Source: a virus. Taken from it: a DNA stretch of 64,000 bases. Below, piece after piece: positions 1 to 64,000 of the stretch. The notes beneath the pieces are model-generated. The model had not been told where the DNA came from. It did no database searches and worked only from the letters and a program-made list of their open reading frames with translations. The first letter of the stretch is position 1; each line of letters opens with the position of its first letter. The stretch is taken from the IMG/VR virus record IMGVR_UViG_3300045988_158973, positions 1 to 64,000 of that record, one strand, 5' to 3'. The position numbers and the translations under genes are program-made.

Positions 1-22
1 CTTTTTTTTTTTGAGATGGAAG

Positions 23-304
23 TTATTCTACAGTAAAATCTGTATTCGTAAATACCATGTTCTTGCTCTCTTCCAAGGGGTCTTGACTTACATAGACAAT
101 CAATTTCTCAATGTCGAGATATGGCAAGGAACGTCGATCATACAACACTTCGCCATTGTAGACAACACGTTGAATAGTCGGTGTGGTTTGTCCTTCAGCA
201 AGAGGCCAAATAACCTGACCGTTGAATAGAACGCGACGGACGGCCTCGCCGGACAGCAAACGCCGTCCGTTGAGTACCAAATCCGTTATCTTTCTATTGG
301 CCAT
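23..304 (-). CDS. hypothetical protein, distal end of tail-fibre cluster (93 aa)
   Basis: Intact co-oriented ORF whose start shares nt 304 with the stop of the upstream fibre-like ORF. No motif recognised. Confidence 0.4.
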   Translation of the reverse strand: MANRKITDLVLNGRRLLSGEAVRRVLFNGQVIWPLAEGQTTPTIQRVVYNGEVLYDRRSLPYLDIEKLIVYVSQDPLEESKNMVFTNTDFTVE

Positions 305-522
305 TATTCTTCGGGTTTTACTTCAATGTATAAGATGTTGTCTTGTTGAGAGGGTGCGTTCTCGGTGATTTCTACACCGCGAACTGAAACAGAACGAACG
401 GTTTTGGCATTGATCGCGCTTTGAAATTGCTGTTCTTCCTCATCGAAGATTTGTTCCGTTCGCGCCAACTTGCCGTCAGCTGCCTTATTATGAAGAAGGC
501 CATATATATCGATCTCTGCCAT
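304..522 (-). CDS. small protein carrying the tail-fibre N-terminal module (72 aa)
   Basis: Residues IDIYGLLHNKAADGKLARTEQIFDEEEQQFQSAINAKT are a clear paralogue of the N-terminus of the 607-aa fibre (INIYGLLFAKTADGKLAFTGQIWDETLQKFQSDINAKT). Confidence 0.5.
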   Translation of the reverse strand: MAEIDIYGLLHNKAADGKLARTEQIFDEEEQQFQSAINAKTVRSVSVRGVEITENAPSQQDNILYIEVKPEE

Positions 523-527
523 AACAC

Positions 528-2351
528 TTATGCAATTACGCCGTTAAACGTACCTTCAGCGAAGGGACCTGCGCTGCGGTAACACTTGTAGTCTCCTTTG
601 CCGTCAACGGCAACCGTAACCGGAGCGGCCATCGGTACGTCGAAGCCTCCCGACTTCACGCTGTTGATGGTCATCGTTGAAGGTACACACAGCCAGAGGT
701 ATTCGTTGGCGCCAACCTCGACTGTTACGTTGCCGGCAGGCGAAGACTTGATGGGCTGCTTGGTCAGCGCCAGTACGTCAGCCGAAACCAGAGCATCCTT
801 GACCGACGCGCCAAAGTACATCGGATAGTAAGCATTCACCGTCACCGAAGCCGTCTTGGTAATACCCTTGATGACCGCAGTCATGGAGTAGGCTTGAGTG
901 TCGGAAACGTTATCGCCGATTGTCTTGAGGGTCTTATCGGTAGTAAGAACCGTAGACCCCTTTTTGACCTCGATGGAATCAGGCGTGACTTCCTGATTGT
1001 TGAACTTCGTAGACCAGTTCAGCGTCACGGCAGTTTCAACGCCCTTTTCGAACGACGCCGGAGTACGACTCATCGTAAGGGCCGTATACTGGGTGAACAG
1101 GATTTGGTTAATTTCATCGACGTCGGCTTGAGAAGCGGCGCCAATATTCTCTCGCGCTTGGAGTTTTTCAGCGTCTTGAAGCGTTTGAGCCTTGTCGTAG
1201 AGAACCGCACCTGTTCCAGCGGCAAACAGGTTGGAGTGGTTCAAGCGCGTAAGCGCCGTGGGTACAGAATCGCCTCCGCTTTCGTCGATCGTGATTTCGT
1301 ACTCGGCGACATCGCCATTAGCGCGTATCACGGTGAACTTTTTGCCGTTGTCGGTGCTGGCCCATGAAATGACTGCGCTGAATACCCGGCCTGAATCGTC
1401 AGGATCGCTGTTATTCGTGTAAAACCAGAACACTTGGTTCGTGAGTTCAGAGACGATGGTGTCTTGGAATTTGATCAACTTCACCAAGAAGTTGTACATG
1501 TCGCTGTTGACGGCGATATCGTATTGTGAAAGATCGTCGCCGCCCGTGCCTGCGTTCATCGGCACCAGCGCCTCCATCATCGGCATTACGAAATTGTCCG
1601 AAAGCGTCTTGAGCGCTTCCTCGTCGGCGGCACCGATGTTTGCTCGCGCTTGCGTTTTCTGTGCAGTCGAGAGCGTTTGCGCGCTTGTGTGTACAGCCGA
1701 GTAATCGATGTAATGCGAAGAAGCAGGGGCCGTCAGAATCTTCGTAACTTCGTTGTAAGTAATTCTGACGAAAGAGTCAGCGATATAAGGCGCATTGAAA
1801 TAGCGAATTTCGTTCGTCGACGTGGAGAAAGTGAGAATCATCCCTGTGTAAACGGAGGCTCCTGTGTACATTTGAGGGACGATGATAAGTTTAGCAGCCA
1901 TGATAGCGGCATGAACTTCGTCGCTTACAGGCACACCAAACTGAAAATCGTCAGGGAGCTGATAGGTATTGGCAATGGTTGGCTTGTTGAGGATGTCATC
2001 CCATGTCACCGAACCGCCGCCAGATCCTCCAAACGAAGCCCAAGCGCCGTCGATCCACATCGAAGGATCGTAAACCACCGGATCGCTTCCTTCGCGCTTG
2101 ACGAGATAGATTTTGTTAGCTTCGCCCGTTTCAGGCAGCGACGCTACAACCTCGCTCGACGTAGCGTTCTGAAGCGATTCAGGCAGCAGGTTGATAGGCA
2201 GTTTCCCGTCTTCACCAAGTTGAGGGGTTTTGGCGTTGATGTCGGACTGGAACTTTTGCAGCGTCTCGTCCCAGATTTGGCCCGTGAAAGCGAGTTTACC
2301 GTCGGCAGTCTTCGCGAACAGCAAGCCATAAATGTTGATGTATTCTCCCAT
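528..2351 (-). CDS. tail fibre protein (607 aa)
   Basis: Two fibre-type motifs (TAQKTQARANIGAAD and AEKLQARENIGAAS) and a GGSGGG linker. The C-terminal ~170 aa are paralogous to the next gene. Lies distal to the baseplate genes. Confidence 0.7.
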   Translation of the reverse strand: MGEYINIYGLLFAKTADGKLAFTGQIWDETLQKFQSDINAKTPQLGEDGKLPINLLPESLQNATSSEVVASLPETGEANKIYLVKREGSDPVVYDPSMWIDGAWASFGGSGGGSVTWDDILNKPTIANTYQLPDDFQFGVPVSDEVHAAIMAAKLIIVPQMYTGASVYTGMILTFSTSTNEIRYFNAPYIADSFVRITYNEVTKILTAPASSHYIDYSAVHTSAQTLSTAQKTQARANIGAADEEALKTLSDNFVMPMMEALVPMNAGTGGDDLSQYDIAVNSDMYNFLVKLIKFQDTIVSELTNQVFWFYTNNSDPDDSGRVFSAVISWASTDNGKKFTVIRANGDVAEYEITIDESGGDSVPTALTRLNHSNLFAAGTGAVLYDKAQTLQDAEKLQARENIGAASQADVDEINQILFTQYTALTMSRTPASFEKGVETAVTLNWSTKFNNQEVTPDSIEVKKGSTVLTTDKTLKTIGDNVSDTQAYSMTAVIKGITKTASVTVNAYYPMYFGASVKDALVSADVLALTKQPIKSSPAGNVTVEVGANEYLWLCVPSTMTINSVKSGGFDVPMAAPVTVAVDGKGDYKCYRSAGPFAEGTFNGVIA

Positions 2352-2363
2352 GATACTTTGTAA

Positions 2364-3482
2364 TTATGATATAACACCGATAAATTCACCCGTTGCAAAC
2401 TGGTTGGCACTTCGATAGCAGTTATAACTGCTTCCACTGACCAAAACCTCCACAGCAGGCTTCATAGGTACAGTGAAACCGCTGGATGAAACGCCGCGAA
2501 TGGTCATTGGCGCAGGTACGCACACCCAAAGATATGCCACCTCGCTGAACATCACCTCAATATCGCCCGCAGCGCTTCCTTCGATTTCACGCTTCGAAAG
2601 AGCCAGTACATCGTCTTCAGCGAGTGTGTCCTTCGGATTGGCTCCGTAGTACATAGCGGAATTCGATTCAACGACGATTTCAGCCGTTTTTGCGACGCCT
2701 TTTATCACAGCCGATACCGTGTATCGTGCGGCAGTAGATACGTGGTCTACAACGCTCTTAAGCGATACGTCGGTCGTAAGTACCGTGTCGCCGCGTTTTA
2801 CCGTGAGCGAATCGGGTGTTACTTCCTGACCATCGTACTGCGTAGACCAGCTGACAGTCACGTCGGTCGGTACGCCGTCAGCGATATGAGTCGGAACCAC
2901 AGCCGCCGTCAGCGTAGCCTTTTGACCGAACAACACCTCTTCGATTGCGTTGAGGCGACCGTCGGTAGTGTTCTTGTAGTTGTTGAATATTTCCGTTGAA
3001 ACCAACCCCAGCATTTCAGCCGTAAGATCACCTTTGATCGTAACACCGTTAATAGTAGGGAGGTTGTTAAGTTGGTTATAATCCGTCGTACCGCCGCCAC
3101 CGCCAATAACGGGGATCATAACGGCTTGTAACTGCCAGTAGTTGGTATTCCAGAACAGCGTGACGAACGCCACATGGGCGGTGTCAGTCGTCACCGTTAT
3201 AGGGTTCAGCTGGGCATCGACGAACTTCTTGTACGCGATGGTGGAATTGACTCCCACCTGAGACAAGTATGCCACGCGGGCCGAAGGCGGTTCGATAGGG
3301 TCCGTATCAGCGTCAGCGATACCGACGATAGACGTACTCATCGACGTCTCCAGTTCCTGAACGTAGTCCAGCAGCGCCAACTCGTAGTTTTGCTGGTTGG
3401 GAACCTGTACTTTGGTCCCCTCAGGCCGTTCTTCGAGGGTCGAAAGGATGAGTTTCCGGACGTCGTTATAAGAAAGTGGCAT
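2364..3482 (-). CDS. tail fibre protein paralogue (372 aa from Met at 3482)
   Basis: C-terminus (VTVSWSTQYDGQEVTPDSLTVKRGDTVLTTD...YLWVCVPAPMTIRGVSSSGFTVPM...YNCYRSANQFATGEFIGVIS) aligns with the C-terminus of 528..2351, and there is a GGGGG linker. The track ORF starts at 3620, but that overlaps the upstream gene by 134 nt. The ATG at 3482 lies 5 nt after the upstream stop. Confidence 0.65.
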   Translation of the reverse strand: MPLSYNDVRKLILSTLEERPEGTKVQVPNQQNYELALLDYVQELETSMSTSIVGIADADTDPIEPPSARVAYLSQVGVNSTIAYKKFVDAQLNPITVTTDTAHVAFVTLFWNTNYWQLQAVMIPVIGGGGGTTDYNQLNNLPTINGVTIKGDLTAEMLGLVSTEIFNNYKNTTDGRLNAIEEVLFGQKATLTAAVVPTHIADGVPTDVTVSWSTQYDGQEVTPDSLTVKRGDTVLTTDVSLKSVVDHVSTAARYTVSAVIKGVAKTAEIVVESNSAMYYGANPKDTLAEDDVLALSKREIEGSAAGDIEVMFSEVAYLWVCVPAPMTIRGVSSSGFTVPMKPAVEVLVSGSSYNCYRSANQFATGEFIGVIS

Positions 3483-3486
3483 AGGA

Positions 3487-4380
3487 CTATGAATATTCTT
3501 GTTCGTTATACTCGTCGCTGTATTCGCGAGTGTCAACAAGGTTATAATTGACGACAAGAGAAATACGTTCCAGAGTTTCTTCTTTGACCTTTGCGTCGTA
3601 CTCTTCGAAGAGTTGGTCACAGGTCTTGTGAGCCGTTTCTTTGATAGTACGCTTGATCCACAGTCCGACGCACTGGTCAGTGTTCATAGTTTCAGCCAGC
3701 AACAGCGTGTTGTTGATGGCGTTGCGGAAGTCGCCGTCGAATTCTAAGCGGATGCGGCCGTCTTCTTCAGCCATAACGCTTACGGGGAACGGGTCGATGG
3801 CTTCGTAGTCCTTACGCTCGATGCGGAAGACCTTTTCGCTCACGTAAACCACCTGCCATACCGAACTGCCTTCGAACGCCGCCTTAACGGCATTGAACGT
3901 TCCCTCGTAGTCGGCAGTTTTAGGCGATTTGACGACGATATTGAACGGCTCTAATACAAACTCCTCACCCACGGCTGCAGGCGAAACTATGGTCACCTGA
4001 ACGCCTGCGCGGCGAAAGTCGGCGTTGTAGAATTTGGCGTTGATGGGCAGCGAGTACCGATTGCGGAGCGATTCCATCTGGAGGTCTTTCACCGCCACGG
4101 CGGCTACCTCAAACTGACAAAGGTCATCGTCAGCACCAACGATCTTGATTTCGACGTCCGAAACCTGCTGTCCGGCCTTGTTGATGAGGGCGAACGCCAT
4201 GCATTCAGTCGGGCGGTTCTGAAGCGTGAGCAGCGACACCTGATCGAACAGCACGTTCAATGCGGCGTTCGGTACGGGGGTTGAACTCACGTAGCCGCCC
4301 AAACTCATGCGGGGGTCATTTTGAGGCGCATCCGGAGATACCATCAACGAGTTAGGTGCGCCAGTAAGATACAACATCAT
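3487..4380 (-). CDS. baseplate/fibre-associated structural protein (297 aa)
   Basis: Intact ORF with a 4-nt overlap to the upstream gene, in the baseplate-to-fibre block. No motif recognised. Confidence 0.45.
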   Translation of the reverse strand: MMLYLTGAPNSLMVSPDAPQNDPRMSLGGYVSSTPVPNAALNVLFDQVSLLTLQNRPTECMAFALINKAGQQVSDVEIKIVGADDDLCQFEVAAVAVKDLQMESLRNRYSLPINAKFYNADFRRAGVQVTIVSPAAVGEEFVLEPFNIVVKSPKTADYEGTFNAVKAAFEGSSVWQVVYVSEKVFRIERKDYEAIDPFPVSVMAEEDGRIRLEFDGDFRNAINNTLLLAETMNTDQCVGLWIKRTIKETAHKTCDQLFEEYDAKVKEETLERISLVVNYNLVDTREYSDEYNEQEYS

Positions 4381-5735
4381 AGGTTCACAGTCAATACCGA
4401 GTTGGTTAAGAATTTCGTCATTCCGTCGGTGAGGTCCTTATACCCCGACTGCGGGAACGCCTTAAAGGCACTTGCGGCGCGTCCGTCGATGTCACGGTAG
4501 CGCAGCGTGAGAGTTGTTTGACCGCTTTTCAGCGGTACGAAGATGTTGGTCTGAACGTCCGTAACCGGGAACCGGGCCGTACTGCGGACTCCTTCCCACG
4601 TAGTAGCCCCGGCGGCGGTCAGCTGATACTCGATATCGGCCACCGCGGGTACGATCACAAAATCGTCACCCTCACCCAGCGACAGGTCTCCACTCCACGA
4701 CGCCAGCGTCAACAGCGTATTGGCGTTATCGACGATGCGGACGCCCTTACCCGTAGCGCGGTTGAACAGCGTCCAACCGGCAAACGCCGACGAGGGAATA
4801 CTTCCGGAGTTACCCGATACCGGCCCCAGTACGTTGTTCTTGCCCTCCAAGATACGGAATTGCAAAGCCGACGCCCGTATTTCGAAGCCCGTGACGGTGT
4901 AGCCGTTTTCAACCGCAATGCGCAGCATATCGCCGTAACGGTCGATATTGAGGACGCTGACGATGTTGGTCGAAGCGGCGATAATTTCTTCCGTAGGGTC
5001 GGTGTTGAACGTGCACGAATTGCGCATATCGACGATCGACATATCGCCACTTTCCCAGTTCAACTGCGCAAGGATAAACTCGTACCCCTCCTGAATGCCA
5101 GGCGCGTTGTCCGACTGGACCATGCGAATCTGGAAAGAATCGTACTCGTAGATGAGTTCGTTGGCGTTCGACGGGACAAAGCCCGGCGTGAAAGCCCCGA
5201 TAACGCCGTAGCGCATGTTGCTTTCAGCCACGGCTGGAACGGCGATGACGGCTGACGTGTCGGAAACCACGTTGATGACCTCGTAGTTGAGGATGTTCTT
5301 GGTAGAGTCGATGAACTTGACGGCGTTCGGGAAGTTGTCGCCGCCACGCAGTACTTTCGCAAACTCAGTACCAACGCCCGTGAGCGTGCCGTCGGTAGTT
5401 ACCGAAACCGTTCCGGCTTCGTAGTTGGTTACGGCGCGCGAAAGAATGACCCACGTCTTGGTGTCCGATTGGATAGCCTGAGCCGTAACGGCCTCGCGGC
5501 TGATGATACGATCAAAGTCCTTGTTCCATGCCGTGCCGGGAGCGATAGAAATTGTGTTTTCCTCGCCCGTGGCGGTGACTTCAAAAGCATTAGAGCCGGA
5601 ATTGCGAGCAATTCCGAAGTTTTTCACCAGCGACTGCAACGCGGCCTTATAGCCTTCGTCTACCATCAGGCGACGAAAGTTCTCCAGTTCGGCCACCTCC
5701 AAGAAGAGGTTCGGTGAGAGTTTCAATTTCGACAT
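4377..5735 (-). CDS. baseplate/fibre-associated structural protein (452 aa)
   Basis: Intact ORF by position in the baseplate-fibre block. No motif recognised. Confidence 0.45.
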   Translation of the reverse strand: MSKLKLSPNLFLEVAELENFRRLMVDEGYKAALQSLVKNFGIARNSGSNAFEVTATGEENTISIAPGTAWNKDFDRIISREAVTAQAIQSDTKTWVILSRAVTNYEAGTVSVTTDGTLTGVGTEFAKVLRGGDNFPNAVKFIDSTKNILNYEVINVVSDTSAVIAVPAVAESNMRYGVIGAFTPGFVPSNANELIYEYDSFQIRMVQSDNAPGIQEGYEFILAQLNWESGDMSIVDMRNSCTFNTDPTEEIIAASTNIVSVLNIDRYGDMLRIAVENGYTVTGFEIRASALQFRILEGKNNVLGPVSGNSGSIPSSAFAGWTLFNRATGKGVRIVDNANTLLTLASWSGDLSLGEGDDFVIVPAVADIEYQLTAAGATTWEGVRSTARFPVTDVQTNIFVPLKSGQTTLTLRYRDIDGRAASAFKAFPQSGYKDLTDGMTKFLTNSVLTVNL

Positions 5736-5737
5736 AT

Positions 5738-7864
5738 CTATTCGACTTTAATGGCGTTGGTGTTGGTCTTCAGGTCCACAAGGCCCTTTTCACCGTTCAA
5801 GTTTATGATAATTGAATTTGGCGTCAATACCAGATACGGCACAAACTCCGACGGCGTCGATGAGGTGTTAACAGGCGTAGTACCGTACACGAATACAGGC
5901 TGGAATCCGTACGGAATTAGGTACTTATTCACGATTCGTTCCAACTGGGACTGTGACATCGTGTTGTTGTTATTCTTCAGGAAGATGTAGAACAACCGCT
6001 GTGACTGGATGAAGCCGTTGGACCGGGCATCGACGCGGCCCGTTTCCTTCAGCGGGAGGATGTTGCGGCCGTAGACGAGGGGGCGTATCTTGTAATCCCA
6101 GATGTAAAGCGTAGCTGTTGAGTCGCCGCCACCGAGTTGAATCTTCGGGAGAATGTACTCGACAGAGTAGTTGTTGTAGCACAACTGCGTTCCCAAGTGG
6201 GGTGCGATATTAAGACCCGGCGCGTTTACGGTCACAGGCTGCGTGCTGTAAGCGTGGATGATACCGCGGACGTGATACCACGTGTTGGCTTGTACGGCGG
6301 AAAGCGGCAGTTCGTTGGCGAAGTAGTCCGTTACCTGCGTAGAATCCAAGCGGATGAAACCTGTAGACAGGGCGGTCTTTAAGATGTTGAAACCTTCAAC
6401 GCCAAAATTCAGCGTTCCCTTACCGTCGCTCTTCATCCAAAACGAGACTTCGTACGAAAGGTTGCAGTCGGCCGTGTACACGCGGTCATCGACAGGCGTA
6501 GCGGTATCGCCGCGGCCCAAGCCGCCTTCACCTGTGATCTTCAGGCAGACCTTGTTCTTGTAGACCGGAGTCTTCTTTTCGCGGTCGTAACCGACGATAT
6601 ACTGGTCCGGTATCTCTTCGATGGAAACGTTACCCGTGGTTACGAAGTCACCCAACGACTCAAAGTCGGGTGACGTTTCGCGTGTTTTGTTCAGCTGGTT
6701 AGAACCTCCAACGCCGCGGTACAGCGGCGACGCCTGTCCCAAGCACCAGCCCATCTTCGACGCTGGGAGATTATCGGTCAGCAACTCGTCGCTATCTTCA
6801 ATACCGAACAACCGTACGAACTCGCCGTTGTAGGGCCGACCGTCACCGCGTCGCGCAAATACCATAGCCGTACCACGCTTGCGTATTTCGTCATAGTAGT
6901 GCGACGCAAGATACTGGAGTTCTTCCAGCGTGACGCTCTTTTCGTCAAAATACAACCCGATCTGGCGAACGTACTCGCGCAGCATGTCGAAGTCGTTGTA
7001 GATGTTTTCGAACCGTTTGGCGAACGATACCATCATGGCGAAGAAACGCCCCACGGTCGAGAACAGCGAAACGTAGTCGCGGTCTTCGTCGTAGTTACGA
7101 TCAGCACCGCGTGTCACATACTGGGCCATCACGCCGTGGTAGTACAACTTCTTGAACAGGTTGCGTTCGATACGCTTGGTCTGCTCCGAACCAACGACGC
7201 CGGAAAAGATCGATTCGTCGATGGTAGGGGCAACGAACTGAATCGGTTCAACCGTACCTTTGAAGGTGATCGAATTGAAGGTGATAGGCGCGGAACCTCC
7301 TTGGCGGATGTACTGTACCTCGATCGACATCATACCGTCAGCCGTCACGGGTTCAGCAGCCTGAAGAGCGGCGTTGGTCAGTTCGGTCCATTCGCTCCAA
7401 AACAACCCGTCGGCCGACACGCGGAACAGCCGCGCTATATCCGCCGGAGCGCTCACGCCCGTGAGGTCCTCGGTGAAAGAAGCCAGTGAAACGTGCCCTG
7501 ATATGTCGCACGTGATAGCCACCAGCAGCATGTCGCCCACCGCGGCCATGACGTTATTCAGTTGAGGGTCCTCAGCGCGGTCGTACATCAAATCGGAGCC
7601 GTCGCGGTGGTACTTACTCTCTTCACCGTCGCTGACCGTTAAAACGAGCCTGCCATCACTGGTAAGGGCAGCGTCGGCGGGCGGCTTATCCAAACTGATC
7701 ATCAGGTCGCCTTGGACACCCGGCGTATTGTTGACGGTCTTAGGCTCTTGGAGAATCTCTGCCTCGTAGATTTCAGGCAAGTTGCCACTGGCCGCGGCGG
7801 TGATCGTCACTTCGTTCGACGGCGAAACAACGACCTTGCTGCGTATGGAGGTAGTGAGATTCAT
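5738..7864 (-). CDS. large baseplate wedge / fibre-anchor structural protein (708 aa)
   Basis: Immediately downstream of the baseplate J-like gene. Size and position are typical of a P2 gpI / Mu gp48-type or fibre-adaptor protein. Inference from position only. Confidence 0.45.
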   Translation of the reverse strand: MNLTTSIRSKVVVSPSNEVTITAAASGNLPEIYEAEILQEPKTVNNTPGVQGDLMISLDKPPADAALTSDGRLVLTVSDGEESKYHRDGSDLMYDRAEDPQLNNVMAAVGDMLLVAITCDISGHVSLASFTEDLTGVSAPADIARLFRVSADGLFWSEWTELTNAALQAAEPVTADGMMSIEVQYIRQGGSAPITFNSITFKGTVEPIQFVAPTIDESIFSGVVGSEQTKRIERNLFKKLYYHGVMAQYVTRGADRNYDEDRDYVSLFSTVGRFFAMMVSFAKRFENIYNDFDMLREYVRQIGLYFDEKSVTLEELQYLASHYYDEIRKRGTAMVFARRGDGRPYNGEFVRLFGIEDSDELLTDNLPASKMGWCLGQASPLYRGVGGSNQLNKTRETSPDFESLGDFVTTGNVSIEEIPDQYIVGYDREKKTPVYKNKVCLKITGEGGLGRGDTATPVDDRVYTADCNLSYEVSFWMKSDGKGTLNFGVEGFNILKTALSTGFIRLDSTQVTDYFANELPLSAVQANTWYHVRGIIHAYSTQPVTVNAPGLNIAPHLGTQLCYNNYSVEYILPKIQLGGGDSTATLYIWDYKIRPLVYGRNILPLKETGRVDARSNGFIQSQRLFYIFLKNNNNTMSQSQLERIVNKYLIPYGFQPVFVYGTTPVNTSSTPSEFVPYLVLTPNSIIINLNGEKGLVDLKTNTNAIKVE

Positions 7865-7865
7865 A

Positions 7866-9128
7866 TCAGATAGACATTAACACGGTTGCTTGGTAGTTTG
7901 CGTCTTCGACGTTCGGGTAGAACACTTCGGAAAGCACTCCGCCGTTGTCGATTATCACGTTGCCGTCCAAGTCACGCATCACGAAACTGCGTACCCGCGG
8001 CAGCGTATATTCGGGGACGTTGATGTCGTAGCCGGGGTTGAAGTGCGTATCGGGGACGTATCGCACGCCTTCGACGTTCTTGACGACGTACAGCATGTCT
8101 TCCCACTCCACCTTGTCACCCGGTTCCCAGAAACGGTAGTCGAACAGTTTGTTCATCTGGAGTTGAATCTGGGTACGGACGTCGTCGGTATTGTACGCCG
8201 GGTCGATATCAACGCGGAAGTCCACATTAACGAACAGCCAGTTGACGTTACGCAGGTTGATAGCGGGGTAACGCGCTCCGGCGATAGAAACACGCAGCAG
8301 GTCGGTGAGGCACAAATACTCCTCAGCGCGCGAATACATCTCGTCGAATTCTTCTTGTGTGAAGTCTTGACCGTTCACTGATACCACCGTCAGGTTGATG
8401 CGGCTTTCAGCGGCTGAACCCGTAGTTTGCGATTCGCCGTATCCGCCTTTGAGTACTCGCAAGACGCGAGGGTTGATCTTCATCAGCACCTGCTCCAACT
8501 GCGACAGCGTATTCATCGCCAACTGGTTCACGCTTTCCTTGATACGGATGCGGAACGTTTCGTCATCTTCCTGATCGCGGCCTCCGGTAGCTTGGTACTC
8601 GTTGGTGCAACTCTGGTGTCCGGGAGGCGTAGGGTTCACGCGGTTCAGCGACAGCGGCGGGATGTTGGTAACAGCCCCCGATTTCGTACACCGAACGGGG
8701 ATATACGCCATCCGGGCGTTTACGACCACGCGGCCTGTACTTTCATCGACGCCGCCAATAGTCGCATCTTCCGTGGAAACGAACGTCAACCCGGTCGTTG
8801 AGGTGAACATCGTGCCTGCCTGATAGAACGTACCCGGATCACCAATCACGCGAACGTAGGTCGTAGCGGGAGCGGCTTCGAATCGTGGTGCAACGCCTCG
8901 TAGCGCAGCCAGCGCGTCGAGGTATTCGCCTGCTGCTGTATCGGGGAATATGTGACCTTCGATCACCGCCTGATTGACCATGATCTTCTGGCCGATCTTG
9001 GAATCGGCGTAGGCCATGGCGTTCAAAACCGACTCGGCTGACACGTCAGAAACCTTGTCGGTCTTGTTCAGAAATATTTCGAGCCACATCTGCTTGAGTT
9101 CCTCGATTGGCGTTATCTGCGTTATCAT
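7866..9128 (-). CDS. baseplate J-like protein (P2 gpJ / Mu gp47 family)
   Basis: N-terminal region ...HIFPDTAAGEYLDALAALRGVAPRFEAAPATTYVRV... matches the characteristic A.G..LD.La...GV.R..A..A signature of Baseplate_J proteins. Size is 420 aa and context fits. Confidence 0.72.
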   Translation of the reverse strand: MITQITPIEELKQMWLEIFLNKTDKVSDVSAESVLNAMAYADSKIGQKIMVNQAVIEGHIFPDTAAGEYLDALAALRGVAPRFEAAPATTYVRVIGDPGTFYQAGTMFTSTTGLTFVSTEDATIGGVDESTGRVVVNARMAYIPVRCTKSGAVTNIPPLSLNRVNPTPPGHQSCTNEYQATGGRDQEDDETFRIRIKESVNQLAMNTLSQLEQVLMKINPRVLRVLKGGYGESQTTGSAAESRINLTVVSVNGQDFTQEEFDEMYSRAEEYLCLTDLLRVSIAGARYPAINLRNVNWLFVNVDFRVDIDPAYNTDDVRTQIQLQMNKLFDYRFWEPGDKVEWEDMLYVVKNVEGVRYVPDTHFNPGYDINVPEYTLPRVRSFVMRDLDGNVIIDNGGVLSEVFYPNVEDANYQATVLMSI

Positions 9129-10126
9129 AGCTTCACTTTTTTGGTCACTTTGTCATTGTACTTGGTCTTAATCTCCAGCGTACAAACCAGCGAATCCTGA
9201 TCCTGTTCGATGGAAACCATATCAACAGCCTCGAATAAATCGTCTTGGAGGAACGTGTCCACCATCTGGCGGCGAACCGTGGGTAGCGACAACTGCGCGG
9301 CGGTGACTCCAGCCGTGAGGTTAGGATCGACGCCCAGCAACGGGTTGTCGGGTACGGTCCCGCGGTTGAGTCCCATGAGGATCATCACCTTTTGGTCGAT
9401 GTTGTCCTTGTATTTAACGATTTTAAGGTCACCTATACGCCGGGCCGAAGTGACGGTCGTTGAGTCGCCAGATCGCCGAAAAACGGCCTTTGTTGCCACT
9501 TCCTCTTCAACCTCGATGGTGATCTTACGGGCGATGTCCTTGCCGTAGACCTGTTTACCGATTGGCGGTTCTAAGATAGTAGTCACGGCAGCGGGTGTGA
9601 TGTTATTCACCATAGCCGTCACGGGCTTCAACTCGTCAATCTCCCACTGGTCCTCTTCGAGGTCGTTGTCCAGCATGAGTTGCTCCCACGAAACGCGGTC
9701 CATGCCGTTCGATTGGATGGCTATGGACAGGTCCTCCATAGTACGCTGAGCGCCAATCGACGACTCGACCTGAATAACGGGCTTGTAATTCCGGGCAGTC
9801 AGCGTGGTGCGCCGGAATTTGGGTAGCTTCGTAACCTTTTCAACCTGCATAACGAGGTTGTCGATCCACTCCATCAGCAGCCAATAGCCGCAGTTATCAA
9901 AGCGGTTGTCGTAGTTCTTGAACTGGGCTTGTAACTCACGGCAGTCAGCGAGCAATTTCTGGAGACGGCGCAGGCGGTCATGATCGACGCTTTCACTGAG
10001 GCCTGAAAAATACTGGTCGATGGACGTATAATCGTTGTCGAAGAAGTCTTGGTATCGCTCCAAGAAGTCCGTCAAACGATATTTCGTCACGTTGGAAAAG
10101 CGGATTATGTATTCAGGAATCAGCAT
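9125..10126 (-). CDS. baseplate component (333 aa from Met at 10126)
   Basis: Intact ORF. The ATG at 10126 sits 2 nt after the upstream stop (10129), whereas the track start at 10153 overlaps by 25 nt. Function by position only. Confidence 0.4.
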   Translation of the reverse strand: MLIPEYIIRFSNVTKYRLTDFLERYQDFFDNDYTSIDQYFSGLSESVDHDRLRRLQKLLADCRELQAQFKNYDNRFDNCGYWLLMEWIDNLVMQVEKVTKLPKFRRTTLTARNYKPVIQVESSIGAQRTMEDLSIAIQSNGMDRVSWEQLMLDNDLEEDQWEIDELKPVTAMVNNITPAAVTTILEPPIGKQVYGKDIARKITIEVEEEVATKAVFRRSGDSTTVTSARRIGDLKIVKYKDNIDQKVMILMGLNRGTVPDNPLLGVDPNLTAGVTAAQLSLPTVRRQMVDTFLQDDLFEAVDMVSIEQDQDSLVCTLEIKTKYNDKVTKKVKL

Positions 10127-10128
10127 GG

Positions 10129-10917
10129 CTAAAACATATTCATGATACCGCACGTGAGCAGATCACTGACCTGTCCCAGTACCCGCGTTACACTTCTGCT
10201 CAACGATTGGTTCATGACCTGCCCCAAGAAGTCGTTGAGGGACTTGATGGTGGTATAAGCGGCCACGGCGCGTAACTCGATCGAGTAATTCCAGATCATG
10301 TTGCTGTTCTCGTCCATCGAGTAGTTATCCTGAACGACCTCAACGTAGTACGCCGTGTTGAAGGCGTGGTTGGTGAACACCAGCCGATAGGGCTTTCCGT
10401 TAGGGTCCAACTTCGTAGCCGCGGTCAGGATTTTCTGCATCATCTTAGTAAGGCCATACCCCGTTTTGGCGATCATCGTACGGTTATCGCCTACTCCGGC
10501 GGCTCCTGTAAACATGCCGATGTTGAAGAACGGGATGGAGGCTCCTTCTTCAGCCTGATCCTTGAACTGCTGCTGGCCGAACGAGACGCGCAACTTGCGG
10601 CCGAACGTACCGCGCAGTGAAATATCGACGGGGTTGAACGACGGGTTAATCATCGACACCACCACGTTGTTGGTCTTGGTGATAGTAGTAAGCGATGTCC
10701 GGCTTTCAGTGATGTTACTGGGCATGACAGGCAGGTTCATGAAAGCCGCGGTTTCACCGCTCGACCTTATCAACTCCAACGTACACATGTAGTACTCGTA
10801 GTCGTCCGGCGCAACAGCGTGTACCAACCCGCGGCCCATCGTAACAAGCGCGTCGCTCGCTGCGCTGGCAAAGTCGCCTTTGGCTTTATTGAGAACTGTT
10901 CCTGCTATGGTCGGCAT
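10129..10917 (-). CDS. baseplate component (262 aa)
   Basis: Intact co-oriented ORF in the baseplate block. No motif recognised. Confidence 0.4.
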   Translation of the reverse strand: MPTIAGTVLNKAKGDFASAASDALVTMGRGLVHAVAPDDYEYYMCTLELIRSSGETAAFMNLPVMPSNITESRTSLTTITKTNNVVVSMINPSFNPVDISLRGTFGRKLRVSFGQQQFKDQAEEGASIPFFNIGMFTGAAGVGDNRTMIAKTGYGLTKMMQKILTAATKLDPNGKPYRLVFTNHAFNTAYYVEVVQDNYSMDENSNMIWNYSIELRAVAAYTTIKSLNDFLGQVMNQSLSRSVTRVLGQVSDLLTCGIMNMF

Positions 10918-10945
10918 CGTCTTAAATTTACATCAATTATACTTG

Positions 10946-11392
10946 TTACACGGGTATGGCCGACAACGCAGCGTCGGCTGCGGCCAGAGTTTGAGCCGCG
11001 GCGGTTACAGGGGTCGGGAGCGGTAGCATGAAACCACCAACGATACGTATAACTTGCTGGATGGCAGCATTACCGGTAGCCACCTGCGCTTTGGCGGTAG
11101 CTGCGCCGGACTTGGCTGACGCTATGACGCCCGCGGACGCTACACCCGCCATCGGGTCAGCGCATACGGCTTGAACGCCTAACGAAGTGGACGCCTCAAT
11201 GGCGTTGGTGCCGGATGTTTCAGCAGCTTCCAACCACGTTTCGGCTTCATCGATCTTTTGCTGGATAGAATCGCCAACCGACTGCTCCATGTCGTCAACG
11301 TAGCTGTCAGCCTCTTCTTTGGGCAGCGTGGCGAGGTAGTCCTTACACGTAGCGCGGATAACCATTTTGGGGTCTATTCCTAACTTTCCCAT
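10946..11392 (-). CDS. small Ala-rich baseplate/tail-tip protein (148 aa)
   Basis: Intact ORF between the spike-like and baseplate genes. C-terminal half is Ala/Gly/Val-rich. Function unknown. Confidence 0.35.
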   Translation of the reverse strand: MGKLGIDPKMVIRATCKDYLATLPKEEADSYVDDMEQSVGDSIQQKIDEAETWLEAAETSGTNAIEASTSLGVQAVCADPMAGVASAGVIASAKSGAATAKAQVATGNAAIQQVIRIVGGFMLPLPTPVTAAAQTLAAADAALSAIPV

Positions 11393-11396
11393 GGCG

Positions 11397-12260
11397 TTAA
11401 TGTGATAATTTCTTGTCCTCCATCTTTGGCATTTCGCTGGCCATCCAACTCGAAAGGTTCGAACCGGACGAGGCTATCAGGAGGTCTTTTTGGAGAGCCT
11501 GAACCAGCGATTCGATTTGCGCGATATTCACCACGCCGCGGTTTGCGCCGCCGTTGAACGAAGCCTTTTCACCCTTCACGATAAACGTCGACTTGCCGCC
11601 CTTGGTGGTATACTGCAATTCGTCGTCTTGAAGAACTACTTCAATGCCGGCCTCCGTATCAACGCCATTCACTATGTGTGCCGTTACGCGGGTTGCGGAA
11701 GTGATCTCGACGTGCTTATCACCCGATACGCTTATATCGGCGTCGGAAATGATGTTCACTTTGGAATCGACGTTAGCCGACTGAACTCGGATATTAATTT
11801 CAGCAGGGGTGTCCTCCGTACCGCCGACGTAGATGTCGATGATACCCTGAGAGGCGTCGGTCTTCACCTCGGCAACCACTCCGTTTGATTCCTTGCGCAT
11901 AGTACGCTGACCCGGTTGTTGCTGGTTGAACTTGCGTAAGTCCAAAGAGTTTACAACGACAGGCCACTGATTGTATTCATCCAGTACCCAGACCACGGGG
12001 GTCCCGAACTCGTCGATCGACACCGGAAACTCCACCGTTTCGAGAACCGACGGGGGAATAGGCACGTTGTTGTAAATAGACCTACCTGCGCCGCCCTGAA
12101 TAGACACGGTGTTGGTCCTCATGCAGTTCTGGATGTAGAGTTCGCGGTTCTCACCGCCCTCAGGGATAACGATATAACCTATACCGCCGCACCCCATATG
12201 AAGGTGATTCATCTGTACGCCAAATGGCGCCGGGGTGCGTTTGTAATCTTTTGTTTCCAT
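11397..12260 (-). CDS. putative baseplate central spike / hub protein (287 aa)
   Basis: Follows the hub/lysin gene. The C-terminal half has a repetitive beta-strand-like pattern (VKTDASQGIIDIYVGG...INIRVQSANVDSKVNIISDADISVSGDKHVEITSATRVTAHIVNG) typical of beta-helical spikes. Inference. Confidence 0.4.
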   Translation of the reverse strand: METKDYKRTPAPFGVQMNHLHMGCGGIGYIVIPEGGENRELYIQNCMRTNTVSIQGGAGRSIYNNVPIPPSVLETVEFPVSIDEFGTPVVWVLDEYNQWPVVVNSLDLRKFNQQQPGQRTMRKESNGVVAEVKTDASQGIIDIYVGGTEDTPAEINIRVQSANVDSKVNIISDADISVSGDKHVEITSATRVTAHIVNGVDTEAGIEVVLQDDELQYTTKGGKSTFIVKGEKASFNGGANRGVVNIAQIESLVQALQKDLLIASSGSNLSSWMASEMPKMEDKKLSH

Positions 12261-12263
12261 AGG

Positions 12264-14099
12264 CTATTTTCCGGGCAAAAAGCCGACTTTTTTACATAGG
12301 ATGTTCAAAACGTGTTGATTGATATGGATGTCGGCAATACACTCATTGAAGGTAGTTTTCCCGTCAATGAGGCCGTCCCACTTTTCAGGGTACGCAGCCC
12401 CGCTTTTTGTTTTTCCGAAGTCAACCAAGCCGAAATATCCGCTCAACGCGCTGTAGCCATCAGCCTTATTGACATGAGTCAAATCTTGACCTGTACCGTC
12501 TATCAGGCTTGTCTTCATGCCGCGCGATACCTGTAACGTGGTCGAGCGGAAAACGCGGTTTCCGACGCTTTGGAAAGTATTCGTTACAGCGTCAACGTAG
12601 TACATTTCTTGCGTAGGAACGAAATACATCCACGTACCGCGCTTGATTTGCCGGTTGCCGTACAGGGTGATGGTCCCCTGACGGGTGAATGGCAAATAGA
12701 TCGTCGTTTCGATCAGGTACTTCAAATCGAGCATCATCTGAAGATACGACTTCGCGAAGTTATCACGCGCCTGTTTGCTGATTTCTTCGCTGGCGTTATC
12801 AACATCAGCCTTGCCATCGTTGACGGTGTTGTAGTAGTTGCTTTGAACGTGACAAGCGCGAGCGCCGAATAACGCCGCCATCTCCGGGAAGAATACCGCC
12901 GGAATGTAGTACACCGTACCGTCGTTACCGCCAAACGAAACACGCGGCCGGAGGTAGTACCACGAGTAAGCGTTGGAAACGCTTTGAGTGAAGTTCGTTT
13001 CAACGACCTGCTCCTTCTGAACCACGTGATACAAGCCACTACCGCTCATTGCGTAGTTGTAAGCCCTCAACACGCTGGCGTGATCAAAAGGCGGGCGGCG
13101 GGCGATGAAGTAATATTGGTCGCCCCAAGTTTCTCCCATAAACTCAACGAACGGCTCTTGACACACCTTGTTGAACCAGTTGAGAAGCGAGCCTGTTTGG
13201 TTGGTAATAGTGCCATCAAATACCTGCCGATGAGCCACGTTTTCGTCAATGATAAGTTTGACGATCTGCCATATACCGGGCGCCAAACGCTGCTTCACTT
13301 GAAGGTTTTCGAGTTTAACCTCGGGAATGATAGGCTCGGTGTCTTTGGAATCGAACGGCACTTCTACTTGATTGTAGCGCGTGAAGTCCATCATCCACTG
13401 GTAGTCGGGCACGGGCTTTGACCCCACGTCGGTAGTGAATCGGCGACGGTCGTAGGGGTTGATGTAAGGGGCAAATTCCTTCTTTGAAATGGAGAAATAG
13501 CACTTACTCATCATTTGAGCCGGGTTGAGCCAATCGCCGTTGGCTGCACAATCCAGATGGAGGTGAGGCCCGGTGGATCGTCCGGTATTGCCTGATCTAC
13601 CTAACAGCGTACCGGGATCGAACCATTCACCTTCGCTGATATTGGCGATTTCGCTCAAATGCATAAAGCGTACTGTGGCGTATGCATAGCACGCCACCGC
13701 GTACTCGGCCCACTTCTTACGTGATATGGCGTTATTCGCCAAGTTGGCGGTTTCAAACTGACCGAACGGCCCGACGTTTCCAAACCACCATGCTGGAATG
13801 ATTATCGAAACGTAGTTTCCCGAGGGTTTATTCGGCGTTCGGCTTACACGAACACACTTACAATACCCCGGAGCGTAGATAGCCGTACCAACGGGCATTG
13901 AAATATCCAACCCTTGGTGGAATTCCTTCTTGTTCTTGCCGTCCATGGACAGCGTTCGGTTGCCGACTATGGAGGTTATGAGAAGAGGCGCTGCGGCTGA
14001 TTGACCGTACACACACCACTCAGGGTCCCACGTTTTGAAGGCCCAGTATTCGTTTTCCTTTTGGTCCAGTTTACGTACAAGTCCGGTTCCGATACTCAT
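12264..14099 (-). CDS. tail-associated lysin / baseplate hub with M23 (LytM) peptidase domain (611 aa)
   Basis: The M23 zinc-site motifs are both present: HxxxD (HQGLDISMPVGTAIYAPG) and HxH (GNTGRSTGPHLHLD). Located directly downstream of the tape measure region. Confidence 0.75.
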   Translation of the reverse strand: MSIGTGLVRKLDQKENEYWAFKTWDPEWCVYGQSAAAPLLITSIVGNRTLSMDGKNKKEFHQGLDISMPVGTAIYAPGYCKCVRVSRTPNKPSGNYVSIIIPAWWFGNVGPFGQFETANLANNAISRKKWAEYAVACYAYATVRFMHLSEIANISEGEWFDPGTLLGRSGNTGRSTGPHLHLDCAANGDWLNPAQMMSKCYFSISKKEFAPYINPYDRRRFTTDVGSKPVPDYQWMMDFTRYNQVEVPFDSKDTEPIIPEVKLENLQVKQRLAPGIWQIVKLIIDENVAHRQVFDGTITNQTGSLLNWFNKVCQEPFVEFMGETWGDQYYFIARRPPFDHASVLRAYNYAMSGSGLYHVVQKEQVVETNFTQSVSNAYSWYYLRPRVSFGGNDGTVYYIPAVFFPEMAALFGARACHVQSNYYNTVNDGKADVDNASEEISKQARDNFAKSYLQMMLDLKYLIETTIYLPFTRQGTITLYGNRQIKRGTWMYFVPTQEMYYVDAVTNTFQSVGNRVFRSTTLQVSRGMKTSLIDGTGQDLTHVNKADGYSALSGYFGLVDFGKTKSGAAYPEKWDGLIDGKTTFNECIADIHINQHVLNILCKKVGFLPGK

Positions 14100-15394
14100 T
14101 TCACGTTCTTTTTAGGGTCTTCAGGCGTTGCCGGTTCAATATCGGCCATCGTAGTACGGTCATCACCCCATGGAGTGAACAAGTAGTCTGGGGCGATGGC
14201 GATATTCGAAAGCCAGTTTATAACCTCTTTGAGCACAAATTCCAAGGTGTACATATTGCCCATGAAAGGCAATATAACGCCGTTGACGTTTCGTCCTAAA
14301 AGGCGGTTGACGGCATTCTTACAGTTCAACTGTACGCCTAATCCGTCGCCAGCGTTGGTAGTCGAAATACCTGAAGCGTTGGCGAAGAGTTCGCGTGCGC
14401 CTAAGTCCATAGCCACCGGGAAGAAGAACGATCCGTCGTCGATCAGTAGCTTCATCAGGTCCCGCCCGCGGACGCTGACGTTGGAAACTGCACCTTGTGA
14501 ATCGGTGGAAATAGACACCGAATCCACCAAACCGATCATGTCCCAGACGTCGCCCCGTAACTGAGGTTCGCCTGTACGGTTGGTAAGGTCGGAGTTGATT
14601 TCCTCCACCGTCTTTTCAAACCGGAGGAATATCAAATCGTTTGGCGATATGAGCCAGTTGAAATAGTCGTTTTCGTTCCGCGATACGTCATCAGCGAAAG
14701 TCGTTTTATAGTACGGCTTTTCCTCGATCGAGGCTGAGATGATAGTATTTTCATACGTGCCTGATTCACCGCGAATAGTTTCCTCAATAGCAATATGCGG
14801 CAGACTCAACGTGAAGTTACCGCCATTTTTGGCGACGTTTACTGTCATGGAGCCAACGTAACGGGATATGTCACGCAACGATGAAGCCTTCGTATCATCC
14901 GACCGTTCACTGTTCAGGAACTCTAAGGCTCGAAACCACCCACACACGCGAATGTTAGGGGCCATTTTGCGATATTCCTTCGTTACGACGTTACCTTCGC
15001 TCCGGAAACCGTTTGAGTCCGTTATTTCTAACAATTGCTCGTCAGCCCATTTTACGTAGTCGGTGATCTTGGCTTTGACGTTACTGACGTATAGAACGTC
15101 TTCTTGGCGAATGTTGGTGTAGTACACCCGTATCTTAGCGAACCGCGGCAATGCCATTTCGGGGTCCAACTTATCGGCCGTTAAAGTGTCCAAGACTCCG
15201 GTCAGGCCGTGCTCGAACATGTAGGTGTACTTATCGACTAACGACATCGCTGCCAAGATATTGTCGCGGTTGTCGTCAAACAACTTCTCTGGCGTTATCT
15301 CGTCAATGTGGTAGAAGGCTATGAAATCCTTCATGGTCACCACGCTCTTCTGGTCGTGGATTATATCGACATATCCCTTAACTTCTATCATCAC
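14096..15394 (-). CDS. distal tail / baseplate assembly protein (432 aa)
   Basis: 4-nt overlaps with the tape measure gene upstream and the hub gene downstream. Position is equivalent to Mu gpN/P-type proteins. No motif recognised. Confidence 0.4.
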   Translation of the reverse strand: MMIEVKGYVDIIHDQKSVVTMKDFIAFYHIDEITPEKLFDDNRDNILAAMSLVDKYTYMFEHGLTGVLDTLTADKLDPEMALPRFAKIRVYYTNIRQEDVLYVSNVKAKITDYVKWADEQLLEITDSNGFRSEGNVVTKEYRKMAPNIRVCGWFRALEFLNSERSDDTKASSLRDISRYVGSMTVNVAKNGGNFTLSLPHIAIEETIRGESGTYENTIISASIEEKPYYKTTFADDVSRNENDYFNWLISPNDLIFLRFEKTVEEINSDLTNRTGEPQLRGDVWDMIGLVDSVSISTDSQGAVSNVSVRGRDLMKLLIDDGSFFFPVAMDLGARELFANASGISTTNAGDGLGVQLNCKNAVNRLLGRNVNGVILPFMGNMYTLEFVLKEVINWLSNIAIAPDYLFTPWGDDRTTMADIEPATPEDPKKNVK

Positions 15395-17463
15395 GAACCG
15401 GGGTGAACCTCGTTTTCTTCTATATTGTAATTTGCCAGCGTGCTACCTAACTGCGTAGCGAACTCCTCCGTAGCGGTCAGCAGTTTACCAACTGCCGTAC
15501 GAAATCCGGAGTAGTCGCTCATGTTTTGAAGCATGCTATAATGCGACTCAGTGGCCCCTTGCTTCATAGCCTGACTGGACCGCGAATATTGACGCGCCGT
15601 TTCGCCTGTAGCCAAACCGGGCAACGTTTGAGCCAGTTCGTCGTAGGTTAAATTCGGTAAAACGCCGCGGATGATATTCATAAACGCAGGTGAAGCGAAC
15701 AGAGCGCTCATGTCGCCACGCTGGTCTTTGGGGATATTGGCCATATCAGCGATACGCTGAATCACCATCGAGTTTATTTGGGTCTCGTTGAGGCCAAAAC
15801 TCTGCGGATTGCTCAGTACGTACTGCAGTTGGAAATTGTTCATTTTATCCAGTCCGAACCCTGCGCCGTATTCACGTAAGGCGTCGAACGAGATAGCCTG
15901 CATATTCTCGCTTTGTGGGTTCCCCAGCGCGGAGTCTAATTTGGCGATGACGTCACCCAAACGGCTATCCTGAATGAACCGCGGGTCCATGGCTGCGGAG
16001 TAAGCGGCCTGAGTGGCGTTGGCTACTTCATAGTTCGGTCGATTGTATGCCGAGTAGTACCGCCCCATCAGCTGTTGCTGGATGTCGTACCGTTCCTGCA
16101 TCCGGATGTATCCTAACTCGCCGCCGATGCCGGTATTCACGCCTTCATCGTTGAGGCGTTCGAGTTCGTACGCCAAACGCGAAATTGCCGTGTTAGCCTC
16201 CAAGCCATAGCGGTCATAGCGCGATGCCTGCGCAACGCTGCCTTCACGCAGATTGAACTGGCTTTCGTTGGCGTAGCTGTAGAACGTCCGGTTCTCCCAG
16301 TTAGCCAACACACCAGACGTAGTCATGAGGGCAAGCGCGCGTTGCATAAACTCGGCGTCCTCCAGCCCCAGTTGTTTACGGGTGATTTCTTCGCCGTAGG
16401 CTCCTTGGGTACGGGCGTTGATGACGGTAGCGGTAGCGTTACGGAGTGCGGCGTTACCGGTATTACCACCCCAAATTCCCCGTATCGCGGCCATGTCGCC
16501 CATGGACTCAATACGGTTGGTGGTGGCTATGACGGTTTGACCCACAGCGGCGATGATCGCTCCGGCGATGATACCTGCGATAGGAATGCCAAGCGCGGCG
16601 GCTCCTAAACCAGCGGCCCCCATACCCATGCCAGTGATGTTACCGCTGGCGGCTGAGGTTATCATGCCTGTGCCGGAAGTAGCCAAGCGGGCGTTGGTGA
16701 TGTTCTCGAAGATATCGCCGTTGCCGGCTGCGCTTTGACGTTGATCGAATTCCTGCAACCTTCGACGAGCGGCAACGTAGTCGTCTTGCGACACGGCCCG
16801 CTCCATTTCGTCGGTGAGTTCCTTGCGCTGCAAACGCAAGCGGCCCATGTAGGAATCGTCGCTGCCTGATGACTTCTCACGCGATTCGGTCCGTAACGCC
16901 TCCGCAACGGCCTTCAGGGCGTCCGTCATTTCGCGTTCTACCGCGGCACGCTCACTTTCCTCTTCAGAGGCTAAACGCTCGTCAATCGGCGCAAATTGCT
17001 CTTCAATGGCCCGGAACCGGGGGTTGTACCACGAATCGAGGTCCTGAGCGATGGTCTTGCCTGACGGAAGCGGCTTACCTTCGGGGTTGAACAGTGTACC
17101 GTTAGGGGCGAATGAATATTGGTTAACACGCGCTTCACGCTCAGCGTCCAAGCGGTTAACCTCTTCCATGTAACGGCTCGAATTCTCCTCACGAGCCAAG
17201 TCAAAGCGGTTGCGTATTTCTGCCTGACGCTGGGTGACGATACTCCGACCGACATCGTCCAAATAACCTTTGAATCCACTCTGGCCGAACGCCGGGCCGC
17301 CGCCTTGGGACAACGCGCTGCGAAGTTCGCTTACCAAGTCCGACACCGACGCGCTCAACCGCGTATCGCCGCCACTCGCGGGCGGTTCGGGAGGCGTCGG
17401 GGGAGTGCTGGTGCCGCCGGAGCCGTTTCCGTTGATGTTAACTGTTATGTCCCTTTCGGCCAT
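15391..17463 (-). CDS. tail tape measure protein (690 aa)
   Basis: Position after the chaperone pair. Helical/charged N-terminal half and a central Gly/Ala-rich hydrophobic segment (GMGMGAAGLGAAALGIPIAGIIAGAIIAAVGQTV) typical of tape measure proteins. Confidence 0.72.
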   Translation of the reverse strand: MAERDITVNINGNGSGGTSTPPTPPEPPASGGDTRLSASVSDLVSELRSALSQGGGPAFGQSGFKGYLDDVGRSIVTQRQAEIRNRFDLAREENSSRYMEEVNRLDAEREARVNQYSFAPNGTLFNPEGKPLPSGKTIAQDLDSWYNPRFRAIEEQFAPIDERLASEEESERAAVEREMTDALKAVAEALRTESREKSSGSDDSYMGRLRLQRKELTDEMERAVSQDDYVAARRRLQEFDQRQSAAGNGDIFENITNARLATSGTGMITSAASGNITGMGMGAAGLGAAALGIPIAGIIAGAIIAAVGQTVIATTNRIESMGDMAAIRGIWGGNTGNAALRNATATVINARTQGAYGEEITRKQLGLEDAEFMQRALALMTTSGVLANWENRTFYSYANESQFNLREGSVAQASRYDRYGLEANTAISRLAYELERLNDEGVNTGIGGELGYIRMQERYDIQQQLMGRYYSAYNRPNYEVANATQAAYSAAMDPRFIQDSRLGDVIAKLDSALGNPQSENMQAISFDALREYGAGFGLDKMNNFQLQYVLSNPQSFGLNETQINSMVIQRIADMANIPKDQRGDMSALFASPAFMNIIRGVLPNLTYDELAQTLPGLATGETARQYSRSSQAMKQGATESHYSMLQNMSDYSGFRTAVGKLLTATEEFATQLGSTLANYNIEENEVHPGS

Positions 17464-17474
17464 TGTTATTTGCG

Positions 17475-17810
17475 TTAAAAGTCATCCAAGTTGATATTCT
17501 CGTAGTCTTCGTCGATCTCCTCTTGACTCAGTTTAACAACCCGTGAATCGTAGTCGTCGCCCATCATTTCACGCTCCGACTGCTCTTGCGCGATACGCTT
17601 CAGCAACACCTCTTCACGGTACTCGCGTAACTGGTCAAAGAAACTCATCGCCCGGTGACGCGGCGACCCGTAGGCTACACGGTATTTCCTCCGCCACCAA
17701 AGGTCGATCGGGAACTGACTCAGCCAGCGTTCGACGCCACGGTCAGTGACGTCATTCAGCGTCGGCTCCGCCCTTTGCGTTGAGAGACGGCTGGGCATTT
17801 CCTGCCTCAT
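17475..17810 (-). CDS. second tail assembly chaperone ORF (111 aa), overlapping the first
   Basis: Overlaps the 3' end of 17752..18168 by 59 nt in the +1 frame, immediately upstream of the tape measure gene. This is the position of the gpT-like extension of the chaperone pair. Confidence 0.4.
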   Translation of the reverse strand: MRQEMPSRLSTQRAEPTLNDVTDRGVERWLSQFPIDLWWRRKYRVAYGSPRHRAMSFFDQLREYREEVLLKRIAQEQSEREMMGDDYDSRVVKLSQEEIDEDYENINLDDF

Positions 17811-18168
17811 ACAGTTTCGACATCATCGAGTTATACCACGGGGCGATTTGCTGCTTGTACCAAGCCGTGAGTTCCGACGCCAGCCCCGAATCGACGCTCA
17901 TCAGGGACTGCCCTTCAGGGAGGTTCAGCATGTTGCGTACGGCTTTGAGTTTGATCTCGATGAAGGCCATGGCGTCGATCACGTCAACGGCGTAGATCAT
18001 ACTCTTCACGCCGCTGGCCAGCATAACGCCGTAGCGTCCGCCAGAGTATGCGGTTTTGAGGTTCTCGATGTCGATCATCTCACCGACGTTAGGGAACTTG
18101 ACGTTGAGTTTCGCACCACGGAACTCGACTGCTTTCACCTCGGAAAGTTGTTGTTTGTAATCTTCCAT
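17752..18168 (-). CDS. tail assembly chaperone (138 aa)
   Basis: Small acidic protein between the tube and tape measure genes (conserved synteny in long-tailed phages). Confidence 0.5.
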   Translation of the reverse strand: MEDYKQQLSEVKAVEFRGAKLNVKFPNVGEMIDIENLKTAYSGGRYGVMLASGVKSMIYAVDVIDAMAFIEIKLKAVRNMLNLPEGQSLMSVDSGLASELTAWYKQQIAPWYNSMMSKLYEAGNAQPSLNAKGGADAE

Positions 18169-18191
18169 TTTAGACTATTTTGTTTAACAAT

Positions 18192-18228
18192 AAAGAGAGC
18201 ACCACGGGCTTTCCGTAGCACTCTCTTT
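18192..18228 (-). terminator. hairpin terminator after the tube gene
   Basis: Minus strand reads AAAGAGAGTGCTACGG-AAAG-CCCGTGGTGCTCTCTTT, a ~16-bp stem with G.U pairs, followed by an ATTGTT tail. Confidence 0.5.
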
Positions 18229-18256
18229 ATACTTGGTGTTGGTAGATAACGCGGCG

Positions 18257-18757
18257 TTACTCGCTGATACCGTCAAAGAGGATCGGGCTGGTGTACTCAA
18301 ACTCGGTATCGCGTCCCGAGATCTGCCCCTCTTGAATGTCAAAGCCCTCACGGGTAACGAACGCCCCTTTCACCAGCGCGAACGTTTCGTAGGCGGCCTT
18401 AACCATTCCGGTTTCAGGGTCGATTTCGCCGTCTTTGACCTTACGCTGAACAGCGAACTCCAAGCCCTCTTCCTGAAGCAGGATGGCGTTGGCCCAGTCT
18501 TCGACGCTGGTAGTCTGGCGGAAGGTTCCCTTCTTGGACACGTTGGCCAGACGGTTGAAATTGATGGAGTACGAACTGCAACTCAGCGATCCGCTCCATT
18601 CCACCGCCGGAACCTCACTGGGTGTGAGGCTACCGAGGCCGACGACCCGCCCGCGGCGGATGTTCTCCGTGATGCGGACGTTCTTCATCTTACCGACGGC
18701 AACGCTGTTGATGCGGATAATCGCCAGCGGTGCAGTCATTACTTTCTTATTCGACAT
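18257..18757 (-). CDS. tail tube protein (166 aa)
   Basis: Immediately downstream of the sheath-sized gene and upstream of the chaperones. Size is typical. Followed by a hairpin terminator. Confidence 0.55.
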   Translation of the reverse strand: MSNKKVMTAPLAIIRINSVAVGKMKNVRITENIRRGRVVGLGSLTPSEVPAVEWSGSLSCSSYSINFNRLANVSKKGTFRQTTSVEDWANAILLQEEGLEFAVQRKVKDGEIDPETGMVKAAYETFALVKGAFVTREGFDIQEGQISGRDTEFEYTSPILFDGISE

Positions 18758-18776
18758 ATAGCGCTCCTTTCTTTAA

Positions 18777-20462
18777 TTACGAGTTGAAAACATAGTCGAG
18801 CATGTTCCCGACGAAGAACGTCTTGTTGACCGGAACGTTCGGGACGAAGTCGTACGTTACCTTGTAGTCGCCGTTGCGGGCCGAAACCTTCACGTTCTTC
18901 CACGAGATAATCAGGTTGTCATCACCTACCTTGGCCACGAGCGACGTGAGTTTGGTTTCGGTGAAGTCCTTCACGGTGTTGGGCGAAGCCTGAGCCGCCG
19001 TGTTACCCGTGAAGCGCGTTTGGCCTTCGAGGATCAGTTCCTTGTTCAGCTGAGCCTTGATCAGAGCGATCGACAATTCGAAGGTCTGGCCGTCCTCGGA
19101 GATGGTCTGCTTGTTGTTCTGAAGCGACGTGATACCCTGATTGACGCGGTAGTAACCCGAAACCTCGCGGACGTGCATAATACCAGCCTGAAGGGCCTTC
19201 ACGCGCTCGCTGAACGTAAGGTCGTAGGCGTAGGCGTCGTATCCCACGCGCTTGAACGTAACGGGAGTCTGGGCAGCCAAACCAGCGTTCAGGCCCATGA
19301 TAGCCGCAGCGAGGTAGATCGACGGCAGGTTCTTGGTGCCGTTGCCGTCCTTACGCGGTACGGTAGGCGAACCGTGGGTGACGATGACCTTCTCGTCGTT
19401 GTAGTGTACAGCCAGCGCCTGCGAAGTCTGGGTAATGGTGTTGGTCGTCAGCAGATCAGCCTTTCCTTCGCCGCCGGGTACAAACATAAACTCGTCAAAC
19501 TTGGCGTCGTTCTTCAGGAAGGTGAACAGTTTGCCGTTGGACGAAGCCTTGGCGCCGTTGACTACACCGTAGTCCGTACACAGGAAGAACGTAACCTCCA
19601 ACTCGCGGATAGCCTCCAGCACGTCGGGGTAGTATTCGTTCTCGCCCTTCGAACCCTGATACGACGTGGTGCCACCAGCGAACAGTGCCGGAGCGGTTAC
19701 TTTCAGCGCGGTCGTGCCTACATAGCCTGCACCCTTCGACGGGCGGAAGTTGGCCATGGCCATCGACGACGTCAGCAACCAGTTGTAAAGTTCGTCGTAC
19801 GTTCCAATCTCACCCGACTGGGCAACCATCTCACCGTAAGCGTCAGCCAGCGAATAGGTGCCGTAGGGTTCACCCGCAGCGTCCGTACCGCGGTAGTTAC
19901 CTCGGTAGATGGTGACGATGAATTTCGACGTGTCGTCAACGCCTGCCTTAATCGCGAGGGCGTAGCCCACCTTGAGGTTCTCCAGCGTGCCGTTCGACAG
20001 TTCGCTCATATCGCCTTCAGCTACACCGTTACCAACCGCGCCTTCGTTCAAACACGTCAGGACGATAGAATTGGTGTCAGCACCGATACTCAGCGTTGCA
20101 GGCGTGGTCTTGGCTGCACGGGTATAGTACAGACGCGGCGTACCCAGCGCACCGTCGATCGGCGTGAATAGCTTTTGAGCGATGTCGGTGATCATACCGC
20201 CACCCATAAAGTCCGAGAAGTCCTCGAAATTCTCGAAACTGTAAATGGCCTTGCGCCCGGAAGCGTCAACGCCGGCAATACCTGCGCCGCCAGCGAATTC
20301 GTACGTTGCATCGTCCACCGTCTCCTGAGAGAGACCCGTGTCGATAATCATAACGCGGCCAAACGAAGCCACGTTGACTACCGAAGTGGGCTGGTAGACA
20401 GTGATCGCGTACAAACCCGGCTCAACGTAGGTTTTGCCATTCATCGTTACCACAGTACTCAT
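18777..20462 (-). CDS. contractile tail sheath protein (561 aa)
   Basis: Size and conserved order: sheath, tube, chaperones, tape measure. Synteny-based call. Confidence 0.62.
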   Translation of the reverse strand: MSTVVTMNGKTYVEPGLYAITVYQPTSVVNVASFGRVMIIDTGLSQETVDDATYEFAGGAGIAGVDASGRKAIYSFENFEDFSDFMGGGMITDIAQKLFTPIDGALGTPRLYYTRAAKTTPATLSIGADTNSIVLTCLNEGAVGNGVAEGDMSELSNGTLENLKVGYALAIKAGVDDTSKFIVTIYRGNYRGTDAAGEPYGTYSLADAYGEMVAQSGEIGTYDELYNWLLTSSMAMANFRPSKGAGYVGTTALKVTAPALFAGGTTSYQGSKGENEYYPDVLEAIRELEVTFFLCTDYGVVNGAKASSNGKLFTFLKNDAKFDEFMFVPGGEGKADLLTTNTITQTSQALAVHYNDEKVIVTHGSPTVPRKDGNGTKNLPSIYLAAAIMGLNAGLAAQTPVTFKRVGYDAYAYDLTFSERVKALQAGIMHVREVSGYYRVNQGITSLQNNKQTISEDGQTFELSIALIKAQLNKELILEGQTRFTGNTAAQASPNTVKDFTETKLTSLVAKVGDDNLIISWKNVKVSARNGDYKVTYDFVPNVPVNKTFFVGNMLDYVFNS

Positions 20463-20491
20463 AATGTTGTATGTTTAGAAAAGTTTGGTAT

Positions 20492-21196
20492 TTATTCGGT
20501 TTCATCGCCGCCGGGGATTATCACTTCACCGCCAAACGGGTCGCAAATGTTATAATTGTAGCTGATGGCCTTTACGACTTGGGCACGCAATCTTGTTGGA
20601 ACCGTAACCTCGTATTTGAACGCCAGCGTGAGGGCTTTGTGGAATATGGTTGGCGGAATTATATCCTGTTGAAGTATTATATCGCCGCCTGATACGCGCG
20701 GAATGCGTAACCCCACCAAATCGAGGTTTGGCGCGTACATCAGCAGCATGGCTTTTAACACGTTGTAGGCTATCATAGCCTCAGACGAGTTATCCGACGT
20801 GATGAGAATTTGATACTGTGCGTCCATCCACTGTGTGTACATGAACTGTTCAGCGTCAGCGTTCCATTCCTGACCCTCGCCTAATGGGGCATTTGAGGCT
20901 TGTTCGCCGGGCAAAATGATGTGAACGGCGAGGGCGGTCGTCACCTGGGGATTGTATCCCAAATGGACCTCCAAATTCGCCGGGTTAGAAAATATCTTTA
21001 CCGCCTGTCGGAAATAGTTGTAGGCGTTCATGTGAATGGGTTGTCCGTCCTCGTTTTCACCCAACAGCTGGTAAAGTATGGTGTTCTTGACGTCTTGTGG
21101 TACGGTGAGCGCAATGTCGTCGCGTATCATTTTCACAATAGCGTTCAACACACGGGCGATTATCACCTCGGGCAGTATAAGGGCGTCTACTTTCAT
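20492..21196 (-). CDS. neck / tail completion protein (234 aa)
   Basis: Intact ORF between the head-completion genes and the sheath gene. Position only. Confidence 0.4.
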   Translation of the reverse strand: MKVDALILPEVIIARVLNAIVKMIRDDIALTVPQDVKNTILYQLLGENEDGQPIHMNAYNYFRQAVKIFSNPANLEVHLGYNPQVTTALAVHIILPGEQASNAPLGEGQEWNADAEQFMYTQWMDAQYQILITSDNSSEAMIAYNVLKAMLLMYAPNLDLVGLRIPRVSGGDIILQQDIIPPTIFHKALTLAFKYEVTVPTRLRAQVVKAISYNYNICDPFGGEVIIPGGDETE

Positions 21197-22008
21197 AAGT
21201 TCTCCAAGAAATTAACCGATTCGTTGTGTACTATTGTTTCAACATCCGTCTGGTCGATGGCCTTGTCAGCAAAGCGTCGCGCCGTAAGACCCGGGAATAT
21301 CCAACTCAACGGGTCGGAGTTCTTTGACGCTCGACGGAATGAGACGTATATGTTTTGAGTCGTTCGGGCGTAAACCCCTGTCTGCTTGGTGATGCCCTCG
21401 TAGATGGAGTGTCGGCGAATATAAGCGCCATACGCTGGCGAACGGTCAGTAGCGGCAATGGCCCGACGCTCGCTCGGTACGTTGTACGGTGAAGGAATCT
21501 GCGAAGCGCGTAGTCGTTGGCCAGTAACAAACGTGCGGACCACGTCGTAAACCTCTTGTGGCATTTCGTCAGAGAATCCTGCCTGACCAACCGTTCCCGG
21601 CGTGCCGTGACGGAACGGAACAGTCAAATACCAATCGCCGCCGGGTTTAAGTACTGTGCCATCCTTGCGTAGTACAGGCACCGTGTGTCGGACCTTCGAT
21701 GACCGCTGAAAATATTCCTTTTGGTCGAAAGGGGTTGCCCCGGCCTCCAGCATCACTGGTAACTCCCCCGTGAGGACAATCGACTTGGCGAAACGGCCGC
21801 GATCGATTATGTTTAGATTTTGGAGGTATTCGGGGCGTGTTGAATTTAATCCTTGTTTGGCCAACGCCTGCCAGTTGGCGTATACAGCAGCAGTAACGGC
21901 TTGAACACAGAGTTCAGTTAGGTCGTCAATCTGGGCTTGCGTGAGTCCAAACTGGGCGCCTAAACCTGTAACGTCTATGTTGATTGGTTTAGCCATTGAT
22001 GAATACAA
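21193..22008 (-). CDS. neck / head-tail joining protein (271 aa)
   Basis: Intact ORF with a 4-nt overlap to the next gene. Position only. Confidence 0.4.
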   Translation of the reverse strand: MYSSMAKPINIDVTGLGAQFGLTQAQIDDLTELCVQAVTAAVYANWQALAKQGLNSTRPEYLQNLNIIDRGRFAKSIVLTGELPVMLEAGATPFDQKEYFQRSSKVRHTVPVLRKDGTVLKPGGDWYLTVPFRHGTPGTVGQAGFSDEMPQEVYDVVRTFVTGQRLRASQIPSPYNVPSERRAIAATDRSPAYGAYIRRHSIYEGITKQTGVYARTTQNIYVSFRRASKNSDPLSWIFPGLTARRFADKAIDQTDVETIVHNESVNFLENL

Positions 22009-22279
22009 TGAATATCACCCAAACCGTATATCCACCGCCTATTGTCCAGAGAATGTCGTTCACGTCAACCTTCGAATCTACTGCGTATTCCTTAACCATA
22101 GCCAATGACACCAAAGCGACTACCGATATCACCAAAGGTAGCCAACGCCAACAGCCAATCAAAGGTGCAGTGATTATTAACGCCACAGAAGCGATAATTG
22201 CTCCAAGCGTAAAGTGCTGATACTTATCCTTGGGGACGACATTAAGCCATCCAATGAACTTTTCAATCACCTTTTTCAT
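21989..22279 (-). CDS. small integral membrane protein, 3 predicted TM helices (96 aa)
   Basis: Hydrophobic segments LGAIIASVALIITAPLIG, LPLVISVVALVSLAMV and GGGYTVWVIFIVFI. The KDKYQHF...KEYAVD...D pattern is loosely VanZ-like. Confidence 0.5.
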   Translation of the reverse strand: MKKVIEKFIGWLNVVPKDKYQHFTLGAIIASVALIITAPLIGCWRWLPLVISVVALVSLAMVKEYAVDSKVDVNDILWTIGGGYTVWVIFIVFING

Positions 22280-23109
22280 TTCACCGTGTTGTCATAAGGA
22301 ACATCACCATACCGCATAGGCGGGAATACATATTCAGCCTTGCGGCCAACAACCTTTACAGGCATCGCCGTCAACGCTTCACGTCGTGCAGCGCAGGGCT
22401 TTCCCTCGCGTACTTGCATCAGTTCGCGGTCAACGTCGATTATGTGATACACGGGATAGTGCTTGTAACGAACGGAGACGGTCAAATTTCCGGCTTTTGC
22501 GTTGGGGTCGTTACTTTCTACCATACCGATCAAATCCTTGCTGAAAACGACCCTGTTCTTGTCTACGCGGAACTCGGCCGTAGTAAGCGGCCGCAACGGT
22601 TCGCCGTCGGCTACATGAAGGAAGATGTCGGTCACTTCCAAGGGTTCGTACACTGGGTAAGCGAACAGTTCGTTACGGTAGATAGTCGGCCGGAGTATCT
22701 CGGAGAAATACCCCTCCAAGTCCAGCAGCACGACGCGGTCCATGAACCCCATACGGTCAACGGCGCGGGCCGTGATGGCGGCGGTGCCGATGTTGAGTTC
22801 GCTCCACTCTTCGTACTTGCGGCGGTTGCCCATGGTCTGGGCTATGAGGCGCGTTTCACGGCGATTGACGAAGAACCATCCTCGGCCGTAGCAGTTTTGA
22901 CACGTCGACGAGGCTTGACCGCTGGTCTTGTCCACGCACGGGCAACGCATAGCGCGGTCGATGTAGGCATCATATCCTTGGTCATATATCAAGCGTTCGA
23001 AACGCCCCACGTCCCAGCCCACGGCCGGACGCCCCGGTTGCGCGGGGGTCAGGCTCACGGGTGGGGTGTCAACGATAGACGCGCTCAATATGGATTGCTT
23101 CTTGGCCAT
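22276..23109 (-). CDS. head completion / neck protein with Cys cluster (277 aa)
   Basis: Intact ORF. Possible zinc knuckle CPCVDKTSGQASSTCQNCYGRGW. Position in the neck block. Confidence 0.4.
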   Translation of the reverse strand: MAKKQSILSASIVDTPPVSLTPAQPGRPAVGWDVGRFERLIYDQGYDAYIDRAMRCPCVDKTSGQASSTCQNCYGRGWFFVNRRETRLIAQTMGNRRKYEEWSELNIGTAAITARAVDRMGFMDRVVLLDLEGYFSEILRPTIYRNELFAYPVYEPLEVTDIFLHVADGEPLRPLTTAEFRVDKNRVVFSKDLIGMVESNDPNAKAGNLTVSVRYKHYPVYHIIDVDRELMQVREGKPCAARREALTAMPVKVVGRKAEYVFPPMRYGDVPYDNTVK

Positions 23110-23903
23110 TACAGTACATCAAACGCGATACCGCGGTATTGGTTCTTGAGATTCGGCAGTTGTTGATTCAGTTCGTCCAGATACAGTTTAATGCGGCCGC
23201 CGAATAGACCGCCTTGGGCCGAACGTGTCAACGGCGTGTTTTGCGACACACCGTCCAGTGAAATACTCACCGACGACATGCCCACGCCGTACAGTACATC
23301 GCCTATCAATGCCAGAACGTTCAACGCTGCGGCCTTGGCTATGAAGTTCAGCAGGTCGGCAGGTATTTCGTCCCATCCGGTGACGTATTTCAGCCGCCAG
23401 TAGTTGGGGATGTACTTTTGACCAAACCACCCTAAATTGGGAGCAATGCCGTTATATACATACGAATTCTGCGTCATGATAGCCCCTTTTCCAGAACCGG
23501 AATTGGGGATCAGCGAAATGTTACGATACACGGCCACTGAAGCGATCTTCTTGATTGAAAGCCACTCCGATGGGTAGCGGGTCTGCATAACAGAGTTGAT
23601 GAAACCGCACAACGAGCGAATACAGACCACAGGGTACATCGCACGAACGAAGCCCCAGTTGTTCCACTCTTCACGAATGTAGTCACGGCTTTCCTCGATA
23701 ACCTGCTTCTTGAGTTTCACCGACAGTAGGTTTTCGACCTGCGTCTGCGCCACCTTAATCTGGGTCTTGATGGAGGACTCGGCGACACGCTGACCGTCAG
23801 GAGCGCACATCGGAATACCAAAAAGGTAGTTTTCGGCCAATTCCGAAGGGCTTATGACGAGGCCTTCGTTCTTGTTATAGAGGATGTCTAATTGAAGAGT
23901 CAT
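23109..23903 (-). CDS. head-tail connector / adaptor protein (264 aa)
   Basis: First sizeable gene after the capsid gene pair. Position only. Confidence 0.4.
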   Translation of the reverse strand: MTLQLDILYNKNEGLVISPSELAENYLFGIPMCAPDGQRVAESSIKTQIKVAQTQVENLLSVKLKKQVIEESRDYIREEWNNWGFVRAMYPVVCIRSLCGFINSVMQTRYPSEWLSIKKIASVAVYRNISLIPNSGSGKGAIMTQNSYVYNGIAPNLGWFGQKYIPNYWRLKYVTGWDEIPADLLNFIAKAAALNVLALIGDVLYGVGMSSVSISLDGVSQNTPLTRSAQGGLFGGRIKLYLDELNQQLPNLKNQYRGIAFDVL

Positions 23904-23943
23904 TTTGGTCTGTTTTGCGAGTCGTAACGGTTAGACGAGGAAA

Positions 23944-24327
23944 CTACTCCTCAGCGGCGACAGCGGCCTTGTATTTCTTCACCAGATAGGCTGCCATCAA
24001 TTTGGCGTTCTTTACGAACTTCTTGTACTCGTCTTCGGGGTAACCAGCCTCGGCGGCAGTCTCGATCATTTCTTCGAGCGACATGGCGCGAATCTGGTCG
24101 ATGACGGCCTTGTTCTGATCGGCCTCTTCGGGTTCAGCCTCCGGCTCGGGGTCGGCGTCCTTCGCCTTGTCTTTTCCAGCTGCTACCCACTCGGGGAGCG
24201 TCAGCAGATGGCGGGCGCAGGCTTCAGATACGTTGATCTCGCCGTTGCGGTCGATTTGGATTGTGCCGTCAACGGGAACGGTAAGGCGCGAACCGTAAAG
24301 GGACGCATTGTTGGTTTTCAGTTTCAT
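23944..24327 (-). CDS. small acidic head-associated protein (127 aa)
   Basis: Directly downstream of the capsid gene. Contains the acidic linker DADPEPEAEPEEAD. Function unknown. Confidence 0.45.
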   Translation of the reverse strand: MKLKTNNASLYGSRLTVPVDGTIQIDRNGEINVSEACARHLLTLPEWVAAGKDKAKDADPEPEAEPEEADQNKAVIDQIRAMSLEEMIETAAEAGYPEDEYKKFVKNAKLMAAYLVKKYKAAVAAEE

Positions 24328-24343
24328 TGCTTACGATTTAATG

Positions 24344-24376
24344 AAAAGCAGGAGCGGGGCTACCCCCACCCCTGCT
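24344..24376 (-). terminator. strong rho-independent terminator after the major capsid gene
   Basis: Minus strand reads AGCAGGGGTGGGG-GTAG-CCCCGCTCCTGCT, a ~13-bp GC-rich stem, followed by TTTTC. Confidence 0.7.
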
Positions 24377-24398
24377 TCTCGGTTGAACGATTGTTTCG

Positions 24399-25886
24399 TT
24401 AGTTGGCGGCACGTCCGATGTTGATCAGACGAACCAGTTTCTTCGGCGCGTACAGGAACGGCGTACCGTACAGCAGCACCATGAAGCGGTACGCAGGCGA
24501 CAGAATCGCCAGGTCCATCTTCATCAGCGGGGCCAGCTGGGCGAACTCAATCACCTCGTTGTCGAACTGTACCAGGAAGGCCTGATCGCAGTCGGGCAGG
24601 AAGTAGTTGTTGTCGCGGCACAGGTCGCCGGCAGCGCCTGCGTAGCCCAGTTTCAGCTGAGCCACCGAGATGTCGAAGATCGGGTACAGTTTGCTGGTCT
24701 TGTCGCCACCCTTCTTCGAACGGTAGATACGATAACCCGTAGCCGGGTGAGCGTTGTCCACGATCGAGAACTTGAGGTCAACGACCGACCCCGCAGTCAC
24801 GGCCACCGGAGTCTCGTTCACCACCAGCGACGACTCGCCGTGGCGGTTGATGGCTGCGATAGCGTAGATGTAGTTGCCAGCGTCCTCCGAGTTGAACTTC
24901 GAGGTCGTCACGTCAGCAACAACCGTAGCCGGAGCGGCGGTGTCCCATACGGGAGCGGCGGGCGACTTGGGATGCGTCGACTGAGCACCAGCAACCTTGA
25001 ACGGAGCCTTCTTGAAGAAGACGTCGTAGTTGAGGCCGATGCGGCCGAACTGCGAGTCGAACGCCTGAACGCGCTGACCCATGATACCGGCGCTGGTCTG
25101 GGCGGTGTTGGGCTGGATGAACTTGTTGCCGTAGAACGTCTTGACGAAGTCCGAAAGAACGGCGGGGGGAGCATACAGCTCGGTTCCGAGGCCGTAGTTC
25201 TCGACGATCGAGTTGGCAGCCGTCTCGATGGGGTCCTCGGTCAGGCCACGACCGCGAAGGTCGATCACGTTATCAGAGTTGAGGTAAGCGTCCAGACCGC
25301 TCCATGCGTCCGACTGCAGCTGCTGAGCCAGCAGACCGTTGAACTCCTGCGGGATGATGTCCGAGTTGCCGTAGTACAGCGACTTGTTCAGTTTGCGGAG
25401 AATCCACAGCGTGCCGTCCTTGATGGTGCGCTCCATGATGTTGCCCACCATCGTGTTGACGAGGGTCATCTGGTGCGTAACGGACTTCGTAACGCCGAGA
25501 TACTTCACGAGCTGAGCCCGACGGATGTAGATCGAGTCTTCCTCGTCGGGGAGTTCGCCTTCGTTGGTGAAGCCACCGCGGTCAGCACCGTACGATGCCA
25601 GCTGGTTGTACTCCTCAACGGTGTTGTAGGCGGCCTTTTTCGGCAGGTTCTTCCAGAGAACGATGTCGCTCTCGCGGAACGTCAGATGTTTCAGAGTACG
25701 CTCCAGCGACTCCACCTTCAGCGGAGCACCCGAGGCATCGGTCAGGTTCGTCGTCTGGCGACCCGTGATGTCGGTTGCTTCGAGGGCTTTGTTCAGCGCA
25801 GCGACCTCTTCCTGACTGGACGAGCCGTACTGGGCACCACGCGCTTGGATGCCATAGTCGGCGAGATTGATAGAAAGTCTGTCCAT
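24399..25886 (-). CDS. major capsid protein (495 aa)
   Basis: Directly downstream of the protease/scaffold gene. Followed by the strongest terminator in the window. Size fits an HK97-fold capsid protein with an insertion domain. Synteny-based call. Confidence 0.65.
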   Translation of the reverse strand: MDRLSINLADYGIQARGAQYGSSSQEEVAALNKALEATDITGRQTTNLTDASGAPLKVESLERTLKHLTFRESDIVLWKNLPKKAAYNTVEEYNQLASYGADRGGFTNEGELPDEEDSIYIRRAQLVKYLGVTKSVTHQMTLVNTMVGNIMERTIKDGTLWILRKLNKSLYYGNSDIIPQEFNGLLAQQLQSDAWSGLDAYLNSDNVIDLRGRGLTEDPIETAANSIVENYGLGTELYAPPAVLSDFVKTFYGNKFIQPNTAQTSAGIMGQRVQAFDSQFGRIGLNYDVFFKKAPFKVAGAQSTHPKSPAAPVWDTAAPATVVADVTTSKFNSEDAGNYIYAIAAINRHGESSLVVNETPVAVTAGSVVDLKFSIVDNAHPATGYRIYRSKKGGDKTSKLYPIFDISVAQLKLGYAGAAGDLCRDNNYFLPDCDQAFLVQFDNEVIEFAQLAPLMKMDLAILSPAYRFMVLLYGTPFLYAPKKLVRLINIGRAAN

Positions 25887-25924
25887 GATTTGGAATTGAT
25901 TATGTTAGGAAATTGTTTGGGTGT

Positions 25925-27469
25925 TTACTCTACTACCTCGTACCCGGTTTCAGCCTTGAGGCGAGCGATAATGTTCTTGGGGAGACCGTCAGCGGGGCGT
26001 GCCTCAAACGCCAAAAGCGCATCACCGTACTCCTTGTCGTAGCCCTTGGCGAACGATGCCTGGTCGAGCAACGACGCAACGGCTTTCGGGTTTTCACGCA
26101 ACGAAATGCGAGTGGCGTTGCCGCCCTTCTCGATACCGTTGTCGGCGTTACCTTTCGCGAAGGCGCGATCAACCACCGTAGCCGAACGCAGCGACTTCGG
26201 CTGCGGCACCTCGCTGCCATAGCGCTCCAGTTTGGTGGAGAAGCCCTCGATGATCTCGGTCTGGCCCTTGATGATGTTTTCGAGTTCGCCGATACGTTTA
26301 GCGTCTTCGGCGCGTTTCTGGCGAAGATCGTTCACCAGTACGGCAGTAGCGCGAATGTACGACTTGAATTCGTCTCCAACACCATGAATAGCCTTCAGGA
26401 TGTCGTTATCGGCACCCTTCTTCATCTTGGCGCCGTTCTTGTCGCACTCCTCGAAACCCTCGTCGTCATCCTCGGTCTCTTCCTCAGATTCTTCCTTCTT
26501 GCCTGCAACGGCGTTCTTTGCGTTAGCGGCGTTGTGACGCGGCTCGTCGTCGTGGGTTTCGTCTTCCTTCCCCATCTGGCCATCAGCGTCATCGCCCTTC
26601 TGCACGTCCTCGGCATTGTCGGCTTTCTTCTCAGGAGCAAGCCCCAGAGCGTCATATGCCTTCTCGATGTCCTCGGAAGTGATGGATTTGCGTTTGTTCA
26701 TAACCGATATATTTTTGATTAAAGTATACAATTCTTGGGCGTTCGGTATTGTAATATTTGGAATGTCGCGGAAGATACATTCCATGACGGAAGATTTTGA
26801 AAACGTTTTCTTCGGTTGGCCGTCTACGGATTCAGGCATAAGCGCTGCGCCGGATTCAGTAGTTAAAGCCTTCTTTTCGGTCTTGCCGCCATGCTCTTCA
26901 GCGTTATCGTCCTCTTCTTCTAAATCTACCTCAATACCATCGGCGTCAACCTGACCTTTGATGATGTTGACGAACGTGTGAGGGTTCTTCGGCATGTGTG
27001 TTACAGCAACGCCTGTAATCACCGCCTTCACGATCTTGTTGTATAAGGGTGATTTCTTGTCGTTGGAAGCACGTTTTATAACCTTGCCTTCGATGGAATA
27101 TCCCAAGCGGCGTGTCTTGCTGTTTTCTTCGAGAGTTTTGGCTAACTCATATACCTCATTAGCCATAGGTGACGAAGCGTACAAATCACTCTCGATCCAA
27201 AGACCCTCGGGGCGCAGTTCTACTTTCGATGGTTCGCCGATGATTGCTGCAGGCGAGTTCTTGGCCTGATGGTGCCAGTTGACCATTCCCGACTCCTTCA
27301 AGGGCTGGATGTCGAAGCCTGACGGATCGAGTGTTTCGCCGTCAGCATCCTGATCGACGGTTGAAGCAATACCGCCGATGCGCATAACAGGTTCGCCTGT
27401 TTCCTCGTCGGTAGCCTTCTTTATGGGCTCGATAGGGCACCAAAAATTGAATTTATCGTCCTTAAACAT
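25925..27469 (-). CDS. prohead serine protease fused to scaffold domain (514 aa from Met at 27469)
   Basis: The N-terminal domain resembles HK97-type (S78/U35) prohead proteases (RIGGIASTVDQDADGETLDP...VNWHHQ...LGYSIEGKV). The C-terminal half is acidic and helical (EEEDDNAEE, EESEEETEDDDEGFEE), like a scaffold. I prefer the start at MFKDDKF (27469). The track start at 27559 would run through the left inverted repeat. Confidence 0.68.
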   Translation of the reverse strand: MFKDDKFNFWCPIEPIKKATDEETGEPVMRIGGIASTVDQDADGETLDPSGFDIQPLKESGMVNWHHQAKNSPAAIIGEPSKVELRPEGLWIESDLYASSPMANEVYELAKTLEENSKTRRLGYSIEGKVIKRASNDKKSPLYNKIVKAVITGVAVTHMPKNPHTFVNIIKGQVDADGIEVDLEEEDDNAEEHGGKTEKKALTTESGAALMPESVDGQPKKTFSKSSVMECIFRDIPNITIPNAQELYTLIKNISVMNKRKSITSEDIEKAYDALGLAPEKKADNAEDVQKGDDADGQMGKEDETHDDEPRHNAANAKNAVAGKKEESEEETEDDDEGFEECDKNGAKMKKGADNDILKAIHGVGDEFKSYIRATAVLVNDLRQKRAEDAKRIGELENIIKGQTEIIEGFSTKLERYGSEVPQPKSLRSATVVDRAFAKGNADNGIEKGGNATRISLRENPKAVASLLDQASFAKGYDKEYGDALLAFEARPADGLPKNIIARLKAETGYEVVE

Positions 27470-27505
27470 GTTTACGGCACTATTGTTACCACCGTTATAC
27501 TTGTA

Positions 27506-27955
27506 ATGGCGAATCGCGTTGGTACTTTCTCCGGCTCGACGAACGGAACTACTGCTCAATGGACAGAATTAGGCGGTGGCGGAGCAATTATATGGGAGGG
27601 TGAGGAGTCTTTGGTGGACGAAGGTCCGAAAACATTCAACTTCAATAAGACCTTGAAAGATGGTGATATTATATCAGTACTATTCGATATTAATACTGAT
27701 AATAATTTTAAGGTTACCGGATTTACTCAAAACCTAACCTTTCAAGCAATCGTTGGAGAGACCCTATCAAACGTTAATTATGTAGCTTTTTATGATGCCG
27801 GAGGTTCCTCAGGAGGCACTATAAGAGACATAGCCACCTTGCAAGTAGACTGCGGTACTTCCAGATTAATGATTACTACAAGGGGCGGCGAAATGACTCC
27901 TACGGCAAACAGATTTAGCATCAGAAGAATATATAAAGTTGCCAGCGGTAATTAA
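27506..27955 (+). other. silent alternative C-terminal cassette of the 597-aa protein (the only credible plus-strand coding segment)
   Basis: Reads through the left inverted repeat in the same codon phase as the expressed gene reads the right repeat (TFSGSTNGTTAQWTELGGG). The 124 codons after the repeat (27581-27952) are a divergent homologue of the expressed tip. No promoter context. Confidence 0.6.
27522..27580. repeat. left inverted repeat (IR-L) of invertible segment
   Basis: GTACTTTCTCCGGCTCGACGAACGGAACTACTGCTCAATGGACAGAATTAGGCGGTGGC. Its reverse complement occurs at 28397-28455 with 56/59 identity. Confidence 0.9.
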
Positions 27956-27957
27956 TG

Positions 27958-27983
27958 AAAGCCCCTCATTTAGAGGGGCTTTT
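27958..27983. terminator. bidirectional hairpin terminator between the two convergent tip cassettes
   Basis: AAAGCCCCTC-ATTTA-GAGGGGCTTT is a perfect 10-bp stem with T-runs on both strands. It lies 3 nt after the plus-strand stop and 3 nt after the minus-strand stop. Confidence 0.75.
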
Positions 27984-27985
27984 GA

Positions 27986-29779
27986 TTACTTACCGGAAAT
28001 ATTATAAACTCCGGTTATCGCGTATACTATCTCTGGTATATCTCCGTCTTGATTAAGATATAAACCAAAATCAATCTGACCCACGAGAACGTTTTGATCG
28101 TTCTCAAGGCACAACCCATAGAATGTCCCGGCCGAAAAATCGGTGTAAATCTCCTCCAGCGCTACTTGAAATGTAGCATGGTTATCTATAAGAGACGGAT
28201 TTATAATAGCCTGCCCCGCTACATGAAAGCTATTAGGGGTGCCCGTCTTTAACCAAGTTACAAGCAACACATCAGTACTCTTTATTTCGCGGGAAAGCGT
28301 AATAGTGGTCGTTCCACCCGACGTATTAACTAACGGGCACATGCTTAATGCTTGTTCGTCCCAAGTGGATATTTTCTCGAACGATGTTCCACCCGAGCCA
28401 CCGCCTAATTCTGTCCATTGAATAGTAGTTCCGTTCGTCGAGCCAGAGAAAGTACGGCTACCATCAGCCGTTTGGAGTAGATAGGTGTACGATTTTGTCA
28501 AAGAGTTCTTGATACAATGCCCGTAAAAGGCCGTACGAGTAACGCCCGAAGGTAGTCCAATGGCGTTGGCTAAAGCATATACGATCAAGCCTTGACCTGC
28601 GCTCAAGTTTTGTATGACTACATTCGTTGGGGCTACGAAGTTAGTCACCGTCACTTTTTGCGCCGCTTGACCTACCATGGCGACTCTTACTCCCGTCAGA
28701 TTCACAGCTCCGGTTGTTGCGTTAACAGCGATGCGGTGCATTTCAGCACCAAACGTTGAGCCAGTATCTACCGAAGGACAGGCGAAGACATAGTGATCGG
28801 TTTTACCGCTGTCTTGAGACCGAATAAAGTCTAATTGAATGTAGTCTGCCTGATCGGGGGTACTGAATACTAAGCGGAAGATATCGGCAACCTTAACGAA
28901 TTTCAAATCGCCAGTAGGCACATCCTTGTTTTCGGCGTATGTGAATTCGTACACCGAGGCTTCGATTCCCGTGGGGGTGCCAACAATAGACCAGTTCGTA
29001 TTGTAAATACTCGTAGACTGGTAAGTATACAGATACGAGCGTCTATAAGTATTGATTGAGGTAGAAGTGCCGACATATTTAACCGACAAAGCAGAAACTT
29101 TTACAGCATAACCTACCAACTCCGAACCGGGACCATTAGCAGCGTCAACGGCGCTTGTAAACGTGAACATCTCACCAACGGCAATATCACCAATCGCACC
29201 ATTACTGAAAGTGTTGCGGGTAAAATCAGTAACCGTCAGATATTTCATGGCGCTGCTGCTTCCGGCCCACTCCATCGTTACACCCAGACCGCCCCAATCG
29301 CCAGAAGCGGTCGAGTGAAGTTTCGTGATGATCGCTTCGTCAGTCAGTGTCTGCAGCGTAGGCCATGCCATAGCGACACTGGACGAAGGAATGACTCGGA
29401 TATAATCGTTCGTCAGGTGGAAAATCTGGAGGCCGTTCGTCCCCTGCGTCTCGGCATTCGTGCCCTGAATGATATTTACGATGAATGCCATTTCAGGTTT
29501 CCCGGACGCTCCGGTGGCGGGGTTGCCGGATACGATACGAAGACGGCCAATATTAGCCGCCGCCGTCAGCATCTCGAGCATACTGAGAAGTGTAGTCTTG
29601 TTATCGACGTACTTCAAACGGCTGTTGATAGGCAAATCACCCATATTCGGATTCTGCGAAAACGTCAACGCCGCAATCTGGCTTGTGTTAATCTTGTTGG
29701 ACTCAGAAACCTGAATTTCTTCTTGTCCGCTGGCCGAAGACTTCAGCGTCAACGCAGACATGTCAATAAAAGTAGGCAT
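27986..29779 (-). CDS. putative receptor-binding / adhesin protein with switchable C-terminal tip (597 aa)
   Basis: Intact ORF. The C-terminal 136 aa lie inside the segment bounded by the inverted repeats. No family motif recognised. The function is inferred from the invertible-cassette architecture. Confidence 0.55.
   Translation of the reverse strand: MPTFIDMSALTLKSSASGQEEIQVSESNKINTSQIAALTFSQNPNMGDLPINSRLKYVDNKTTLLSMLEMLTAAANIGRLRIVSGNPATGASGKPEMAFIVNIIQGTNAETQGTNGLQIFHLTNDYIRVIPSSSVAMAWPTLQTLTDEAIITKLHSTASGDWGGLGVTMEWAGSSSAMKYLTVTDFTRNTFSNGAIGDIAVGEMFTFTSAVDAANGPGSELVGYAVKVSALSVKYVGTSTSINTYRRSYLYTYQSTSIYNTNWSIVGTPTGIEASVYEFTYAENKDVPTGDLKFVKVADIFRLVFSTPDQADYIQLDFIRSQDSGKTDHYVFACPSVDTGSTFGAEMHRIAVNATTGAVNLTGVRVAMVGQAAQKVTVTNFVAPTNVVIQNLSAGQGLIVYALANAIGLPSGVTRTAFYGHCIKNSLTKSYTYLLQTADGSRTFSGSTNGTTIQWTELGGGSGGTSFEKISTWDEQALSMCPLVNTSGGTTTITLSREIKSTDVLLVTWLKTGTPNSFHVAGQAIINPSLIDNHATFQVALEEIYTDFSAGTFYGLCLENDQNVLVGQIDFGLYLNQDGDIPEIVYAITGVYNISGK
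28397..28455. repeat. right inverted repeat (IR-R) of invertible segment
   Basis: The reverse complement reads GTACTTTCTCTGGCTCGACGAACGGAACTACTATTCAATGGACAGAATTAGGCGGTGGC, differing from IR-L by 3 transitions. Confidence 0.9.
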
Positions 29780-29801
29780 ATTCTATGATTTTATGAATTT
29801 A

Positions 29802-29809
29802 CAAATTTA
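29802..29809 (-). promoter_or_regulatory. possible Bacteroidota-type -7 promoter box (TAAATTTG)
   Basis: Minus strand TAAATTTG matches TAnnTTTG, 23 nt upstream of the ATG at 29779. No clear -33 TTTG. Confidence 0.3.
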
Positions 29810-29815
29810 TAGTTG

Positions 29816-30340
29816 TCACGCCATTATTTCAACGTGTATTGCAGGCTCGTTGGCGTCAATGGAAACTTTCGGGCTGTCGTACTTCGTATCACCTAACGGC
29901 GTGATAATTTTACGGCACTTTTCTTCTTTGGCCAACGCTTTGGTGAAGTCGCGTGGGTTTTTCATGCGGGTGATCGACAGGTCGATGATGTTGCACTGAC
30001 GGTACAACTCCTCCGTGGTACAATGGAGCGAAACACGTTGCCCCATTGAGGCTTGACGCTCGATTTCAGCTACCATCAGTTTCTCAACCTCAGACCGGGC
30101 CTGCTTTTTGCAGTTATCGTCAAAAACCTTCACAACAGCTGCACCGGGGGCGCGATAACGAATGCGCTTGCCGGCGTACAGGTTGTCGGCCATAGCCTTG
30201 GCCTGTGTTTCGGGGGTGCGCAGCGTGGAGGTAATGACGATATCGGGGTTGTTGGTATTATCGGCGACGCGGCTGATAAGGTCTTTCACCGTGTCGTTAA
30301 TCGCAAACGCCGACTTGTTAGCGTATGTAATATTTGCCAT
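29816..30340 (-). CDS. putative LAS-superfamily (M15-like) zinc peptidase (174 aa)
   Basis: The pattern ITSTLRTPETQ ... SLHC ... IIDLS ... AIHVEI resembles the SGxR...SxH...D...H arrangement of M15 DD-/LD-peptidases. Weak call made by eye. Confidence 0.35.
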   Translation of the reverse strand: MANITYANKSAFAINDTVKDLISRVADNTNNPDIVITSTLRTPETQAKAMADNLYAGKRIRYRAPGAAVVKVFDDNCKKQARSEVEKLMVAEIERQASMGQRVSLHCTTEELYRQCNIIDLSITRMKNPRDFTKALAKEEKCRKIITPLGDTKYDSPKVSIDANEPAIHVEIMA

Positions 30341-30734
30341 ACGGAATTGTGATTTTGAGTGCTTCTACACTGATTGAGTTCGTATTCATCCAATCCAGCA
30401 AGTAGTCCGACTTATCGGCATTGCTTAATTTTACAAAGTCCGCAGGCGTCACGGCGCGTTTCGCCAGGTACTCCTTGAATCCTTGTTCCATGAGGGCAAT
30501 ACGCTGCCCCTCCACGGCTACCTTCTGGAACAACGGCGACAACTCATCGAGAGTGAGAGTTTCCTGAATAGCCTTACGAAATTCCCGTGCGTCAATGTCA
30601 TTCAACATCGGGAATTCGCCGCGGAACGGTATAAGTTCCGACGGGCGTTTACGATCGATGTATCGCGACGCTGCGCCTCCTACAACGGAGGTCGTCAGAT
30701 TGCGCGGTACACCATATTTGCCTTTGCTTTTCAT
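30318..30734 (-). CDS. hypothetical protein (138 aa)
   Basis: Intact co-oriented ORF. No motif recognised. Confidence 0.4.
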   Translation of the reverse strand: MKSKGKYGVPRNLTTSVVGGAASRYIDRKRPSELIPFRGEFPMLNDIDAREFRKAIQETLTLDELSPLFQKVAVEGQRIALMEQGFKEYLAKRAVTPADFVKLSNADKSDYLLDWMNTNSISVEALKITIPYGKYYIR

Positions 30735-30737
30735 GGC

Positions 30738-33119
30738 TTATTTCCTTGTAATTATTTTCGAACGGTTGAACACGATCATGAACGAGTTTCCGCAGTGATT
30801 ACCGTTAGGCTGGATCATGGCGTCATAACCCTTCAACGCAGCGTATACACCCAATACATCGTCACACGATCGTGCGGCTTGATATATTCCGGCATAAATG
30901 TCCTTGTCGGGATTTCCGACGCTGTTGGTAGCCAATTTACGGGCTGCGTTACGCTTTTCTTGATAGACGCGGAAGGCGTCAGCGCGTTCCTTTTGAAGAC
31001 GGTTTACCTCGTCGTCGAGATTATTGACAGCCTCCTTGACAGCTTCTTCGATACGGCCGTAGTGCTCGCGCATGATCCATTCCTTAAACTGGCGGACGGG
31101 ATAGTTGTACGGACGTGAAAAGCCGCTTTTGCGCTTAATAGCGTTATTCTCGTACCGGTAACGCGAGAACAGAAAACGCTCCGTGGTATTCGGCATTTTG
31201 ATGACCAAATCACCACTGCCGTTATTCTTCTCGGTAATGGTACCGCCATTGGCCGTTACCCAGCCGCGGAGGTGGTTGTTCACGAAATCGTCAAATTTCA
31301 TATAGTCCGGGTTGCCGTCATCGTCGATAGCACCCCAGTCGATGATCTGATCAATCTGCAACGGGATGTCCTTGTAGGCAAAGTCGTCCCAATGCATGTT
31401 GGCCTTAACCTGCTTTTCGGTAGTGTCGGTTAGGGTGTTCAGTTCTTGAGACAACTTGTTGTAGTTATCCTCCGCGTCTTGCTGCTCCTTGAGAGCCTTC
31501 TTGGCTGCAGGAGAAGTGGTGAGCGACAGTTTCTGAATTTCATCACGAGCGTCTTGAACGGTAATCACCTTGGCGGAATCATCCAGTACAGCTTCGATGA
31601 CAGCCCCGTTGTAACCAGCGTAACAACGGGCGTTTTTGTAAGACGATGTGTGCTTGTACCCCGACGGCGTTTTATTGGCGTTATCAGAATCGTTGACGTG
31701 GAAATAGATTCCTTCGCCGTAAACGCTTTGCGTACCGTAGAAACACGCGTCGTTGTACTTGAAGTCGTCAGCGTAATATTCCGTATCGCTGCCGCGCGCA
31801 TTAACGCCACGGAACAGATGGTATTTTGACTGCGCCACCTTGGCCCAGAAGGTATTATCACCTACAACGTCAGGACGCACATCGAAACCGCGGGCCTTGC
31901 AAATATTGGACAGCATCTCCCATCCTACCTGATTATTGGTATTGGTTAACTTGTCCGCAGCACTGATTCCGCTGACGCTACTGTAGATTTCCGCCAACTC
32001 ATCATCGGTGAACTCGCGGTACATTTCCGCATCCGGTTTCAGAGTTCGCGGCGCAACCTTTCTTTGCTGGCGTTGCAACTCTACCTCGTACTGTCCTCTG
32101 ATGCGATCAAGGTCTTTGAAACGAGCCTCGATGATAGCACGCATCTTCGGTTTAGAGGCCAATTTACCAGCGTCGAAAAACGCCAACACCTCGTCTTTGC
32201 GTGCCTTTAAGGCGTCAATTTGGTTGATAAAATCCCGCGGCGTAAGGTTAGCTACAATCTGTGGGTTGTAGTGAACCATGCCGTCCCAGTCGATTTGACT
32301 GTTAAAAGGCTTATTGGCGCCTTGTGCTCGGTAGTCGAACGTACCGCCGTTATCCACGCGATAGACTTTGCCGGCGGCGTCAACCAAGCAGTTGTCATTC
32401 TGGTAGATATCCCAGTTGGCCAAAAAGGCATCAACGGCGAAGCCTTTGGCCATAGCGTCATAGTCCTTGGCCTGCGGCTCACTCATACCGCGCATGTACG
32501 GCGAAATAAGCGTCAAATCGGTTCCGTCGTCGTACATTTCATATTCTGGCGTGTCGAGCCCCAAGAGGTCATAAACCTGCGCGGCGTAGTATTCTGCAGC
32601 AACGTGACCGCGATTAGTGTTTTTAGAACTCTTGACGACAAACTCACGCCCTTTAGAGTCCTTCATGAGTTTGGCTCCAGTACTACCGCCGAGGTCCTGC
32701 ACATAGGTGAGGTCTGAAGGATCGGCAGGGAACATCTCGTTCAACTGCTTCTCTTCCTGAGCCAGCATGGCTTTAGAACGAAAGGCTCCTTTTCCAATAG
32801 GTTGGCCGTTGGCGGTCTTGTAAACTCGCCAGTCGTACGTCGTCTTGGCGTTAGGAGTCAGCGTCCAAATGTACACCACGCCATTCACGACCTTGGTCTG
32901 GCCAGGCATGATGGCTTTGGCTATCTCGGGGTCTTGATCGATACCGTGGATGTGGTCATACACCGATTTGGCGACGTACAGGTTGTACGAATAGTCGTCA
33001 GCAAAGTCTTCAGACCGCGCCTTATACGCTTCACACGCCTTCTCCAGTACGGCATCAGATATCTCGCCCTCAGCGTTACGGAGGGCGAAGACATCGAGTG
33101 CTTTTCTGAGTTCATCCAT
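30738..33119 (-). CDS. large two-domain protein: protein-kinase-like domain plus ADP-ribosyltransferase-like domain (793 aa)
   Basis: Kinase-like region, aa ~138-300: Gly loop plus Lys LGGSTGAKLMKDSKGREFVVK, catalytic-loop-like DAFLANWDIYQNDNCLVD, and DxG-like YRVDNGG. ART-like region, aa ~395-525: YHLFRGV ... YGTQSVYGEGIYFHV ... NGAVIEAVL. Confidence 0.5.
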   Translation of the reverse strand: MDELRKALDVFALRNAEGEISDAVLEKACEAYKARSEDFADDYSYNLYVAKSVYDHIHGIDQDPEIAKAIMPGQTKVVNGVVYIWTLTPNAKTTYDWRVYKTANGQPIGKGAFRSKAMLAQEEKQLNEMFPADPSDLTYVQDLGGSTGAKLMKDSKGREFVVKSSKNTNRGHVAAEYYAAQVYDLLGLDTPEYEMYDDGTDLTLISPYMRGMSEPQAKDYDAMAKGFAVDAFLANWDIYQNDNCLVDAAGKVYRVDNGGTFDYRAQGANKPFNSQIDWDGMVHYNPQIVANLTPRDFINQIDALKARKDEVLAFFDAGKLASKPKMRAIIEARFKDLDRIRGQYEVELQRQQRKVAPRTLKPDAEMYREFTDDELAEIYSSVSGISAADKLTNTNNQVGWEMLSNICKARGFDVRPDVVGDNTFWAKVAQSKYHLFRGVNARGSDTEYYADDFKYNDACFYGTQSVYGEGIYFHVNDSDNANKTPSGYKHTSSYKNARCYAGYNGAVIEAVLDDSAKVITVQDARDEIQKLSLTTSPAAKKALKEQQDAEDNYNKLSQELNTLTDTTEKQVKANMHWDDFAYKDIPLQIDQIIDWGAIDDDGNPDYMKFDDFVNNHLRGWVTANGGTITEKNNGSGDLVIKMPNTTERFLFSRYRYENNAIKRKSGFSRPYNYPVRQFKEWIMREHYGRIEEAVKEAVNNLDDEVNRLQKERADAFRVYQEKRNAARKLATNSVGNPDKDIYAGIYQAARSCDDVLGVYAALKGYDAMIQPNGNHCGNSFMIVFNRSKIITRK

Positions 33120-33125
33120 GGCTGG

Positions 33126-34883
33126 CTATTCGAACAACAGGGTTTCTGCCTTTTCGATCGACATTTCATCAACGTGGAGTGCGCCAAGATCAATCTCTTT
33201 GGCCTTCCACGTATCAGGGATCATGTCTTCAGCACCGAGTGTTTTGGCGCGACGCTTGATCCAGCGGCGAGCGCGTTCGGGGTTCTTAGCGTTGCCGGCG
33301 AGGCGGATGGCGTTCTTCAGATCAGACTTGTTGCGGATCGGGAACGAGCCGTCGGGGAGGGCCTCCTTTTTCTTGGCGAGTTTATCGCGCTGCTCTTCGG
33401 TGAAATCGGCCTTTTCGAGCGATTCTGCGCCGTTAAGTAACTGCTCGGCCTTACTGATCGCGTCGGAGGTTTCGATCGGTTGAATGGCCTCATACGCGAG
33501 ACTCTTCGTCAGCGCACGCACGGCACTCTTCTCCCACTCCTTTTGCTTCGCACCGATGAGGTTCGTCCACTCACCGCCCTGTTGGGCCATACGGTTAGAA
33601 CGTTCCGTAGAGCGTTTTTCTGACAGAATGGTACCGAAAGTACGGGTGGTAAACTTGGCGGGATCGATCTTATCCTTATTCTTGACGATCAAATCGAACA
33701 GCTCTTGGCGTTCGGCCTTGTCCTCTTCAGGATCGTCAAGGTGAGGTGCCTGAGGTACGTCCATACTGGCGAATCGGTCTTTTAGTACCTCGATAGTTTC
33801 ATCAACCGTCAGGTACACCTCCGACGAAAGCGTAGCGCGGCTGATGATAGCTTTAGTATCTTCGTTCTTGGCGAGGTTCACCAAGTCCTTGTTGGTCATG
33901 ATGATGATACGTCCCGTGAATACGAAATTCGACTTGACGTCTTCAGGGTCGCCGACGACGCGTTTACCACTGGCGGCAGTAGCTTTCTTCATGATAGAAG
34001 CCAGGTCGGCGCGGGCGATAACGGAATCGGTATCGTCGAACAGCAGAATCTTGCCGTTGTGGGCCTTGAGTACGCCCAACAGCTGCTTCTTGGAGTTGAT
34101 ATCACCAAGTTCAACGTAGTCATAATCGCCGTCGCCAGGGGCGTCGGTCTCAGCGTCAAACGGACGCTTGTTGAGCAGTTCGGCGATCTTCTTGAAACCG
34201 TACGACTTACCAACGCCTGCGCCTCCGGCCGAGATCATGAAGCGTTGCTCCTTGTTGTCCAAGAACTCCAGATACTGGCGGTTCAGGTCGTACATTACCT
34301 CAACGGGCGGCTGGTAGTCGGGGTCCTTACGCTTCATCTTGTAGACGAAACGGTCGTAGGCGATACGGTCTTGGCGGTTCTGGAGTTTGTTGAATTTCTT
34401 CTGAACACGCGGGTCCTCGGGGTTGAGGAACCAGTCTTCCATAATCTCGCCATCGACGTTTTCACCTTCGCCGTCGTTAATATCAACCTTGTCTTGGGCG
34501 TTAGTAGGCGCAACGTCGTCCTGCTTGGAGGTCATCTTCAGCAGCGCGTCGAGTGTACCGGAGGTATCAACAGCCGAAGCGTCGAATTCGTCACGCGTCT
34601 TCAACTCCTCATAGGCGATCTTACGCAACTGCGCGTTGCCCTTGGGGTTGTTTACTACTTTGAGCAGATTGTCTGCGGAGGTACGCTTGGCCCACTCTTC
34701 AAGGCTGGCGGAACCGCCAGCAGAACCCGATTTACCTTCGTCGGCGGCAGGAGCCTTCTTGTTCTTGGCGTTTTTGTCGAGACGCCAGTTAAACTTTCCC
34801 GGCTTGTATTCGGTCCAAACCCACGGCTGTGTAGGGTGGTGGTCGCCGACGTTGTGTTTTGCTTTTTGGATAATGTCTGACAT
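33126..34883 (-). CDS. AAA+/P-loop ATPase (585 aa)
   Basis: Walker A ISAGGAGVGKSYGF, Walker B KILLFDDTD, sensor-like RIIIMTNKD and ISRATL. The C-terminus carries the motif ALPDGSFPIRNKSDLKNAIRLAGNAKNPERARRWIKRRAKTLG. Confidence 0.65.
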   Translation of the reverse strand: MSDIIQKAKHNVGDHHPTQPWVWTEYKPGKFNWRLDKNAKNKKAPAADEGKSGSAGGSASLEEWAKRTSADNLLKVVNNPKGNAQLRKIAYEELKTRDEFDASAVDTSGTLDALLKMTSKQDDVAPTNAQDKVDINDGEGENVDGEIMEDWFLNPEDPRVQKKFNKLQNRQDRIAYDRFVYKMKRKDPDYQPPVEVMYDLNRQYLEFLDNKEQRFMISAGGAGVGKSYGFKKIAELLNKRPFDAETDAPGDGDYDYVELGDINSKKQLLGVLKAHNGKILLFDDTDSVIARADLASIMKKATAASGKRVVGDPEDVKSNFVFTGRIIIMTNKDLVNLAKNEDTKAIISRATLSSEVYLTVDETIEVLKDRFASMDVPQAPHLDDPEEDKAERQELFDLIVKNKDKIDPAKFTTRTFGTILSEKRSTERSNRMAQQGGEWTNLIGAKQKEWEKSAVRALTKSLAYEAIQPIETSDAISKAEQLLNGAESLEKADFTEEQRDKLAKKKEALPDGSFPIRNKSDLKNAIRLAGNAKNPERARRWIKRRAKTLGAEDMIPDTWKAKEIDLGALHVDEMSIEKAETLLFE

Positions 34884-34917
34884 ACGTTGTGCAGTTTTCC
34901 AATAAATACTTGGAATC

Positions 34918-35727
34918 CTACACTTCTACAGCGTCAAAGTCAATATCAAACTTCTTGTACACAATACGCAACTCCGGAACGCCGTTTATGGGTTTCTTCT
35001 TTTCGTCAACACGAGCGTTAAGCGGCCAACGCTTCAAGATAATATCGTGAGCACGCTGTACACGCTCTTGACGCTTGTATACGTCTTGAAGACCGCCGCC
35101 TTGAGTGGCTTCCTTGTTCATTTTGCTCTGGAGAAGGAAACGCACGAACCGCGCATACACGATACCGAGGTACATGCACTTCAACGAATAGTCGATATCA
35201 CACTTCAACTCCAACTTTTCGTCAAAATCCAGTTCCAGCGTGCGTAAGCCTTTGAACACGATGAGGTGAGGGATGCCGCCGTATTTGAAGCGAGGGCTGA
35301 CGTCGGTGCAGTTCCAGTCAAACGCGCTCTTCCCCATGGTCCCGTACTCGAAGTCGGTTTCCATGACTTCGCGGTTGAACTCTTCGAAGAATTCAGCCAA
35401 CTCTTCAGGGGTTTTCAACGAAAGCCCGCATTTGGCTTCGCCGTCAATCGAATAGAAGAAGTTGGCGATATCGTCATCCATGACCACTACCGGGCGCCCC
35501 TCGTGCAGATAGGTGTTCTTACAGAAATTGACTACATAGCTGTAGCCACGATTCGATGCCGGTAGCACGATAAGGCGTTCACGCTCGTGACCCGCTTCGA
35601 CGTATTTCTCGACGTCTTCTTTCTCGACTACGATGTGATAGTCGACGCCGCCCTTTTTCAGCAGTTTGGTCGTGACGCATTTAGGGCGGTTCTTGGACAC
35701 GACGAAGAATTGACAATTCATACTCAA
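34918..35727 (-). CDS. GT-A-like glycosyltransferase, copy 1 (269 aa)
   Basis: Rossmann-like start FFVVSKNRPKCVTT, DxD-type VVVMDDDIANF, and a C-terminal QGGGLQDVYKRQ...RWP. It is a paralogue of 53123..53938 and is reminiscent of TET/JBP-associated glycosyltransferases of phage DNA-modification loci. This was not verified by a search. Confidence 0.5.
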   Translation of the reverse strand: MSMNCQFFVVSKNRPKCVTTKLLKKGGVDYHIVVEKEDVEKYVEAGHERERLIVLPASNRGYSYVVNFCKNTYLHEGRPVVVMDDDIANFFYSIDGEAKCGLSLKTPEELAEFFEEFNREVMETDFEYGTMGKSAFDWNCTDVSPRFKYGGIPHLIVFKGLRTLELDFDEKLELKCDIDYSLKCMYLGIVYARFVRFLLQSKMNKEATQGGGLQDVYKRQERVQRAHDIILKRWPLNARVDEKKKPINGVPELRIVYKKFDIDFDAVEV

Positions 35728-36404
35728 AACGGTAAGTCACCCTCGTACCAAATTTCCTCGGGTGGGTTTTGTTCTATAAAACGTTGATATTTGTTCATCG
35801 TAGGCTCTAACGACGGATAAAAGCGCAGCGCCAGTTCCCACTTAACGTCGAACATATCGCCAACATCAACCCGGCGTTTCATCAACAAACTTTCGCTGCC
35901 GTAGCACTGGACTTGAATCTGGCTACAACCGCGGCGCGTGTACGAATACGGAAAGTCGCGATAGTATTCCGCCCCGGACGCCGTATCATACACCGTATCG
36001 TGCACAAACTGGTTGAAGGGGTTGCCTGCACCCAACGGCGCTAACAGGGTGTATCCGGGGTTGCGGCGCATAAACTTACGCAAATAATCGCGAAGCGTTT
36101 GTTCGGCGAAATTAAGCCCATCAGTCCCGAATTTAGCGCGAAGGTACATATAGACGCTTTCGTAGCTATAATCCCTGTAATGGGTCTTGAAATCGCTGCA
36201 ACGGACATCTTCTAACTCCAAGTCCAGACAGTCCGCGCCGATTCCCAGAAAATCGTACAATTTACGCTGTTCAGCGAGCGACGATGGCGCGTTATCAACA
36301 GTAAGCACCCGAACGTCGTATTCGGGTGCTACTAAAACGTGACAAGCGCTCATCAGGAGATCACCCGCGTGCGGCTCGACACAGAGGTACTTTATTTTTC
36401 CCAT
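35724..36404 (-). CDS. PIG-L/LmbE-like de-N-acetylase (226 aa)
   Basis: N-terminal KYLCVEPHAGDLLMSACHVL resembles the (A/P)HPDD zinc-binding motif of the LmbE/PIG-L family, with a later FVHD. 4-nt overlap with the downstream GT gene. Confidence 0.42.
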   Translation of the reverse strand: MGKIKYLCVEPHAGDLLMSACHVLVAPEYDVRVLTVDNAPSSLAEQRKLYDFLGIGADCLDLELEDVRCSDFKTHYRDYSYESVYMYLRAKFGTDGLNFAEQTLRDYLRKFMRRNPGYTLLAPLGAGNPFNQFVHDTVYDTASGAEYYRDFPYSYTRRGCSQIQVQCYGSESLLMKRRVDVGDMFDVKWELALRFYPSLEPTMNKYQRFIEQNPPEEIWYEGDLPF

Positions 36405-37351
36405 GGCCGTTTGTAAATCTTCTCAGCGCACGGGCCGTCCTTCGATACGTCTTCAGCCATACGGCGAATTTCAGGCGTAATAGGCGGCAGCGTTTTCTTG
36501 CCCATTTTGTCAGGCAGGAATCCGACGCGGACGCTGACGTGTGTACACCCTTGACACGGCCGGAAACGGCGGTCATTGTTGTACAGCATAACGCGAGCGG
36601 CGTGAAAACGCGGATGGTTCCAAAGGTCCTCGATAGGCATATCGTGGATATTGGCGATAGGGTATTCGCCGCGGAAGTCGTCACAGCACAGACACACCTG
36701 GCCATTCCAACGCACATCCAGTTCACGGAACGGGAAGGTACAGCGCTTGTTGTTGAACGAATCGTCGAGCGGGAACGCTGCACCGCAGTGATTGGCCAGG
36801 CGACGCGTCATCTTGTTGGTATCGTCTTCGGCGATAGGCGGCAGCAGGCAGATACGACGCCCCTGCTTGGGATAGTAGTACGGAACGCCCGGTTCCAGCG
36901 TGACGACGTTGTACTTTTCAACGTCGATCTTCTTGACGAAGTTCCAGTCGCCGTTGGCTGTGTAGCAGTCAACCAGTATGTCGTTCATGCCGGCCTCGAA
37001 CAGGCGGTCGAGGTACTCGGACGTGTCAGCGGCGTGGTTCATGGCGTAGCCGTTGCTGTACATATGAAATACGGCCTTCGGTAAGTGCTTGCGGAACGTA
37101 GCCACGATGTCGATGAACGCGGGGTTAAGCGTCGGCTCGCCGTGCATAGCGAACACGAACTTACAGTTCCACCCCACGCGTGCCACCTCCGAAGCAATAC
37201 GCTCGGCGGTTTCAACGGTCATGAAATTCCACGGTTTAGTCCCTTTTTCGCGCATACCGTGAAGACCACAGAACGAACACCCCAGATTGCACCCCTCGGT
37301 CGGCTCGATCTGCATGGTAAACGGGGGGTCTTGTACGATTTTGTTTTTCAT
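36392..37351 (-). CDS. radical SAM enzyme with C-terminal Cys-rich (SPASM/twitch-like) extension (319 aa)
   Basis: Canonical CxxxCxxC in EPTEGCNLGCSFCGLHG. Later Cys clusters are CTFPF...VCLCCDDF...RPCQGCTH. The start codon shares 1 nt with the MuF stop codon. Confidence 0.8.
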   Translation of the reverse strand: MKNKIVQDPPFTMQIEPTEGCNLGCSFCGLHGMREKGTKPWNFMTVETAERIASEVARVGWNCKFVFAMHGEPTLNPAFIDIVATFRKHLPKAVFHMYSNGYAMNHAADTSEYLDRLFEAGMNDILVDCYTANGDWNFVKKIDVEKYNVVTLEPGVPYYYPKQGRRICLLPPIAEDDTNKMTRRLANHCGAAFPLDDSFNNKRCTFPFRELDVRWNGQVCLCCDDFRGEYPIANIHDMPIEDLWNHPRFHAARVMLYNNDRRFRPCQGCTHVSVRVGFLPDKMGKKTLPPITPEIRRMAEDVSKDGPCAEKIYKRPWEK

Positions 37352-38283
37352 TATTTGGTAACTTTAATGTTAAGTTTCACGTTCTTTAACTTTGGGTTCT
37401 TGAATTGACGCTTAACTGGCTTGGTGAAGGCGCGTGTTGCGGGGTCCCATTCGAAGCCGTCAGGAACGAAGTTGATCGTACACCGACAGTAGGGGTGCGT
37501 TGGGTCAATCGTCGGGAGCCATTCAGCTACTTTGCGTCCAATATTGTTACCGTTGGCAATAAGGTCTGCCAAGCGGAACAGTTTCGGCTTTGAGTTGAGG
37601 TCTTCAGGGTCTTCCAAGTACAATTCACGACATTTGGCACACGCGCCGGGGTAAACGTCGAAATACACCTTGGCGTCAGGGCCGTGTTGCTTGAAAATAC
37701 TTTCAGCGCGGCCTACATTGTAGGCTTCATGGAGAAGGTAATACGCAATACGCAGCCAATCACGCCCCCAGTCTTGGGTAAGGTTCCCCAGTTCGCTGGC
37801 TATATACCGCGCTCCCTTACGGAGTTGAACGGCTTGAATGGCCTTGTCTTTGATTTGCTGGCGTATTGCCGATTGCTGACGAAAGTTCGACTTGAGTACA
37901 GCGTTGCGCGTTCCGGTGACGATCCGGTTGCCGAGCGACGTGATGTCGGTATAGGCGCGGTTCTTGAGGTAGTTCAGCGCGTTTTCTTCCTGTTCAGTGA
38001 GTGGAACGAAGTTTCCCGATTTCAAGAACTGGAGAAACTGCTTGTAGTTCATCTTCTTGGCGCGTGTGTCACCGATTGCTTCAGCTAAGATTCCAAACAA
38101 AAAGGCGTGTTCGATGATACCCTTTGAGTTCTTGTACTTATCGACGTTGACGCCCGACGCTACCAAGATATCAATTTCAGACTGCGTAAGGTAGTCCAAT
38201 CCGACGTGTTTGGCAATAAAGAGATACTGCCAACGTCGGAGAATACCGACCATGTCGTCTATTTGGCGGTTGTTGAAAATCAT
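37351..38283 (-). CDS. MuF / SPP1 gp7-like minor head protein (310 aa)
   Basis: C-terminal signature PGACAKCRELY...LPTIDPTHPYCRCTINFVP is typical of the Phage_Mu_F family. Confidence 0.72.
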   Translation of the reverse strand: MIFNNRQIDDMVGILRRWQYLFIAKHVGLDYLTQSEIDILVASGVNVDKYKNSKGIIEHAFLFGILAEAIGDTRAKKMNYKQFLQFLKSGNFVPLTEQEENALNYLKNRAYTDITSLGNRIVTGTRNAVLKSNFRQQSAIRQQIKDKAIQAVQLRKGARYIASELGNLTQDWGRDWLRIAYYLLHEAYNVGRAESIFKQHGPDAKVYFDVYPGACAKCRELYLEDPEDLNSKPKLFRLADLIANGNNIGRKVAEWLPTIDPTHPYCRCTINFVPDGFEWDPATRAFTKPVKRQFKNPKLKNVKLNIKVTK

Positions 38284-38295
38284 TGTCGTTAATTT

Positions 38296-38952
38296 TTAAT
38301 CATCATCCCCATCGTGCTCAGTACCCCACGTTCCGTTATTCCTCAACGTGCGGGGAGATGGTAAATCAGCGACACTCACCTTCGCGCCGTAACTGCCACT
38401 TTGGGAGTTTTCTTTACTACGCACGCGATTCGCTCTTTTAGCTTCTTCCGCGGGTGAAGGGGTCGACACCTTCCTCAGTAGGCGAATATCTCCAACCTTG
38501 ACTGGATCGACGAACTTCCCACCTCCTACCTTAGACCTTGAACCGTCAATCTTGACCTCAAACTCATCGCCTTTCAAGTGCTTTATAATAGCACCAACAG
38601 AATAGGAATGGCAACCATACCTATTCTTCACATGAACGATTATCTTATCGCCATGCCCCAAGTCTGAAACGCTAACCCGGTGTCCCGAATTGAAGTCATC
38701 AACCGTATATCCCCACGTTGGTTTCGACGGCAAAACTATCCGTTCGAAATTGGGTTTTTCATAGGGCATTCCAACACGCCCCTTCTTTCGATTTTCAGGC
38801 GTGTTGGCGTAACGACCGCTCTTAGAACGCGCCTTCTCAAGCGCATCATCGGTCAAAGTGTTTCCTTGAAAACAGCCAATGGCCTTTCGTAAGTGATCGT
38901 TGCGGTATTTACTGGCCTCGTGAAAGGTCCTTGTGATTTCGTCTACTTCCAT
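38296..38952 (-). CDS. hypothetical protein with EKAR-NR-RVG motif and small beta-barrel-like module (218 aa)
   Basis: LEKARSKSGRYANTPENRKKGRVGMPYE is shared with the N-terminus of 39624..41687. IIVHVKNRYGCHSYSVGAIIKHLKGDEFEVKI resembles modules in the next two genes. Confidence 0.45.
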   Translation of the reverse strand: MEVDEITRTFHEASKYRNDHLRKAIGCFQGNTLTDDALEKARSKSGRYANTPENRKKGRVGMPYEKPNFERIVLPSKPTWGYTVDDFNSGHRVSVSDLGHGDKIIVHVKNRYGCHSYSVGAIIKHLKGDEFEVKIDGSRSKVGGGKFVDPVKVGDIRLLRKVSTPSPAEEAKRANRVRSKENSQSGSYGAKVSVADLPSPRTLRNNGTWGTEHDGDDD

Positions 38953-39161
38953 AATCGTACCTTTGATTCATGGCCGCGCTTAAAGATAACCACGCAGTCG
39001 TTGAGGTTGATTTCAGCAGCGGTGTCGGTGAGTTTAACGACTTTTCCTACTCTGTAACTGAATCCGGCTTCAGTGCGTACCTTGACGATAACGGTACTGC
39101 CCTTGAGGAGTTCGGCGAAGTCTTTAATTTTGACAGCGTCTTCATCAAACATTTTCTTCAA
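38943..39161 (-). CDS. small beta-barrel-like protein (72 aa)
   Basis: VIVKVRTEAGFSYRVGKVVKLTDTAAEINL module. Intact co-oriented ORF. Confidence 0.4.
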   Translation of the reverse strand: MKKMFDEDAVKIKDFAELLKGSTVIVKVRTEAGFSYRVGKVVKLTDTAAEINLNDCVVIFKRGHESKVRLWK

Positions 39162-39179
39162 AAACCAATCGGCGTCAGG

Positions 39180-39452
39180 CTAAAGGCGGATTTCTTCGTC
39201 GGGTTGTAACGACACCGTGATCGATACACCAGAGGGGTACACCTGCACTTCACACTTACCGTCGGCAATACGCGATAATGTACCGACGTTGTACTTCGGC
39301 CGACCTCTTTCGTCCCTAACGCGGGTAACAACCCGCACCGGATATGGCGGTTCTTTCTCCAATGCGCTGTTACCAGCGATTATCGTACCGACGTTCCAAA
39401 TCTTTTCAATCTTCGTTGACGGTATGGCCCAAATTGCCTTTCTTTGTTTCAT
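39180..39452 (-). CDS. small beta-barrel-like protein (90 aa)
   Basis: VRVVTRVRDERGRPKYNVGTLSRIADGKCEVQV module. Intact co-oriented ORF. Confidence 0.4.
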   Translation of the reverse strand: MKQRKAIWAIPSTKIEKIWNVGTIIAGNSALEKEPPYPVRVVTRVRDERGRPKYNVGTLSRIADGKCEVQVYPSGVSITVSLQPDEEIRL

Positions 39453-39624
39453 CCTCGTTTAGTTCTTTAACCGCCGCAGCCGTAGCGTCGGCGATGTATT
39501 TCAAGACATCACCGAGCGCCGCGGCGTTATTGGCGTTCCATTCCTTAATGAATCGGTTCTCGTATTGAGTAACGGTGGGGAATGGCGACGGAAGGAAGTG
39601 TGTATGTTTGGCGTTGTAGGGCAT
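39406..39624 (-). CDS. hypothetical protein (72 aa)
   Basis: Intact co-oriented ORF whose start shares nt 39624 with the stop of the upstream gene. Overlaps the next ORF by 47 nt, so one of the two starts is uncertain. Confidence 0.3.
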   Translation of the reverse strand: MPYNAKHTHFLPSPFPTVTQYENRFIKEWNANNAAALGDVLKYIADATAAAVKELNEDETKKGNLGHTVNED

Positions 39625-41687
39625 TACTCTTCGGTGTTACCGCCGTAGATTTCGAGGAACTTGTCGACGAATTCCTTGTTGGTGCGTTTCATTACCTCGA
39701 TTTGCGCGTCAACCTTCTTGCGGTATTCTTCCGGATCATACTCCCCGCGAAGCGAATCGCGTGCAGCCTGACGCTCGTCAGCGATTTTCTTCAACTCAGG
39801 ATGGTTGAGGAGTTCTTGGCCAACGCCCTTGTCGCGCGACTGCGGATCGGTAAGCGAATTGAGGCTCAAAGCAGCACGCTGGGCCTCCTTGTCGCCGGAT
39901 GCGATCCTTGCTTTCAGAGCGCGGGCAATGCCTTCAGGATTCTTGGCGATCATCTTGGCGTACTCAGCCGGATCAGCCCCTCTGCCGGTTTTCTTGATGA
40001 ATTTATCGGCTGCAGCGTTATCCTTCTCAGGCGAAGACTTTGTAGCTTTGTCGGCCTTGGTGCCCTTTTCAGCACTCTTCACTTCAGCCTTGGCGGCAGC
40101 ATCAGCCTTCTTACCTTGCTTGGTAGCGCTTTCCTCCTCACCGCCGATCAGCGCGTCGAGTTCCTTCTGGCCGTCCTTCGATACCTTCACGCCAGCCATC
40201 TCGAACATATTGGCGATGGTGTCGGCAATTTCGTCGTCCGTAGCGTCGGACTGAGCACCACCAGTGTCAACCGGATTTGCTTTCATGGCTGCAGCCAGCT
40301 CCTTGATGGCCTTGGCGTCGCCTTTCTGCTTTACGAAGGACTTGAAGCCTTCAGTGTCGAAGTCGGTGTCGTTTTCAGCCATGTCGTCGAAACTTTGAAC
40401 GAGGCCCTCGGCGCTGCTGACCTTACCGTCGTCGTTGGCGTCAGCGCGCATCTTGTCGAGCGTGGCTTGGCCTTTCTTCGAAAGTTCGATACCGGCTTCT
40501 TCGAAGATGTTGGCGATCTCGTCAGCGATTTCATCGTCGTTCAAATCGCTCTGAGCCGATTCAGCCTCGTCGGATGCCTTGATGGCGGCGACGAGTTCCT
40601 TGATGGCCTTGGCCTCGCCCTTGTTGTCGATGAGGCTTTCGAGCGCTGCGCCGAAGTCATCGTCTTCACCCGACTCCGAAGTGTAGGCGTCCCACTTGGC
40701 CAGAACGCTTTCACCCGACCCGCGAAGGTTGTCGAGTTCCTTCTTGGCCTCACGCGGTACGCGCGTTCCGGCCTCTTCGAACATATTCTCGATCATGTCG
40801 GCGATCTCGTCGTCAGCCAGATCACTTTGCCCGGCCTCGCTGGGCATCTTACGGATGGCGTCGGCGATTTCCTTCACGGCCTTACCGCCTTTTTCCTTCA
40901 CGAACGATTTGAACGACTTGGCGTCGAAGTCTGCATCGCCCTCAGCCATAGCGTTGAAACTGTCAACGAGCGATGCGGCGTCAGCCTTTCCGCCCTTACC
41001 CTTGGCGTCGGGATCGCCAAACTTAGACGCGGCTCCCTCAACGTCGCCGATCTCCTTCACCGTCACCGACTCGAAATTGTCCACGTCGGCGTAGGGGTAT
41101 TTGTCCACGCGGTAGCCCTCGCTGGTCTTGGTGACTACAAGGTCGAAGCCGTCTTCGTCACCGCCGATCTGCTTGATGAAGGCGTGCGAAGCGTCCTCAA
41201 CTCCGGCGTACTGCTGGAGGTCCTGATCGTCCATCTGACGGAAGCCCATGCCCTCGAACGTCGATGCCGATTTGGCGTCACCGTCAGCCAGCCCGTTACG
41301 CAGCGACGTGTCGCCGTTCTTGTTCTTGGCGCGAACGCTTACACCGCGGCGTTCCAATTCAGCGGTAGCCACCTTGCGCATTTCGGGGTCAGCCTGCGGA
41401 TCGTTGGCAACCTTCGTCAGCGCCTCCTCCGAAGCCTGACGAGCGTGGTTCTGGAGGCTGACATTTCCCTCAGGCATACCACCCTCCTGGCCTTCGCCTT
41501 CAGGGTCTTCCTTGGCGGCTTGGCCGTACTCCTGTCCCACGCGCTGCAGACGACGGTTTTGAGCGTTGTCGGTGTAGACACCGTGACGCGCTTTTTCGAT
41601 CGGCTCTTCCGCGGCCTCCTCGGGGTTGGTGAACCCTTTAAGAATTTGCTGGCGACGCGCTTCGCCGTAGTTGATAACTTCTTTCAT
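39624..41687 (-). CDS. acidic repeat-containing protein, possible internal head / scaffold-like protein (687 aa)
   Basis: Three tandem ~90-aa repeats, very D/E/K/A-rich, and an N-terminal EKAR...NRRLQRVGQEYG motif. The mirror plus-strand ORF is rejected. Confidence 0.6.
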   Translation of the reverse strand: MKEVINYGEARRQQILKGFTNPEEAAEEPIEKARHGVYTDNAQNRRLQRVGQEYGQAAKEDPEGEGQEGGMPEGNVSLQNHARQASEEALTKVANDPQADPEMRKVATAELERRGVSVRAKNKNGDTSLRNGLADGDAKSASTFEGMGFRQMDDQDLQQYAGVEDASHAFIKQIGGDEDGFDLVVTKTSEGYRVDKYPYADVDNFESVTVKEIGDVEGAASKFGDPDAKGKGGKADAASLVDSFNAMAEGDADFDAKSFKSFVKEKGGKAVKEIADAIRKMPSEAGQSDLADDEIADMIENMFEEAGTRVPREAKKELDNLRGSGESVLAKWDAYTSESGEDDDFGAALESLIDNKGEAKAIKELVAAIKASDEAESAQSDLNDDEIADEIANIFEEAGIELSKKGQATLDKMRADANDDGKVSSAEGLVQSFDDMAENDTDFDTEGFKSFVKQKGDAKAIKELAAAMKANPVDTGGAQSDATDDEIADTIANMFEMAGVKVSKDGQKELDALIGGEEESATKQGKKADAAAKAEVKSAEKGTKADKATKSSPEKDNAAADKFIKKTGRGADPAEYAKMIAKNPEGIARALKARIASGDKEAQRAALSLNSLTDPQSRDKGVGQELLNHPELKKIADERQAARDSLRGEYDPEEYRKKVDAQIEVMKRTNKEFVDKFLEIYGGNTEE
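40140..40973 (-). repeat. three tandem ~270-nt coding repeats (aa ~239-516 of the 687-aa protein)
   Basis: Repeat core: DFD..FKSFVK.KG.AKAIKE.A.A.K......QSD..DDEIAD.I.NMFEEAG......G.KELD. Copies start near aa 239, 331 and 427. Confidence 0.8.
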
Positions 41688-41720
41688 GGTGTTATAGGTT
41701 TATAAGTTTCATTTCCACTA

Positions 41721-41728
41721 CAAAAGTA
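41721..41728 (-). promoter_or_regulatory. possible Bacteroidota-type -7 promoter box (TACTTTTG)
   Basis: Matches TAnnTTTG on the minus strand, 34 nt upstream of the ATG at 41687. A TTTG lies 12 nt upstream of the box, which is non-canonical spacing. Confidence 0.3.
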
Positions 41729-41759
41729 CTGAATTTTCTCCAAACTACCAAGAGAACCG

Positions 41760-42317
41760 TCAAAATTTTATGCCAAAATCCAACGTATATCCCCACTGGT
41801 CTTCAACCCTTATAGCTGAAGCGCCAACCATGAAGCGTTGACGAAAGTCGGCTCCGGCGGAGAACTTTTGCGTACCAAAGTCCACGGACGTTCCTATCTG
41901 GGCGTAGCCTTGGATGAAGGGTATTCGCTTGTCGATGATGGTGTGTTCTATCTCGTGGATGCGGATCAGCGGCTTGACGTGCGACACGGCCTCCGTAATG
42001 GCGTTACGCTGGACAGTGGCGTTGACGCGGAATTCACCGATACTGTCGTTAGAGAAGTCGAGGTGATACTCCTTGCGCGCCAGATAGTCGGCCAGTAGCG
42101 CGGCGGTGTCGATTTCACCCGGTAGGTAGATGGTGGTGTCGCGGATGATGATTTTCGGGACCGGAACCTTTACCGTATCGCGGTATTCGACCGTGTCGTG
42201 CTTTGTACGCCACCTTTCAACGACTTTAGGGGGTTCAGGGGTATAAGTACTTCGCCCGAATAAGAACGCGAGAATTAGGGCCACCAAAACGAGGATTATT
42301 TGCACTACTGTTTTCAT
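41760..42317 (-). CDS. membrane-anchored protein, N-terminal TM/signal anchor (185 aa)
   Basis: MKTVVQIILVLVALILAFLFG, then a soluble domain. 4-nt overlap with the upstream TM/coiled-coil gene. Possible lysis-cassette member. Confidence 0.45.
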   Translation of the reverse strand: MKTVVQIILVLVALILAFLFGRSTYTPEPPKVVERWRTKHDTVEYRDTVKVPVPKIIIRDTTIYLPGEIDTAALLADYLARKEYHLDFSNDSIGEFRVNATVQRNAITEAVSHVKPLIRIHEIEHTIIDKRIPFIQGYAQIGTSVDFGTQKFSAGADFRQRFMVGASAIRVEDQWGYTLDFGIKF

Positions 42318-42814
42318 GGCCGTTTTCCGCTTTTGATCATCTCCTCGTAGGCCGTTATGGAGGCTTCGAGTTCGTTGATGCGTCGCTTGTAGTCTTCCGC
42401 CGCCTTGTTGGCTTCACGCTCCTGAGTACGGAACTCTTCCATCAGGCGGTTGTACTTATCACGGTCGGCCTGACGCTGGGCCTCATACTCGTCGCGTATT
42501 TTGATGAGTTCGTTACGAAAGTTCGTCATCATTTCGTTGGATAACTTACGTTCGTTCTGAACCTCTTGGTAGAGGTTGTTGTAGCGTTCCTTCCACCACG
42601 ACTCCTTTTTGTCCAACTCGGCCATCAGCGTATCATAACGGCCTTTCCAGAACTCTTCGCCTTTGAGGTCAGCGTCGGCTTGGCTACAACGTACTTCCTG
42701 ATCGTATTTCTTACGATCCAGCATACGCGCCACAATGGCGTAGCCAATACTGCCCACCCCGAACAGAAGCGAAATTACAGGGAAGATGGTGGTCGTGAAA
42801 AGTCCGTCAGCCAT
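42314..42814 (-). CDS. TM plus coiled-coil protein (166 aa), spanin- or holin-like
   Basis: N-terminal TM helix TTIFPVISLLFGVGSIGYAIVA followed by a long charged helical region (EELMRNYKDRDAQRQ-type heptads). Confidence 0.4.
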   Translation of the reverse strand: MADGLFTTTIFPVISLLFGVGSIGYAIVARMLDRKKYDQEVRCSQADADLKGEEFWKGRYDTLMAELDKKESWWKERYNNLYQEVQNERKLSNEMMTNFRNELIKIRDEYEAQRQADRDKYNRLMEEFRTQEREANKAAEDYKRRINELEASITAYEEMIKSGKRP

Positions 42815-43376
42815 TGTGTTTCATTCTTTCGTTAATACGTATGCGAGCGGCCTTGGCGGCACGAGCATATGCGTTATAATCGTAATTAGAGCGAAGACAC
42901 CTCACAATTTCGTCAGCGAATACCCGTATAATCCCGTCGCGTGCGCTGAGGTAGGCGTCCATGTCCCCCTCGTTGGTAAGCGTAGCGGGATAGATTATGA
43001 GTTTCACCTCCGCGCTAACGCGATTGAAGAAACGATACCACTGACGGTCATACGAATCAACGAACAGAAACGACCGCCAACGAATTTGAGGCGTCAAAAT
43101 ATCGTAGTGGTTCGAAAGGTTGTAGGCAAAGTCCCGCGTTAAAGCCGGGCAAACCCGGTTCAACGTCAAACTGCACCCGTCCTTCTGGTCGGCGAAGAAG
43201 TCCACCGCCATGGCTATACCGTAGGTGCGATGTGGCCGGAAATAATTCCAAACATCGTAAGCGTTGCCGACGACCACTTCGATACGCCGCCGACGCAACT
43301 CAGCAGCCAGCGCTTGGATGAAGCGTCGAGCCTCGGCGTTGAAACGCTTGGATGTTAAATAGACCACCTTGCACAT
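42807..43376 (-). CDS. hypothetical protein (189 aa), weak Amidase_3-like resemblance
   Basis: VKLIIYPATLTNEGDMDAYL vaguely resembles the C-terminal strand/loop of MurNAc-LAA amidases, but I cannot find the N-terminal zinc ligands. Confidence 0.25.
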   Translation of the reverse strand: MCKVVYLTSKRFNAEARRFIQALAAELRRRRIEVVVGNAYDVWNYFRPHRTYGIAMAVDFFADQKDGCSLTLNRVCPALTRDFAYNLSNHYDILTPQIRWRSFLFVDSYDRQWYRFFNRVSAEVKLIIYPATLTNEGDMDAYLSARDGIIRVFADEIVRCLRSNYDYNAYARAAKAARIRINERMKHNG

Positions 43377-43379
43377 AAC

Positions 43380-45029
43380 TTACGATTGTCGATTGAGAAT
43401 GTATTTCGTCATCAGCCAATATCCACGTTCACCTCCATAAAGCGGCATAAAGCGGCAGTTAATGAGGGTCTGATAGCTGGACGCCGACGGCGAACCAATG
43501 GTGTTCTGATATACGATAACGGGCAGCCAAGTGACATAAAGATCTCTGCGAATAATCAACTTGGCAGTATTATTAGGCATACGAACCCAAAAATCCCACA
43601 TACAATCAGTACGGATATTTTCGTAGTTTTCAGAAATAGACGGCTCCACGTTTGGTAACGTAACCGTGGCCGCATCATAAAACATACCCGGCTCAATGAA
43701 CCAATTGGTCGGGTCAGTACCTTCCCAAACGTTAACGGGATATTGCTTTTCGACTCCGTTGTTTATGAGCGACATAACGTCAACACCTAATTTAGGCTGC
43801 GTAACGCTTTGCGGACGAATACTCTGCGTACGAACCAAGCTATCAGCCACGTAGGGGACGTCATCTACTCCGCCGCCAAACAGCGAGGCCAAGTTGTTGA
43901 CGATCTTAGCAACAGCCTGATACAGATTATCCGTTGGTTTGATCTGGTACGAAGGATTAGGACTGGCCGGGAAGTCGCCTGCGTTACCACCAACAGTAAC
44001 AGCAGTAGCCTGTCCGTTGAAGTCTTGGAGGAATTTCTGAAGAATACCGATGGCCTGTTCCACGGTATCACCTGCCTGAGGATAACGCGACTTGTTCGCT
44101 GCTGGAGCATACGCAGGCGAAAGACTCATGCCGGTACTCAATTTCAGACGGTTGTACCAGCCTTGTATCTTGTTGAGGGCCGTCTTCAAATCATCCTGCG
44201 TGGTCAGGTCCTGAGGCGCGGCCACCGTAGCTGTTACGGGATTGACCTCGATCAACTTGGCGCCAAAGATCATTGCCGACGAACCGTTCTGCCAGTCGTT
44301 GATGATTTTGCTGACGTCAGCAAAAGCCTTTTCGATGGCCACATAGTCGGCCTTGTATTGCTTGTAGCCGGGGACTTGGGTATCGCCCGTCTGCTCAGAG
44401 ACGATAACGCCGTTCATCGCTGCGCTGAAGTCGAAGTACAAGCCGTTGACGAACCCTAACGAGTTCTTACTCGAATTAGACAGCAACGACTTCACCGTTC
44501 GCTTCACCAACGTAGGAATGTTGTTGATGACCCGCATGCCGTACAACACGTCTGCGAGAGCCGGGTTGTCGGTCAGCTGTTGGAACGTGTAGTTGAGTTT
44601 CGAGGTCTTTTTGTCAAACGTAGCGACGATGTTGTCGAAGAAGTAGTTGGTCGATGCCACATACTGAGTCGTCGTACCTTGGCCAGCCAAGTCTTCAACG
44701 ATGATGTTGTTGAGTTTATCGACGTACTGGATGCGCGTTTGCCCCACCACCCAGACCATGGTGTTCCACTGGGCGTCAGCGTCGCGTTTCAGGACATTGT
44801 AGAACGCAGCGATAGGTAAGCCGCCCGGAAGGTTCGCTTTATTGATAAGGTCGTTGAAATCGCCTATTTCGGACACAATCGCCTGCGACATCGGAATCCA
44901 CTGCCCGAGTGAGGCGTCGTAGTTCTTGTGGAGTTTGTCGGTGGTGTCGTACCAGATAATCGCCGGATTCGACGGTGGTGTCGTTCCGATGGATATACCT
45001 GCTACAGTTCCGACGTCAATAGTTGCCAT
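43380..45029 (-). CDS. large virion-associated protein of unknown role (549 aa)
   Basis: Intact ORF downstream of the portal gene. No motif recognised. Confidence 0.4.
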   Translation of the reverse strand: MATIDVGTVAGISIGTTPPSNPAIIWYDTTDKLHKNYDASLGQWIPMSQAIVSEIGDFNDLINKANLPGGLPIAAFYNVLKRDADAQWNTMVWVVGQTRIQYVDKLNNIIVEDLAGQGTTTQYVASTNYFFDNIVATFDKKTSKLNYTFQQLTDNPALADVLYGMRVINNIPTLVKRTVKSLLSNSSKNSLGFVNGLYFDFSAAMNGVIVSEQTGDTQVPGYKQYKADYVAIEKAFADVSKIINDWQNGSSAMIFGAKLIEVNPVTATVAAPQDLTTQDDLKTALNKIQGWYNRLKLSTGMSLSPAYAPAANKSRYPQAGDTVEQAIGILQKFLQDFNGQATAVTVGGNAGDFPASPNPSYQIKPTDNLYQAVAKIVNNLASLFGGGVDDVPYVADSLVRTQSIRPQSVTQPKLGVDVMSLINNGVEKQYPVNVWEGTDPTNWFIEPGMFYDAATVTLPNVEPSISENYENIRTDCMWDFWVRMPNNTAKLIIRRDLYVTWLPVIVYQNTIGSPSASSYQTLINCRFMPLYGGERGYWLMTKYILNRQS

Positions 45030-45042
45030 TGTGCGTTGCGGT

Positions 45043-45300
45043 TTAGCGTGAATATACGTAGGTAGCGCGGTCGGCCCACACGAAATTGTAACTCATGTCG
45101 CCAATGGGGTATTCGGTGATGGTGATTCCGTCGGCGGTAGTCTCACGCTCGATGCGCCACCCGGCTTCGCCTTGGCCCGTACCGATGGGGGCATAGCCGC
45201 GGTAGATCACGCTGCCGCCGGAAGCGTCGATGATAGGCTTGGGCATAGCGTCAGCCAACAGCTGTACGATGGGCGCGGTGTTCTTCTCGTTACTCGTCAT
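45043..45300 (-). CDS. hypothetical small protein (85 aa)
   Basis: Intact co-oriented ORF overlapping the portal stop by 11 nt. Confidence 0.4.
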   Translation of the reverse strand: MTSNEKNTAPIVQLLADAMPKPIIDASGGSVIYRGYAPIGTGQGEAGWRIERETTADGITITEYPIGDMSYNFVWADRATYVYSR

Positions 45301-47050
45301 GGTTTATTGCTTTTTGTAAGTATTCATCGAATGCGGCCACGAGCGGATTTGCCTCACGGGCCTTCATAGTTTCTTCTTCATCGCCTTGGGCGTAGAGATC
45401 GAACGGGTTGCCGGCCTGCGCTTCATCGTCTTCCTCACCTTCGCCGCCAGCCACAGGTTCATCGGCCGGGCCGCCAGCAACCTCCATACCCATACCCGCG
45501 GCCTCTTCGAACGGGTTGCCGCCGCCCATACCACCCATCGCCTGTTGCTGTTGTTGCTTGGCGCTGAGTGCTTGCTGGATGACGGCGTTCTCGATGGTGT
45601 CGCCACCCTTTTCTTCGCCGATAGCCGGGAGGTCCCACTTCTCGCGAATCTCGTCCACGGTCTGGAAGGCTTGAAGGCGTTTGATGTCCATATCCAGCTC
45701 TTCGGAAATGGTCATTCCGTTGAGGCCCATGAATACGAATTCGAAGTCAGGGTTGATTTGCTCGACTATGAATTTGTTGAGTTTACGCTGGATGAACTTC
45801 AGCATCGGGTAGAGGCCCTTGTCCTTGGACTGCTCCATGCGCTGCTTTTGGCCATCGCCGAACGTCAGGCCGCTGCCGTTGGAACGAGAAATGTCCCACC
45901 CGATTTCCGTCGGGTCGATACAGAATACAGCACACGCGATCTTGATCAGGTATTCCATCCACGAGTTGTACTCCATATCGCGGTTGTTCTTCTGGAGATC
46001 AACCCAGTCGATATCGCCCTCAACGACGGGCGTCTTCCACGACTGCATAACGCCTGATATCATGGCCTGCCACTGCTGCTTGAACTGCTGAAGTGAAGCC
46101 TCATTGACGTTACCCTTGATCCGAAGAAGACCCTTCGGCGCTGATCCTTGAGAGAAGAAGCGGCGGTTGTATTCGTCACCCCAAAGCATCGATGTAACGA
46201 CGTTAATCAGTTCTTCCAATTCAGAGTTTCCGTACCCGTTGGCGTAGATCGACGTGGTCGGGTTGCGTATACCGAAGCACAACTCCCACGGATAGAACTG
46301 CGCCACCTTGGCTGTTTGGTACACCTGAACGTAGGCCGGATAATAGCCATCAACCTTTGGACCCCAGTTTTGGCGGTCATCCATCATAGCGCCGTCAAAA
46401 TACGGGTTGTTGTATTCACCGTCGAAGTACGATTCAGCCAACCGGAACGTCGCAGCATCGACGGCTTGAAACCGTACCAGTTTGCCGCGGCGGTTACGAA
46501 TGCACTCAAACGTCATCTGGTCGAACGTCAACGAGTCGTCAACGATTTTACGAATAAACTCGTCAAACTCGTCGCCGTCCCAAGTGGCGGTATCACCGCA
46601 ATTGAGAATGAAGTCGGTGATGGAGGCCGCAATCTTGCGGTCTTGAGAATCCATCTTCTGCTCTTGGCCGAATTTCGGTTTACGACGAATGACGAATCCC
46701 GTAGAATAGCGGTCGGCCTGTGGTTCGGCAAAGTCGGCTATTTGGTTCTTGCGGGTCTTGAGGATTGAGTTGATGATGGGGGTGCGGCTCATCCGGCGCA
46801 GTGTCTCATACGAGAGCGAAAACGGCTTATCCTTATACCCCAAAAACGAATTGAACTCCAAAGGATCGATCAAGTACGCCTTCGGGGCAACGTTAGCAGG
46901 CTTGGATTGCTGATTGAATATTTCAGCGGCTTTGAGTATATCGGACGGGTTGTCGCTGCTCAACGCACGCTCTACCAACAGCGACTTGCGTATTGTTAGA
47001 GCCTGCATGGCACGTTCCACCGATTCCAATCTTTCTTTTACACCGGACAT
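45290..47050 (-). CDS. portal protein (586 aa)
   Basis: Core region ...GYGNSELEELINVVTSMLWGDEYNRRFFSQGSAPKGLLRIKGN...EYNSWMEYLIKIACAVFCIDPTEIG matches the conserved portal core pattern. Gly/Met-rich acidic C-terminal tail. Confidence 0.75.
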   Translation of the reverse strand: MSGVKERLESVERAMQALTIRKSLLVERALSSDNPSDILKAAEIFNQQSKPANVAPKAYLIDPLEFNSFLGYKDKPFSLSYETLRRMSRTPIINSILKTRKNQIADFAEPQADRYSTGFVIRRKPKFGQEQKMDSQDRKIAASITDFILNCGDTATWDGDEFDEFIRKIVDDSLTFDQMTFECIRNRRGKLVRFQAVDAATFRLAESYFDGEYNNPYFDGAMMDDRQNWGPKVDGYYPAYVQVYQTAKVAQFYPWELCFGIRNPTTSIYANGYGNSELEELINVVTSMLWGDEYNRRFFSQGSAPKGLLRIKGNVNEASLQQFKQQWQAMISGVMQSWKTPVVEGDIDWVDLQKNNRDMEYNSWMEYLIKIACAVFCIDPTEIGWDISRSNGSGLTFGDGQKQRMEQSKDKGLYPMLKFIQRKLNKFIVEQINPDFEFVFMGLNGMTISEELDMDIKRLQAFQTVDEIREKWDLPAIGEEKGGDTIENAVIQQALSAKQQQQQAMGGMGGGNPFEEAAGMGMEVAGGPADEPVAGGEGEEDDEAQAGNPFDLYAQGDEEETMKAREANPLVAAFDEYLQKAINHDE

Positions 47051-47087
47051 AATGTTTTTACGCGATTTGTTAACCTATAATTGGCTG

Positions 47088-47411
47088 TCAACACAACAGT
47101 TTCAAAATGTCGTTCCGTGCCGTTTGCCTGATAATCAGAGCCCGATGGACGATATCGCCCCACACAGCCACCTGATAACCATTCCACGTGAAATAGTCCG
47201 TCTGGTCGTCATACGAACCATTCCATTCACCGTCGTGACGTATATCAACGATCAAACGATCAAACCGCGCTTTTTCTTCCGTGGTGAAGGGTGTTATGAA
47301 AGTGCCGACGACTACTAATCGTGCGGCACTCGTAGACAGGTCATCGGCCATAATCTGAAAGTCGATACCCATAAAATCGCCCGTTTCAAGAGGCGTGTGA
47401 AAGGTTATCAT
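47088..47411 (-). CDS. hypothetical protein (107 aa)
   Basis: Intact ORF with a 4-nt overlap to the upstream gene. Confidence 0.4.
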   Translation of the reverse strand: MITFHTPLETGDFMGIDFQIMADDLSTSAARLVVVGTFITPFTTEEKARFDRLIVDIRHDGEWNGSYDDQTDYFTWNGYQVAVWGDIVHRALIIRQTARNDILKLLC

Positions 47412-48418
47412 TGCCCCACTAATTTACGAGTTTGAGGTTCAAATGTAGAACGCTGCTTACCTTCGCCAATACGCATTTTCCAATACTTTTGGTACTCACA
47501 CAGCCACATTTCCACCTGATGAAGCGTTATTTCTCCCACACGCGATACGCGGTAACGCCACCCGGCGCGGTCCCAGTGTAGGTATGGGAAATTACCTAAC
47601 TTCGCCAACTCGTCGCGTGATTCATCGCGCAGGCGATATATTCCATCCACCTGACGTTTCAACGACGGAAATATCAACCGCAACCCAATCGAGGCGCCAG
47701 GCCCTACGTTGGTATAGTCGTCTTGAGTAAAACGCATGAAACGACGCGTGGTGTAGCGTGATATGTAGGTGAAGTCTTGGTAAAATTCGTGAGCGATGAA
47801 TGTAGCCGATGAAGGTAAACTGCGTAAAAACCTGATGATCTGTTCGGGGGTTTCAGCCGCCAATACCGTCCGTATCAACTCACCCAAGCGCTGGTGTAAC
47901 GTGGGAACCACCAAGTGCGTGTAGCAGTAGTCGCGCGGTTTACCGGGCGTGGCCATCGAATTGATCAAATACGCCGTGGTGTAAGGGTTGTTTCCCGACG
48001 CACGGTACGCAGCTATCATCTCTGCGAAGCGATCTTCGTCGTATTGGTCGTAATCCGGAATTCCCGCCTTCCAACCATATCGTTCTTGAGCGAATTCGAA
48101 CGTTGCAGGATTATTGAAGTACCGAAACACCATCGTCTTCCAAACCAAATTCGTCAACGAAAGTAGCGGATCGAGGATGATGTTTCGTATTTGCCACTGC
48201 GAATTGCGGTCCAACTCGCGGTATACGTTGGTGAACTTATAGTCCCTTAAGATCGGATCTTCGGTCCACGGACGCGGCGCTCCATCCAAGAAGCGGCGTT
48301 TCCATATCATCTGGCGCTCGAACATCGTTCTGAAGAACTCCGAGCGGTGCTCTTCGCTCACGTCCAGCGTTTCATCAGGTAGCTTATCTGCCCACGCATA
48401 ATTATCAAAGGTCGCCAT
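47408..48418 (-). CDS. aGPT-pyrophosphorylase-like DNA base (thymidine) hypermodification protein (336 aa)
   Basis: N-terminal FERQMIWKRRFLDGAPRPWTEDPILRDYKFTNVYRELDRNSQW matches, from memory, the hallmark W.RR...PWT.DPIL..Y.FTNVYRE.DR.T region of the alpha-glutamyl/putrescinyl thymine pyrophosphorylase families. A profile search is needed. Confidence 0.6.
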   Translation of the reverse strand: MATFDNYAWADKLPDETLDVSEEHRSEFFRTMFERQMIWKRRFLDGAPRPWTEDPILRDYKFTNVYRELDRNSQWQIRNIILDPLLSLTNLVWKTMVFRYFNNPATFEFAQERYGWKAGIPDYDQYDEDRFAEMIAAYRASGNNPYTTAYLINSMATPGKPRDYCYTHLVVPTLHQRLGELIRTVLAAETPEQIIRFLRSLPSSATFIAHEFYQDFTYISRYTTRRFMRFTQDDYTNVGPGASIGLRLIFPSLKRQVDGIYRLRDESRDELAKLGNFPYLHWDRAGWRYRVSRVGEITLHQVEMWLCEYQKYWKMRIGEGKQRSTFEPQTRKLVGQ

Positions 48419-48719
48419 GCTGTTTACGATAGCTTCTAATTAACAATTCTCGTCGCGCTTCAACGCTCTTCCCAGTCAACCGCACCAACGTACCATCCGG
48501 AACCTTCATCAACGGACGTTTAGGAGCGTTTACAAGTCGTACCTCCCCGACGCCGAGGTTTACCCTTATGCGGCGACCGCGAATCGGTTTGAGGGACTCG
48601 CCAGTGATTAACGGACAGTAGTCGTTACCGTGAAACGCGCGTATTACAAACGTCGTCCGACCCCAAACTTCAGGGTCTGCAACGACATCACCTATTCTGA
48701 AATATTTCCATTGGTCCAT
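48405..48719 (-). CDS. hypothetical protein (104 aa)
   Basis: Intact co-oriented ORF. Confidence 0.4.
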   Translation of the reverse strand: MDQWKYFRIGDVVADPEVWGRTTFVIRAFHGNDYCPLITGESLKPIRGRRIRVNLGVGEVRLVNAPKRPLMKVPDGTLVRLTGKSVEARRELLIRSYRKQHGDL

Positions 48720-48794
48720 ACGTTCAAAAACGTTGGCCCCGAAACGTTACCGAATCGAGGCCGCTGTCCTGACAAAATGGAAACGGAAAAGAAA

Positions 48795-49457
48795 CTAAAA
48801 CCCGAACACCGTCAACTGACGAGGTGACAGCTGATAGCGCTCGTTGTCGGAAAGATTGGTTTCAAGGATTTCGCACGCCTTGATGTCGGTAGCCACGTTG
48901 GCGTATTCACGCACCTTGTCGTTGTACTCTTGGCGGCACTTACGCATCTCCGGCGTAACGGGGTTCTCCTGCTCTTCGCCAACGAGCGTACCGGCAATTC
49001 GCGGCGCTTCACAGCAGTCCATGCTTTCCCACGAGAAGATGCGGAACGGGATGTCGACCTTGATGTCGGCCGTCCACCACGGCGGAGTGGTTTCAGTAGG
49101 CGCACCGCCGCACTCTTCCAACTTGCTTTCAAGTTCTGCGGCCAGAACCTGCAATTTAGCGTTCAGCGGCGGAAGAACGTCGGCCTTCAGTTTGGCCTTG
49201 ATTTCCTTACCGAGTTTGCTGAACCTGATGTTGGAATCGTAGCTGATGGCGTTCATGATATCAGCCTTCTGGAGTTCACCTTGGAGAGCCTCCTCGCTGT
49301 TGTCGGACTCAGCCTTTTCGATAGCCTCGGCCATTTTCTCGAAGACGTTGTCGGCCTTTTCAACTTCGTCGCCTTCAGGGATCGGGCCAAAGCCCTTGAG
49401 CATGTGCTCCTGACGCTCGGCGCGAGCGCCTAAAATGATGTCACGAATGTTTTCCAT
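48795..49457 (-). CDS. hypothetical acidic protein (220 aa)
   Basis: Intact co-oriented ORF. No motif recognised. Confidence 0.4.
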   Translation of the reverse strand: MENIRDIILGARAERQEHMLKGFGPIPEGDEVEKADNVFEKMAEAIEKAESDNSEEALQGELQKADIMNAISYDSNIRFSKLGKEIKAKLKADVLPPLNAKLQVLAAELESKLEECGGAPTETTPPWWTADIKVDIPFRIFSWESMDCCEAPRIAGTLVGEEQENPVTPEMRKCRQEYNDKVREYANVATDIKACEILETNLSDNERYQLSPRQLTVFGF

Positions 49458-49641
49458 CGCTGTTCGATTGTTTAGCGGCCTTGGCAGCCAAATACTTCAC
49501 CCACGCCCAGTGTGCTACCACGCCCGCCACAAACGAGAAGATAGCCACCAGCGTGTGGATCACCTTCGCCTCATGGGCGTATACCACCGCAGCGATCACC
49601 AAGACCACCGCGATAATAAGAATCCACATCCACTTTTTCAT
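49441..49641 (-). CDS. small membrane protein, 2 TM helices (66 aa)
   Basis: WMWILIIAVVLVIAAVVYA and IFSFVAGVVAHWAWVKYLAA. Confidence 0.4.
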   Translation of the reverse strand: MKKWMWILIIAVVLVIAAVVYAHEAKVIHTLVAIFSFVAGVVAHWAWVKYLAAKAAKQSNSDGKHS

Positions 49642-49661
49642 AGTATATTATTTTGGTCAAA

Positions 49662-50654
49662 CTACTTTATTAACATTCCGTAGAAGTCTTCAAGCGTGTA
49701 TGCCTTCTTATAGTTGTAGCTGTCCTTCGTGTTGGCCACCTCTTCAGCCATCGCTATGAGTAGTTCTTCCTGCTTGGGGCCGTACACCGACGGTGAAAGC
49801 CACGTTAACTGAATATTGGAGATGATACGACCTATTTCTTCCGTTGAAAGCGCCGTGCCCAAAAATCGCTCAAACTTGGACTGAATCCAAAGCGCCAGTT
49901 TCGTACAGCTGTAGCCTTGGAATACGGTCGGCGACGGCAATCGGCCGTTGAGTTCCGGTTTCAGTGATTCGATAAAACGGTTGAACGCCTTATCGCCAAA
50001 TCCAGCGCGGACCTTGGGTATATTATCCGACTTATCACCCATGAGCACCTTATACAACAACACCTCAAACGCTTCGGTGGTGAGAACCTGAATTTCGGCG
50101 TCCAAGCGCTCATTCCACAACGCCTCCTTGCCTGGAAAGACGTAGAACTTCATGAACTTCGAGTTGTAGTTAAACACCGAAATGGTTGGCGTTATCAGCT
50201 GGCGAATATCGCTGTCGGCGGTGAGAATCACCGTCTCTTCGTCAGGGAGTTCGTCCAACGCAAAGGCCCACATCATAATCAGGTCGTCGCCTTCAGCTCC
50301 CGGTACGCGCGTAACAATCAGCCCGCGTTTACGCAACAGCGCTTCGAATTCACCCAACACTTCAACGAACGCATCACTCCATGGTTCCTTCACGCGCGTG
50401 AGAGCGTACTTGTAGTCGTCGTAAATAGTTCGCCGCCACGAGTGGGAGTCGATGACCACCACAACGCGGTTCACGTCATCGCCAAAGCGCCGCACCGCAG
50501 CGCAAAGGTTCATCACGCACTTACGAATCAGAACTTGACGCTTTTCGCGGTCTTCCAGGACCTCTGTTAGGTCCTGGCCGCGATAGTATGTCGAGAATAC
50601 AGAGAACGACAGGTGGTACAGGAAATTGCCGTCAAATACGAGATTCACTTTCAT
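49662..50654 (-). CDS. 5'-3' exonuclease / flap endonuclease (T4 RNase H / FEN family, 330 aa)
   Basis: PIN-like acidic motifs: LVFDGNF, VVVIDSHSWRRTIYDDYK, GAEGDDLI, ILTADSDIRQL, and the H3TH-region LMGDKSDNIPKV. Confidence 0.78.
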   Translation of the reverse strand: MKVNLVFDGNFLYHLSFSVFSTYYRGQDLTEVLEDREKRQVLIRKCVMNLCAAVRRFGDDVNRVVVVIDSHSWRRTIYDDYKYALTRVKEPWSDAFVEVLGEFEALLRKRGLIVTRVPGAEGDDLIMMWAFALDELPDEETVILTADSDIRQLITPTISVFNYNSKFMKFYVFPGKEALWNERLDAEIQVLTTEAFEVLLYKVLMGDKSDNIPKVRAGFGDKAFNRFIESLKPELNGRLPSPTVFQGYSCTKLALWIQSKFERFLGTALSTEEIGRIISNIQLTWLSPSVYGPKQEELLIAMAEEVANTKDSYNYKKAYTLEDFYGMLIK

Positions 50655-51568
50655 TGCGCTATACGGTTAGGGTTGGTATTCGAAGCAGCGATACCGCCTC
50701 GCGTTATATTAACCTTGCGGCCGTCTTCGCGCCCCTGCTGCATGGCCTGATAGCTACCAATGTGACCCGGTTTGGAAGCGCGGAGGTCCTTGTAATTTTC
50801 AGCCACATAGTCGTTCAGCTGCTGGTCGTGGCGGAGCACCAGCGCGTTTACCTGCACTTGGGCTTGGAGTTCGCGTTCACGTTCTTCACGCAATTTGTCC
50901 TGAACACCCTTGGCTGCTCCGGCTAAATACGAGCGGAGGAACGTACCGCGGTGCATTTTCTTTTCACCCATAAAGAGACGCATAACCGCCTGACGGTCAT
51001 CCTCACGATATTCTTCGTAACGCTTCAGCGCCAAGCGGTACAACTGCCCTGCCAAGACGTTGAACAGCCATTTCACGACCTCGATATTCTGCGGTTCGCC
51101 AATAACGATGTATTTATGGCGCTTTTCGAAGACCATTTTGCCGTTACGATTAATGCGGTGTGTGTGCTGGCCGCTGACTATCGCGTAGCAGAAGTTGTAC
51201 TTACAAATTCCGTACAGCAGGAGTTGGTCCCAAAAACCGCCACACTTACGCTGCCAGCTGTCGTCGAGTTTCTCTTCCGTTACGTTGGTCTTCGGCTCGT
51301 CGTCAACGGCTGCTTCCAAATCAACCATCGAAAGGTTGTATTGCGTGAGGAGGTTCTGAATTTTGGCAGCGGCGTTCTGGGCTTCTGCTTCAGAGTTGAT
51401 AGCCTTGGCGCCCTCGTAGAGCCGCTGCAGTTTCTTCAGTTTCGAGAGGATCGAGTTGATGTCTTGAGTCTTTTCCATAACCAATTTTGTTTTACGATTT
51501 CTTTTCCAAGAGCGAAGGTACGGCGAAAATGCGAATTCTCCAAGAGAATCACGAAAATTTTTCAACAA
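50651..51568 (-). CDS. DUF2786-like phage protein (305 aa)
   Basis: LSKLKKLQRLYEGAKAINSEAEAQNAAAKIQNLLTQYNLS is the typical DUF2786 helix pair. Function unknown. Confidence 0.5.
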   Translation of the reverse strand: MLKNFRDSLGEFAFSPYLRSWKRNRKTKLVMEKTQDINSILSKLKKLQRLYEGAKAINSEAEAQNAAAKIQNLLTQYNLSMVDLEAAVDDEPKTNVTEEKLDDSWQRKCGGFWDQLLLYGICKYNFCYAIVSGQHTHRINRNGKMVFEKRHKYIVIGEPQNIEVVKWLFNVLAGQLYRLALKRYEEYREDDRQAVMRLFMGEKKMHRGTFLRSYLAGAAKGVQDKLREERERELQAQVQVNALVLRHDQQLNDYVAENYKDLRASKPGHIGSYQAMQQGREDGRKVNITRGGIAASNTNPNRIAQ

Positions 51569-51849
51569 TCCATCACCAAATTACCTTCACACTCCAAGGC
51601 ATACAACCGTTCAGCGTCTGGTTTGGCGTAACAGAATATCAATTTACCGCCGCCAGCGGCTTGTAGTGCCTTACGGTATGCAACCTTGATACGCTGAAAG
51701 GTTTCACTCCTGTAAAAGTCGTAGTCGCTGACGCATATCTCCCACCACCGTTCTTGGCGTGACGCCCAGGAAATTACTCCTGGGCGTTCGGCTTCGATTC
51801 GCTTTACAGCGGCCAACATCAACGAACCGTGTCGGCGATCTGGTTTCAT
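51562..51849 (-). CDS. hypothetical protein (95 aa)
   Basis: Intact ORF with a 4-nt overlap to the upstream gene and a 7-nt overlap to the downstream gene. Confidence 0.4.
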   Translation of the reverse strand: MKPDRRHGSLMLAAVKRIEAERPGVISWASRQERWWEICVSDYDFYRSETFQRIKVAYRKALQAAGGGKLIFCYAKPDAERLYALECEGNLVMDC

Positions 51850-52433
51850 AACGTTTCGTCGAGGTTTTGAGCCAGTTCAGCCAACAGTTTCACGTGTACA
51901 CGCTCGTCAGCAATAATCTTGTTAATCAACTGAACGGCCAACGTAGAAGTCACGGTCGGCGTAGGGTTGCTGGATTGAATGCGCTGGATGAGTTTCTCGT
52001 ACGAAGTGATGGTGTCTTGCTCGGCGCGGAGGTTGATCATCACCGCTTCGATGGGACTTTCGGTCGTAATGTTCACTTTGGCTGCCGAAAACACGGGCTT
52101 CGATACGGCGTGACCCAGATGAGCGATGAAGTCGCCTAAACGATCGTAGTGCTTCATTTCGGTCAGCGCGATTCCCAAGAACGTTTCGCCAATCTGGTCG
52201 AAAAGCATTCGCTGCTGCGTGTACTGGAGAATGGCCGTGAGTTCCGACGTCTCGTTGATGCCGGCGTATGCCTTGTAGAACCACTCGGCCGGAACGCCAT
52301 CGTCGGCTTTGGCCTTGGAAATATCCGGATAATCGACTACATGGTCGGCGAAGCGCATCGACTCTACCATGGCGTCAGCCATCGCTTCGACGTTATCCTG
52401 TTTGGCAGGATTGTGTAAGAGTATCGTTTTCAT
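51846..52433 (-). CDS. ferritin-like di-metal (Mn-catalase/CotJC-like) protein (195 aa)
   Basis: Duplicated E...ExxH ligand pattern: SELTAILQY ... ALTEMKHYDRLGDFIAHLG and AEQDTITSY ... IADERVHVKLL. Confidence 0.6.
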   Translation of the reverse strand: MKTILLHNPAKQDNVEAMADAMVESMRFADHVVDYPDISKAKADDGVPAEWFYKAYAGINETSELTAILQYTQQRMLFDQIGETFLGIALTEMKHYDRLGDFIAHLGHAVSKPVFSAAKVNITTESPIEAVMINLRAEQDTITSYEKLIQRIQSSNPTPTVTSTLAVQLINKIIADERVHVKLLAELAQNLDETL

Positions 52434-52445
52434 GAGTTACGAGTA

Positions 52446-53126
52446 TTAATATCCACCGTCCGTGGTGTGACCGTCGTTATCGATACGTTTCCAGTAGCCG
52501 CAGTCCTCGCACTGGTAAAGAACCGTGTCGTCTAAGTCCTTCGTTACCGACATCGGCGAGCCGCAGCGCGGGCACGGTTTCACGTCTTCGTCCCACACGG
52601 CACGCGGTGTTTCCTTTTTGACCGTTGACCCGAAACCACCCGTGTCGCGCTTCGACGGAGTGAGTTCTTCAACCCAACCGGACTCAATTTGGGGCGCAGG
52701 CACGATGACCAGCTGGGCTACGACATCACCGACGGCGAACGCCTTGGAATGTATCGGGCGGGGATTGACACAGAGTTTTCCGACTCCGTGACTATACGTC
52801 TGTAGTTTACCGGCAATCTTCTGCCACAGCGTCGGTGCGTGGAAGACGTTTTTGTAGCGAGCGCGCATCGTACCACGATACCCCGGATCGATCACCCCCG
52901 GCGCGTTACACATCACCAGGTCCTTTTTCGAACAGCGCGAATTGGGGACCAAAAAGCCGCAGTACCCCTTGGGTATTTCAACGGCCACGCCAGTGTCGTA
53001 TTCGATGTAGTCTTCGGTTTCCTCGATCGACACAGCCACGAGGTCCAGTCCGTTGTCTTCGCCGTCGGGGTGAGCGTATGTCGGGAGAACAGCGTTGGGG
53101 TGTACTTTCTTGAATTTTACGTTCAT
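52446..53126 (-). CDS. dut: trimeric-type dUTPase fused to a C-terminal zinc ribbon (226 aa)
   Basis: All five dUTPase motifs are present: I PTYAHPDGEDNGLDL, II PNSRCS, III GVIDPGYRG, IV GDVVAQLVI, V RDTGGFGST. There is a ~45-aa insertion between motifs III and IV. The C-terminal Zn ribbon is CPRCG-x17-CEDCG. Confidence 0.82.
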   Translation of the reverse strand: MNVKFKKVHPNAVLPTYAHPDGEDNGLDLVAVSIEETEDYIEYDTGVAVEIPKGYCGFLVPNSRCSKKDLVMCNAPGVIDPGYRGTMRARYKNVFHAPTLWQKIAGKLQTYSHGVGKLCVNPRPIHSKAFAVGDVVAQLVIVPAPQIESGWVEELTPSKRDTGGFGSTVKKETPRAVWDEDVKPCPRCGSPMSVTKDLDDTVLYQCEDCGYWKRIDNDGHTTDGGY

Positions 53127-53938
53127 TTCTTGTATCCTTTTAAGTGTATTTTGACTTCGATCATTTCACGATCCTTCATTTCGCCACCCCAGTTGGTGCA
53201 CCGCTTGGTACGAAGGGTGATATACTCGGGGAACGCTTCTCTTAAACGTTGTGACTCGGCATTGGAGTTCTCGATAGTTCGATACACGGAGCAACCGCCA
53301 GCGGCGTTGGCTCCTGTCATTTTATCGAACGAATACTGGTACGAAACCACGTTATCCAATCCCGCACGGCGTAAGCCACACGCCACCGCAAAATCTTCCT
53401 TGATGGGCCACTCGCTGAATCTCACAGGCTGGCTCAGATACTGCTCGATGTTCAGCCCCCAAATGGAGAAGAACCGCCCGTTGATCTGTACGTCGTGTTC
53501 CTTATCGCGGTTGAAAGGACGGTACGAAAGCGCCGCCACGGCATAGGTGTCCAGCTGTTCAGCCACCCAGTCGAACATCATCGAGTAGATATATTCTTGA
53601 GCCTCGACGGTGAAATTGTCGTTGTTTATGACTACAGGGGTCTTGGCATCGTCTAAACGTAGCGAGAAAGACACGTTATCGTCTAAAAAGAAGACTCCGC
53701 CAAATCCCCGATTTTGGGCCTCTACAACAATGTAGTCGCGTATATCCCCCACGCCGCGACACGCCGTGCTGTATTCCTCGATGCCGCCAACCTTACCGCC
53801 CCAGTTACGGCGATGAACCGCCAATTCGCCGGGGTGACAGAATACGGTCACGCGCCGACGCGCTTCAGGAGTGAGACGTTGAAGGGTTTTCTGACGGTCA
53901 ACACGACCACGAGTGAATAGTGCTATCAGAGTTTTCAT
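53123..53938 (-). CDS. GT-A-like glycosyltransferase, copy 2 (271 aa)
   Basis: IALFTRGRVDRQKT, DxD-type VFFLDDNVSF, and C-terminal AAGGCSVYRT...AFPEY. Paralogue of 34918..35727. 4-nt overlap with the dUTPase gene. Confidence 0.5.
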   Translation of the reverse strand: MKTLIALFTRGRVDRQKTLQRLTPEARRRVTVFCHPGELAVHRRNWGGKVGGIEEYSTACRGVGDIRDYIVVEAQNRGFGGVFFLDDNVSFSLRLDDAKTPVVINNDNFTVEAQEYIYSMMFDWVAEQLDTYAVAALSYRPFNRDKEHDVQINGRFFSIWGLNIEQYLSQPVRFSEWPIKEDFAVACGLRRAGLDNVVSYQYSFDKMTGANAAGGCSVYRTIENSNAESQRLREAFPEYITLRTKRCTNWGGEMKDREMIEVKIHLKGYKK

Positions 53939-53957
53939 ATCACTTAAAACGATGGCG

Positions 53958-56675
53958 CTAACCTAACATATCAAACTTAAAGCCCGTAGTCATACGCGAA
54001 GCAGCCAAGTCGGCCAACCAGAACGACGACGAAATATCGTCGTGACTGCCCACGCTCTCCAATCCTTTTTCGGTGAAAGCCACTGAACCGAGGTCTTGGA
54101 AAATGAGGTCCTTGACCTGTTGTGAGTATACGTTACCCACGGGGATATGTATCTTACCGCGTTCAAAGAGCGTCGAAAGGTGCGGCCAACCAGTTTTCAG
54201 GTCGTATTTATCAATACCCGTAGTGTGGCCGATAACAGGCATACCTTCAGTGTCGGCGGCTTCAACGAATATCTGTTGGAAGGTGTTATTCTCCATCACG
54301 ATCAGATCTGGACGGAAACGGGAATTGATACGGCGCAGAACGTTCATCTGCTCGAAGAACTTCACGCCCTTTTCACGGTACAGGTGTAACAGCCAACGCT
54401 CGTCAGTCAATTCGTCAATTCCCCACACGCTGAATACGGCGTAGTCGGCGCCGACGTTGGCTGAAATGGCGAAGTCGCACCCAACGACCACCTTGGAGAA
54501 TTTAACAGGGAACTCTTCACGTGAATCCACCAACGTGTAGTTCTCCATTCGTAGCAACGCGCGTGTAAGAATTTCCATCGGGAATATAGACGACTCGTTA
54601 GTGATCGGGCGGCAAAGGTTCTCGCGCGAGAAGATGATCGATCCTTGGGTCTCCTTTTTGTCCATCAGGTCCTTAAACGACCACCGTTGAGGCCAAAGAA
54701 TTCGTCCGTCAGGGAAGATAGCTGGGTATTCAATCACAAACCAGCCGTTCTTCGTCTTCAAGTCGCCGTAAAGGTCTTCGGCGTGGAACGGCGTACCAAC
54801 AACGATAATCTGGCCGCCGGGGACGAGCATATTCATAATCACCGAGTGGAAATAGTCGGTGGACTTATTTCGTTGGAGACTGGAGTAGATGACGTTGTCC
54901 TTCAGGCCGTCGTCAACGATAATCCAGTACGGGTGAGCACCGCGCACCGACGATCCAAAGCCCTTACCCGTCAAACGCGCTCCGTTGCGGCACACGATAT
55001 TGGTAGCTGACCAGTTGTTGGCCGTTGACTGGGGGAACAGCCGCTCTTTCAGAATCTCGTTTTCTTCGATGGTTCCTTTCAGAATCTCCAAAAGGTCAAC
55101 GCTCTGCTGTAGCGAGAACGAAAATAAGAATCCGCGGTTTGACGACGCCACGGTTGGACGCTTTGAATAACGAGTTGTTGAGGGACGTTTGTAACGGTAT
55201 AGCTGCCACGCGGCGTAGGCGTTGGAGAAATAGAACGAGTTGTGAGTCACCGTACCATCACCCAACACGAAGCGGTGGTCGCCGTCGGTGGTGATAGACA
55301 CATACTCGCCTTCGCCAACGGGCGTAATTTTCAACGACGATACCACGCTGGGGTGTATACCGTTGATCGTGCCCCATTTTTTGTGTGACGTCTTTGAGGC
55401 CCAGTCGGTGACGACTTTCTTACGAGCGATCTTTACCGGAATACGGTCCAGTTCGCCAGAAATAGTCACGACCCACGACGCATAGTCACGACCCAACGCT
55501 TTACAATACCGCGTTCCGCCACCTAATCGTGTACAGAAACCGAGGCTATCAGCCAAATTCTTCACATCACGCGCCAGCTGGTGGTTCGTGTTGCTGAAAT
55601 GATAGCCGCCCTGCCAATAGTTACCGTCGGAGTCTATCAACCCTGCCAACACCTGGAGACGAACGTCTTCGCTGTTGACGAGGTATTGGTCGGGAATGTG
55701 TTTGTTGAAAAGTAGGTTGTAACCCTTTAGCATCCTTTCCAGCGGGTTACGCTTACCGCGTCCACGGGTGTCAATTCCAATCGTCACCGTCATACCCTGC
55801 TCGCCATAGTGAAGTCCTAAACGCTCGGCGTAACCGCGTAAATACTCCGCAACTTCAGGGTCGGCGGTGGTGATCTTTTGGTTGTTGGAATTTCCGTCAC
55901 CTAACCAGTACCCCAAGAAATACGGTTCCAGCCCTACAGGTCGCGCTGGATATTTCACCGCCACCTTGAAGCCGCGATAACGCTCTCTTACCCAGTTTGG
56001 GGCTTTACTCAACAGCGTTGGTATATCAACGTCAACGATTCGTTTACAGCAGCGCTCAACGCTTCCGTCGCGTCCTTTTTCGATTAGCGTACAAATGTGA
56101 CGCGAATTGACGGTGTAGCTATCACCGCGCGACTGGTCGATACGGTACATAATCGAATCATGACCGCGGTGCGTAGCAACCACGCGACGCGGTTTAGAAT
56201 CAACACCCATCAACAGGTCTCCAACGACAACGTCTTCGACCTTTTTGATAGTTCCATCGTACATTCTTACGGGAGTGCCAACGGCTTCGCATTTTCCGTG
56301 GTCACGCGCAGCGTTGATACACAGTTTCTTGTACTGGTGTACCAACTCACCCCACTCCAAGTGGTGCCACGACAGTTGGAAGTCTGGTATTACAGAGGTG
56401 ATGAAATACGTCAAATTGGCGCACCTCAAGGTGTCTTCCACCACGGCAGCGACGTTCTCTTCATAGCGGGGCTTAAAATCGATCGACACGTCGCCAGTAT
56501 ACATAATCCGGTACGTGTCTTCCATCAAGGCGTCGAATATCGTATCAACGTCGTGTATATCGCCGCTCATCATTTCATTCAGACCCCGCTCGTCCATACC
56601 CTCGATAATTTCATCAACGAGGTCCAAACAAGCCAAGCGGTGTGTCACCGAGGGAGCTGTAATTTCAGGCATCAT
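53958..56675 (-). CDS. terL: terminase large subunit, interrupted by an intein (905-aa precursor, ~554-aa mature)
   Basis: Walker A ARDHGK/S is split by the intein. Walker B is YWIIVDDGL. The RNase H-like nuclease motif is VVGCDFAISANVGADYAVFSVWG. Confidence 0.85.
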   Translation of the reverse strand: MMPEITAPSVTHRLACLDLVDEIIEGMDERGLNEMMSGDIHDVDTIFDALMEDTYRIMYTGDVSIDFKPRYEENVAAVVEDTLRCANLTYFITSVIPDFQLSWHHLEWGELVHQYKKLCINAARDHGKCEAVGTPVRMYDGTIKKVEDVVVGDLLMGVDSKPRRVVATHRGHDSIMYRIDQSRGDSYTVNSRHICTLIEKGRDGSVERCCKRIVDVDIPTLLSKAPNWVRERYRGFKVAVKYPARPVGLEPYFLGYWLGDGNSNNQKITTADPEVAEYLRGYAERLGLHYGEQGMTVTIGIDTRGRGKRNPLERMLKGYNLLFNKHIPDQYLVNSEDVRLQVLAGLIDSDGNYWQGGYHFSNTNHQLARDVKNLADSLGFCTRLGGGTRYCKALGRDYASWVVTISGELDRIPVKIARKKVVTDWASKTSHKKWGTINGIHPSVVSSLKITPVGEGEYVSITTDGDHRFVLGDGTVTHNSFYFSNAYAAWQLYRYKRPSTTRYSKRPTVASSNRGFLFSFSLQQSVDLLEILKGTIEENEILKERLFPQSTANNWSATNIVCRNGARLTGKGFGSSVRGAHPYWIIVDDGLKDNVIYSSLQRNKSTDYFHSVIMNMLVPGGQIIVVGTPFHAEDLYGDLKTKNGWFVIEYPAIFPDGRILWPQRWSFKDLMDKKETQGSIIFSRENLCRPITNESSIFPMEILTRALLRMENYTLVDSREEFPVKFSKVVVGCDFAISANVGADYAVFSVWGIDELTDERWLLHLYREKGVKFFEQMNVLRRINSRFRPDLIVMENNTFQQIFVEAADTEGMPVIGHTTGIDKYDLKTGWPHLSTLFERGKIHIPVGNVYSQQVKDLIFQDLGSVAFTEKGLESVGSHDDISSSFWLADLAASRMTTGFKFDMLG
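55239..56291 (-). mobile_element. intein with LAGLIDADG homing endonuclease (351 aa, Cys129..Asn479) in the TerL P-loop
   Basis: Block A CEAVGTPVRMYDG follows HGK directly. The LAGLIDADG motifs are YFLGYWLGDGN and VLAGLIDSDGNY. The C-terminal splice junction is VTHN/S. Confidence 0.85.
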
Positions 56676-56696
56676 ACGTCAAGGCATTTTAATAGC

Positions 56697-56731
56697 AACA
56701 CCCAAAGGGACTGAAAATCCCTCCGGGTGTT
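56697..56731 (-). promoter_or_regulatory. 14-bp hairpin between the putative small and large terminase genes
   Basis: Minus strand reads AACACCCGGAGGGA-TTTTCAG-TCCCTTTGGGTGTT, with two G.U pairs. Possible attenuator or processing site. Confidence 0.35.
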
Positions 56732-56751
56732 ACCGCGTCACACAACAAAAC

Positions 56752-57228
56752 TCATCTCTTCAACTTCAGCGCCGTACTCAAATATCGTTCCATTTCCAGT
56801 GTCTCACGCTCGTATACGTCCTTGGGGTAATCCTTCAGGAGCAGGCTGTTGTAGCTTTCGATGGTGCTGCCCAGCAGGGTGGTCAGCTGCATGATTTTGG
56901 CCTTATGGACCGCTGCGCGGTCATCGGCGTTGAAGGTGAAGCGAAATTTAGTCTTGTTGGTATCGAGAAATGCGACGTAACCGAACGTCGCCAGCGTTTC
57001 GAGTAGGTCCAACGCTTTACGGTGCGACAGCGTTGTCTTTTTAACAACCCCTGTACGAGTGAACTGCCGCTGGGCTATCATCTCGCGCTCCAAGTTGTCG
57101 AGGCCCAAAATACGGAGCAATTCCAACGCTTTAGAAAACGCCAAGCGGCGATTTTCGTCCTGTTCGGTGAACTTCTTTGTCGCTTCTACCTCCTCGGGCG
57201 TTTGAGCGACACGTGTGTTATCTGCCAT
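56752..57228 (-). CDS. possible terminase small subunit / DNA-binding protein (158 aa)
   Basis: Called only from its position immediately upstream of terL and its size. No motif recognised. Confidence 0.3.
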   Translation of the reverse strand: MADNTRVAQTPEEVEATKKFTEQDENRRLAFSKALELLRILGLDNLEREMIAQRQFTRTGVVKKTTLSHRKALDLLETLATFGYVAFLDTNKTKFRFTFNADDRAAVHKAKIMQLTTLLGSTIESYNSLLLKDYPKDVYERETLEMERYLSTALKLKR

Positions 57229-57970
57229 TTTGTTTTACGGTTTCTCGTTTTATAGTTGGAAACAACTCGCCGTGAAAGCGAATCATCGTCCGCTGAAGGT
57301 GAGCAAATATGTCTTCCGGTTGGGTGAATAAATCACGCAGCGGAACGTCGTTAGTGTACACCAAGTCGTCTTCATCAGACAGGCGATATGCCAAGTTGAA
57401 CGTATAGCGGCCGTTGGTAATATCACGCATAATGCCGATAATCTTGACCTCCACCACCTGAACCGGCCCGCAGTCGGCGTGAAGTATATATCGTGAATCA
57501 CCAATATTAGGCAGCAGTTTGCCCTCAAAACGTTTGACATTTCCGTTCTGGTTGACGTCACGCGGGGGGGTTACACGTTTAGGACGACCGTCGGTACGGC
57601 GAGCAGCGTTATACGAGCAAAGGGCTTCATACACCTTTTCAGCCAACTTATCAAGATCAGGAGTCACACAAGCCCGCGACTGATAACGGTAACGCACCCC
57701 TGTTCCAACGCTTTCACGCTCGATGAGTCCGTTTTTCGTCAACACGTCGAAAAGCGGCGGTGTGTATTTCTTGTTGACGCCGTTGGCGGCTAATATGGCG
57801 CTGAATGACGCGCCGGGTTCCCTCACACTTACCCACTTATCGCGGGAACGCTCAAAGATTTCAGCGATTGACGCCTTAATGCCTTTAATGAATTGTTGCT
57901 TGTCCATTTTCGTTATACGGTTTTGTTGTTTGACGTACTGTATAACGTTGGCGGTTGTTACTTGGCGCAC
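57218..57970 (-). CDS. hypothetical protein (250 aa; alternative start at 57907)
   Basis: Intact co-oriented ORF. No motif recognised. Confidence 0.4.
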   Translation of the reverse strand: MRQVTTANVIQYVKQQNRITKMDKQQFIKGIKASIAEIFERSRDKWVSVREPGASFSAILAANGVNKKYTPPLFDVLTKNGLIERESVGTGVRYRYQSRACVTPDLDKLAEKVYEALCSYNAARRTDGRPKRVTPPRDVNQNGNVKRFEGKLLPNIGDSRYILHADCGPVQVVEVKIIGIMRDITNGRYTFNLAYRLSDEDDLVYTNDVPLRDLFTQPEDIFAHLQRTMIRFHGELFPTIKRETVKQNGR

Positions 57971-58626
57971 TTAAATTCGAAGAACTCGTTACCGCGTCGC
58001 CGTGTCTTTTTCTCCGCAGTAGGCAACGCACCGCCCACAGCCCTCAAACGCTGTACGCAGTAGCGGAAGTACCCAGCCGTGGCTTCAACGTCGTTCATCG
58101 CTCCGTGAGCGTCCGTAAGGGTGATTCCTGCGCGTTCACACGCGGCACCCAACGTCATTTTTTCATCACCCGTCAAGCCGTACATCATTTTCGAGAGATA
58201 CATCGTGTCCAGCGTCTGGTCTTGGATGTAGGTGAACAGGCTCTGCTTTTTGGCGTAAGACGAGTAATAGAACGCCGCTTCCAACATCCCGACGTCGAAC
58301 AACACGTTGTGACCAACGCCAACCAAACGCCGCTGGTCCTTATCCTTTACGTCACCGAAGTTCTGGGTACAAAACCGTCCAAATGCCTCAATAAACGCAT
58401 TCAGTTCCATACCGCGATTCACCTCGGCCATATTCACCATCGTTTTCTCGATGGCTGTCTTCGTTATTTGGAGACCATTGTACGGCTTTATGTAGGTCTC
58501 CCAGCGGTCTACCTCTTTCAGGGTATTGAAGTCCAGCACAACGGCTGCAAATTGCGTTATGGGGTTTTCTGAGGGGTCAAGGCCTCCGGTTTCGCAGTCG
58601 AATACCAAATAGTTACTTTTCTTCAT
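57958..58626 (-). CDS. DnaQ-like DEDDh 3'-5' exonuclease (222 aa)
   Basis: Exo I LVFDCETGGL, Exo II VGHNVLFDVGML, Exo III HGAMNDVEA. Confidence 0.8.
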   Translation of the reverse strand: MKKSNYLVFDCETGGLDPSENPITQFAAVVLDFNTLKEVDRWETYIKPYNGLQITKTAIEKTMVNMAEVNRGMELNAFIEAFGRFCTQNFGDVKDKDQRRLVGVGHNVLFDVGMLEAAFYYSSYAKKQSLFTYIQDQTLDTMYLSKMMYGLTGDEKMTLGAACERAGITLTDAHGAMNDVEATAGYFRYCVQRLRAVGGALPTAEKKTRRRGNEFFEFKCAK

Positions 58627-58994
58627 CTTCGTTTTTACTTTACAAAGAAGAGACCGCCGCGGGAGCGCTTACGCAATCGGTTTAATGCCTTCTCCGACGT
58701 GGCGGCGGACATCTTTGATCTCCCGCGGCGGTTATCCGCGTTTCTCTCTTCTAAAAGAAACACCCAAGTTAACAAGAGCAGCGACCTATTGCGGTTCCCC
58801 TTTTGCCGGCCGGGCGTCCACTGGTAGTTAACCTTGGGTGTTAATTTCGTCAGGGAGTTAACGTGTCCCTGATTCTCACACGGTCTTCGGGACGATCCTC
58901 GGAGTTTACTTCAGGTTCATCACCCTGTATCACTCCTCTTTCTGGACGACGATCCAGCGAGTGTTCATTTTGCCGTGCTGCCACTCGTCAGCGC
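58627..58994 (-). ncRNA. candidate structured RNA or leader downstream of the tRNA (no ORF)
   Basis: 368 nt without an ORF. Contains a perfect 13-bp long-range stem (58653-58665 / 58720-58732, extended by 58647-58652 / 58746-58751) and a 15-bp stem (58759-58773 / 58827-58842). Smaller hairpins lie at 58851-58871, 58942-58957 and 58954-58997. Confidence 0.3.
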
Positions 58995-59068
58995 TGGTTG
59001 AGATGGAAGGATTCGAACCTCCAACGCGAGAACCAAAATCTCGTGTGTTACCATTACACCACACCTCA
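58995..59068 (-). tRNA. tRNA-Gln (anticodon UUG), CCA encoded
   Basis: Hand-folded cloverleaf: acceptor TGAGGTG/CATCTCA (U1-A72), D stem GTGT/ACAC, anticodon stem CGAGA/TCTCG, loop TTTTGGT, T arm GGAGG-TTCGAAT-CCTTC, then A-CCA. Confidence 0.85.
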
Positions 59069-59323
59069 AAATGAGGGATCGGACTGCGGCGTCCGTTATA
59101 CTCTATCCCTCGGTTCGAGTCTGTCTCCTCCGCTCCGGCGCTCGCTATGGAGGAAGTCTGCGTTGCTGCCTTGGAGACAATTTGGTTGACCTTTTGGCCC
59201 GTTAGAAACTACAGAACGCCAACTGGAAAAGAACTACACTAACTGCTAAACCTCATTTCGTCACTTGGCATAAGTCGGCGTATCGCTCGTTTCAGGTAGT
59301 ATAACGTTGGCGTGTAAGTAACG

Positions 59324-59358
59324 AAAAATCCGTCAGGGCAAACCACCTCCCCGACGGA
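59324..59358 (-). terminator. rho-independent terminator after the HU-like gene
   Basis: Minus strand reads TCCGTCGGGG-AGGTGGTTTG-CCCTGACGGA followed by TTTTT. Confidence 0.7.
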
Positions 59359-59386
59359 CTGCGAAAGCAAACGTTGTTAGTTTGGG

Positions 59387-59683
59387 TTATTTCTTACCCT
59401 TTTTGGCAGTTTCGCCGTACACCCTGAAGGCGTGAGCCGCGCGGAACTGAACCGTGCGATACGGTTGAGCCTCGGCGATCTGTCCGGTGATGGGATTGCG
59501 TCTTACGTGAGCCGGAACGTCCTTCAGAGCAAACTTACCTACGCCGTTGAGCGTGATGGATTCACCCTTGTCGCGGACCTCCTCGGCAAGCACGACTTCG
59601 AAGGCGCGGACCAGTGCGATGGCCTGAGCCTTGGTGATGCCGGCTTTGTTGGCCAGCACGTTGTAAAAATCTTGCGTTTTCAT
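59387..59683 (-). CDS. HU/IHF-family DNA-binding protein (98 aa from Met at 59683)
   Basis: MKTQDFYNVLANKAGITKAQA...LNGVGKFALKDVPAHVRRNPITGQIAEAQPYRTVQFRAA carries the HU signature arm R.NP.TG. The track ORF start at 59785 adds 34 unlikely residues. Confidence 0.8.
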   Translation of the reverse strand: MKTQDFYNVLANKAGITKAQAIALVRAFEVVLAEEVRDKGESITLNGVGKFALKDVPAHVRRNPITGQIAEAQPYRTVQFRAAHAFRVYGETAKKGKK

Positions 59684-59721
59684 TTTACGATAATTTTGAT
59701 TGTTGATGATTATGGGGTTGT

Positions 59722-60201
59722 TTAGACCTTCGCTAAAACGATAGTGATGCCCAGTTCTACGAGTTGTTGACGTAATGAGTTCCACGCTTCGTCACGCGCT
59801 GCGGCGTTTACCCACCACTCGCTGATGTTATCACCTTCGGAGGCCATCGTGTCGTGGTTGATAACGATACCGAACTCGTACTGCATTGACGAGGAATTAT
59901 AGCGCTCTGCACGCTCTAACGAACGCACGGCGTACCACGGGACCACTGCGTCGCCTAACTCGATGAAAATGCCGTTCAAGCGCTTTTTCTGGGTAAAGGA
60001 TTCAGCCTGAGCCAAAAAGTCACTCAACGACAGATCGTAATCCACGCCATCGTCGGCGTTACGCTGGGCGTCGTAGGGGCGGGATTTTTCAGCCGCTGGT
60101 TTATCGCCAAACAGCGGTAGACCGTTGGCACCGCGGGGTATCTTATGAGCCTTGGAAGGCTGCTGTTGTTCGTCAATCTTTGACGTGTGGACCTTTACCA
60201 T
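59722..60201 (-). CDS. hypothetical protein (159 aa)
   Basis: Intact co-oriented ORF. Confidence 0.4.
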   Translation of the reverse strand: MVKVHTSKIDEQQQPSKAHKIPRGANGLPLFGDKPAAEKSRPYDAQRNADDGVDYDLSLSDFLAQAESFTQKKRLNGIFIELGDAVVPWYAVRSLERAERYNSSSMQYEFGIVINHDTMASEGDNISEWWVNAAARDEAWNSLRQQLVELGITIVLAKV

Positions 60202-60538
60202 CGTGTTTCACCATTTTGATGTACCCAGCCTTGGTCAGTTTGCGTATAGCGTTACGGTGATTCAAGGCTTGTAAATAAACGCAATCGGGGTTGTACTGAA
60301 CCTTCACTGCTCGACGCTGACGTGGGGCGCCAGTGGTGACGTCTAATTCCAACGTGGTTTCAGTACCAATCTCGCGACATTCTCCGGTCTTATAGTTGAA
60401 CTCATATAACCACATACCCGGTAGCCGAATGGCTGATCCAAGATAACGCTGCTCTTGCTTTTGGCGTTCTAACTGCTCGGTGCGAGTACGTTCGGTGTCA
60501 CGGCCTAAAACGGGGACAACGTGGAAGAATTCGCTCAT
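60173..60538 (-). CDS. hypothetical protein (121 aa)
   Basis: Intact co-oriented ORF with a 4-nt overlap to the upstream gene. Confidence 0.4.
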   Translation of the reverse strand: MSEFFHVVPVLGRDTERTRTEQLERQKQEQRYLGSAIRLPGMWLYEFNYKTGECREIGTETTLELDVTTGAPRQRRAVKVQYNPDCVYLQALNHRNAIRKLTKAGYIKMVKHDGKGPHVKD

Positions 60539-61080
60539 AACACATCAAGATTTTGGAGTCCTTGTGCCACGCCTTTCAACACTTCAGCCGTGAAGCGATG
60601 AATCAACGGCGTGTAAGTACCGTGTTGGCGCCAATAGGGAATTTCGCCTTCAACACCAACGTTGGCGATACGGCGTTTCTTCAACTGGAACCACAGCCAA
60701 CACTCTTCGTCGCCAGTCACCTTCACGTCCAGCAGGTATACCCAACCACCAAAGCATATTCTGGCGTCGTGGTTTGAAAGCACTTTGGCGCGTGAGGCCG
60801 TGATTTCGAGTTGAAGTTTCAAGCCCTCAACGGTGACGGTAAGGGTTCGCAGGTGTAGTTCATTGGCGTCACCCCAGTTGGCGTGAATTACTTCTGCTGG
60901 CGAAGGAAGGTTAATCACCGCTGTGGCGTAAACGTCTTGGTGAATTAAAGGCGCCAAGTCTTCGTCGTCGCGTAATTCAGGCATCCGTCGATGTAGTTCA
61001 TGTGTCACCGCTGTGCCAATAGCATCAGCCACACGGTCGGCGTAAAGCCATTCAACGAAGCGTTGGAAATATCGTTTCAT
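60535..61080 (-). CDS. hypothetical protein (181 aa)
   Basis: Intact co-oriented ORF. First gene after the unusual intergenic region. Confidence 0.4.
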   Translation of the reverse strand: MKRYFQRFVEWLYADRVADAIGTAVTHELHRRMPELRDDEDLAPLIHQDVYATAVINLPSPAEVIHANWGDANELHLRTLTVTVEGLKLQLEITASRAKVLSNHDARICFGGWVYLLDVKVTGDEECWLWFQLKKRRIANVGVEGEIPYWRQHGTYTPLIHRFTAEVLKGVAQGLQNLDVL

Positions 61081-61149
61081 TCTGGAGTGTTGTTTGTTTA
61101 CGGAGTGAATAACGTTGGCTGTGAATAACGATTGCTGTTGGCGTGTTGG

Positions 61150-61258
61150 TCACGCGCGTATAGGCGCACGCGGGGTGGTACACACGTGTTCTCGCTGGGA
61201 TGTGTGTCGCGTATGCGTATGAGCGTGCGTAAGCACGTGAGCGCACATACGTGCGCGA
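61150..61258. repeat. ~110-bp alternating purine-pyrimidine (CG/CA/TG-rich) tract with nested palindromes
   Basis: CACGCGCGTATAGGCGCACGCG...ACACACGTGT...GTGTGTCGCGTATGCGTATGAGCGTGCGTAAGCACGTGAGCGCACATACGTGCGCG. Includes the palindrome GCGCAC-ATAC-GTGCGC and two CACGTG sites. Confidence 0.7.
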
Positions 61259-61327
61259 GGAGAGACGAAGTCTCTCGAAAGTATAAACACCAGTGTCTTT
61301 TGGTGTTTATACCGGAAAAGCGGAGAA

Positions 61328-61394
61328 GGGGGATTATAGGGGGTTAAGGAGTAAAGGGGGTGAGGGGGAAGAGAACCATCGGGGGAAAAGGGGG
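61328..61394 (+). repeat. six G5 runs in a 67-nt polypurine stretch (three G5-N3-6-G5 pairs)
   Basis: G5 runs start at 61328, 61339, 61356, 61364, 61381 and 61390 (AAGGGGGATTATAGGGGG / AAGGGGGTGAGGGGG / TCGGGGGAAAAGGGGG). Confidence 0.8.
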
Positions 61395-61413
61395 AGGAGG
61401 CTGCCAACAGAAA

Positions 61414-61443
61414 AGCCGCCAAGGACCTAAATCCAAGGCGGCT
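61414..61443 (-). terminator. hairpin terminator after gene 61468..62454
   Basis: Minus strand reads AGCCGCC-TTGGA-TTTAGG-TCCTT-GGCGGCT followed by TTTCTGTT. The stem has an internal loop. Confidence 0.5.
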
Positions 61444-61467
61444 AAAAGCGTCAACGCCAAAGCGTCG

Positions 61468-62454
61468 TTACGACACGGGTTTGCCCTTTGTGTCCATCAC
61501 CACGGCGGCTTCCTCGACCTTCTCGTCCAGATCGGCCACCGTAGGAGCGCTGCCGTCCTTGGGGATGACGATACGCGCCAGCCCTACCTTCTTCCCGAGC
61601 GACTTACCCAGCATCTCTGCCAAGGCCGCCATCGGGTTGTCTTCAAGGACTTCAGCAGGCTCTTCGTCGATGATACCGTGTTCGCGCTTGTATACCTCCG
61701 ACATGGCCAAAAAGCGCGTGTGGTACTCGTTGACGATCTCTTCAGCGTCGTGCTGGAGATAGCCTTCGTCGGCCAACGTGGCCAACACTTCAGGGTTGAT
61801 AGCCACCAGGCGTTCGACGATGAACGTTCCAACGCCAAACACGTTCACCAACAGCAGGCCGTCGGTGCGGCGGTATACAGCACCCATGAGGTCGTTGTCG
61901 ACCATCACGAACTGGTTCTTCAGTTCGCGCGGATTCAGCGTGGGGACGTGGCGCATACATTCCTCAACGCCGATACCGCAGTGGCCGTAGCGGTTGTTAA
62001 CGATTTTCAGGACCGAGCGCTCGATCACCAGCCACTCAGCGTCCAACACCGGGCCGTACTTTTCGATGGCCTCAACACCAAGGGCGGTGAAGTGAAGCGT
62101 GTCGTCGTCAACGCACAACTCCAACAGCCCGGCGTCGCTACACTCGTACGACACGCGCTTGATTTCGCGAACGAAGTCTGCGCCGTCAGGGATAGGCATC
62201 ACGCGCCGCATCAGCAGGTTGGCGTCCAGCATCTGGCCAAGCCAGTTACGGACCTCGCTGTAAGGCACGGCCACTTCGTCAACACCCGTGAACGGCAGCG
62301 GGCCTTCGTCGACGTTAGGGATGAAGGGGCGGTCAGCGGCAGCAGCGGCGACGGCGTACAGGAACAGAACCTGCGTCTTGGTGATTGAGGCTTCGGCGTT
62401 GATGGCCAGCGGGGCGGTGGCGTTGAAAACGCTCGTGATAGTTTGATTTTCCAT
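61468..62454 (-). CDS. hypothetical protein (328 aa)
   Basis: Intact co-oriented ORF. The mirror plus-strand ORF 61360..62388 is rejected. No motif recognised. Confidence 0.45.
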   Translation of the reverse strand: MENQTITSVFNATAPLAINAEASITKTQVLFLYAVAAAAADRPFIPNVDEGPLPFTGVDEVAVPYSEVRNWLGQMLDANLLMRRVMPIPDGADFVREIKRVSYECSDAGLLELCVDDDTLHFTALGVEAIEKYGPVLDAEWLVIERSVLKIVNNRYGHCGIGVEECMRHVPTLNPRELKNQFVMVDNDLMGAVYRRTDGLLLVNVFGVGTFIVERLVAINPEVLATLADEGYLQHDAEEIVNEYHTRFLAMSEVYKREHGIIDEEPAEVLEDNPMAALAEMLGKSLGKKVGLARIVIPKDGSAPTVADLDEKVEEAAVVMDTKGKPVS

Positions 62455-62492
62455 TTTCGTTTTGCTATTTGGTGATTAAAAGGTTTGCGTTG

Positions 62493-62720
62493 TTATTTGG
62501 CCTCGTTCTCGAATGCCCTCAAAAGTTCACGGGTGTCGGCTATACGTTCACACAACCGCCTCACTTCTTCGTCGGTGGCGTTTTCCTTGGCGCGATTCAG
62601 CGACTTTACCTGCTCACGGTACAGCGCTACCTGTACACGGAGAGCCTCCTTGGAATGGTTTTTAGCGTAGTCACGGGCCGTAGCCATGGCCGTCGCACGA
62701 GTTACTCGATTAGGTGCCAT
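62493..62720 (-). CDS. hypothetical small helical protein (75 aa)
   Basis: Intact co-oriented ORF. Confidence 0.35.
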   Translation of the reverse strand: MAPNRVTRATAMATARDYAKNHSKEALRVQVALYREQVKSLNRAKENATDEEVRRLCERIADTRELLRAFENEAK

Positions 62721-62739
62721 AATTCACGATATTAGGGGA

Positions 62740-63039
62740 TTAAACTTCGATTTCTATTTTCTCGAACATCACACGGTCGAGGTTGAAGTCACCGAATACA
62801 GTCGTCAGGGTGTACCACGCATCAGCCACTTCACGGCGTGTTAGGCGAGGGACCATGATGGCGGTGTGGAGGTTGGCGTTGATGGTTACGTTGGTCAGGA
62901 CGTTGGTGCCGGGTAACAACTCGCGAGCCGTTATCAACCGTCGCTCTTCCGTGCGAGCACGTTCGTAGACGGACATATCACGAAGGTCGCTGTTGGCGGT
63001 GGCGTTTACGACGTAGAGGTTGATGAAAGTAGGGTTCAT
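62740..63039 (-). CDS. hypothetical protein (99 aa)
   Basis: Intact co-oriented ORF. Confidence 0.4.
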   Translation of the reverse strand: MNPTFINLYVVNATANSDLRDMSVYERARTEERRLITARELLPGTNVLTNVTINANLHTAIMVPRLTRREVADAWYTLTTVFGDFNLDRVMFEKIEIEV

Positions 63040-63044
63040 CGCTT

Positions 63045-63872
63045 TTACCAGTTTTGGAGTTCGTATTGGTTGAACGCGGCTTCAAAGCCTTCAAGACCGA
63101 GTTCTTTTAGTTGAACGTTGGCAGTGCTGATGGCAGTCGCGATCTTAGCTGCGGCGGACCCGTATACCAGCAAGAGGTCTTTAAGCGATTTAAGACGACC
63201 TGCCAACAGCAACACCCCCATCCACGCATAGCGCACGACCTGGATATTCACGTCGTCGCACGAAAAACGTCCGTGATTGTCCACCGCTGTTACCAGCGTG
63301 GGCTCATCGTTACCACTCACGCCACGGTCGATGTAGAACGTCAGCGCCGACTTTTCAACGATTTCGCCTTTAGCGTCGGCCAACCCAAACGTCACGGAGT
63401 TCTCGGTGAAACGTGCCACGCGCCAGTCTTCGCAGTTGCGGTGCTCTTCAACGAACTTATTCAACTGGGCGAGGAACGTTTTGTTTTGGCGGTCCAGTTC
63501 GGCGTTGTTGTGATTGATGGTGTTGAGCAATTCTTCTTGGCGTGCCCTCCCCTCCGGCGACCGGAGATAGGTGTCTTGGAGGTGGAAGCGCAGCCAACGC
63601 TCACGCGCTTCGCGGAACAGGCACTCCATATTCTTCAGGTAATCGACCATGTAGCGCTTCGTGTGTTGGTACTCGCCGGGCTTGAACGAGTTACCACCCA
63701 TCGTTTGGAAGGCGAGGTCGTATGCCTTTTGAGCCTTGAACGACGGCTCGGGGTTGGTGCCGGTGCGGCGGGCTTCAGCCTCGCACCAATCTTCGCGGCG
63801 CTTGAATACGTCGATAATGGCGTCCATCACCTCTTCCTTGGTCTTGAACTGGTTGATAAGGTACGTTTTCAT
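63045..63872 (-). CDS. hypothetical protein (275 aa)
   Basis: Intact co-oriented ORF. The mirror plus-strand ORF is rejected. Confidence 0.45.
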   Translation of the reverse strand: MKTYLINQFKTKEEVMDAIIDVFKRREDWCEAEARRTGTNPEPSFKAQKAYDLAFQTMGGNSFKPGEYQHTKRYMVDYLKNMECLFREARERWLRFHLQDTYLRSPEGRARQEELLNTINHNNAELDRQNKTFLAQLNKFVEEHRNCEDWRVARFTENSVTFGLADAKGEIVEKSALTFYIDRGVSGNDEPTLVTAVDNHGRFSCDDVNIQVVRYAWMGVLLLAGRLKSLKDLLLVYGSAAAKIATAISTANVQLKELGLEGFEAAFNQYELQNW

Positions 63873-63873
63873 G

Positions 63874-64000
63874 TTATTTCTTATCGTTAAATTGTTTAAT
63901 TGCTTCTACGACCTTGGCGAACTCGTCGGCGGTAAAGTAAACACGTTTACAAATCGTGTCACCCGTGCCGTAAATCAGTTCTACATAGCGTTCGTCGTTG
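63874..64000 (-). CDS. 3' end of a gene truncated by the window edge (last 41 codons plus stop)
   Basis: Open minus-strand frame from the window edge (...NDERYVELIYGTGDTICKRVYFTADEFAKVVEAIKQFNDKK) ending at TAA 63876-63874, 1 nt before the next ATG. Confidence 0.45.
   Translation of the reverse strand, partial: NDERYVELIYGTGDTICKRVYFTADEFAKVVEAIKQFNDKK

Follow-up and report, generated by a model that had tools for sequence, protein, structure and literature searches.

A probable two-cassette C-terminal tip switch, putatively driven by homologous recombination, in a fibre-like protein gene of a virulent-type human gut phage

Host-range switching by DNA inversion is a textbook property of temperate enterobacterial phages with Gin-type invertases. 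The Gin, Hin, Cin, and Pin switches use 26-bp gix, hix or cix sites with a 2-bp core, together with a Fis-bound enhancer; in phage Mu, the 26-bp gix core is part of a repeat of ~34 bp. Phage tail fibres also evolve as mosaics, and those of the T-even phages (gp37/gp38) and of P2, Mu, and P1 do so by homologous recombination at conserved linkers. To our knowledge, few searches for host-range inversion have targeted the virulent, uncultured phages that predominate in the human gut.

Surveys of gene-altering inversions and intragenic invertons covered bacterial chromosomes and prophages (PMC9881135; PMC10028968), leaving viruses as future work (PMC9881135). The reported loci include prophage tail fibres, the affected proteins are specificity-determining, and some loci have no nearby recombinase (PMC9881135; PMC10028968). 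A 2026 paper presents its 16 candidates as the first putative invertons from gut viral metagenome assemblies (PMC13501310). In Anabaena cyanophages, a ~30-kb invertible region is flanked by inverted repeats of 400-700 nt (bioRxiv 10.64898/2026.02.14.705889).

Here we report a detailed analysis of a tip module in a 64-kb stretch of viral DNA (hereafter, the window) from a virulent-type human gut phage of ~100 kb. Our preferred reading, which we hold to be probable, is that the module is a homology-driven switch between two C-terminal tip cassettes and also an exchange module, within a fibre-like protein that is probably receptor-binding. More tentatively, and with less than even confidence, we propose that it represents a recombinase-free type of switch in virulent gut phages, in which one stretch of 59-66 nt would serve both as the flip site for two tips and as a universal splice point for tip trading.

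The gene repertoire of the window includes Baseplate_J, an SU10-like capsid protein, a head protease, and thymidine-hypermodification genes. Two crAss-like genomes were the sole phage-database matches, yet a crAss-like identity was rejected because the gene content of the window is that of a different phage; a megablast search with 20 kb of the window against 50,697 phage records gave no match. The fibre-like gene (27986-29779, minus strand, 597 aa) is neighboured by genes for a 174-aa protein, the head protease/scaffold, and the capsid protein. The adjoining head protease and major capsid genes agree with the original prediction, which placed the switch in the head-gene block.

The expressed gene reads ...SRTFSGSTNGTTIQWTELGGG-SGGTSFEK, and its constant N-terminal part (28456-29779, minus strand) encodes 441 aa of the 597-aa protein. 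A plus-strand open reading frame of 149 aa (27506-27955), the sole plus-strand gene within a long block of minus-strand genes, reads MANRVG-TFSGSTNGTTAQWTELGGG-GAIIWEGEE. The two share an inverted repeat, whose distal arm lies at 27522-27580 (plus strand) and whose proximal arm, at 28397-28455 (minus strand), encodes TFSGSTNGTTIQWTELGGG, which comprises the closing beta-strands of the last constant domain together with a Gly linker. The arms are identical at 56 of 59 positions, and both encode TFSGSTNGTT(A/I)QWTELGGG in frame. This pair is the only inverted repeat of at least 30 nt in the window, and a search allowing up to 3 mismatches found the repeat at these two sites only, against an expectation of 0.00 from 100 shuffles. 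Identity is lost sharply at the inner edge of the repeat, while beyond the outer edge some weak similarity persists, giving 91 nt at 80% overall. The sequence beyond the distal arm (27490-27521, plus strand) is a decayed remnant of the constant region, with 17/32 identity to 28456-28487. It holds the ATG (27506) of the annotated 149-aa frame, lies directly upstream of the head protease/scaffold gene (ATG 27469, minus strand), and is identical or almost so in all two-cassette genomes; in single-cassette genomes, collinearity resumes at 27521.

The 816-bp segment between the arms (27581-28396) contains only two tips and a hairpin. Tip A (27986-28396, minus strand; 136 aa and a stop codon) is the currently expressed cassette, and tip B (27581-27955, plus strand; 124 aa and a stop codon) is a silent alternative in an intact reading frame, inverted relative to the gene. 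The tips have weak similarity (24% over 66 aa, E=0.008 in a single comparison) and belong to a network of weak similarities that links all tip types. Between the convergent stop codons lies a bidirectional terminator-like hairpin (27958-27982) with extended pairing over 27945-27995, where the predicted folding energy is -27.7 kcal/mol on the plus and -26.3 kcal/mol on the minus strand (z-scores of -7.6 and -8.1, respectively). A separate scan also predicted a terminator-like site here on the minus strand, and ~40 nt at the hairpin are ~90% conserved in three relatives (L007, L012, and L017), despite their different cassettes. Inversion of the segment in silico produced an uninterrupted 585-aa protein, in which the 441-aa constant part and the repeat are followed by tip B in place of tip A. 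At the sequence level, the original prediction had correctly described 59-nt inverted copies read in the same codon phase, a potential in-frame swap of tips that are divergent homologues, and a bidirectional hairpin, which is stronger than the perfect 10-bp stem it had claimed.

The constant part is conserved at 75-90% amino acid identity among more than 100 homologues. In every homologue, the junction peptide TFSGSTNGTTxxWTELGGG ends the constant part invariantly, at about residue 463, after which comes a tip from one of at least 8 families. Most genomes of the family have a single cassette, whereas 13 genomes, including the window, have the two-cassette layout with exactly two copies of the repeat. 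An in-frame alternative product upon inversion is predicted in all 13. Their five tip pairings, written as expressed/silent, are A/B in the window and L161; E/D in L005, L159, L160, and L165; C/D in L166; D/G in L007, L162, and L163, with the reverse G/D in L012; and D/H in L017 and L164.

The D/G module is therefore present in both orientations, in 3 genomes versus 1, and the segment homologous to 27581-28396 is precisely reversed between these relatives. The reversed between-arm segments of L007 and L012 are 98.2% identical over 885 bp, and those of L162 and L012 are 99.3% identical, differing at 6/885 nt, which implies a recent origin for one or more flips or re-insertions. In both pairs the flanks are collinear and merely 86-93% identical, and the identity steps exactly at the arms. 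The difference in D/G orientation could alternatively have arisen by transfer of the module between genomes through a double crossover in the arms. Two further loci that appear to end at a repeat arm (L157 and L158) were considered as a hint of mixed orientations within the sample and set aside, because a locus may end inside its contig and because the repeat exceeds common assembly k-mers.

In P0003/L033/L034, tip B is joined to the constant part and expressed, with 97.6% nucleotide identity. The flipped isomer of the window itself, represented by the predicted fusion of its constant part to tip B, was not found among 5.8 billion proteins; the best tip-B-bearing match was P0003, which has a different backbone and a constant part with ~84% nucleotide identity. 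Tip A is also expressed in P0001/P0002. A search with tip A by itself returned a single protein, an orphan cassette that lacks the repeat and lies in another phage backbone (L168). The related genomes thus gave no sign of an unconserved repeat or of a cassette that is an independent gene. As a whole, the predicted tip switch is supported by the recurrence of the layout, the D/G breakpoints at the repeats, the concerted arms, the selected silent tips, and the expression of tip B elsewhere.

The repeat arms are perfect over 56-66 nt in 9/13 two-cassette genomes; arms that differ from each other occur, for instance, in the window, L161, L163, and L165. Four distinct arm haplotypes were found, each identical on both arms of its genome, and L017 and L164, which have the same D/H cassettes, differ from each other at several positions in both arms. 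Synonymous positions are homogenised between the arms across the entire repeat. Judged from these alignments, the repeat arms evolve in concert. The outer edge falls at the same nucleotide in 13/13 genomes, while the inner edge is variable, giving a total length of 59-66 nt, and tracks the coding sequence of the tip.

Closely related tips differ by ~67 non-synonymous versus ~1 synonymous changes, distributed across the whole tip. Such strong diversifying selection fits a receptor-binding role. A diversity-generating retroelement was rejected as the source of this excess. Pfam scans gave no RVT-family reverse transcriptase match in the window and none among the matches listed for its close relative, contig 3300045988_173425, the window yielded no template repeat, which would be a direct repeat of the tip, and the differences between tips involve all four bases with no adenine specificity. 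Neither the constant part and the protein nor 10 distant family members matched any Pfam or PHROG family, and no sequence relative of the 597-aa protein was found in the PDB. The full-length AlphaFold model was poor (pLDDT 51), but the C-terminal 222 aa alone gave a usable model, in which the domain ending at the proximal arm has pLDDT >90 and the GGG(S)G linker is modelled with low confidence. A fold search of the PDB gave no significant match, the best being a phi812 baseplate chain (E=0.03). In BFVD, the closest fold matches outside the family were phage tail-fibre and tail proteins, with E-values of 1e-5 to 1e-3 and TM-scores of 0.25-0.3. Diversifying selection and this weak fold similarity to tail proteins suggest that the tips bind receptors, and the 597-aa product of this gene, which adjoins head genes, is probably a virion-surface, fibre-like, receptor-binding protein.

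The constant 441-aa body ends in a conserved domain and Gly linker, and the 59-66 nt that encode them are duplicated and inverted 816 bp downstream. In the mechanism that we propose, this layout serves as a switch. The two convergent tips of ~120-136 aa would be variants of one divergent fold, and the hairpin between them would terminate transcription in either orientation. A reciprocal crossover between the arms would flip the segment and fuse the other tip in frame, non-reciprocal exchange would keep the arms identical, and the arms would double as breakpoints for swaps of whole tip modules among co-infecting relatives. The exchange would proceed during replication by general homologous recombination, using the RecA/UvsX-like and Mre11/Rad50-like machinery of the phage itself. 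Candidates for this machinery are encoded by the close relative 3300045988_173425, namely a RecA/UvsX-like protein (L096:17293-18390), an Mre11-like phosphoesterase (L121:1411-2508), and an AAA_23/ABC-type Rad50-like protein, and the window encodes a 5'-3' exonuclease (49662-50654). T4-type recombination reportedly works with ~50 bp of homology (Singer et al. 1982, Cell 31:25). With homology as the putative driver, flipping would occur at an appreciable rate within one population; on the more tentative recombinase-free reading, the two stored tips would alternate within a genome, hedging bets across hosts with phase-varying surfaces.

Alternatively, the module could be a true site-specific phase-variation switch, in which an unrecognised invertase of the phage or its host cuts a defined core inside the repeat, although we consider this unlikely. 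Its logic would be identical to that of Mu G, P1 C, and the shufflon, and the outer boundary, fixed in all genomes, is as expected for a defined site. Gut Bacteroidales carry many invertases, many of the phage proteins have no family assignment, which makes a novel recombinase conceivable, and programmed inversions have been documented at sites with no recombinase gene close by (PMC9881135). However, across a genome-equivalent of sequence we detected no such enzyme: none of the window's open reading frames of at least 60 aa matched the Pfam families Resolvase or Phage_integrase, and neither family was among the matches listed for the rest of the close relative 3300045988_173425 (~37 kb). A search of 185,579 bacterial and archaeal species genomes also found no copy of the repeat core, which speaks against a recombination site shared with the host, although the genome encoding a host enzyme need not have the site. 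With its length and variable inner edge, the repeat exceeds known invertase sites in size and is less sharply delimited, and its homogenisation at synonymous positions over the whole length is unexpected from strand exchange at a fixed core. We therefore favour homologous recombination over a Gin- or Rci-type invertase because no site-specific recombinase is detectable, and because the long coding repeat has a variable inner edge and homogenised arms.

The distal cassette might instead be an archived relic of a past exchange between phages, with inversion or replacement being rare and a single tip being used per infection; we regard this as quite improbable. The orientations are indeed skewed: E-on/D-off was found in 4/4 cases, A-on/B-off in 3/3, and D-on/H-off in 2/2, and D/G alone occurs both ways. 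All three contigs with the exact silent frame of the window are A-on/B-off, and L161, which is 99.8% identical to the window over the genome, expresses tip A and has an identical silent cassette B. The 3 mismatches in the repeat of the window, where the longest perfect block is 25 nt, would lower homology-driven flipping, and the prevalence of single cassettes in the family fits a relic as well. Horizontal movement of modules is clear from the identity steps at the arms and from cassettes in L154 and L168 that are orphaned or placed in a new context. On the other hand, a sequence that is never expressed should decay, as did the flank beyond the distal arm, yet the silent cassettes are intact in 13/13 two-cassette genomes. 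Comparisons among silent copies of cassette D gave dN/dS of 0.08-0.3 at dS of 0.2-0.5, equal to that of expressed copies; by this measure, silent cassettes are under purifying selection. Nor would a relic account for the maintenance of perfect arms, the four haplotypes homogenised within genomes, or the D/G orientations only 6 nt apart, which indicate a recent flip or re-insertion. Under the homology-driven switch, the window's own A/B pair would presumably still flip despite its mismatches.

That the 149-aa plus-strand frame is an independently expressed small protein (such as a decoy, an assembly factor or a tip domain on its own), with the repeat reflecting only common descent of its N-terminus and the fibre gene, is very improbable. 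In favour of this reading, its ATG is conserved in all two-cassette genomes, gene callers predict it both as proteins of 144-149 aa (P0149, P0159, and P0162) and as called genes, and its own stop codon is followed by the hairpin. Against it, the frame would be a lone plus-strand gene inside a minus-strand block, merely 36 nt from the start of the opposite-strand protease gene, whose upstream region explains the conserved ATG; a scan for sigma-70-type sites found no promoter-like site upstream, every tip type seen as such a frame is also found fused to the constant part elsewhere, and shared ancestry alone leaves perfect arms that co-vary at synonymous sites unexplained.

If the tip module flips at a useful rate, receptor specificity would alternate within a single phage lineage, which would bear on the persistence of phages against hosts with phase-varying surface structures. 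A single assembled orientation would then miss half of the repertoire in host-range prediction and strain typing. The absence of an invertase and the homogenised arms that act as exchange breakpoints point to a simpler, homology-driven design. It would amount to a homology-programmed equivalent of Mu G that dispenses with an invertase gene, and could easily be copied for engineered phages with swappable tips.

Like Mu G/Gin, P1 C/Cin, and e14 P/Pin, which depend on serine invertases, the tip module is bounded by inverted repeats inside a fibre gene and joins a constant N-terminal part in frame to one of two facing C-terminal parts. The original prediction, which had called it a minimal Mu-G- or shufflon-like switch, stands with respect to this logic, as the systems would work alike, but not with respect to the apparatus, since no Gin-type, Rci-type or other recombinase was detected in the window or among the matches listed for its relative and the repeat is a coding stretch of 59-66 nt instead of a short recombinase site. 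Whereas the Mu G-type switches include a serine invertase gene, none was found here beside the segment or elsewhere, and the ~34-bp Mu repeat is replaced by 59-66 nt of conserved coding sequence. Each Mu G alternative has an accessory or chaperone gene (U/U'), in contrast to the two tips and hairpin of the gut phage segment. The carriers differ too, being temperate enterobacterial phages for the Mu G-type switches and a virulent-type gut phage of ~100 kb here, and the gut phage gene, unlike its Mu G-type counterparts, adjoins the head protease and capsid genes.

With the R64 shufflon (Rci) and p15B Min, the module would share the choice of surface adhesin C-termini by DNA inversion, with both the constant part and the crossover within coding sequence. 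Those systems have several segments with 19-bp sfx repeats, while the gut phage has one segment and two arms, and the Rci tyrosine recombinase of R64 has no Rci-like match here. Bacterial gene-altering inversions and intragenic invertons likewise involve inverted repeats that overlap coding sequences and yield alternative in-frame C-termini (PMC9881135; PMC10028968). The locus fits this general class, as one repeat lies in a coding sequence and inversion would create an alternative in-frame product. Variants of programmed inversions coexist in one population; for the gut phage module, the two D/G orientations were observed between genomes. Opposite orientations among close relatives, independent of phylogeny, are also seen in the Anabaena cyanophages. 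The gut phage repeat is ~10 times shorter and its segment spans 0.8 kb rather than 30 kb, and its inversion alters a protein product, while that of the cyanophages alters gene order only.

Rapid diversification of C-terminal tips with an extreme non-synonymous excess is shared with diversity-generating retroelements on phage tail-fibre tips, which have a reverse transcriptase, a template repeat, and adenine-specific changes, none of which was found for the gut phage tips. Mosaic tail fibres provide a further parallel, as their tip modules pass between diverged backbones and break at a conserved junction sequence. In the gut phage, by contrast, a single genome has a second, inverted copy of the junction and a stored second tip, so that the same homology can act intramolecularly as a switch. 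On our best reading, the tip module is a variant of the Mu-G-type switches that lies outside that family.

A 59-nt inverted repeat frames the C-terminal end of the fibre-like gene, with one copy at 27522-27580 (+, the distal arm) and its reverse complement at 28397-28455 (-, the proximal arm), 56 of 59 positions being identical. It is the sole inverted repeat of at least 30 nt within the 64-kb window, and a search allowing three mismatches recovered exactly two sites in the window and none in 100 shuffles. Identity is lost sharply at the inner edge, and a decayed resemblance (17/32) continues outside the outer edge, giving 91 nt at 80% overall. The proximal arm is read by the expressed 597-aa gene (27986-29779, -) and the distal arm by a 149-aa ORF, the silent cassette (27506-27955, +), in the same codon phase, as TFSGSTNGTT(I/A)QWTELGGG. 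The original prediction, a single-gene inversion switch of receptor-binding tips, holds at this level: in silico inversion of the 816-bp segment 27581-28396 joins the 441-aa constant part (28456-29779, -) to the other tip in an open 585-aa protein. The hairpin expected between the two stop codons is also present, with a core stem at 27958-27982 and an extended fold (27945-27995) whose free energy is close to -27 kcal/mol whichever strand is taken (z about -8).

With the predicted flipped product as query, we found more than 600 homologues, and in all listed homologues that could be parsed a body of about 460 aa closes with the invariant junction peptide, after which comes a tip of about 120-245 aa belonging to one of several seemingly unrelated types. 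These comprise tip A (SGGTSFEK), expressed in the window, tip B (GAIIWEGEE), silent in the window, tip C (SGVKKLPGLD), the commonest type, tips D (GAGVEQLF) and E (GDEIFPGWK), and the further types F, G and H. Since a chain of weak similarities connects them (E-values of 4e-7 for B-D, 2e-6 for G-C, 0.006 for D-G and 0.008 for A-B) and a C-terminal strand motif with a final Y or F is common to them, the tips are diverged forms of a single fold. Just 50 of 1.84 billion cluster representatives belong to this narrow family, which has no match by sequence in Pfam, PHROG or PDB.

In 13 genomes there is an additional cassette, inverted and equipped with a repeat arm of its own, and in all of them this distal arm starts at the same nucleotide beside the protease gene. 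Written as expressed/silent, the pairs are A/B in the window and the related locus L161 (99.8% identical to it), E/D in L005, L159, L160 and L165, C/D in L166, D/G in L007, L162 and L163, G/D in L012, and D/H in L017 and L164; the D/G pair is thus known in both orientations. Between L007 and L012 the flanks are collinear at 92.7% and 86.9%, and the 885-bp arm-to-arm stretch aligns in reverse at 98.2%; for L162 and L012 the corresponding figures are 89% and 86% in the flanks and 99.3% in the reversed segment, where 6 differences occur. Orientation counts are skewed, D/G being the sole pair found both ways, and they rest, in short-read assemblies, on reads crossing a 59-66-nt repeat, which is normally unproblematic. 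The window's own pair, whose arms carry three mismatches, is A-on/B-off in all 3 contigs, the third of which also contains the exact silent B ORF. Two further loci, L157 (contig 3300045988_146743) and L158 (ERZ779896 NODE_169, 99,387 bp), terminate within a repeat arm or at its very edge. Should the contigs really end there, assembly would have broken at the repeat, as expected either from the presence of both orientations or from a repeat longer than the k-mer.

Re-insertion of the module from another genome could also have produced the D/G orientation difference. Collinearity of single-cassette genomes with the window resumes exactly at 27521, and therefore the distal arm and cassette behave as one unit. 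The window's tip B with its hairpin is, at 97.6% nucleotide identity, the expressed tip of the homologous protein P0003 (L033/L034), which belongs to a different phage backbone and has a constant part just 84% identical to the window's. Displaced cassettes were also seen. An orphan tip A cassette (L168:3941-4385, Logan ERR10880543_588), 93% identical to the window's and including the hairpin, lies without an upstream junction repeat about 7 kb away from the fibre gene, on the same strand, in an L033-like phage expressing tip B. In IMGVR_UViG_3300023504_000029 a silent D cassette with a standard distal arm (L154:6006-6400) adjoins a fibre gene (L154:6400-8100) whose entire constant part is replaced, encoding a 557-aa protein with the junction GTEWTEISASSGGG and a G-like tip; the cassette is thus left without a partner arm and looks like a stranded one.

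The arms themselves are perfect over 56-66 nt in 9 of the 13 two-cassette genomes, and four arm haplotypes occur, every one of them the same in the two arms of a genome. The D and H cassettes of L017 and L164 are almost identical, but their repeats have different bases at several positions, in each arm, and L163 is intermediate, its own arms differing at the patch that distinguishes the two. This pattern is concerted evolution and calls for repeated arm-to-arm exchange; a simple strand exchange confined to a single core would not even out synonymous positions along the full repeat. The stretch just beyond the distal arm, which can never enter the product, is decayed. The least homogenised arms are those of the window and L161 (mismatches at 11, 33 and 34; longest perfect block 25 nt), and their proximal arm is a chimera-like mix of two junction types (ACT ACT ACT CAA in L161) that would fit an old crossover within the repeat. 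Elsewhere the junction peptide is tandemly duplicated (L016:7213-7330, …WTELGG-GSTNGTTTTRTELGGG…) and the first 12 aa of tip C are repeated (P0032 and P0054), suggesting slippage or unequal exchange at a junction hotspot.

No window ORF of at least 60 aa matched the Resolvase or Phage_integrase families. The ~37 kb of genome beyond the window was represented by contig 3300045988_173425, a close relative that has a two-cassette layout of its own and shows 96-97% identity to the window over the compared parts, and there again neither family turned up. An unrecognised or host-encoded invertase is a possible driver of the inversion; the repeat core was absent across 185,579 bacterial and archaeal species genomes. 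The relative encodes a RecA-like protein, an Mre11-like nuclease, a Rad50-like ATPase, helicases and GIY-YIG homing endonucleases, and the window a 5'-3' exonuclease and an HU-like protein. Because of these recombination genes, the lack of a recombinase match, the absence of the core from those genomes and the concerted evolution of the arms, the explanation we favour is that the arms undergo homologous recombination while the phage replicates. A crossover would then invert the segment and a non-crossover exchange would homogenise the arms, which also provide the breakpoints at which modules pass from genome to genome.

Every silent cassette is intact, and D cassettes that are both in silent position show dN/dS of 0.08-0.3 at dS 0.2-0.5, no different from expressed copies; by both measures silent cassettes are kept functional. 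Between very similar tips the differences are nearly all amino-acid changes, with non-synonymous to synonymous counts of 22:0 (tip E, L160 and L165), 12:0 (tip D, L009 and L019), 10.5:0.5 (tip E, L159 and L160), 10.3:0.7 (tip B, window and L033) and 6:0 (tip A, window and L161), or about 67:1 in total for the closest pairs; where these tips are more diverged, dN/dS is 0.1-0.3. The changes involve all four bases and are distributed over the tip. A diversity-generating retroelement (DGR) was rejected, there being no reverse transcriptase and no template repeat. The excess points to diversifying selection on the tips and is the mark of an interaction surface engaged in an arms race.

Modelling of the full-length protein was poor (pLDDT 51). 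In a model of the last 222 aa, the repeat-encoded peptide supplies the last beta-strands of a domain modelled with confidence (pLDDT above 90), followed by a low-confidence GGG(S)G linker and a beta-sandwich tip (pLDDT 55-80). The crossover zone is thus a predicted domain boundary with a flexible linker, and this accounts for any tip being able to fuse there. A PDB fold search gave no significant match, the best being a phi812 baseplate chain (E=0.03), and among predicted viral structures the matches beyond family members were tail-fibre and tail proteins (E 1e-5 to 1e-3, low TM-scores). The protein is likely to bind receptors and to be associated with the tail, though it may instead be a head fibre. 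As originally described, its gene lies in the head-gene block, where the protease and capsid genes follow it directly downstream.

Nearly all window genes are on the minus strand, the silent cassette being the only plus-strand ORF within the head block; related contigs measure 96-101 kb. Recognisable genes include the portal (45290-47050), a head maturation protease/scaffold (25925-27469) and an SU10-like major capsid protein (24399-25886), with Baseplate_J and M23 peptidase in the tail block. A crAss-like identity was rejected, though the protein's only phage-database matches are two crAss-like genomes, one to the N-terminal part (54% identity) and the other to the tip (35%). The gene immediately upstream of the fibre gene (29816-30340, -) encodes a 174-aa protein without a Pfam match, which is kept in that place in all relatives, occurs also in the L033/L168 backbone, and by eye resembles a cell-wall peptidase. 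The window also carries a 5-hmdU DNA kinase, two TET-associated glycosyltransferases and a radical SAM/SPASM protein (47408-48418, 34918-35721, 53123-53938 and 36392-37351, all -), which, with a thymidylate-synthase-like enzyme in a relative (L096:9577-10800), suggests hypermodified thymidine in the phage DNA. Within a 905-aa ORF (53958-56675, -), an intein-like insert at about aa 130-383 carries Hint and LAGLIDADG homing-endonuclease domains. Two ORFs of ~700 aa, neither with a Pfam match, occupy opposite strands of one stretch (39582-41705, +; 39624-41687, -), inside which lie diverged direct repeats (40155-40814, period ~150/300 nt, 60-81% identity). A tRNA-Gln(UUG) gene is located at 58995-59068 (-) and the HU/IHF-like DNA-binding protein gene at 59387-59683 (-); some DNA inversion reactions are aided by HU-type proteins.

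The cassette pair shares its logic with Mu G, P1 C and the shufflon. However, none of their recombinases was matched here, the repeat is 59-66 nt long in contrast to their short sites, the accessory genes of Mu are absent from the segment, and there is a single invertible segment rather than the several of a shufflon, so the pair is not a member of these families. On sequence grounds it would fall among the gene-altering programmed inversions, taken as a generic class (PMC9881135). The setting of this putative switch is an uncultured virulent-type gut phage, where reports of invertons are only now starting to appear (PMC13501310).

Follow-up and report, generated by a model that had tools for sequence, protein, structure and literature searches.

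A head-module gene of human-gut phages predicted to encode a kinase-fold and ADP-ribosyltransferase-type effector

The gene and its neighbours

The window analysed here comprises the first 64,000 nucleotides of the IMG/VR virus record IMGVR_UViG_3300045988_158973. On its minus strand, at 30738..33119 including the stop codon, lies a gene for a 793-aa protein that a preliminary description had proposed to combine a protein-kinase-like domain with an ADP-ribosyltransferase (ART)-like domain. The gene is genuine: its reading frame translates without internal stops, and 118 homologues were found, about 110 of them full length, with more than 100 full-length orthologues residing in phage contigs of approximately 95–125 kb. 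It is present at 77 viral-contig loci, and one cluster at 90% identity holds 836 sequences. The homologue search found no full-length orthologue in cultured phages, and the cultured capsids nearest to the clade are from Bacteroides phages. Every motif string quoted in the preliminary description occurs in the translation at the position given for it.

Directly upstream (33126..34883, minus strand) is a 585-aa P-loop NTPase, identified through translation and synteny, with a Walker A motif (GGAGVGKS) and a Walker B motif (LLFDD); it had no Pfam match and no PDB relative. Directly downstream (30318..30734, minus strand), translation and synteny define a 138-aa ORF, for which we found no family match and which we speculate could be a chaperone or neutralizer. 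Further downstream, in the same transcription direction as the target gene, are the genes for the prohead protease/scaffold (25925-27559, minus strand) and the major capsid protein (MCP; 24399-25886, minus strand), assigned by PHROG 1028 and 752 and Pfam SU10_MCP. A MuF/gp7-like head gene lies at 37351..38283 (minus strand), recognized by a CAKC...HPYCRC motif and by a position that is kept in relatives; the 310-aa ORF had no Pfam match and no match to a MuF HMM derived from eight MuF domains that Pfam validates. Hence, the proximity to MuF and head genes that was first described is right for the head context, which is strictly conserved, but the MuF gene failed both profile tests and is identified by motif only. 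The order MuF-like gene ... P-loop NTPase, target, 138-aa ORF ... protease/scaffold, MCP is kept in 18 of 18 loci, and the target gene is a fixed member of this head-morphogenesis block. The phage, of ~100 kb, is abundant in the human gut, and the gene belongs to the core of its head module. DNA-modification genes (TAGT and radical SAM) are also among its neighbours.

Pfam, PHROG and PDB sequence searches gave no matches for the 793-aa protein, and profile searches of the PDB, run with an alignment of the full length and with one of the N-part, returned nothing. We assessed conservation in 33 orthologues (33–98% identity) and structure in a full-length AlphaFold model with a mean pLDDT of 88. 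Conservation and secondary structure delimit an N-terminal domain at aa 1–105 (32805..33119, minus strand), consisting of three helices and a small beta unit, with the conserved motif PGQTKVVDGV.YIYT.TPNAKT.YDWRV in the orthologue alignment. Among 323 fetched proteins, matches to an HMM of aa 1–105 were confined to family members, and this domain is a candidate head-incorporation module. In the alignments, a conserved linker follows at aa 355–380 (31980..32057, minus strand; PR.LK..AEMYREF..DEL), of which R358, M366 and Y367 are invariant.

The kinase-fold domain

Foldseek and BFVD searches, weak HipA matches and motif conservation together define an atypical protein-kinase-fold domain at aa ~127–350 (32070..32741, minus strand), and on the structural model this region almost certainly adopts the protein-kinase fold. 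When the full-length model was searched against the PDB, the top 50 matches were all of kinase fold (probability 1.00, E 4e-5 to 2e-3), the best being the ThurKC kinase domain (4e-5) and AmiN (5e-5), with RNase L, PAK1, PKA and PI3K/PI4K among the others. The same model searched against BFVD recovered kinase-module proteins, viral kinases and PI3K.

The motifs comprise a G-loop (143–149), K163, E176, D230/N235, D237, D242-N243 and D256-N-G-G, carried by GGSTGAKLMKDSKGREFVVK at aa 144–163, DAFLANWDIYQNDNCLVD at aa 230–247 and RVDNGG at aa 254–259. Across the 33 orthologues K163, E176, D230, N235, D242 and G258 are invariant, and conservation reaches 90% or more at GGSTGA (144–149), D237, N243 and R254-V-D256-N. 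The pattern extends to 16 distant carriers of the module with unrelated architectures, all of which keep K163, E176 and D237, with near-invariance of the G-loop, D242-N243 and D256. The kinase-like fold proposed at the outset is thereby borne out, both by Foldseek matches that are exclusively of kinase fold and by catalytic motifs kept in very distant carriers, and the domain is likely to be active.

Sequence matches hint at where the module belongs. Sub-threshold Pfam matches to HipA_C (9/33 members) and HipA_2 (6/33), with best E values of 0.005–0.008, point faintly toward HipA-like kinases; none of the 33 members reaches the gathering threshold of either model, the target itself has no HipA match, and weak actin-fragmin-kinase matches also recur among the members. 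With HipA-family and PI3-PI4-kinase-like Ser/Thr kinases the domain has in common the kinase fold, a Gly-rich loop followed by Lys, a D-x4-N-type catalytic segment and an Mg-binding Asp further downstream. However, its signature, NWD-(x4-8)-DN-phi-L-phi ... V-D-x-G-G, is not that of HipA and stays below every Pfam threshold, and the module sits in a phage head context whereas HipA occurs in toxin-antitoxin pairs. It differs from 'Kinase-PolyVal' in having no Pfam match, in keeping the C-terminal helices and in the replacement of the HxD catalytic loop by NWD. Elsewhere the module occurs in fusions with MuF and with ARTs of PF01129 or PF03496, and across phages it shares a polypeptide with three different ART clades.

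The ART-type domain and its insertion

The second domain is, by profile comparison, a single domain split in two: an N-terminal part at aa ~394–535 (31515..31940, minus strand) and a C-terminal part at aa ~753–793 (30741..30863, minus strand). Both parts were delimited by hhalign to a family of compact relatives and by alignment to ART-PolyVal, the N-terminal part also by 770 relatives. In compact stand-alone members the two parts are contiguous, and the target aligned to the compact family with E 2.4e-32 for the N-part and 6.9e-16 for the C-tail. The N-part contains RGFD.RP.VV, strand 1 with R437, strand 2 (GEGIY472F), a helix with A497..Y500 and strand 3 (AVIEAVL); the motif strings LFRGV, QSVYGEGIYFHV and AVIEAV occupy aa 435–439, 464–475 and 506–511. 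In the C-part, G.YAALKGY-D766-AMIQ forms strand 5 and NSFMIVFNRSK strand 6. R437-G438, G470 and Y472 are invariant in the 33 orthologues, as are G757, A761, G764, D766, N785, R786 and K788 of the C-part, and R437 is also invariant across 29 compact relatives.

The alignments thus identify the putative triad as R437-Y472-D766, with Arg taking the place of the strand-1 His. Most of the wider family likewise has Asp at this strand-5 position, and in a few compact relatives the residue is E, N or Q. The preliminary description had instead assigned the catalytic Glu to E509, which conservation rules out: most orthologues have K, S, N, F, L, D or Q at this position, and it is likewise unconserved across the wider ART-type family. 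We also dropped a reading in which the C-terminal NSF-MIVFNRS was the degenerate ExE strand of a dead ART, because the compact relatives and the ART-PolyVal alignment put the acidic residue at GYD766.

Between the two parts lies an insertion of ~220 aa (aa ~536–752; 30864..31514, minus strand), delimited by secondary structure and by the absence of this length in compact relatives, which have just ~20–40 residues at the site. In the full-length model it forms two long helical hairpins around a small alpha/beta unit (aa ~595–672), a middle unit that an HMM test found to be family-specific. The insertion occupies the site, between strands 4 and 5, of the substrate-recognition loop of canonical ARTs, and distant kinase+ART relatives carry different inserts there. 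We infer a role in target recognition or oligomerization.

A profile of aa 352–535 matched 770 proteins, which are stand-alone, MuF-fused, associated with NUDIX or arranged in arrays of 3–5 copies. This is a large family of at least 770 members without a model in curated libraries. For comparison with ART-PolyVal, a region-restricted protein search gave only 3 matches, and the reference profile consisted of 9 sequences from phage records, anchored on the PF18760 match in the RPP1 vRNAP. The compact family aligned to this profile with a probability of 91.4% (E 9e-7), and a merged profile with the target as master with 93.6% (E 2.1e-7); the latter matched R437 to His, Y472 to Y/F, A497..Y500 to A..Y and D766 to the strand-5 Asp. 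With the target family alone, just the C-part aligned (E 2e-4, 47%), so the link to ART-PolyVal runs via the wider family. Pfam searches with the target and its 33 orthologues found no PF18760 match. Relatives had sub-threshold ART-PolyVal and PARP Pfam matches (E 0.0017, 2.3e-5 and 0.0024), with a score of 25.6 bits against an ART-PolyVal cut-off of 31.2 in one case. Among the weak PDB profile matches, 26 of 29 fell on the tankyrase PARP signature region (E ~1), in agreement with the earlier remark that YGxGIYF is PARP-like.

Structure searches were less informative for this domain than for the kinase. The model of isolated aa 352–535 lost most strands and its best fold match had E 3.1, a weak negative because the model covered half of a split domain. 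The full-length searches of PDB and BFVD were filled by kinase matches, and the order of strands and helix in the full-length model fits an ART core. Taken on the profile alignments, the two parts very probably constitute an ART-superfamily domain, for which homology to the H-Y-D 'ART-PolyVal' clade is supported at superfamily level; the chance that it is an NAD+-dependent transferase we put at about even. Of the original ART-like assignment, superfamily membership therefore stands by way of the ART-PolyVal profile link, and the R/H-S/Y-E type and the extent of aa 395–525 do not.

Among the closest described systems is ART-PolyVal/Tox-ART-HYD2 (PF18760; prototype, the Roseovarius Plymouth podovirus 1 vRNAP), with which the target has a common order of elements: phi-[H/R]-G in strand 1, G-x-[Y/F] in strand 2, the A..YA helix, GYD-phi-phi in strand 5 and phi-phi-V in strand 6. 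Multi-copy arrays are formed both by the target's ART-type family and by ART-PolyVal (P0322). In contrast to ART-PolyVal, the target family has a strand-1 Arg where the clade-defining His stands and adds an N-terminal RGFD.(K/R)P.VV and a conserved LNR at strand 6, and the target itself carries the ~220-aa insertion. The NAD-site signature of the PARP catalytic domain (PF00644, tankyrase), G-x-G-I-Y-F ... [S/A]..Y, also aligns with the target, and the spacing from the strand-1 residue to the signature is about the same, 35 residues in the target and 34 in PARP1. However, the target has Asp instead of the catalytic Glu of PARPs, Arg for His and no helical regulatory domain. Features of R-S-E ARTs (PF03496, PF01129) were not found: there is no STS, no ExE/QxE and no Pfam match, and GxGxY and GYD are present in their place.

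A candidate virion-carried effector

Enzymes carried in the capsid can rewire the host ahead of any phage gene expression, and T4 Alt, an R-S-E ART that is packaged and injected, is the textbook case. Comparative genomics predicts many more such effectors, of which, to our knowledge, nearly none has been tested. Polyvalent proteins are head-packaged, injected and rich in ARTs and kinases (PMC5512222, PMC9503650), and MuF-fused toxins of phages have been described by Jamet et al. 2017 (PMC5576092). Two disparate effector domains on one polypeptide that is encoded with head genes, the hallmark of polyvalent proteins, are what we find here, and the combination of kinase and ART with head genes is that of the polyvalent/MuF effectors (Iyer et al. 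2017 PMC5512222; 2022 PMC9503650). In contrast to those effectors, the target is the product of a core gene that stands apart, at a distance of ~4 kb from the MuF-like gene, and has no virion-anchoring domain: Pfam and the MuF HMM detected no MuF, portal or other known virion domain in the 793-aa protein. In other phages, relatives of both domains occur joined to MuF, portal or NUDIX domains; MuF fusions make up about half of the compact-family matches, giant proteins combine MuF, NUDIX and the ART-type domain, and the pair of kinase and R-Y-D domain also occurs in other architectures. Bxa of Bacteroides stercoris, an ART of MuF type from a prophage, is accompanied by two immunity proteins, Bsi and BAH (PMC11699363). 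Like the target, T4 Alt and Bxa are phage ARTs tied to a virion or head module, although both are R-S-E ARTs without a kinase. By analogy with Bxa, which small adjacent partners can restrain, the invariant 138-aa neighbour might play a comparable part.

We favour, with a probability of roughly 0.6, a two-enzyme effector made with the head proteins. The 793-aa protein is probably a virion-carried host-modifying effector, and for packaging and delivery in the virion as such the odds are slightly better than even. The strategy is known for phages and is here built from two undescribed domain families. The protein would be loaded into the prohead, perhaps via its family-specific N-terminal domain, and would enter the host cell along with the DNA. 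There, the kinase domain would phosphorylate one or more host proteins with ATP and the ART domain would move ADP-ribose from NAD+ onto a host macromolecule, with target recognition provided by the ~220-aa insertion. Before packaging, the effector may be handled or held in check by the products of the two flanking genes, the P-loop NTPase and the 138-aa protein. The gene unites two families from outside the curated libraries, a HipA-like kinase module that often travels with ARTs and an ART-type family that carries the H-Y-D site in a form with Arg. Once defined, the substrates of both domains would reveal by what means gut phages seize or disarm hosts of the Bacteroidota type. They would also put names to the 'hypothetical' tails of MuF fusions, which number in the hundreds to thousands, and test for a functional link between phosphorylation and ADP-ribosylation.

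It is fairly unlikely that the protein stays unpackaged and acts late in the producing cell (cf. T4 ModA/ModB), or on head proteins or phage DNA at assembly. Such a role would suit a polypeptide without MuF, portal or other head-anchoring domain, and TAGT and radical SAM genes lie nearby besides the head genes, but the position between the MuF-like gene and protease/scaffold-MCP is constant in all 18 loci, both domain families are typically MuF- or portal-fused elsewhere and the conserved N-terminal domain could serve incorporation.

Less likely still is that the kinase is the sole enzyme and the ART-type domain a non-catalytic derivative with an NAD+/ADP-ribose-binding, protein-binding or structural role. 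The strand-1 His-to-Arg change would fit this, although Arg at this position is also typical of R-S-E ARTs, where it is the usual NAD+-binding residue. The same reading would account for the lack of a curated ART model above threshold, the half-domain model of aa 352–535 without an ART fold match and the N or Q in place of Asp in a few relatives. However, among 770 proteins so divergent that identity averages 18% in a diverse alignment, R, Y and mostly D are kept, as is typical of an active or ligand-binding site, and the NUDIX association fits NAD/ADPr chemistry. Arrays of 3–5 copies are unusual for a simple enzyme, but ART-PolyVal forms multi-copy arrays too (P0322; PMC5512222).

That the two domains instead serve counter-defence, with nucleic acids or small molecules derived from NAD+ as their substrates, for example by ADP-ribosylating DNA or RNA or by intercepting ADPr-based immune signals, we regard as doubtful. 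Many packaged NAD/ADPr domains have been argued to counter host NAD+-dependent immunity (PMC9503650), and fusion of the ART-type family with NUDIX in giant MuF proteins fits such a role. Against it, the Pfam matches of 29 relatives at E<=5 contained no DarT/DUF4433 signal, and the nearest kinase families (HipA-like and ePK) are protein kinases.

Within the favoured two-enzyme effector, we give little credence to a stronger version in which kinase module and ART form an obligate two-step cassette, assembled at least three times, with the PF01129, PF03496 and R-Y-D clades. Both enzymes may then act sequentially on the same host target, or the kinase may have the ADP-ribose mark or its donor as substrate, for example so that the modification could not be reversed or the ART would be licensed only once ejection has occurred. 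The R-Y-D family would in that case be an undescribed, very large ART clade with specificity set by the strand 4/5 inserts.

An R-S-E, Alt-like ART limited to aa 395–525, with R437 and E509 as catalytic residues, is highly improbable: LFRGV recalls the aromatic-Arg strand 1 found in R-S-E ARTs, and elsewhere this kinase module does share a protein with genuine R-S-E ARTs (PF01129, PF03496), but E509 is not conserved, the STS and ExE/QxE motifs are missing, the domain needs its C-terminal 40 residues, the PARP signature is matched in the PDB and the profile aligns to the H-Y-D ART-PolyVal with D766 at strand 5.

A conserved gene with a multidomain product

The 793-residue protein is encoded by one uninterrupted ORF on the minus strand (30738–33119), and its translation contains every string quoted in the preliminary description at the claimed residue and nucleotide positions. 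A search of 5.8 billion proteins returned 118 homologues, approximately 110 of them full length (33–98% identity, on contigs of about 95–125 kb); 77 IMG/VR loci carry a homologue, and a single 90%-identity cluster of the family has 836 members. No full-length orthologue was found among cultured phages, and direct sequence searches of Pfam, PHROG and the PDB gave no match. Two proteins in the 90% cluster of the relative P0002 (P0279 and P0280) are labelled ‘methionine synthase II (cobalamin-independent)’ in NCBI and JGI/IMG records, which is clearly a propagating mis-annotation.

With 33 orthologues as input, AlphaFold gave a confident full-length model (mean pLDDT 88.1), from which, together with the orthologue alignment, domain boundaries were drawn. 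A family-specific N-terminal domain (residues 1–105) is followed by a kinase-like domain (~127–350), a conserved linker (355–380) and an alpha/beta region (~394–535). Two long helical hairpins (537–592 and 673–734) are separated by a small alpha/beta unit (~595–672), and the protein ends in two helices and three strands with strong conservation (741–793).

The kinase-like domain

The kinase-like domain proposed from the sequence alone proved to be real. All of the best 50 PDB matches of the full model in Foldseek are protein-kinase-fold proteins, headed by the ThurKC lanthipeptide-synthetase kinase domain (4e-5) and the amicoumacin kinase AmiN (5e-5) and also including RNase L, PAK1, CK1, PKA, BTK and PI3K/PI4K. 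In a viral structure library the model first matches one family member, then large phage proteins that have the kinase module alone in common with it (among them a portal fusion, proteins of Gordonia phages and some with an ADP-ribosyltransferase annotation), and after these viral Ser/Thr kinases and PI3Ks. A lenient Pfam scan of the 33 orthologues touched HipA_C (9/33), HipA_2 (6/33) and actin-fragmin kinase (2/33), all below threshold.

The motifs are kept both in orthologues, where K163, E176, D230, N235 and D242 are invariant and GGSTGA, D237, N243 and R254-V-D256-N nearly so, and in 16 distant carriers with unrelated architectures. In these carriers, which include MuF fusions, proteins with an N-terminal kinase and an ADP-ribosyltransferase (ART), and Pseudomonas phage Dolphis gp117, K163, E176 and D237 are invariant, with near-invariance of the G-loop, D242-N243 and D256. 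Judged from sequence, this conservation pattern is that of an active phosphotransferase. N243 and D256 are 13 residues apart, the same spacing as between N171 and D184 of PKA. Iyer et al. (PMC5512222) described a ‘Kinase-PolyVal’ type; the modelled module differs in retaining helices beyond the DxG segment, and Pfam gives no Kinase-PolyVal match for the protein or the 33 orthologues. On both grounds, the module is not of that type.

A split ART-type domain

The preliminary description had also proposed an ART of the R/H-S/Y-E arrangement with R437 and E509. By profile comparison with ART-PolyVal (Pfam PF18760) the superfamily is supported, but the details differ: the domain is split, the triad is R437-Y472-D766 (R-Y-D), and E509 is not conserved (K, S, N, F, L, D or Q in other orthologues). 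R437-G438, G470 and Y472 are invariant in the orthologue alignment.

An exhaustive search of 1.84 billion representatives with a profile of residues 352–535 (E ≤ 1e-3) yielded a family of 770 proteins. Its architectures comprise stand-alone proteins of 160–300 residues, C-terminal domains of MuF proteins (about half of the matches in one search), giant MuF+NUDIX proteins and arrays of 3–5 copies. The giants P0139, P0140, P0147, P0148, P0158, P0160, P0163, P0170 and P0196 carry 3–5 tandem R-Y-D copies, some such giants also having ADPrib_exo_Tox, GNAT, zeta-toxin kinase or MuF, and they parallel ART-PolyVal arrays such as P0322, a protein with five ART-PolyVal copies.

In compact relatives, which have both halves contiguous, the N-part is followed after approximately 20–40 residues by ‘G.YAA..GYDAI ... 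[FY].VVLNR’, a segment that forms the C-terminal tail of the protein studied here. With hhalign, its N-part matches the compact family at E 2.4e-32 (template columns 45–171) and its tail (residues 736–793) at E 6.9e-16 (columns 193–231). Since both halves match, the domain comprises residues ~394–535 and ~753–793, interrupted by ~220 residues. A separate model of residues 352–535 matched no structure (best E 3.1), which we attribute to its covering only half a domain. The insertion lies between strands 4 and 5, a position occupied in canonical ARTs by the substrate-recognition (ARTT or acceptor) loop; its middle unit is family-specific, and three more distant kinase plus R-Y-D proteins (P0151, P0161 and P0185) are split at the same point by unrelated sequence. 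It may serve target recognition or oligomerization.

Of 29 weak PDB matches obtained with the compact-family profile, 26 are to the catalytic domain of tankyrase PARPs, and in each of these the alignment falls on the NAD-site signature G-GMFGAGIYFAE...SNQY. The Pfam families touched by 29 compact members are headed by ART-PolyVal (three members, best E 0.0017) and PARP (two members); the four-copy P0139 has sub-threshold matches to ART-PolyVal (2.3e-5) and PARP (0.0024). Our ART-PolyVal reference profile held nine sequences: the prototype, located with PF18760 in the virion RNA polymerase of Roseovarius Plymouth podovirus 1, and eight authentic additions from N4-like roseophages, a crAss-like phage, other phages and one metagenomic protein. 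This profile is matched by the compact family at 91.4% probability (E 9e-7, 109 columns) and by a 55-sequence profile, headed by our protein with the insertion removed, at 93.6% (E 2.1e-7); when the protein’s own family is used by itself, only the C-part aligns (E 2e-4). The 55-sequence alignment pairs R437 with the strand-1 His, Y472 with the strand-2 Tyr/Phe, A497..Y500 with the A..YA helix, AVIEAVL with strand 3, D766 with the strand-5 Asp and FMIVFN with strand 6. As Iyer et al. (PMC5512222) define the ART-PolyVal clade by a His in strand 1, a Tyr in strand 2 and an Asp in strand 5, and the His is Arg here, the family is an Arg variant.

Three ART clades each occur in proteins that carry the kinase module: PF01129-type ARTs (in P0114 and P0116), ADPrib_exo_Tox (in P0118, Dolphis gp117 and an E. 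coli phage protein of 2253 aa) and the R-Y-D family (in the present protein, P0151, P0161, P0180 and P0185).

In crAss-like phage cr130_1 (NC_055901.1), gp80, a hypothetical protein of ~2070 aa, has an ART-PolyVal-type domain (VVYHGS ... GFYFT ... QGYDSVLF ... VRIVFNPNQIK) whose C-terminal strands closely resemble those of our protein. Enterobacter phage EspM4VN has a stand-alone ART-PolyVal-like gene (gene_89) that diverges abruptly from its counterpart in Salmonella phage pSal-SNUABM-02 just upstream of the GYD strand, which suggests a frameshift or sequencing error.

Head-module position and proposed role

The surrounding genes all lie on the minus strand. Upstream are the large terminase (53958–56675), the portal (45290–47050), a 310-aa ORF identified as MuF-like by motif only (MuF/gp7-type CxxC...HPYCRC; 37351–38283), a radical SAM/SPASM gene, a 226-aa ORF and a TAGT glycosyltransferase (34918–37351) and, directly adjacent, a 585-aa P-loop NTPase (GGAGVGKS, LLFDD; 33126–34883). 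A 138-aa ORF (30318–30734) follows immediately downstream, then a 174-aa ORF (29816–30340), a 597-aa ORF (27986–29779), the protease/scaffold (25925–27559) and the major capsid protein (24399–25886), which has its nearest counterparts in Bacteroides thetaiotaomicron DAC phages (49%), followed by SPO1/Twort-type myoviruses. The order from the MuF-like gene through NTPase, kinase–ART gene and 138-aa ORF to protease/scaffold and capsid is invariant in 18/18 related loci (orthologue identity 36–98%), with gaps of a few bases on either side of the kinase–ART gene.

The MuF-like neighbour, which carries CAKC...HPYCRC, scores against neither Pfam nor a custom MuF HMM; in the related loci L030 (2051–4078), L058 (1805–3940) and L068 (950–2656) its homologue sits within a far larger ORF. 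The NTPase has no Pfam or PDB relative, and in several relatives (L057, L058, L063, L064 and L071) a second paralogue lies upstream of the MuF-like gene. The 138-aa ORF has no family match.

The analysis shows two conserved catalytic-type domains, each with relatives fused to virion proteins, and a fixed head-module position. In the proposed mechanism, the protein would be made late, loaded into the prohead and delivered to the host along with the DNA, where it could phosphorylate host targets with ATP and ADP-ribosylate them with NAD+, with the insertion as a putative determinant of specificity. The products of the two adjoining genes, the NTPase and the 138-aa protein, may be partners that handle or restrain it, the latter being a candidate chaperone or neutralizing partner, by analogy with Bxa, which is paired with immunity proteins (PMC11699363). 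The strategy itself is already known, with T4 Alt and the polyvalent and MuF-fused effectors as precedents; neither the curated libraries nor the papers searched describe the kinase module found here, an R-Y-D family of ARTs, an ART domain split in this way or a stand-alone (non-MuF) core-gene format.

In the related phage locus L012, a reverse-oriented fragment (13136–13945, minus strand), 90% identical to part of the window’s 597-aa protein, adjoins the forward-oriented homologue of that gene.

Follow-up and report, generated by a model that had tools for sequence, protein, structure and literature searches.

A recurrent phage gene cassette encoding a radical SAM enzyme, an LmbE/PIG-L-fold protein and a TAGT-family glycosyltransferase, with a predicted role in remodeling a sugar on DNA

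Results

Gene layout of the cassette

We analyzed three tightly packed genes of an uncultured phage of approximately 100 kb, within a stretch of 64,000 nucleotides (the window). All three open reading frames (ORFs) lie on the minus strand, at the coordinates given in a preliminary description, between two genes listed here as context:

37351..38283, minus strand: MuF-like minor head protein, 310 aa, directly upstream of the radical SAM gene (context)
36392..37351, minus strand: radical SAM enzyme (rSAM), 319 aa, with a predicted C-terminal twitch/SPASM-type auxiliary Fe-S domain
35724..36404, minus strand: LmbE/PIG-L-fold protein (middle ORF), 226 aa, with a degenerate active-site motif
34918..35727, minus strand: TAGT copy 1, a GT-A glycosyltransferase, 269 aa from a TTG at 35727 or 267 aa from an ATG at 35721
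33126..34883, minus strand: P-loop protein, 585 aa, matching phrog_1250 (1.9e-11) and weakly AAA_30, with the Walker A motif GGAGVGKS (context)

The preliminary description had chained these genes to each other and to MuF by overlapping stops and starts, and most of this layout is borne out. The last A of the MuF TAA stop is the A of the rSAM ATG (TAATG, a 1-nt overlap), and the 13-nt overlap between rSAM and the middle ORF (36392..36404) is kept in 24 of 24 close relatives. The 4-nt overlap described for the middle ORF and the glycosyltransferase (GT) gene holds only if the latter starts at TTG 35727. Since that start is absent from three relatives (L021-L023), in which the GT starts at the ATG equivalent to window position 35721, a stop followed by 2 nt and an ATG is the more likely junction, and it leaves the genes tightly packed. 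ORF lengths are conserved across 24-25 loci, with median pairwise dN/dS values of 0.031 (rSAM), 0.153 (middle ORF) and 0.020 (GT). These are genuine genes under purifying selection and not chance ORFs. Because we found no excess of promoter-like or terminator-like sites between 33 and 42 kb, the site pattern appears consistent with co-transcription in a long late-gene block rather than with a private three-gene operon. Homologs of the P-loop protein also come after the cassette in relatives, and always do so in the approximately 100 kb phage family.

The upstream 310-aa ORF has no Pfam match and is weakly similar to phrog_595, annotated as head maturation protease (6.9e-5). Its C-terminal HPYCRC motif and its position after the portal gene are, we presume, those of the Phage_Mu_F family. 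Relatives have an intein inserted at the Cys of this motif (L014, 676 aa).

The radical SAM enzyme resembles BtrN

The assignment of the first protein to the rSAM/SPASM enzymes agrees with profile searches, which matched Pfam Radical_SAM (PF04055; 61.2 bits against a cutoff of 29.5, 1.7e-16) and SPASM (PF13186; 47.3 bits against a cutoff of 21.5, 2.6e-12). The CNLGCSFC cluster recognized previously corresponds to C21-x3-C25-x2-C28 and is invariant in all full-length homologs aligned. The protein thus carries both marks of the radical SAM superfamily, as it has the CX3CX2C motif and clears the curated profile cutoff.

A full SPASM domain, with two auxiliary clusters, has seven Cys in the pattern CX9-15GX4C ... 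CX2CX5CX3C ... C. The rSAM conserves five C-terminal Cys (204, 222, 223, 266 and 269) and its CX2CX5CX3C block is cut down to C266-x2-C269, a pattern that by sequence is that of a single-cluster 'twitch' domain. The NCBIfam N_Twi_rSAM profile matches this region at 6e-11, below its cutoff. Using phmmer, we found that the best relative of solved structure is BtrN (4m7t, 1e-8), followed by anSME (2e-6). In the alignment to 4m7s/4m7t, from which the BtrN residue numbers are taken, C204, C222, C266 and C269 lie opposite BtrN C169, C187, C232 and C235, which we take to be the ligands of the auxiliary [4Fe-4S] cluster of BtrN. The rSAM sequence therefore fits the BtrN-type four-Cys arrangement predicted to bind one auxiliary [4Fe-4S] cluster. 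No NCBIfam equivalog matched at its cutoff (best 48.5 bits against 380). BtrN-type twitch dehydrogenases oxidize a secondary alcohol on a carbohydrate-like substrate by two electrons, and BtrN and anSME both turn an alcohol (or thiol) carbon into a carbonyl; SPASM/twitch enzymes more often act in the maturation of peptides or proteins.

The middle protein has an LmbE/PIG-L fold and a degenerate active site

By itself, the middle protein of the window had no direct match in Pfam or PHROG. Its family, for which we gathered 87 representatives, matches PIG-L (PF02585) in 14 of 52 aligned members (best 3.7e-16), and the family profile matches Dbv21 (3dfi, 5e-12) and Orf2* (2x9l, 6e-11), the two GlcNAc deacetylases from the teicoplanin and A40926 pathways. 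Furthermore, when the window protein was modeled with AF2 (pLDDT 93.8), the teicoplanin deacetylase 2xad came out as the top Foldseek match (7.4e-8, TM 0.60) and only strong PDB match, and the BFVD matches included viral 'LmbE-like' and PIG-L proteins. The family profile and the model together place the protein in the LmbE/PIG-L superfamily, as defined by a Rossmann-like fold and profile-level homology to characterized members, and the LmbE-like ancestry suggested in the preliminary description is upheld.

The active site is another matter. In the LmbE motif, H-X-D1-D2 plus a further H, the catalytic metal is bound by D2 and both His, and D1 acts as general base (PMC4101496). The EPHAGD stretch (residues 10-15), previously read as an HxxD motif like that of de-N-acetylases, is in fact a degenerate form of this motif (H12-A13-G14-D15) in which Gly14 stands in place of D1 and Asn131 in place of the His that serves as third metal ligand. 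The window thus reads PH-A-G-D...G-N-P-F-N against a family consensus of PH-S-D-D...G-H-P-x-H. D1 and the third-ligand His are absent from 25 of 25 close-clade sequences, all with Gly and Asn at these positions. L021-L023 have Gln in place of the first ligand His, and position 128, a His in the family and Asn in the window, is N, Q or H within the close clade. Across the wider family the degenerate motif positions are at least 90% conserved, and orthologs in related phages carry the complete motif. The ORF nevertheless remains intact, at 226-227 aa across 25 loci. Sequence on either side of the former pocket motifs is still conserved, and the window protein retains His12 and Asp15, which are mostly kept in the clade. 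The dN/dS of this ORF exceeds that of the flanking rSAM and GT genes 5- to 7-fold.

Because the general base and the third metal-ligand His have been lost, a deacetylation step in the window phage is doubtful, and in its clade the middle protein is probably no longer a canonical deacetylase. Since His12 and Asp15 are mostly kept, it might retain activity through a non-canonical site; relatives with an intact motif may well deacetylate. These data bear on the pathway first proposed, in which the GT adds GlcNAc, the LmbE-like protein deacetylates it and the rSAM performs radical chemistry, leaving an amino-sugar adduct on DNA. Taken literally, we consider this pathway unlikely. The confirmed fold, the two retained residues, the intact gene under a dN/dS of 0.15 and the complete motif in related phages speak for it, as does the GT-then-LmbE deacetylase order that is universal among characterized LmbE enzymes (PMC4101496); the clade-wide replacement of D1 and the third ligand, the variation at position 128 and at the first ligand, the strong conservation of the lost positions elsewhere in the family and the elevated dN/dS all argue against it.

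Two divergent TAGT-family glycosyltransferases

The earlier GT call held up well. TAGT copy 1 matches Pfam TAGT (TET-associated glycosyltransferase, PF20691) at 50.3 bits (cutoff 27.5; 3.8e-13) over profile positions 3-203 of 205 and phrog_842, 'beta-glucosyl-HMC-alpha-glucosyltransferase', at 2.4e-18. It also has the GT-A DxD motif (D84-D85-D86, after a hydrophobic VVVM strand), so that it shows both features expected of the family, the motif and a score exceeding the curated profile threshold. No homolog of copy 1 was found in GenBank phages by tblastn. The T6-type enzyme, which places a second glucose on glucosyl-hmC DNA, belongs to the TAGT family (PMC13390438).

The second GT mentioned in the preliminary description was also located, together with two other genes relevant to DNA modification:

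53123..53938, minus strand: TAGT copy 2, 271 aa, adjoining a terminase gene (Pfam TAGT 6.7e-13, phrog_842 7.1e-28)
52446..53126, minus strand: dUTPase/dCTP-deaminase-like protein, 226 aa, with a C-terminal zinc ribbon, adjoining TAGT copy 2
47408..48418, minus strand: 5-hmdU DNA kinase (5-HMUDK; Pfam HMUDK_hel 175.6 bits, 1.8e-51)

TAGT copy 2 is highly divergent, with no similarity to copy 1 detectable by BLASTP and with LDDN in place of DxD. The dUTPase-like protein matched Pfam dUTPase (2.2e-8), DCD (5.3e-5) and zinc-ribbon families.

A 5-hmdU kinase points to hydroxymethylated DNA

5-HMUDK is a marker of the thymidine hypermodification pathway based on 5-hydroxymethyl-dU (PMC8989533, PMC5889632). 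Since no dUMP/dCMP hydroxymethylase, thymidylate-synthase-like or TET/JBP gene was found in the 64 kb window or the 7 kb beyond its end, it is the single gene there that points to hydroxymethylpyrimidines. 5-HMUDK normally feeds aGPT-Pplase chemistry. An aGPT-Pplase-like gene had been suggested for this DNA, yet no Pfam match to aGPT-Pplase was detected in the 45 window ORFs scanned with HMMER profiles, a set that takes in all minus-strand ORFs from 170 aa upward and the majority of smaller ones (five of 111-166 aa were left out) and a method that remote homologs below its sensitivity could escape. Both absences count against a sugar on DNA. No PLP enzyme was found in the window either.

The preliminary description also took the position of the cassette in the head module as a pointer to a virion-protein target. 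This argument does not hold, as the genes for 5-HMUDK, TAGT copy 2 and the dUTPase-like protein are themselves interspersed with terminase and portal genes across the genome.

The cassette recurs in unrelated phages

The preliminary description called for a survey of gene-neighborhood conservation. We found that 181 IMG/VR stretches encode an rSAM homolog, and we examined 79 of these loci plus 7 from other sources. Dereplication leaves 39 lineages, spread over three or more unrelated phage backbones, and a GT lies within approximately 3.5 kb of rSAM in at least 34 of the 39. Of 24 close loci, 20 keep the full trio, and four have, in place of TAGT, a protein of approximately 480 aa whose GT-B signatures are weak and below Pfam thresholds. 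Furthermore, one relative (P0015/L003) encodes a 534-aa rSAM::LmbE fusion and several others encode LmbE::TAGT fusions (P0022/L004/L005, L065, L071 and L098). Given these fusions and the conserved synteny, our sequence comparisons indicate that the three proteins are tied together functionally, as first supposed.

The coupling to MuF fared less well: the overlap is real in the window phage but confined to its lineage. MuF lies beside the cassette in the head module in 19 of 39 rSAM lineages and is not found nearby in the other 20, and in two loci (L007 and L008) other genes intervene between MuF and rSAM. We asked whether the cassette might instead act on a virion protein, with the rSAM modifying the Cys of the MuF-like HPYCRC motif by anSME-like or thioether-type chemistry and the GT glycosylating a head protein. 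The overlap, the 19 lineages with adjacent MuF, the similarity of rSAM to the protein-modifying anSME and the preference of most SPASM enzymes for peptides or proteins would suit such a target, and the adjacency to that extent counts against DNA. We nonetheless regard a virion-protein target as very improbable: the adjacency is accounted for by synteny within one phage family and can be broken by other genes, TAGT is a DNA-glycosylating family, and in the 20 lineages without MuF the rSAM keeps company with TAGT, 5-HMUDK, ThyA-like, dUTPase or replication genes.

Indeed, 5-HMUDK or a ThyA-like gene lies within 8 kb of rSAM in 18 of 39 lineages. Unrelated phages of 35-55 kb carry TAGT, rSAM, a small kinase and a thymidylate-synthase-like gene in that order within the replication module, other loci have the order 5-HMUDK, TAGT, rSAM, ThyA-like, and in L092 a canonical dUTPase directly follows the rSAM homolog. 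Of the two candidate targets named earlier, these neighborhoods favor DNA bases over virion proteins.

Such neighborhoods also raise the question of whether the rSAM acts on the base itself, oxidizing the 5-hydroxymethyl of 5-hmdU to 5-formyl-dU or activating the 5-methylene, with the GT and LmbE-like protein in a separate branch or on a later adduct. The alcohol-to-carbonyl chemistry of its closest solved relatives would fit, and so would two loci (L102 and L103) with 5-HMUDK, rSAM and ThyA-like in order and no GT by custom HMMs, the L092 arrangement, and a locus with no detected partner (L101). The GT adjacent in at least 34 of 39 lineages argues for another role, as does the fusion of rSAM to the sugar-acting LmbE fold in L003. 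On closer look, L109 has a TAGT and a GT-B-like gene, and an ORF in L102 and L103 shares the N-terminal signature of that GT-B-like protein, neither having a Pfam match. Direct action on the base is in our judgment a long shot, and a sugar substrate is favored.

Discussion

Given the TAGT family of the GT, the neighborhoods of rSAM and the 5-HMUDK, second TAGT and dUTPase-like genes of the window, DNA is the favored target. We think it fairly probable that the trio attaches and remodels a sugar on 5-hydroxymethylpyrimidines of the phage DNA, most probably 5-hydroxymethyl-dU, after replication. In the pathway that we infer, from its DNA target and sugar to its order of steps and radical chemistry, the phage DNA would carry 5-hmdU, as the 5-HMUDK and dUTPase-like genes suggest. 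TAGT would transfer a sugar from a nucleotide sugar, either to the 5-hydroxymethyl group or to a first sugar placed by the second TAGT. Since every characterized LmbE enzyme acts on GlcNAc or an N-acyl-GlcN core (PMC4101496), the sugar of the ancestral pathway is most plausibly a HexNAc. The BtrN-like rSAM, with its SAM cluster and one auxiliary [4Fe-4S] cluster, would abstract a hydrogen from the DNA-linked sugar and then oxidize, epimerize or otherwise rearrange it. Where relatives keep the H-x-D-D...H motif intact, their LmbE protein would de-N-acetylate the sugar, whereas in the window clade the LmbE-like protein most likely persists without catalytic function, as a subunit that binds sugar or serves as an adaptor within the rSAM/GT machinery. 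Because this protein has lost its general base and one metal ligand, the final adduct in the window phage would probably retain its N-acetyl group.

Several known systems share parts of this logic. T-even glycosylation, including the T2/T6 enzyme of the same Pfam family as the cassette GT (PF20691), and the 5hmC GT clusters of metagenomic phages described by Pyle et al. likewise place a GT on a hydroxymethylpyrimidine or its sugar after replication, and HexNAc, the sugar predicted here, is among those known on phage DNA. Their 5hmC is derived from TET or dCMP hydroxymethylase, whereas the context of the cassette is 5-hmdU. Published clusters of phage DNA-glycosylation genes can lie among structural genes, and that study mentions no radical SAM enzyme, deacetylase or LmbE protein (10.1101/2023.12.21.572611).

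The thymidine hypermodification of M6, ViI, SP10 and PhiW-14 shares 5-HMUDK with the window. In the M6-type pathway, 5-HMUDK and aGPT-Pplase are followed by an rSAM isomerase, a PLP decarboxylase and others (PMC8989533, PMC5889632), so that, as proposed here, a group is appended to 5-hmdU in DNA and then sculpted by a radical SAM enzyme. That pathway has an aGPT-Pplase and a PLP enzyme, neither of which was found in the window. Moreover, M6 gp53 is a spore-photoproduct-lyase-like rSAM that lacks SPASM/twitch and acts on an amino-acid adduct, while the cassette rSAM is BtrN-like with a predicted sugar adduct, and tblastn at 1e-5 found no homolog of the latter in M6 or SP10.

The same enzyme folds co-occur in MshA/MshB, BshA/BshB, PIG-A/PIG-L and the butirosin and teicoplanin systems (BtrM/BtrD with the rSAM dehydrogenase BtrN; Orf2*/Dbv21), BtrD being a member of the LmbE family (PMC4101496). 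At identities of about 12-23%, this likeness is one of shared folds and logic, not orthology. These modules act on lipid, inositol, aminocyclitol or glycopeptide, whereas the acceptor of the cassette is predicted to be DNA; MshA and BshA are GT-B enzymes and the cassette GT is a GT-A TAGT; and the catalytic motif that defines the modules is lacking in the window LmbE-like protein.

Phage DNA hypermodifications set resistance to restriction enzymes, CRISPR and type IV defense, and have yielded useful enzymes for epigenomic work. The pathways known so far follow two routes: some glycosylate hydroxymethylpyrimidines, and others append amino acids or polyamines and then tailor them. In the literature searched, we found no description of rSAM, an LmbE-like protein and a DNA-type GT in combination. 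We tentatively raise the possibility that a widespread type of phage DNA hypermodification has gone undescribed. In it, a BtrN-like rSAM, variably with an LmbE deacetylase and FkbM-type methyltransferases, would remodel a 5-hmdU-linked sugar on DNA, and in the window lineage the deacetylase would have turned into a pseudo-enzyme subunit. If so, this would be a third logic, with a DNA-borne sugar tailored by radical chemistry and, in relatives, also by de-N-acetylation and methylation. It would bring aminoglycoside-style tailoring to a nucleic acid, with keto-, amino- or deoxy-sugar adducts, and mark the first case of radical SAM chemistry on a sugar carried by DNA. Recurring in 39 lineages on at least three unrelated backbones, the cassette is no one-off. 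It predicts new nucleoside structures, and its intact, fused and degenerate LmbE variants form a natural series on the path from pathway enzyme to pseudo-enzyme.

Organization and conservation of the cassette

We found three ORFs on the minus strand, which carries almost all genes of this phage genome segment, exactly where the preliminary description had placed them (34918-37351), directly downstream of a MuF-like gene.

Cassette genes and the upstream gene (window coordinates)
37351..38283, minus strand: MuF-like ORF, 310 aa, stop codon TAA
36392..37351, minus strand: ORF 1, radical SAM (rSAM) protein, 319 aa
35724..36404, minus strand: ORF 2, LmbE-like protein, 226 aa
34918..35727, minus strand: ORF 3, TAGT copy 1, 269 aa from a TTG start

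The described junctions largely held. The last A of the MuF TAA is the A of the rSAM ATG, giving the shared nucleotide, and the rSAM and LmbE-like genes overlap by 13 nt. The 4-nt overlap between ORF 2 and the glycosyltransferase gene exists only with the TTG start; since three relatives (L021-L023) lack the TTG and start at the counterpart of window ATG 35721, the likelier junction is a stop, 2 nt and then ATG 35721. Promoter-like and terminator-like sites were not enriched in window 33-42 kb, and the three genes are best regarded as belonging to a long late block transcribed together. ORF lengths are kept in 24 close relatives (IMG/VR and Logan), among which median pairwise dN/dS is 0.031 for the rSAM gene, 0.153 for the LmbE-like gene, and 0.020 for TAGT copy 1. 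These conserved lengths and low dN/dS values show that all three cassette genes are real.

Within a phage family of approximately 100 kb genomes, the cassette always lies between a MuF-like gene (before) and a P-loop protein gene (after), while its content is variable. The order rSAM, LmbE, TAGT is found in this window as well as in 20 of the 24 close loci; the commonest variant in the family is rSAM, LmbE and a protein of approximately 480 aa with weak GT-B signatures, and further variants carry an added FkbM-type or N6/N4-type methyltransferase. Natural fusions join rSAM to LmbE (534 aa, locus L003) and LmbE to TAGT (approximately 500-525 aa; L004, L005, L065, L071, and L098), which supports a functional link among the three genes. 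The richest variant seen, in locus L112 (5487..10701), is a compact cluster of a 5-hmdU DNA kinase (5-HMUDK), TAGT, LmbE-like (204 aa), rSAM, a second rSAM paralog, and a second TAGT, with a ThyA-like gene 3 kb beyond. Loci L020 and L022 belong to one 199,131 bp contig, IMGVR_UViG_3300029572_000001, which contains the cassette twice; the spacing of 100,780 bp suggests a head-to-tail dimer of a genome of approximately 100.8 kb.

The region has a mosaic history. Across window 30738..37351, dS relative to locus L010 is 0.7-1.5 for the trio and 0.008-0.026 for the flanking genes of the 585-aa P-loop and 793-aa proteins, and the reverse pattern appears against L033 (L033/L067), with identities of 97-100% for the trio and only 84% for the 585-aa protein. 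The junction of the glycosyltransferase gene and the 585-aa gene is the apparent site of a recombination breakpoint. In L014 (3971..6001) and also L016, L024, L030, and L032, the MuF-like protein (676 aa in L014) is interrupted by an intein-like insertion precisely at the Cys of the conserved HPYC|RC motif; the 310-aa window copy has no such insertion.

TAGT copy 1 and its replacement

ORF 3 matches phrog_842 and, above cutoff, Pfam PF20691 (TAGT), and carries DDD at residues 84-86, in agreement with its earlier designation as a DxD-type glycosyltransferase. The TAGT family includes the T6-type enzyme credited with placing the second glucose on glucosyl-hmC DNA (PMC13390438). Four close relatives (L026-L029; for example L028 7622..9109) carry the approximately 480-aa protein at the same position in place of TAGT. 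Across the phage family at large this protein is 48-80% identical; its profile had no match in the PDB, and it is only probably a GT-B enzyme, its weak Pfam matches (Glyco_transf_4 and Glycos_transf_1) being below threshold. Since the two proteins never occur together in one cassette among the loci surveyed, the alternation looks like a glycosyltransferase swap.

The rSAM protein resembles BtrN

ORF 1 scores above the curated cutoffs for both Pfam Radical_SAM and SPASM. The preliminary description of a SPASM protein with extra C-terminal cysteine clusters is thus right as to the domain match, but the C-terminal region holds five conserved cysteines rather than the seven that a complete SPASM domain has. 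Invariant cysteines are C21/C25/C28 together with C204, C222, C223, C266, and C269. By sequence, the closest solved structure is that of the butirosin radical SAM dehydrogenase BtrN (1e-8), followed by the anaerobic sulfatase maturase anSME (2e-6). C204, C222, C266, and C269 align with four BtrN cysteines that we take to be its auxiliary-cluster ligands. No NCBIfam equivalog came near its cutoff. Given the cysteine count, the BtrN match and the lack of an equivalog, ORF 1 is classed as a twitch-type, BtrN-like rSAM. A role in RiPP maturation was rejected, as the gene lacks an accompanying conserved ORF for a small precursor and is constantly paired with genes for glycosyltransferases and nucleotide metabolism.

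Among 50,697 GenBank phages, tblastn recovered as rSAM homologs only distant Campylobacter phage 'BtrN' genes (22.7% identity). In Campylobacter phage vB_CjeM_WX1 (108721-121482), the 'BtrN protein' lies among several radical SAM genes, an amidinotransferase, and an aminotransferase, and no LmbE or TAGT profile matched the cluster. We dropped it as a related system, since it is a different multi-rSAM cluster.

The LmbE-like protein has lost catalytic residues

The ORF 2 sequence itself had no match in Pfam, PHROG, or NCBIfam and no direct PDB match, and a profile of the close clade only retrieved nothing from the PDB. An exhaustive profile search yielded a family of 87 representatives; Pfam PIG-L is matched by 14 of 52 aligned members (best E-value 3.7e-16), and the family profile matches the GlcNAc deacetylases of A40926 (5e-12) and teicoplanin (6e-11). 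An AlphaFold model from the 52-sequence alignment (pLDDT 93.8) had one strong PDB match, the teicoplanin deacetylase 2xad (7.4e-8, TM 0.60); an earlier AF2 model from 8 sequences (pLDDT 65) gave generic Rossmann matches only and was uninformative. The LmbE-like ancestry originally read from 'EPHAGD' is thereby confirmed.

The LmbE superfamily motif is H-X-D1-D2 plus a His, with the metal bound by two His and D2 and with D1 as general base; characterized members all act on a GlcNAc or N-acyl-GlcN core (PMC4101496). In the phage family the consensus is PH-S-D-D ... G-H-P-x-H, with positions invariant or at least 90% conserved, and orthologs from less closely related phages, both types of fusion among them, keep the full motif. 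The window protein instead has H12-A-G14-D15 and G-N128-P-F-N131. Thus the HxxD motif marks descent from de-N-acetylases, but it is degenerate: D1 and the third ligand are absent from 25 of 25 close-clade sequences, position 128 varies among H, Q, and N, and the first His is replaced by Gln in three.

Non-synonymous evolution in this degenerate clade is 5-7 times faster than in two neighboring genes, with variation focused on residues 37-80 and 161-185. Nevertheless, we rejected a decaying pseudogene because the ORF is intact in 25 loci (226-227 aa), pairwise dN/dS reaches at most 0.26, and the regions flanking the motifs are conserved (30/36, 13/18, and 13/17 invariant positions in segments around the former pocket). 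Our reading of these sequences is that the window protein would be a pseudo-enzyme that still binds something, neither a canonical deacetylase nor a dead gene.

Genomic neighborhoods favor a DNA target

The proposed neighborhood survey covered 79 IMG/VR loci, collected through a diverse rSAM alignment, with neighbors annotated by profiles built from sequences in hand; dereplication of the rSAM homologs left 39 lineages. A glycosyltransferase lies within approximately 3.5 kb in at least 34 of the 39. LmbE is present in 20 lineages and MuF in 19, and 18 have a 5-HMUDK or thymidylate-synthase-like (ThyA-like) gene within 8 kb.

The informative associations are those outside the 100 kb family. Phages of 35-55 kb have TAGT, rSAM, a small P-loop kinase, and a ThyA-like gene, in that order, within a replication module (DNA polymerase A, PD-(D/E)XK nuclease, and SNF2 helicase). 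Other phages have 5-HMUDK, TAGT, rSAM, and ThyA-like; in locus L109, 5-HMUDK is followed at some distance by TAGT, rSAM, an FkbM methyltransferase, a GT-B-like gene, and ThyA-like, and in L092 rSAM precedes a dUTPase.

Further genes of the window
59387..59785, minus strand: HU-type DNA-binding protein
53958..56675, minus strand: large terminase subunit (phrog_38, 2.9e-53), split by an intein
53123..53938, minus strand: second TAGT, very divergent
51846..52433, minus strand: ferritin/rubrerythrin-like protein, near the second TAGT and a dUTPase-like gene
47408..48418, minus strand: 5-HMUDK (1.8e-51)
39624..41687, minus strand: very acidic 687-aa protein with three internal repeats of approximately 35 residues, QSD..DDEIAD.I.N.FE.AG...

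The window itself encodes 5-HMUDK, the second TAGT, and a dUTPase/dCTP-deaminase-like gene. Together with the rSAM neighborhoods, these point to glycosylated 5-hydroxymethylpyrimidine in DNA as the most likely substrate of the cassette, the base probably being 5-hmdU; of the two targets first proposed, DNA bases are therefore favored. A virion protein had been suggested from the head-module location, and adjacency to MuF keeps this reading alive. However, the DNA-modification genes are interleaved with the intein-bearing terminase gene and the portal gene, so position is no argument for a protein target, which we consider improbable. In published work, phage DNA-glycosylation clusters likewise lie among structural genes (10.1101/2023.12.21.572611).

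Neither a hydroxymethylase nor a TET gene was found in the 64 kb window or in the 7 kb that follow, the latter read in a near-identical contig (L114) from translated ORFs judged by inspection, which revealed no recognizable thymidylate-synthase-like gene past the window end. The aGPT-Pplase-like gene of the preliminary description was not recovered among 45 window ORFs, a set that takes in all minus-strand ORFs of 170 aa or longer; 5-HMUDK is thus present without a detectable aGPT-Pplase among the ORFs scanned.

The terminase intein contains Hint and LAGLIDADG homing-endonuclease domains. The acidic 687-aa protein had no family match; encoded between portal and MuF, it could serve as a scaffold or as an internal protein of the head. 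The ferritin-like protein could have to do with supplying iron to the Fe-S enzyme or shielding it from oxygen.

Proposed pathway and relation to known systems

On a DNA target, a TAGT would move a sugar onto the hydroxymethyl group or onto one that the other TAGT has already added. The BtrN-like rSAM might then take a hydrogen from the DNA-borne sugar and oxidize or rearrange it. Cys223, an additional invariant cysteine next to a cluster ligand, could be a hydrogen-atom donor; speculatively, this would point to epimerization. In relatives with an intact LmbE the sugar would be de-N-acetylated, implying a HexNAc, while in this phage the LmbE-like protein would probably be a binding or adaptor subunit only. 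Aminoglycoside and mycothiol pathways offer a parallel set, namely GlcNAc transfer, LmbE deacetylation (BtrD), and BtrN oxidation; the likeness is one of folds and logic, not orthology.

TAGT was reportedly named in a 2013 survey by Iyer et al., which possibly noted LmbE or rSAM neighbors. Our full-text literature search, which did not reach that survey, found no LmbE/PIG-L or SPASM enzymes tied to phage DNA modification, and the DNA glycosyltransferase literature examined does not mention a radical SAM or LmbE partner. A radical SAM enzyme is known from DNA hypermodification, M6 gp53, which is SPL-like and isomerizes a glycine adduct (PMC8989533), but it is unrelated to the window rSAM family. 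Against the 50,697 GenBank phages, megablast with the cassette region and tblastn with ORF 2 and TAGT copy 1 returned nothing, and these searches revealed no cultured phage with the cassette; by portal protein, the closest cultured relative is Chryseobacterium phage MA9V-3 (40%), followed by SPO1-like phages. We rate the system as a probable form of DNA glycosylation after replication whose tailoring enzymes had not been described before, and the cassette is both widespread and directly testable.
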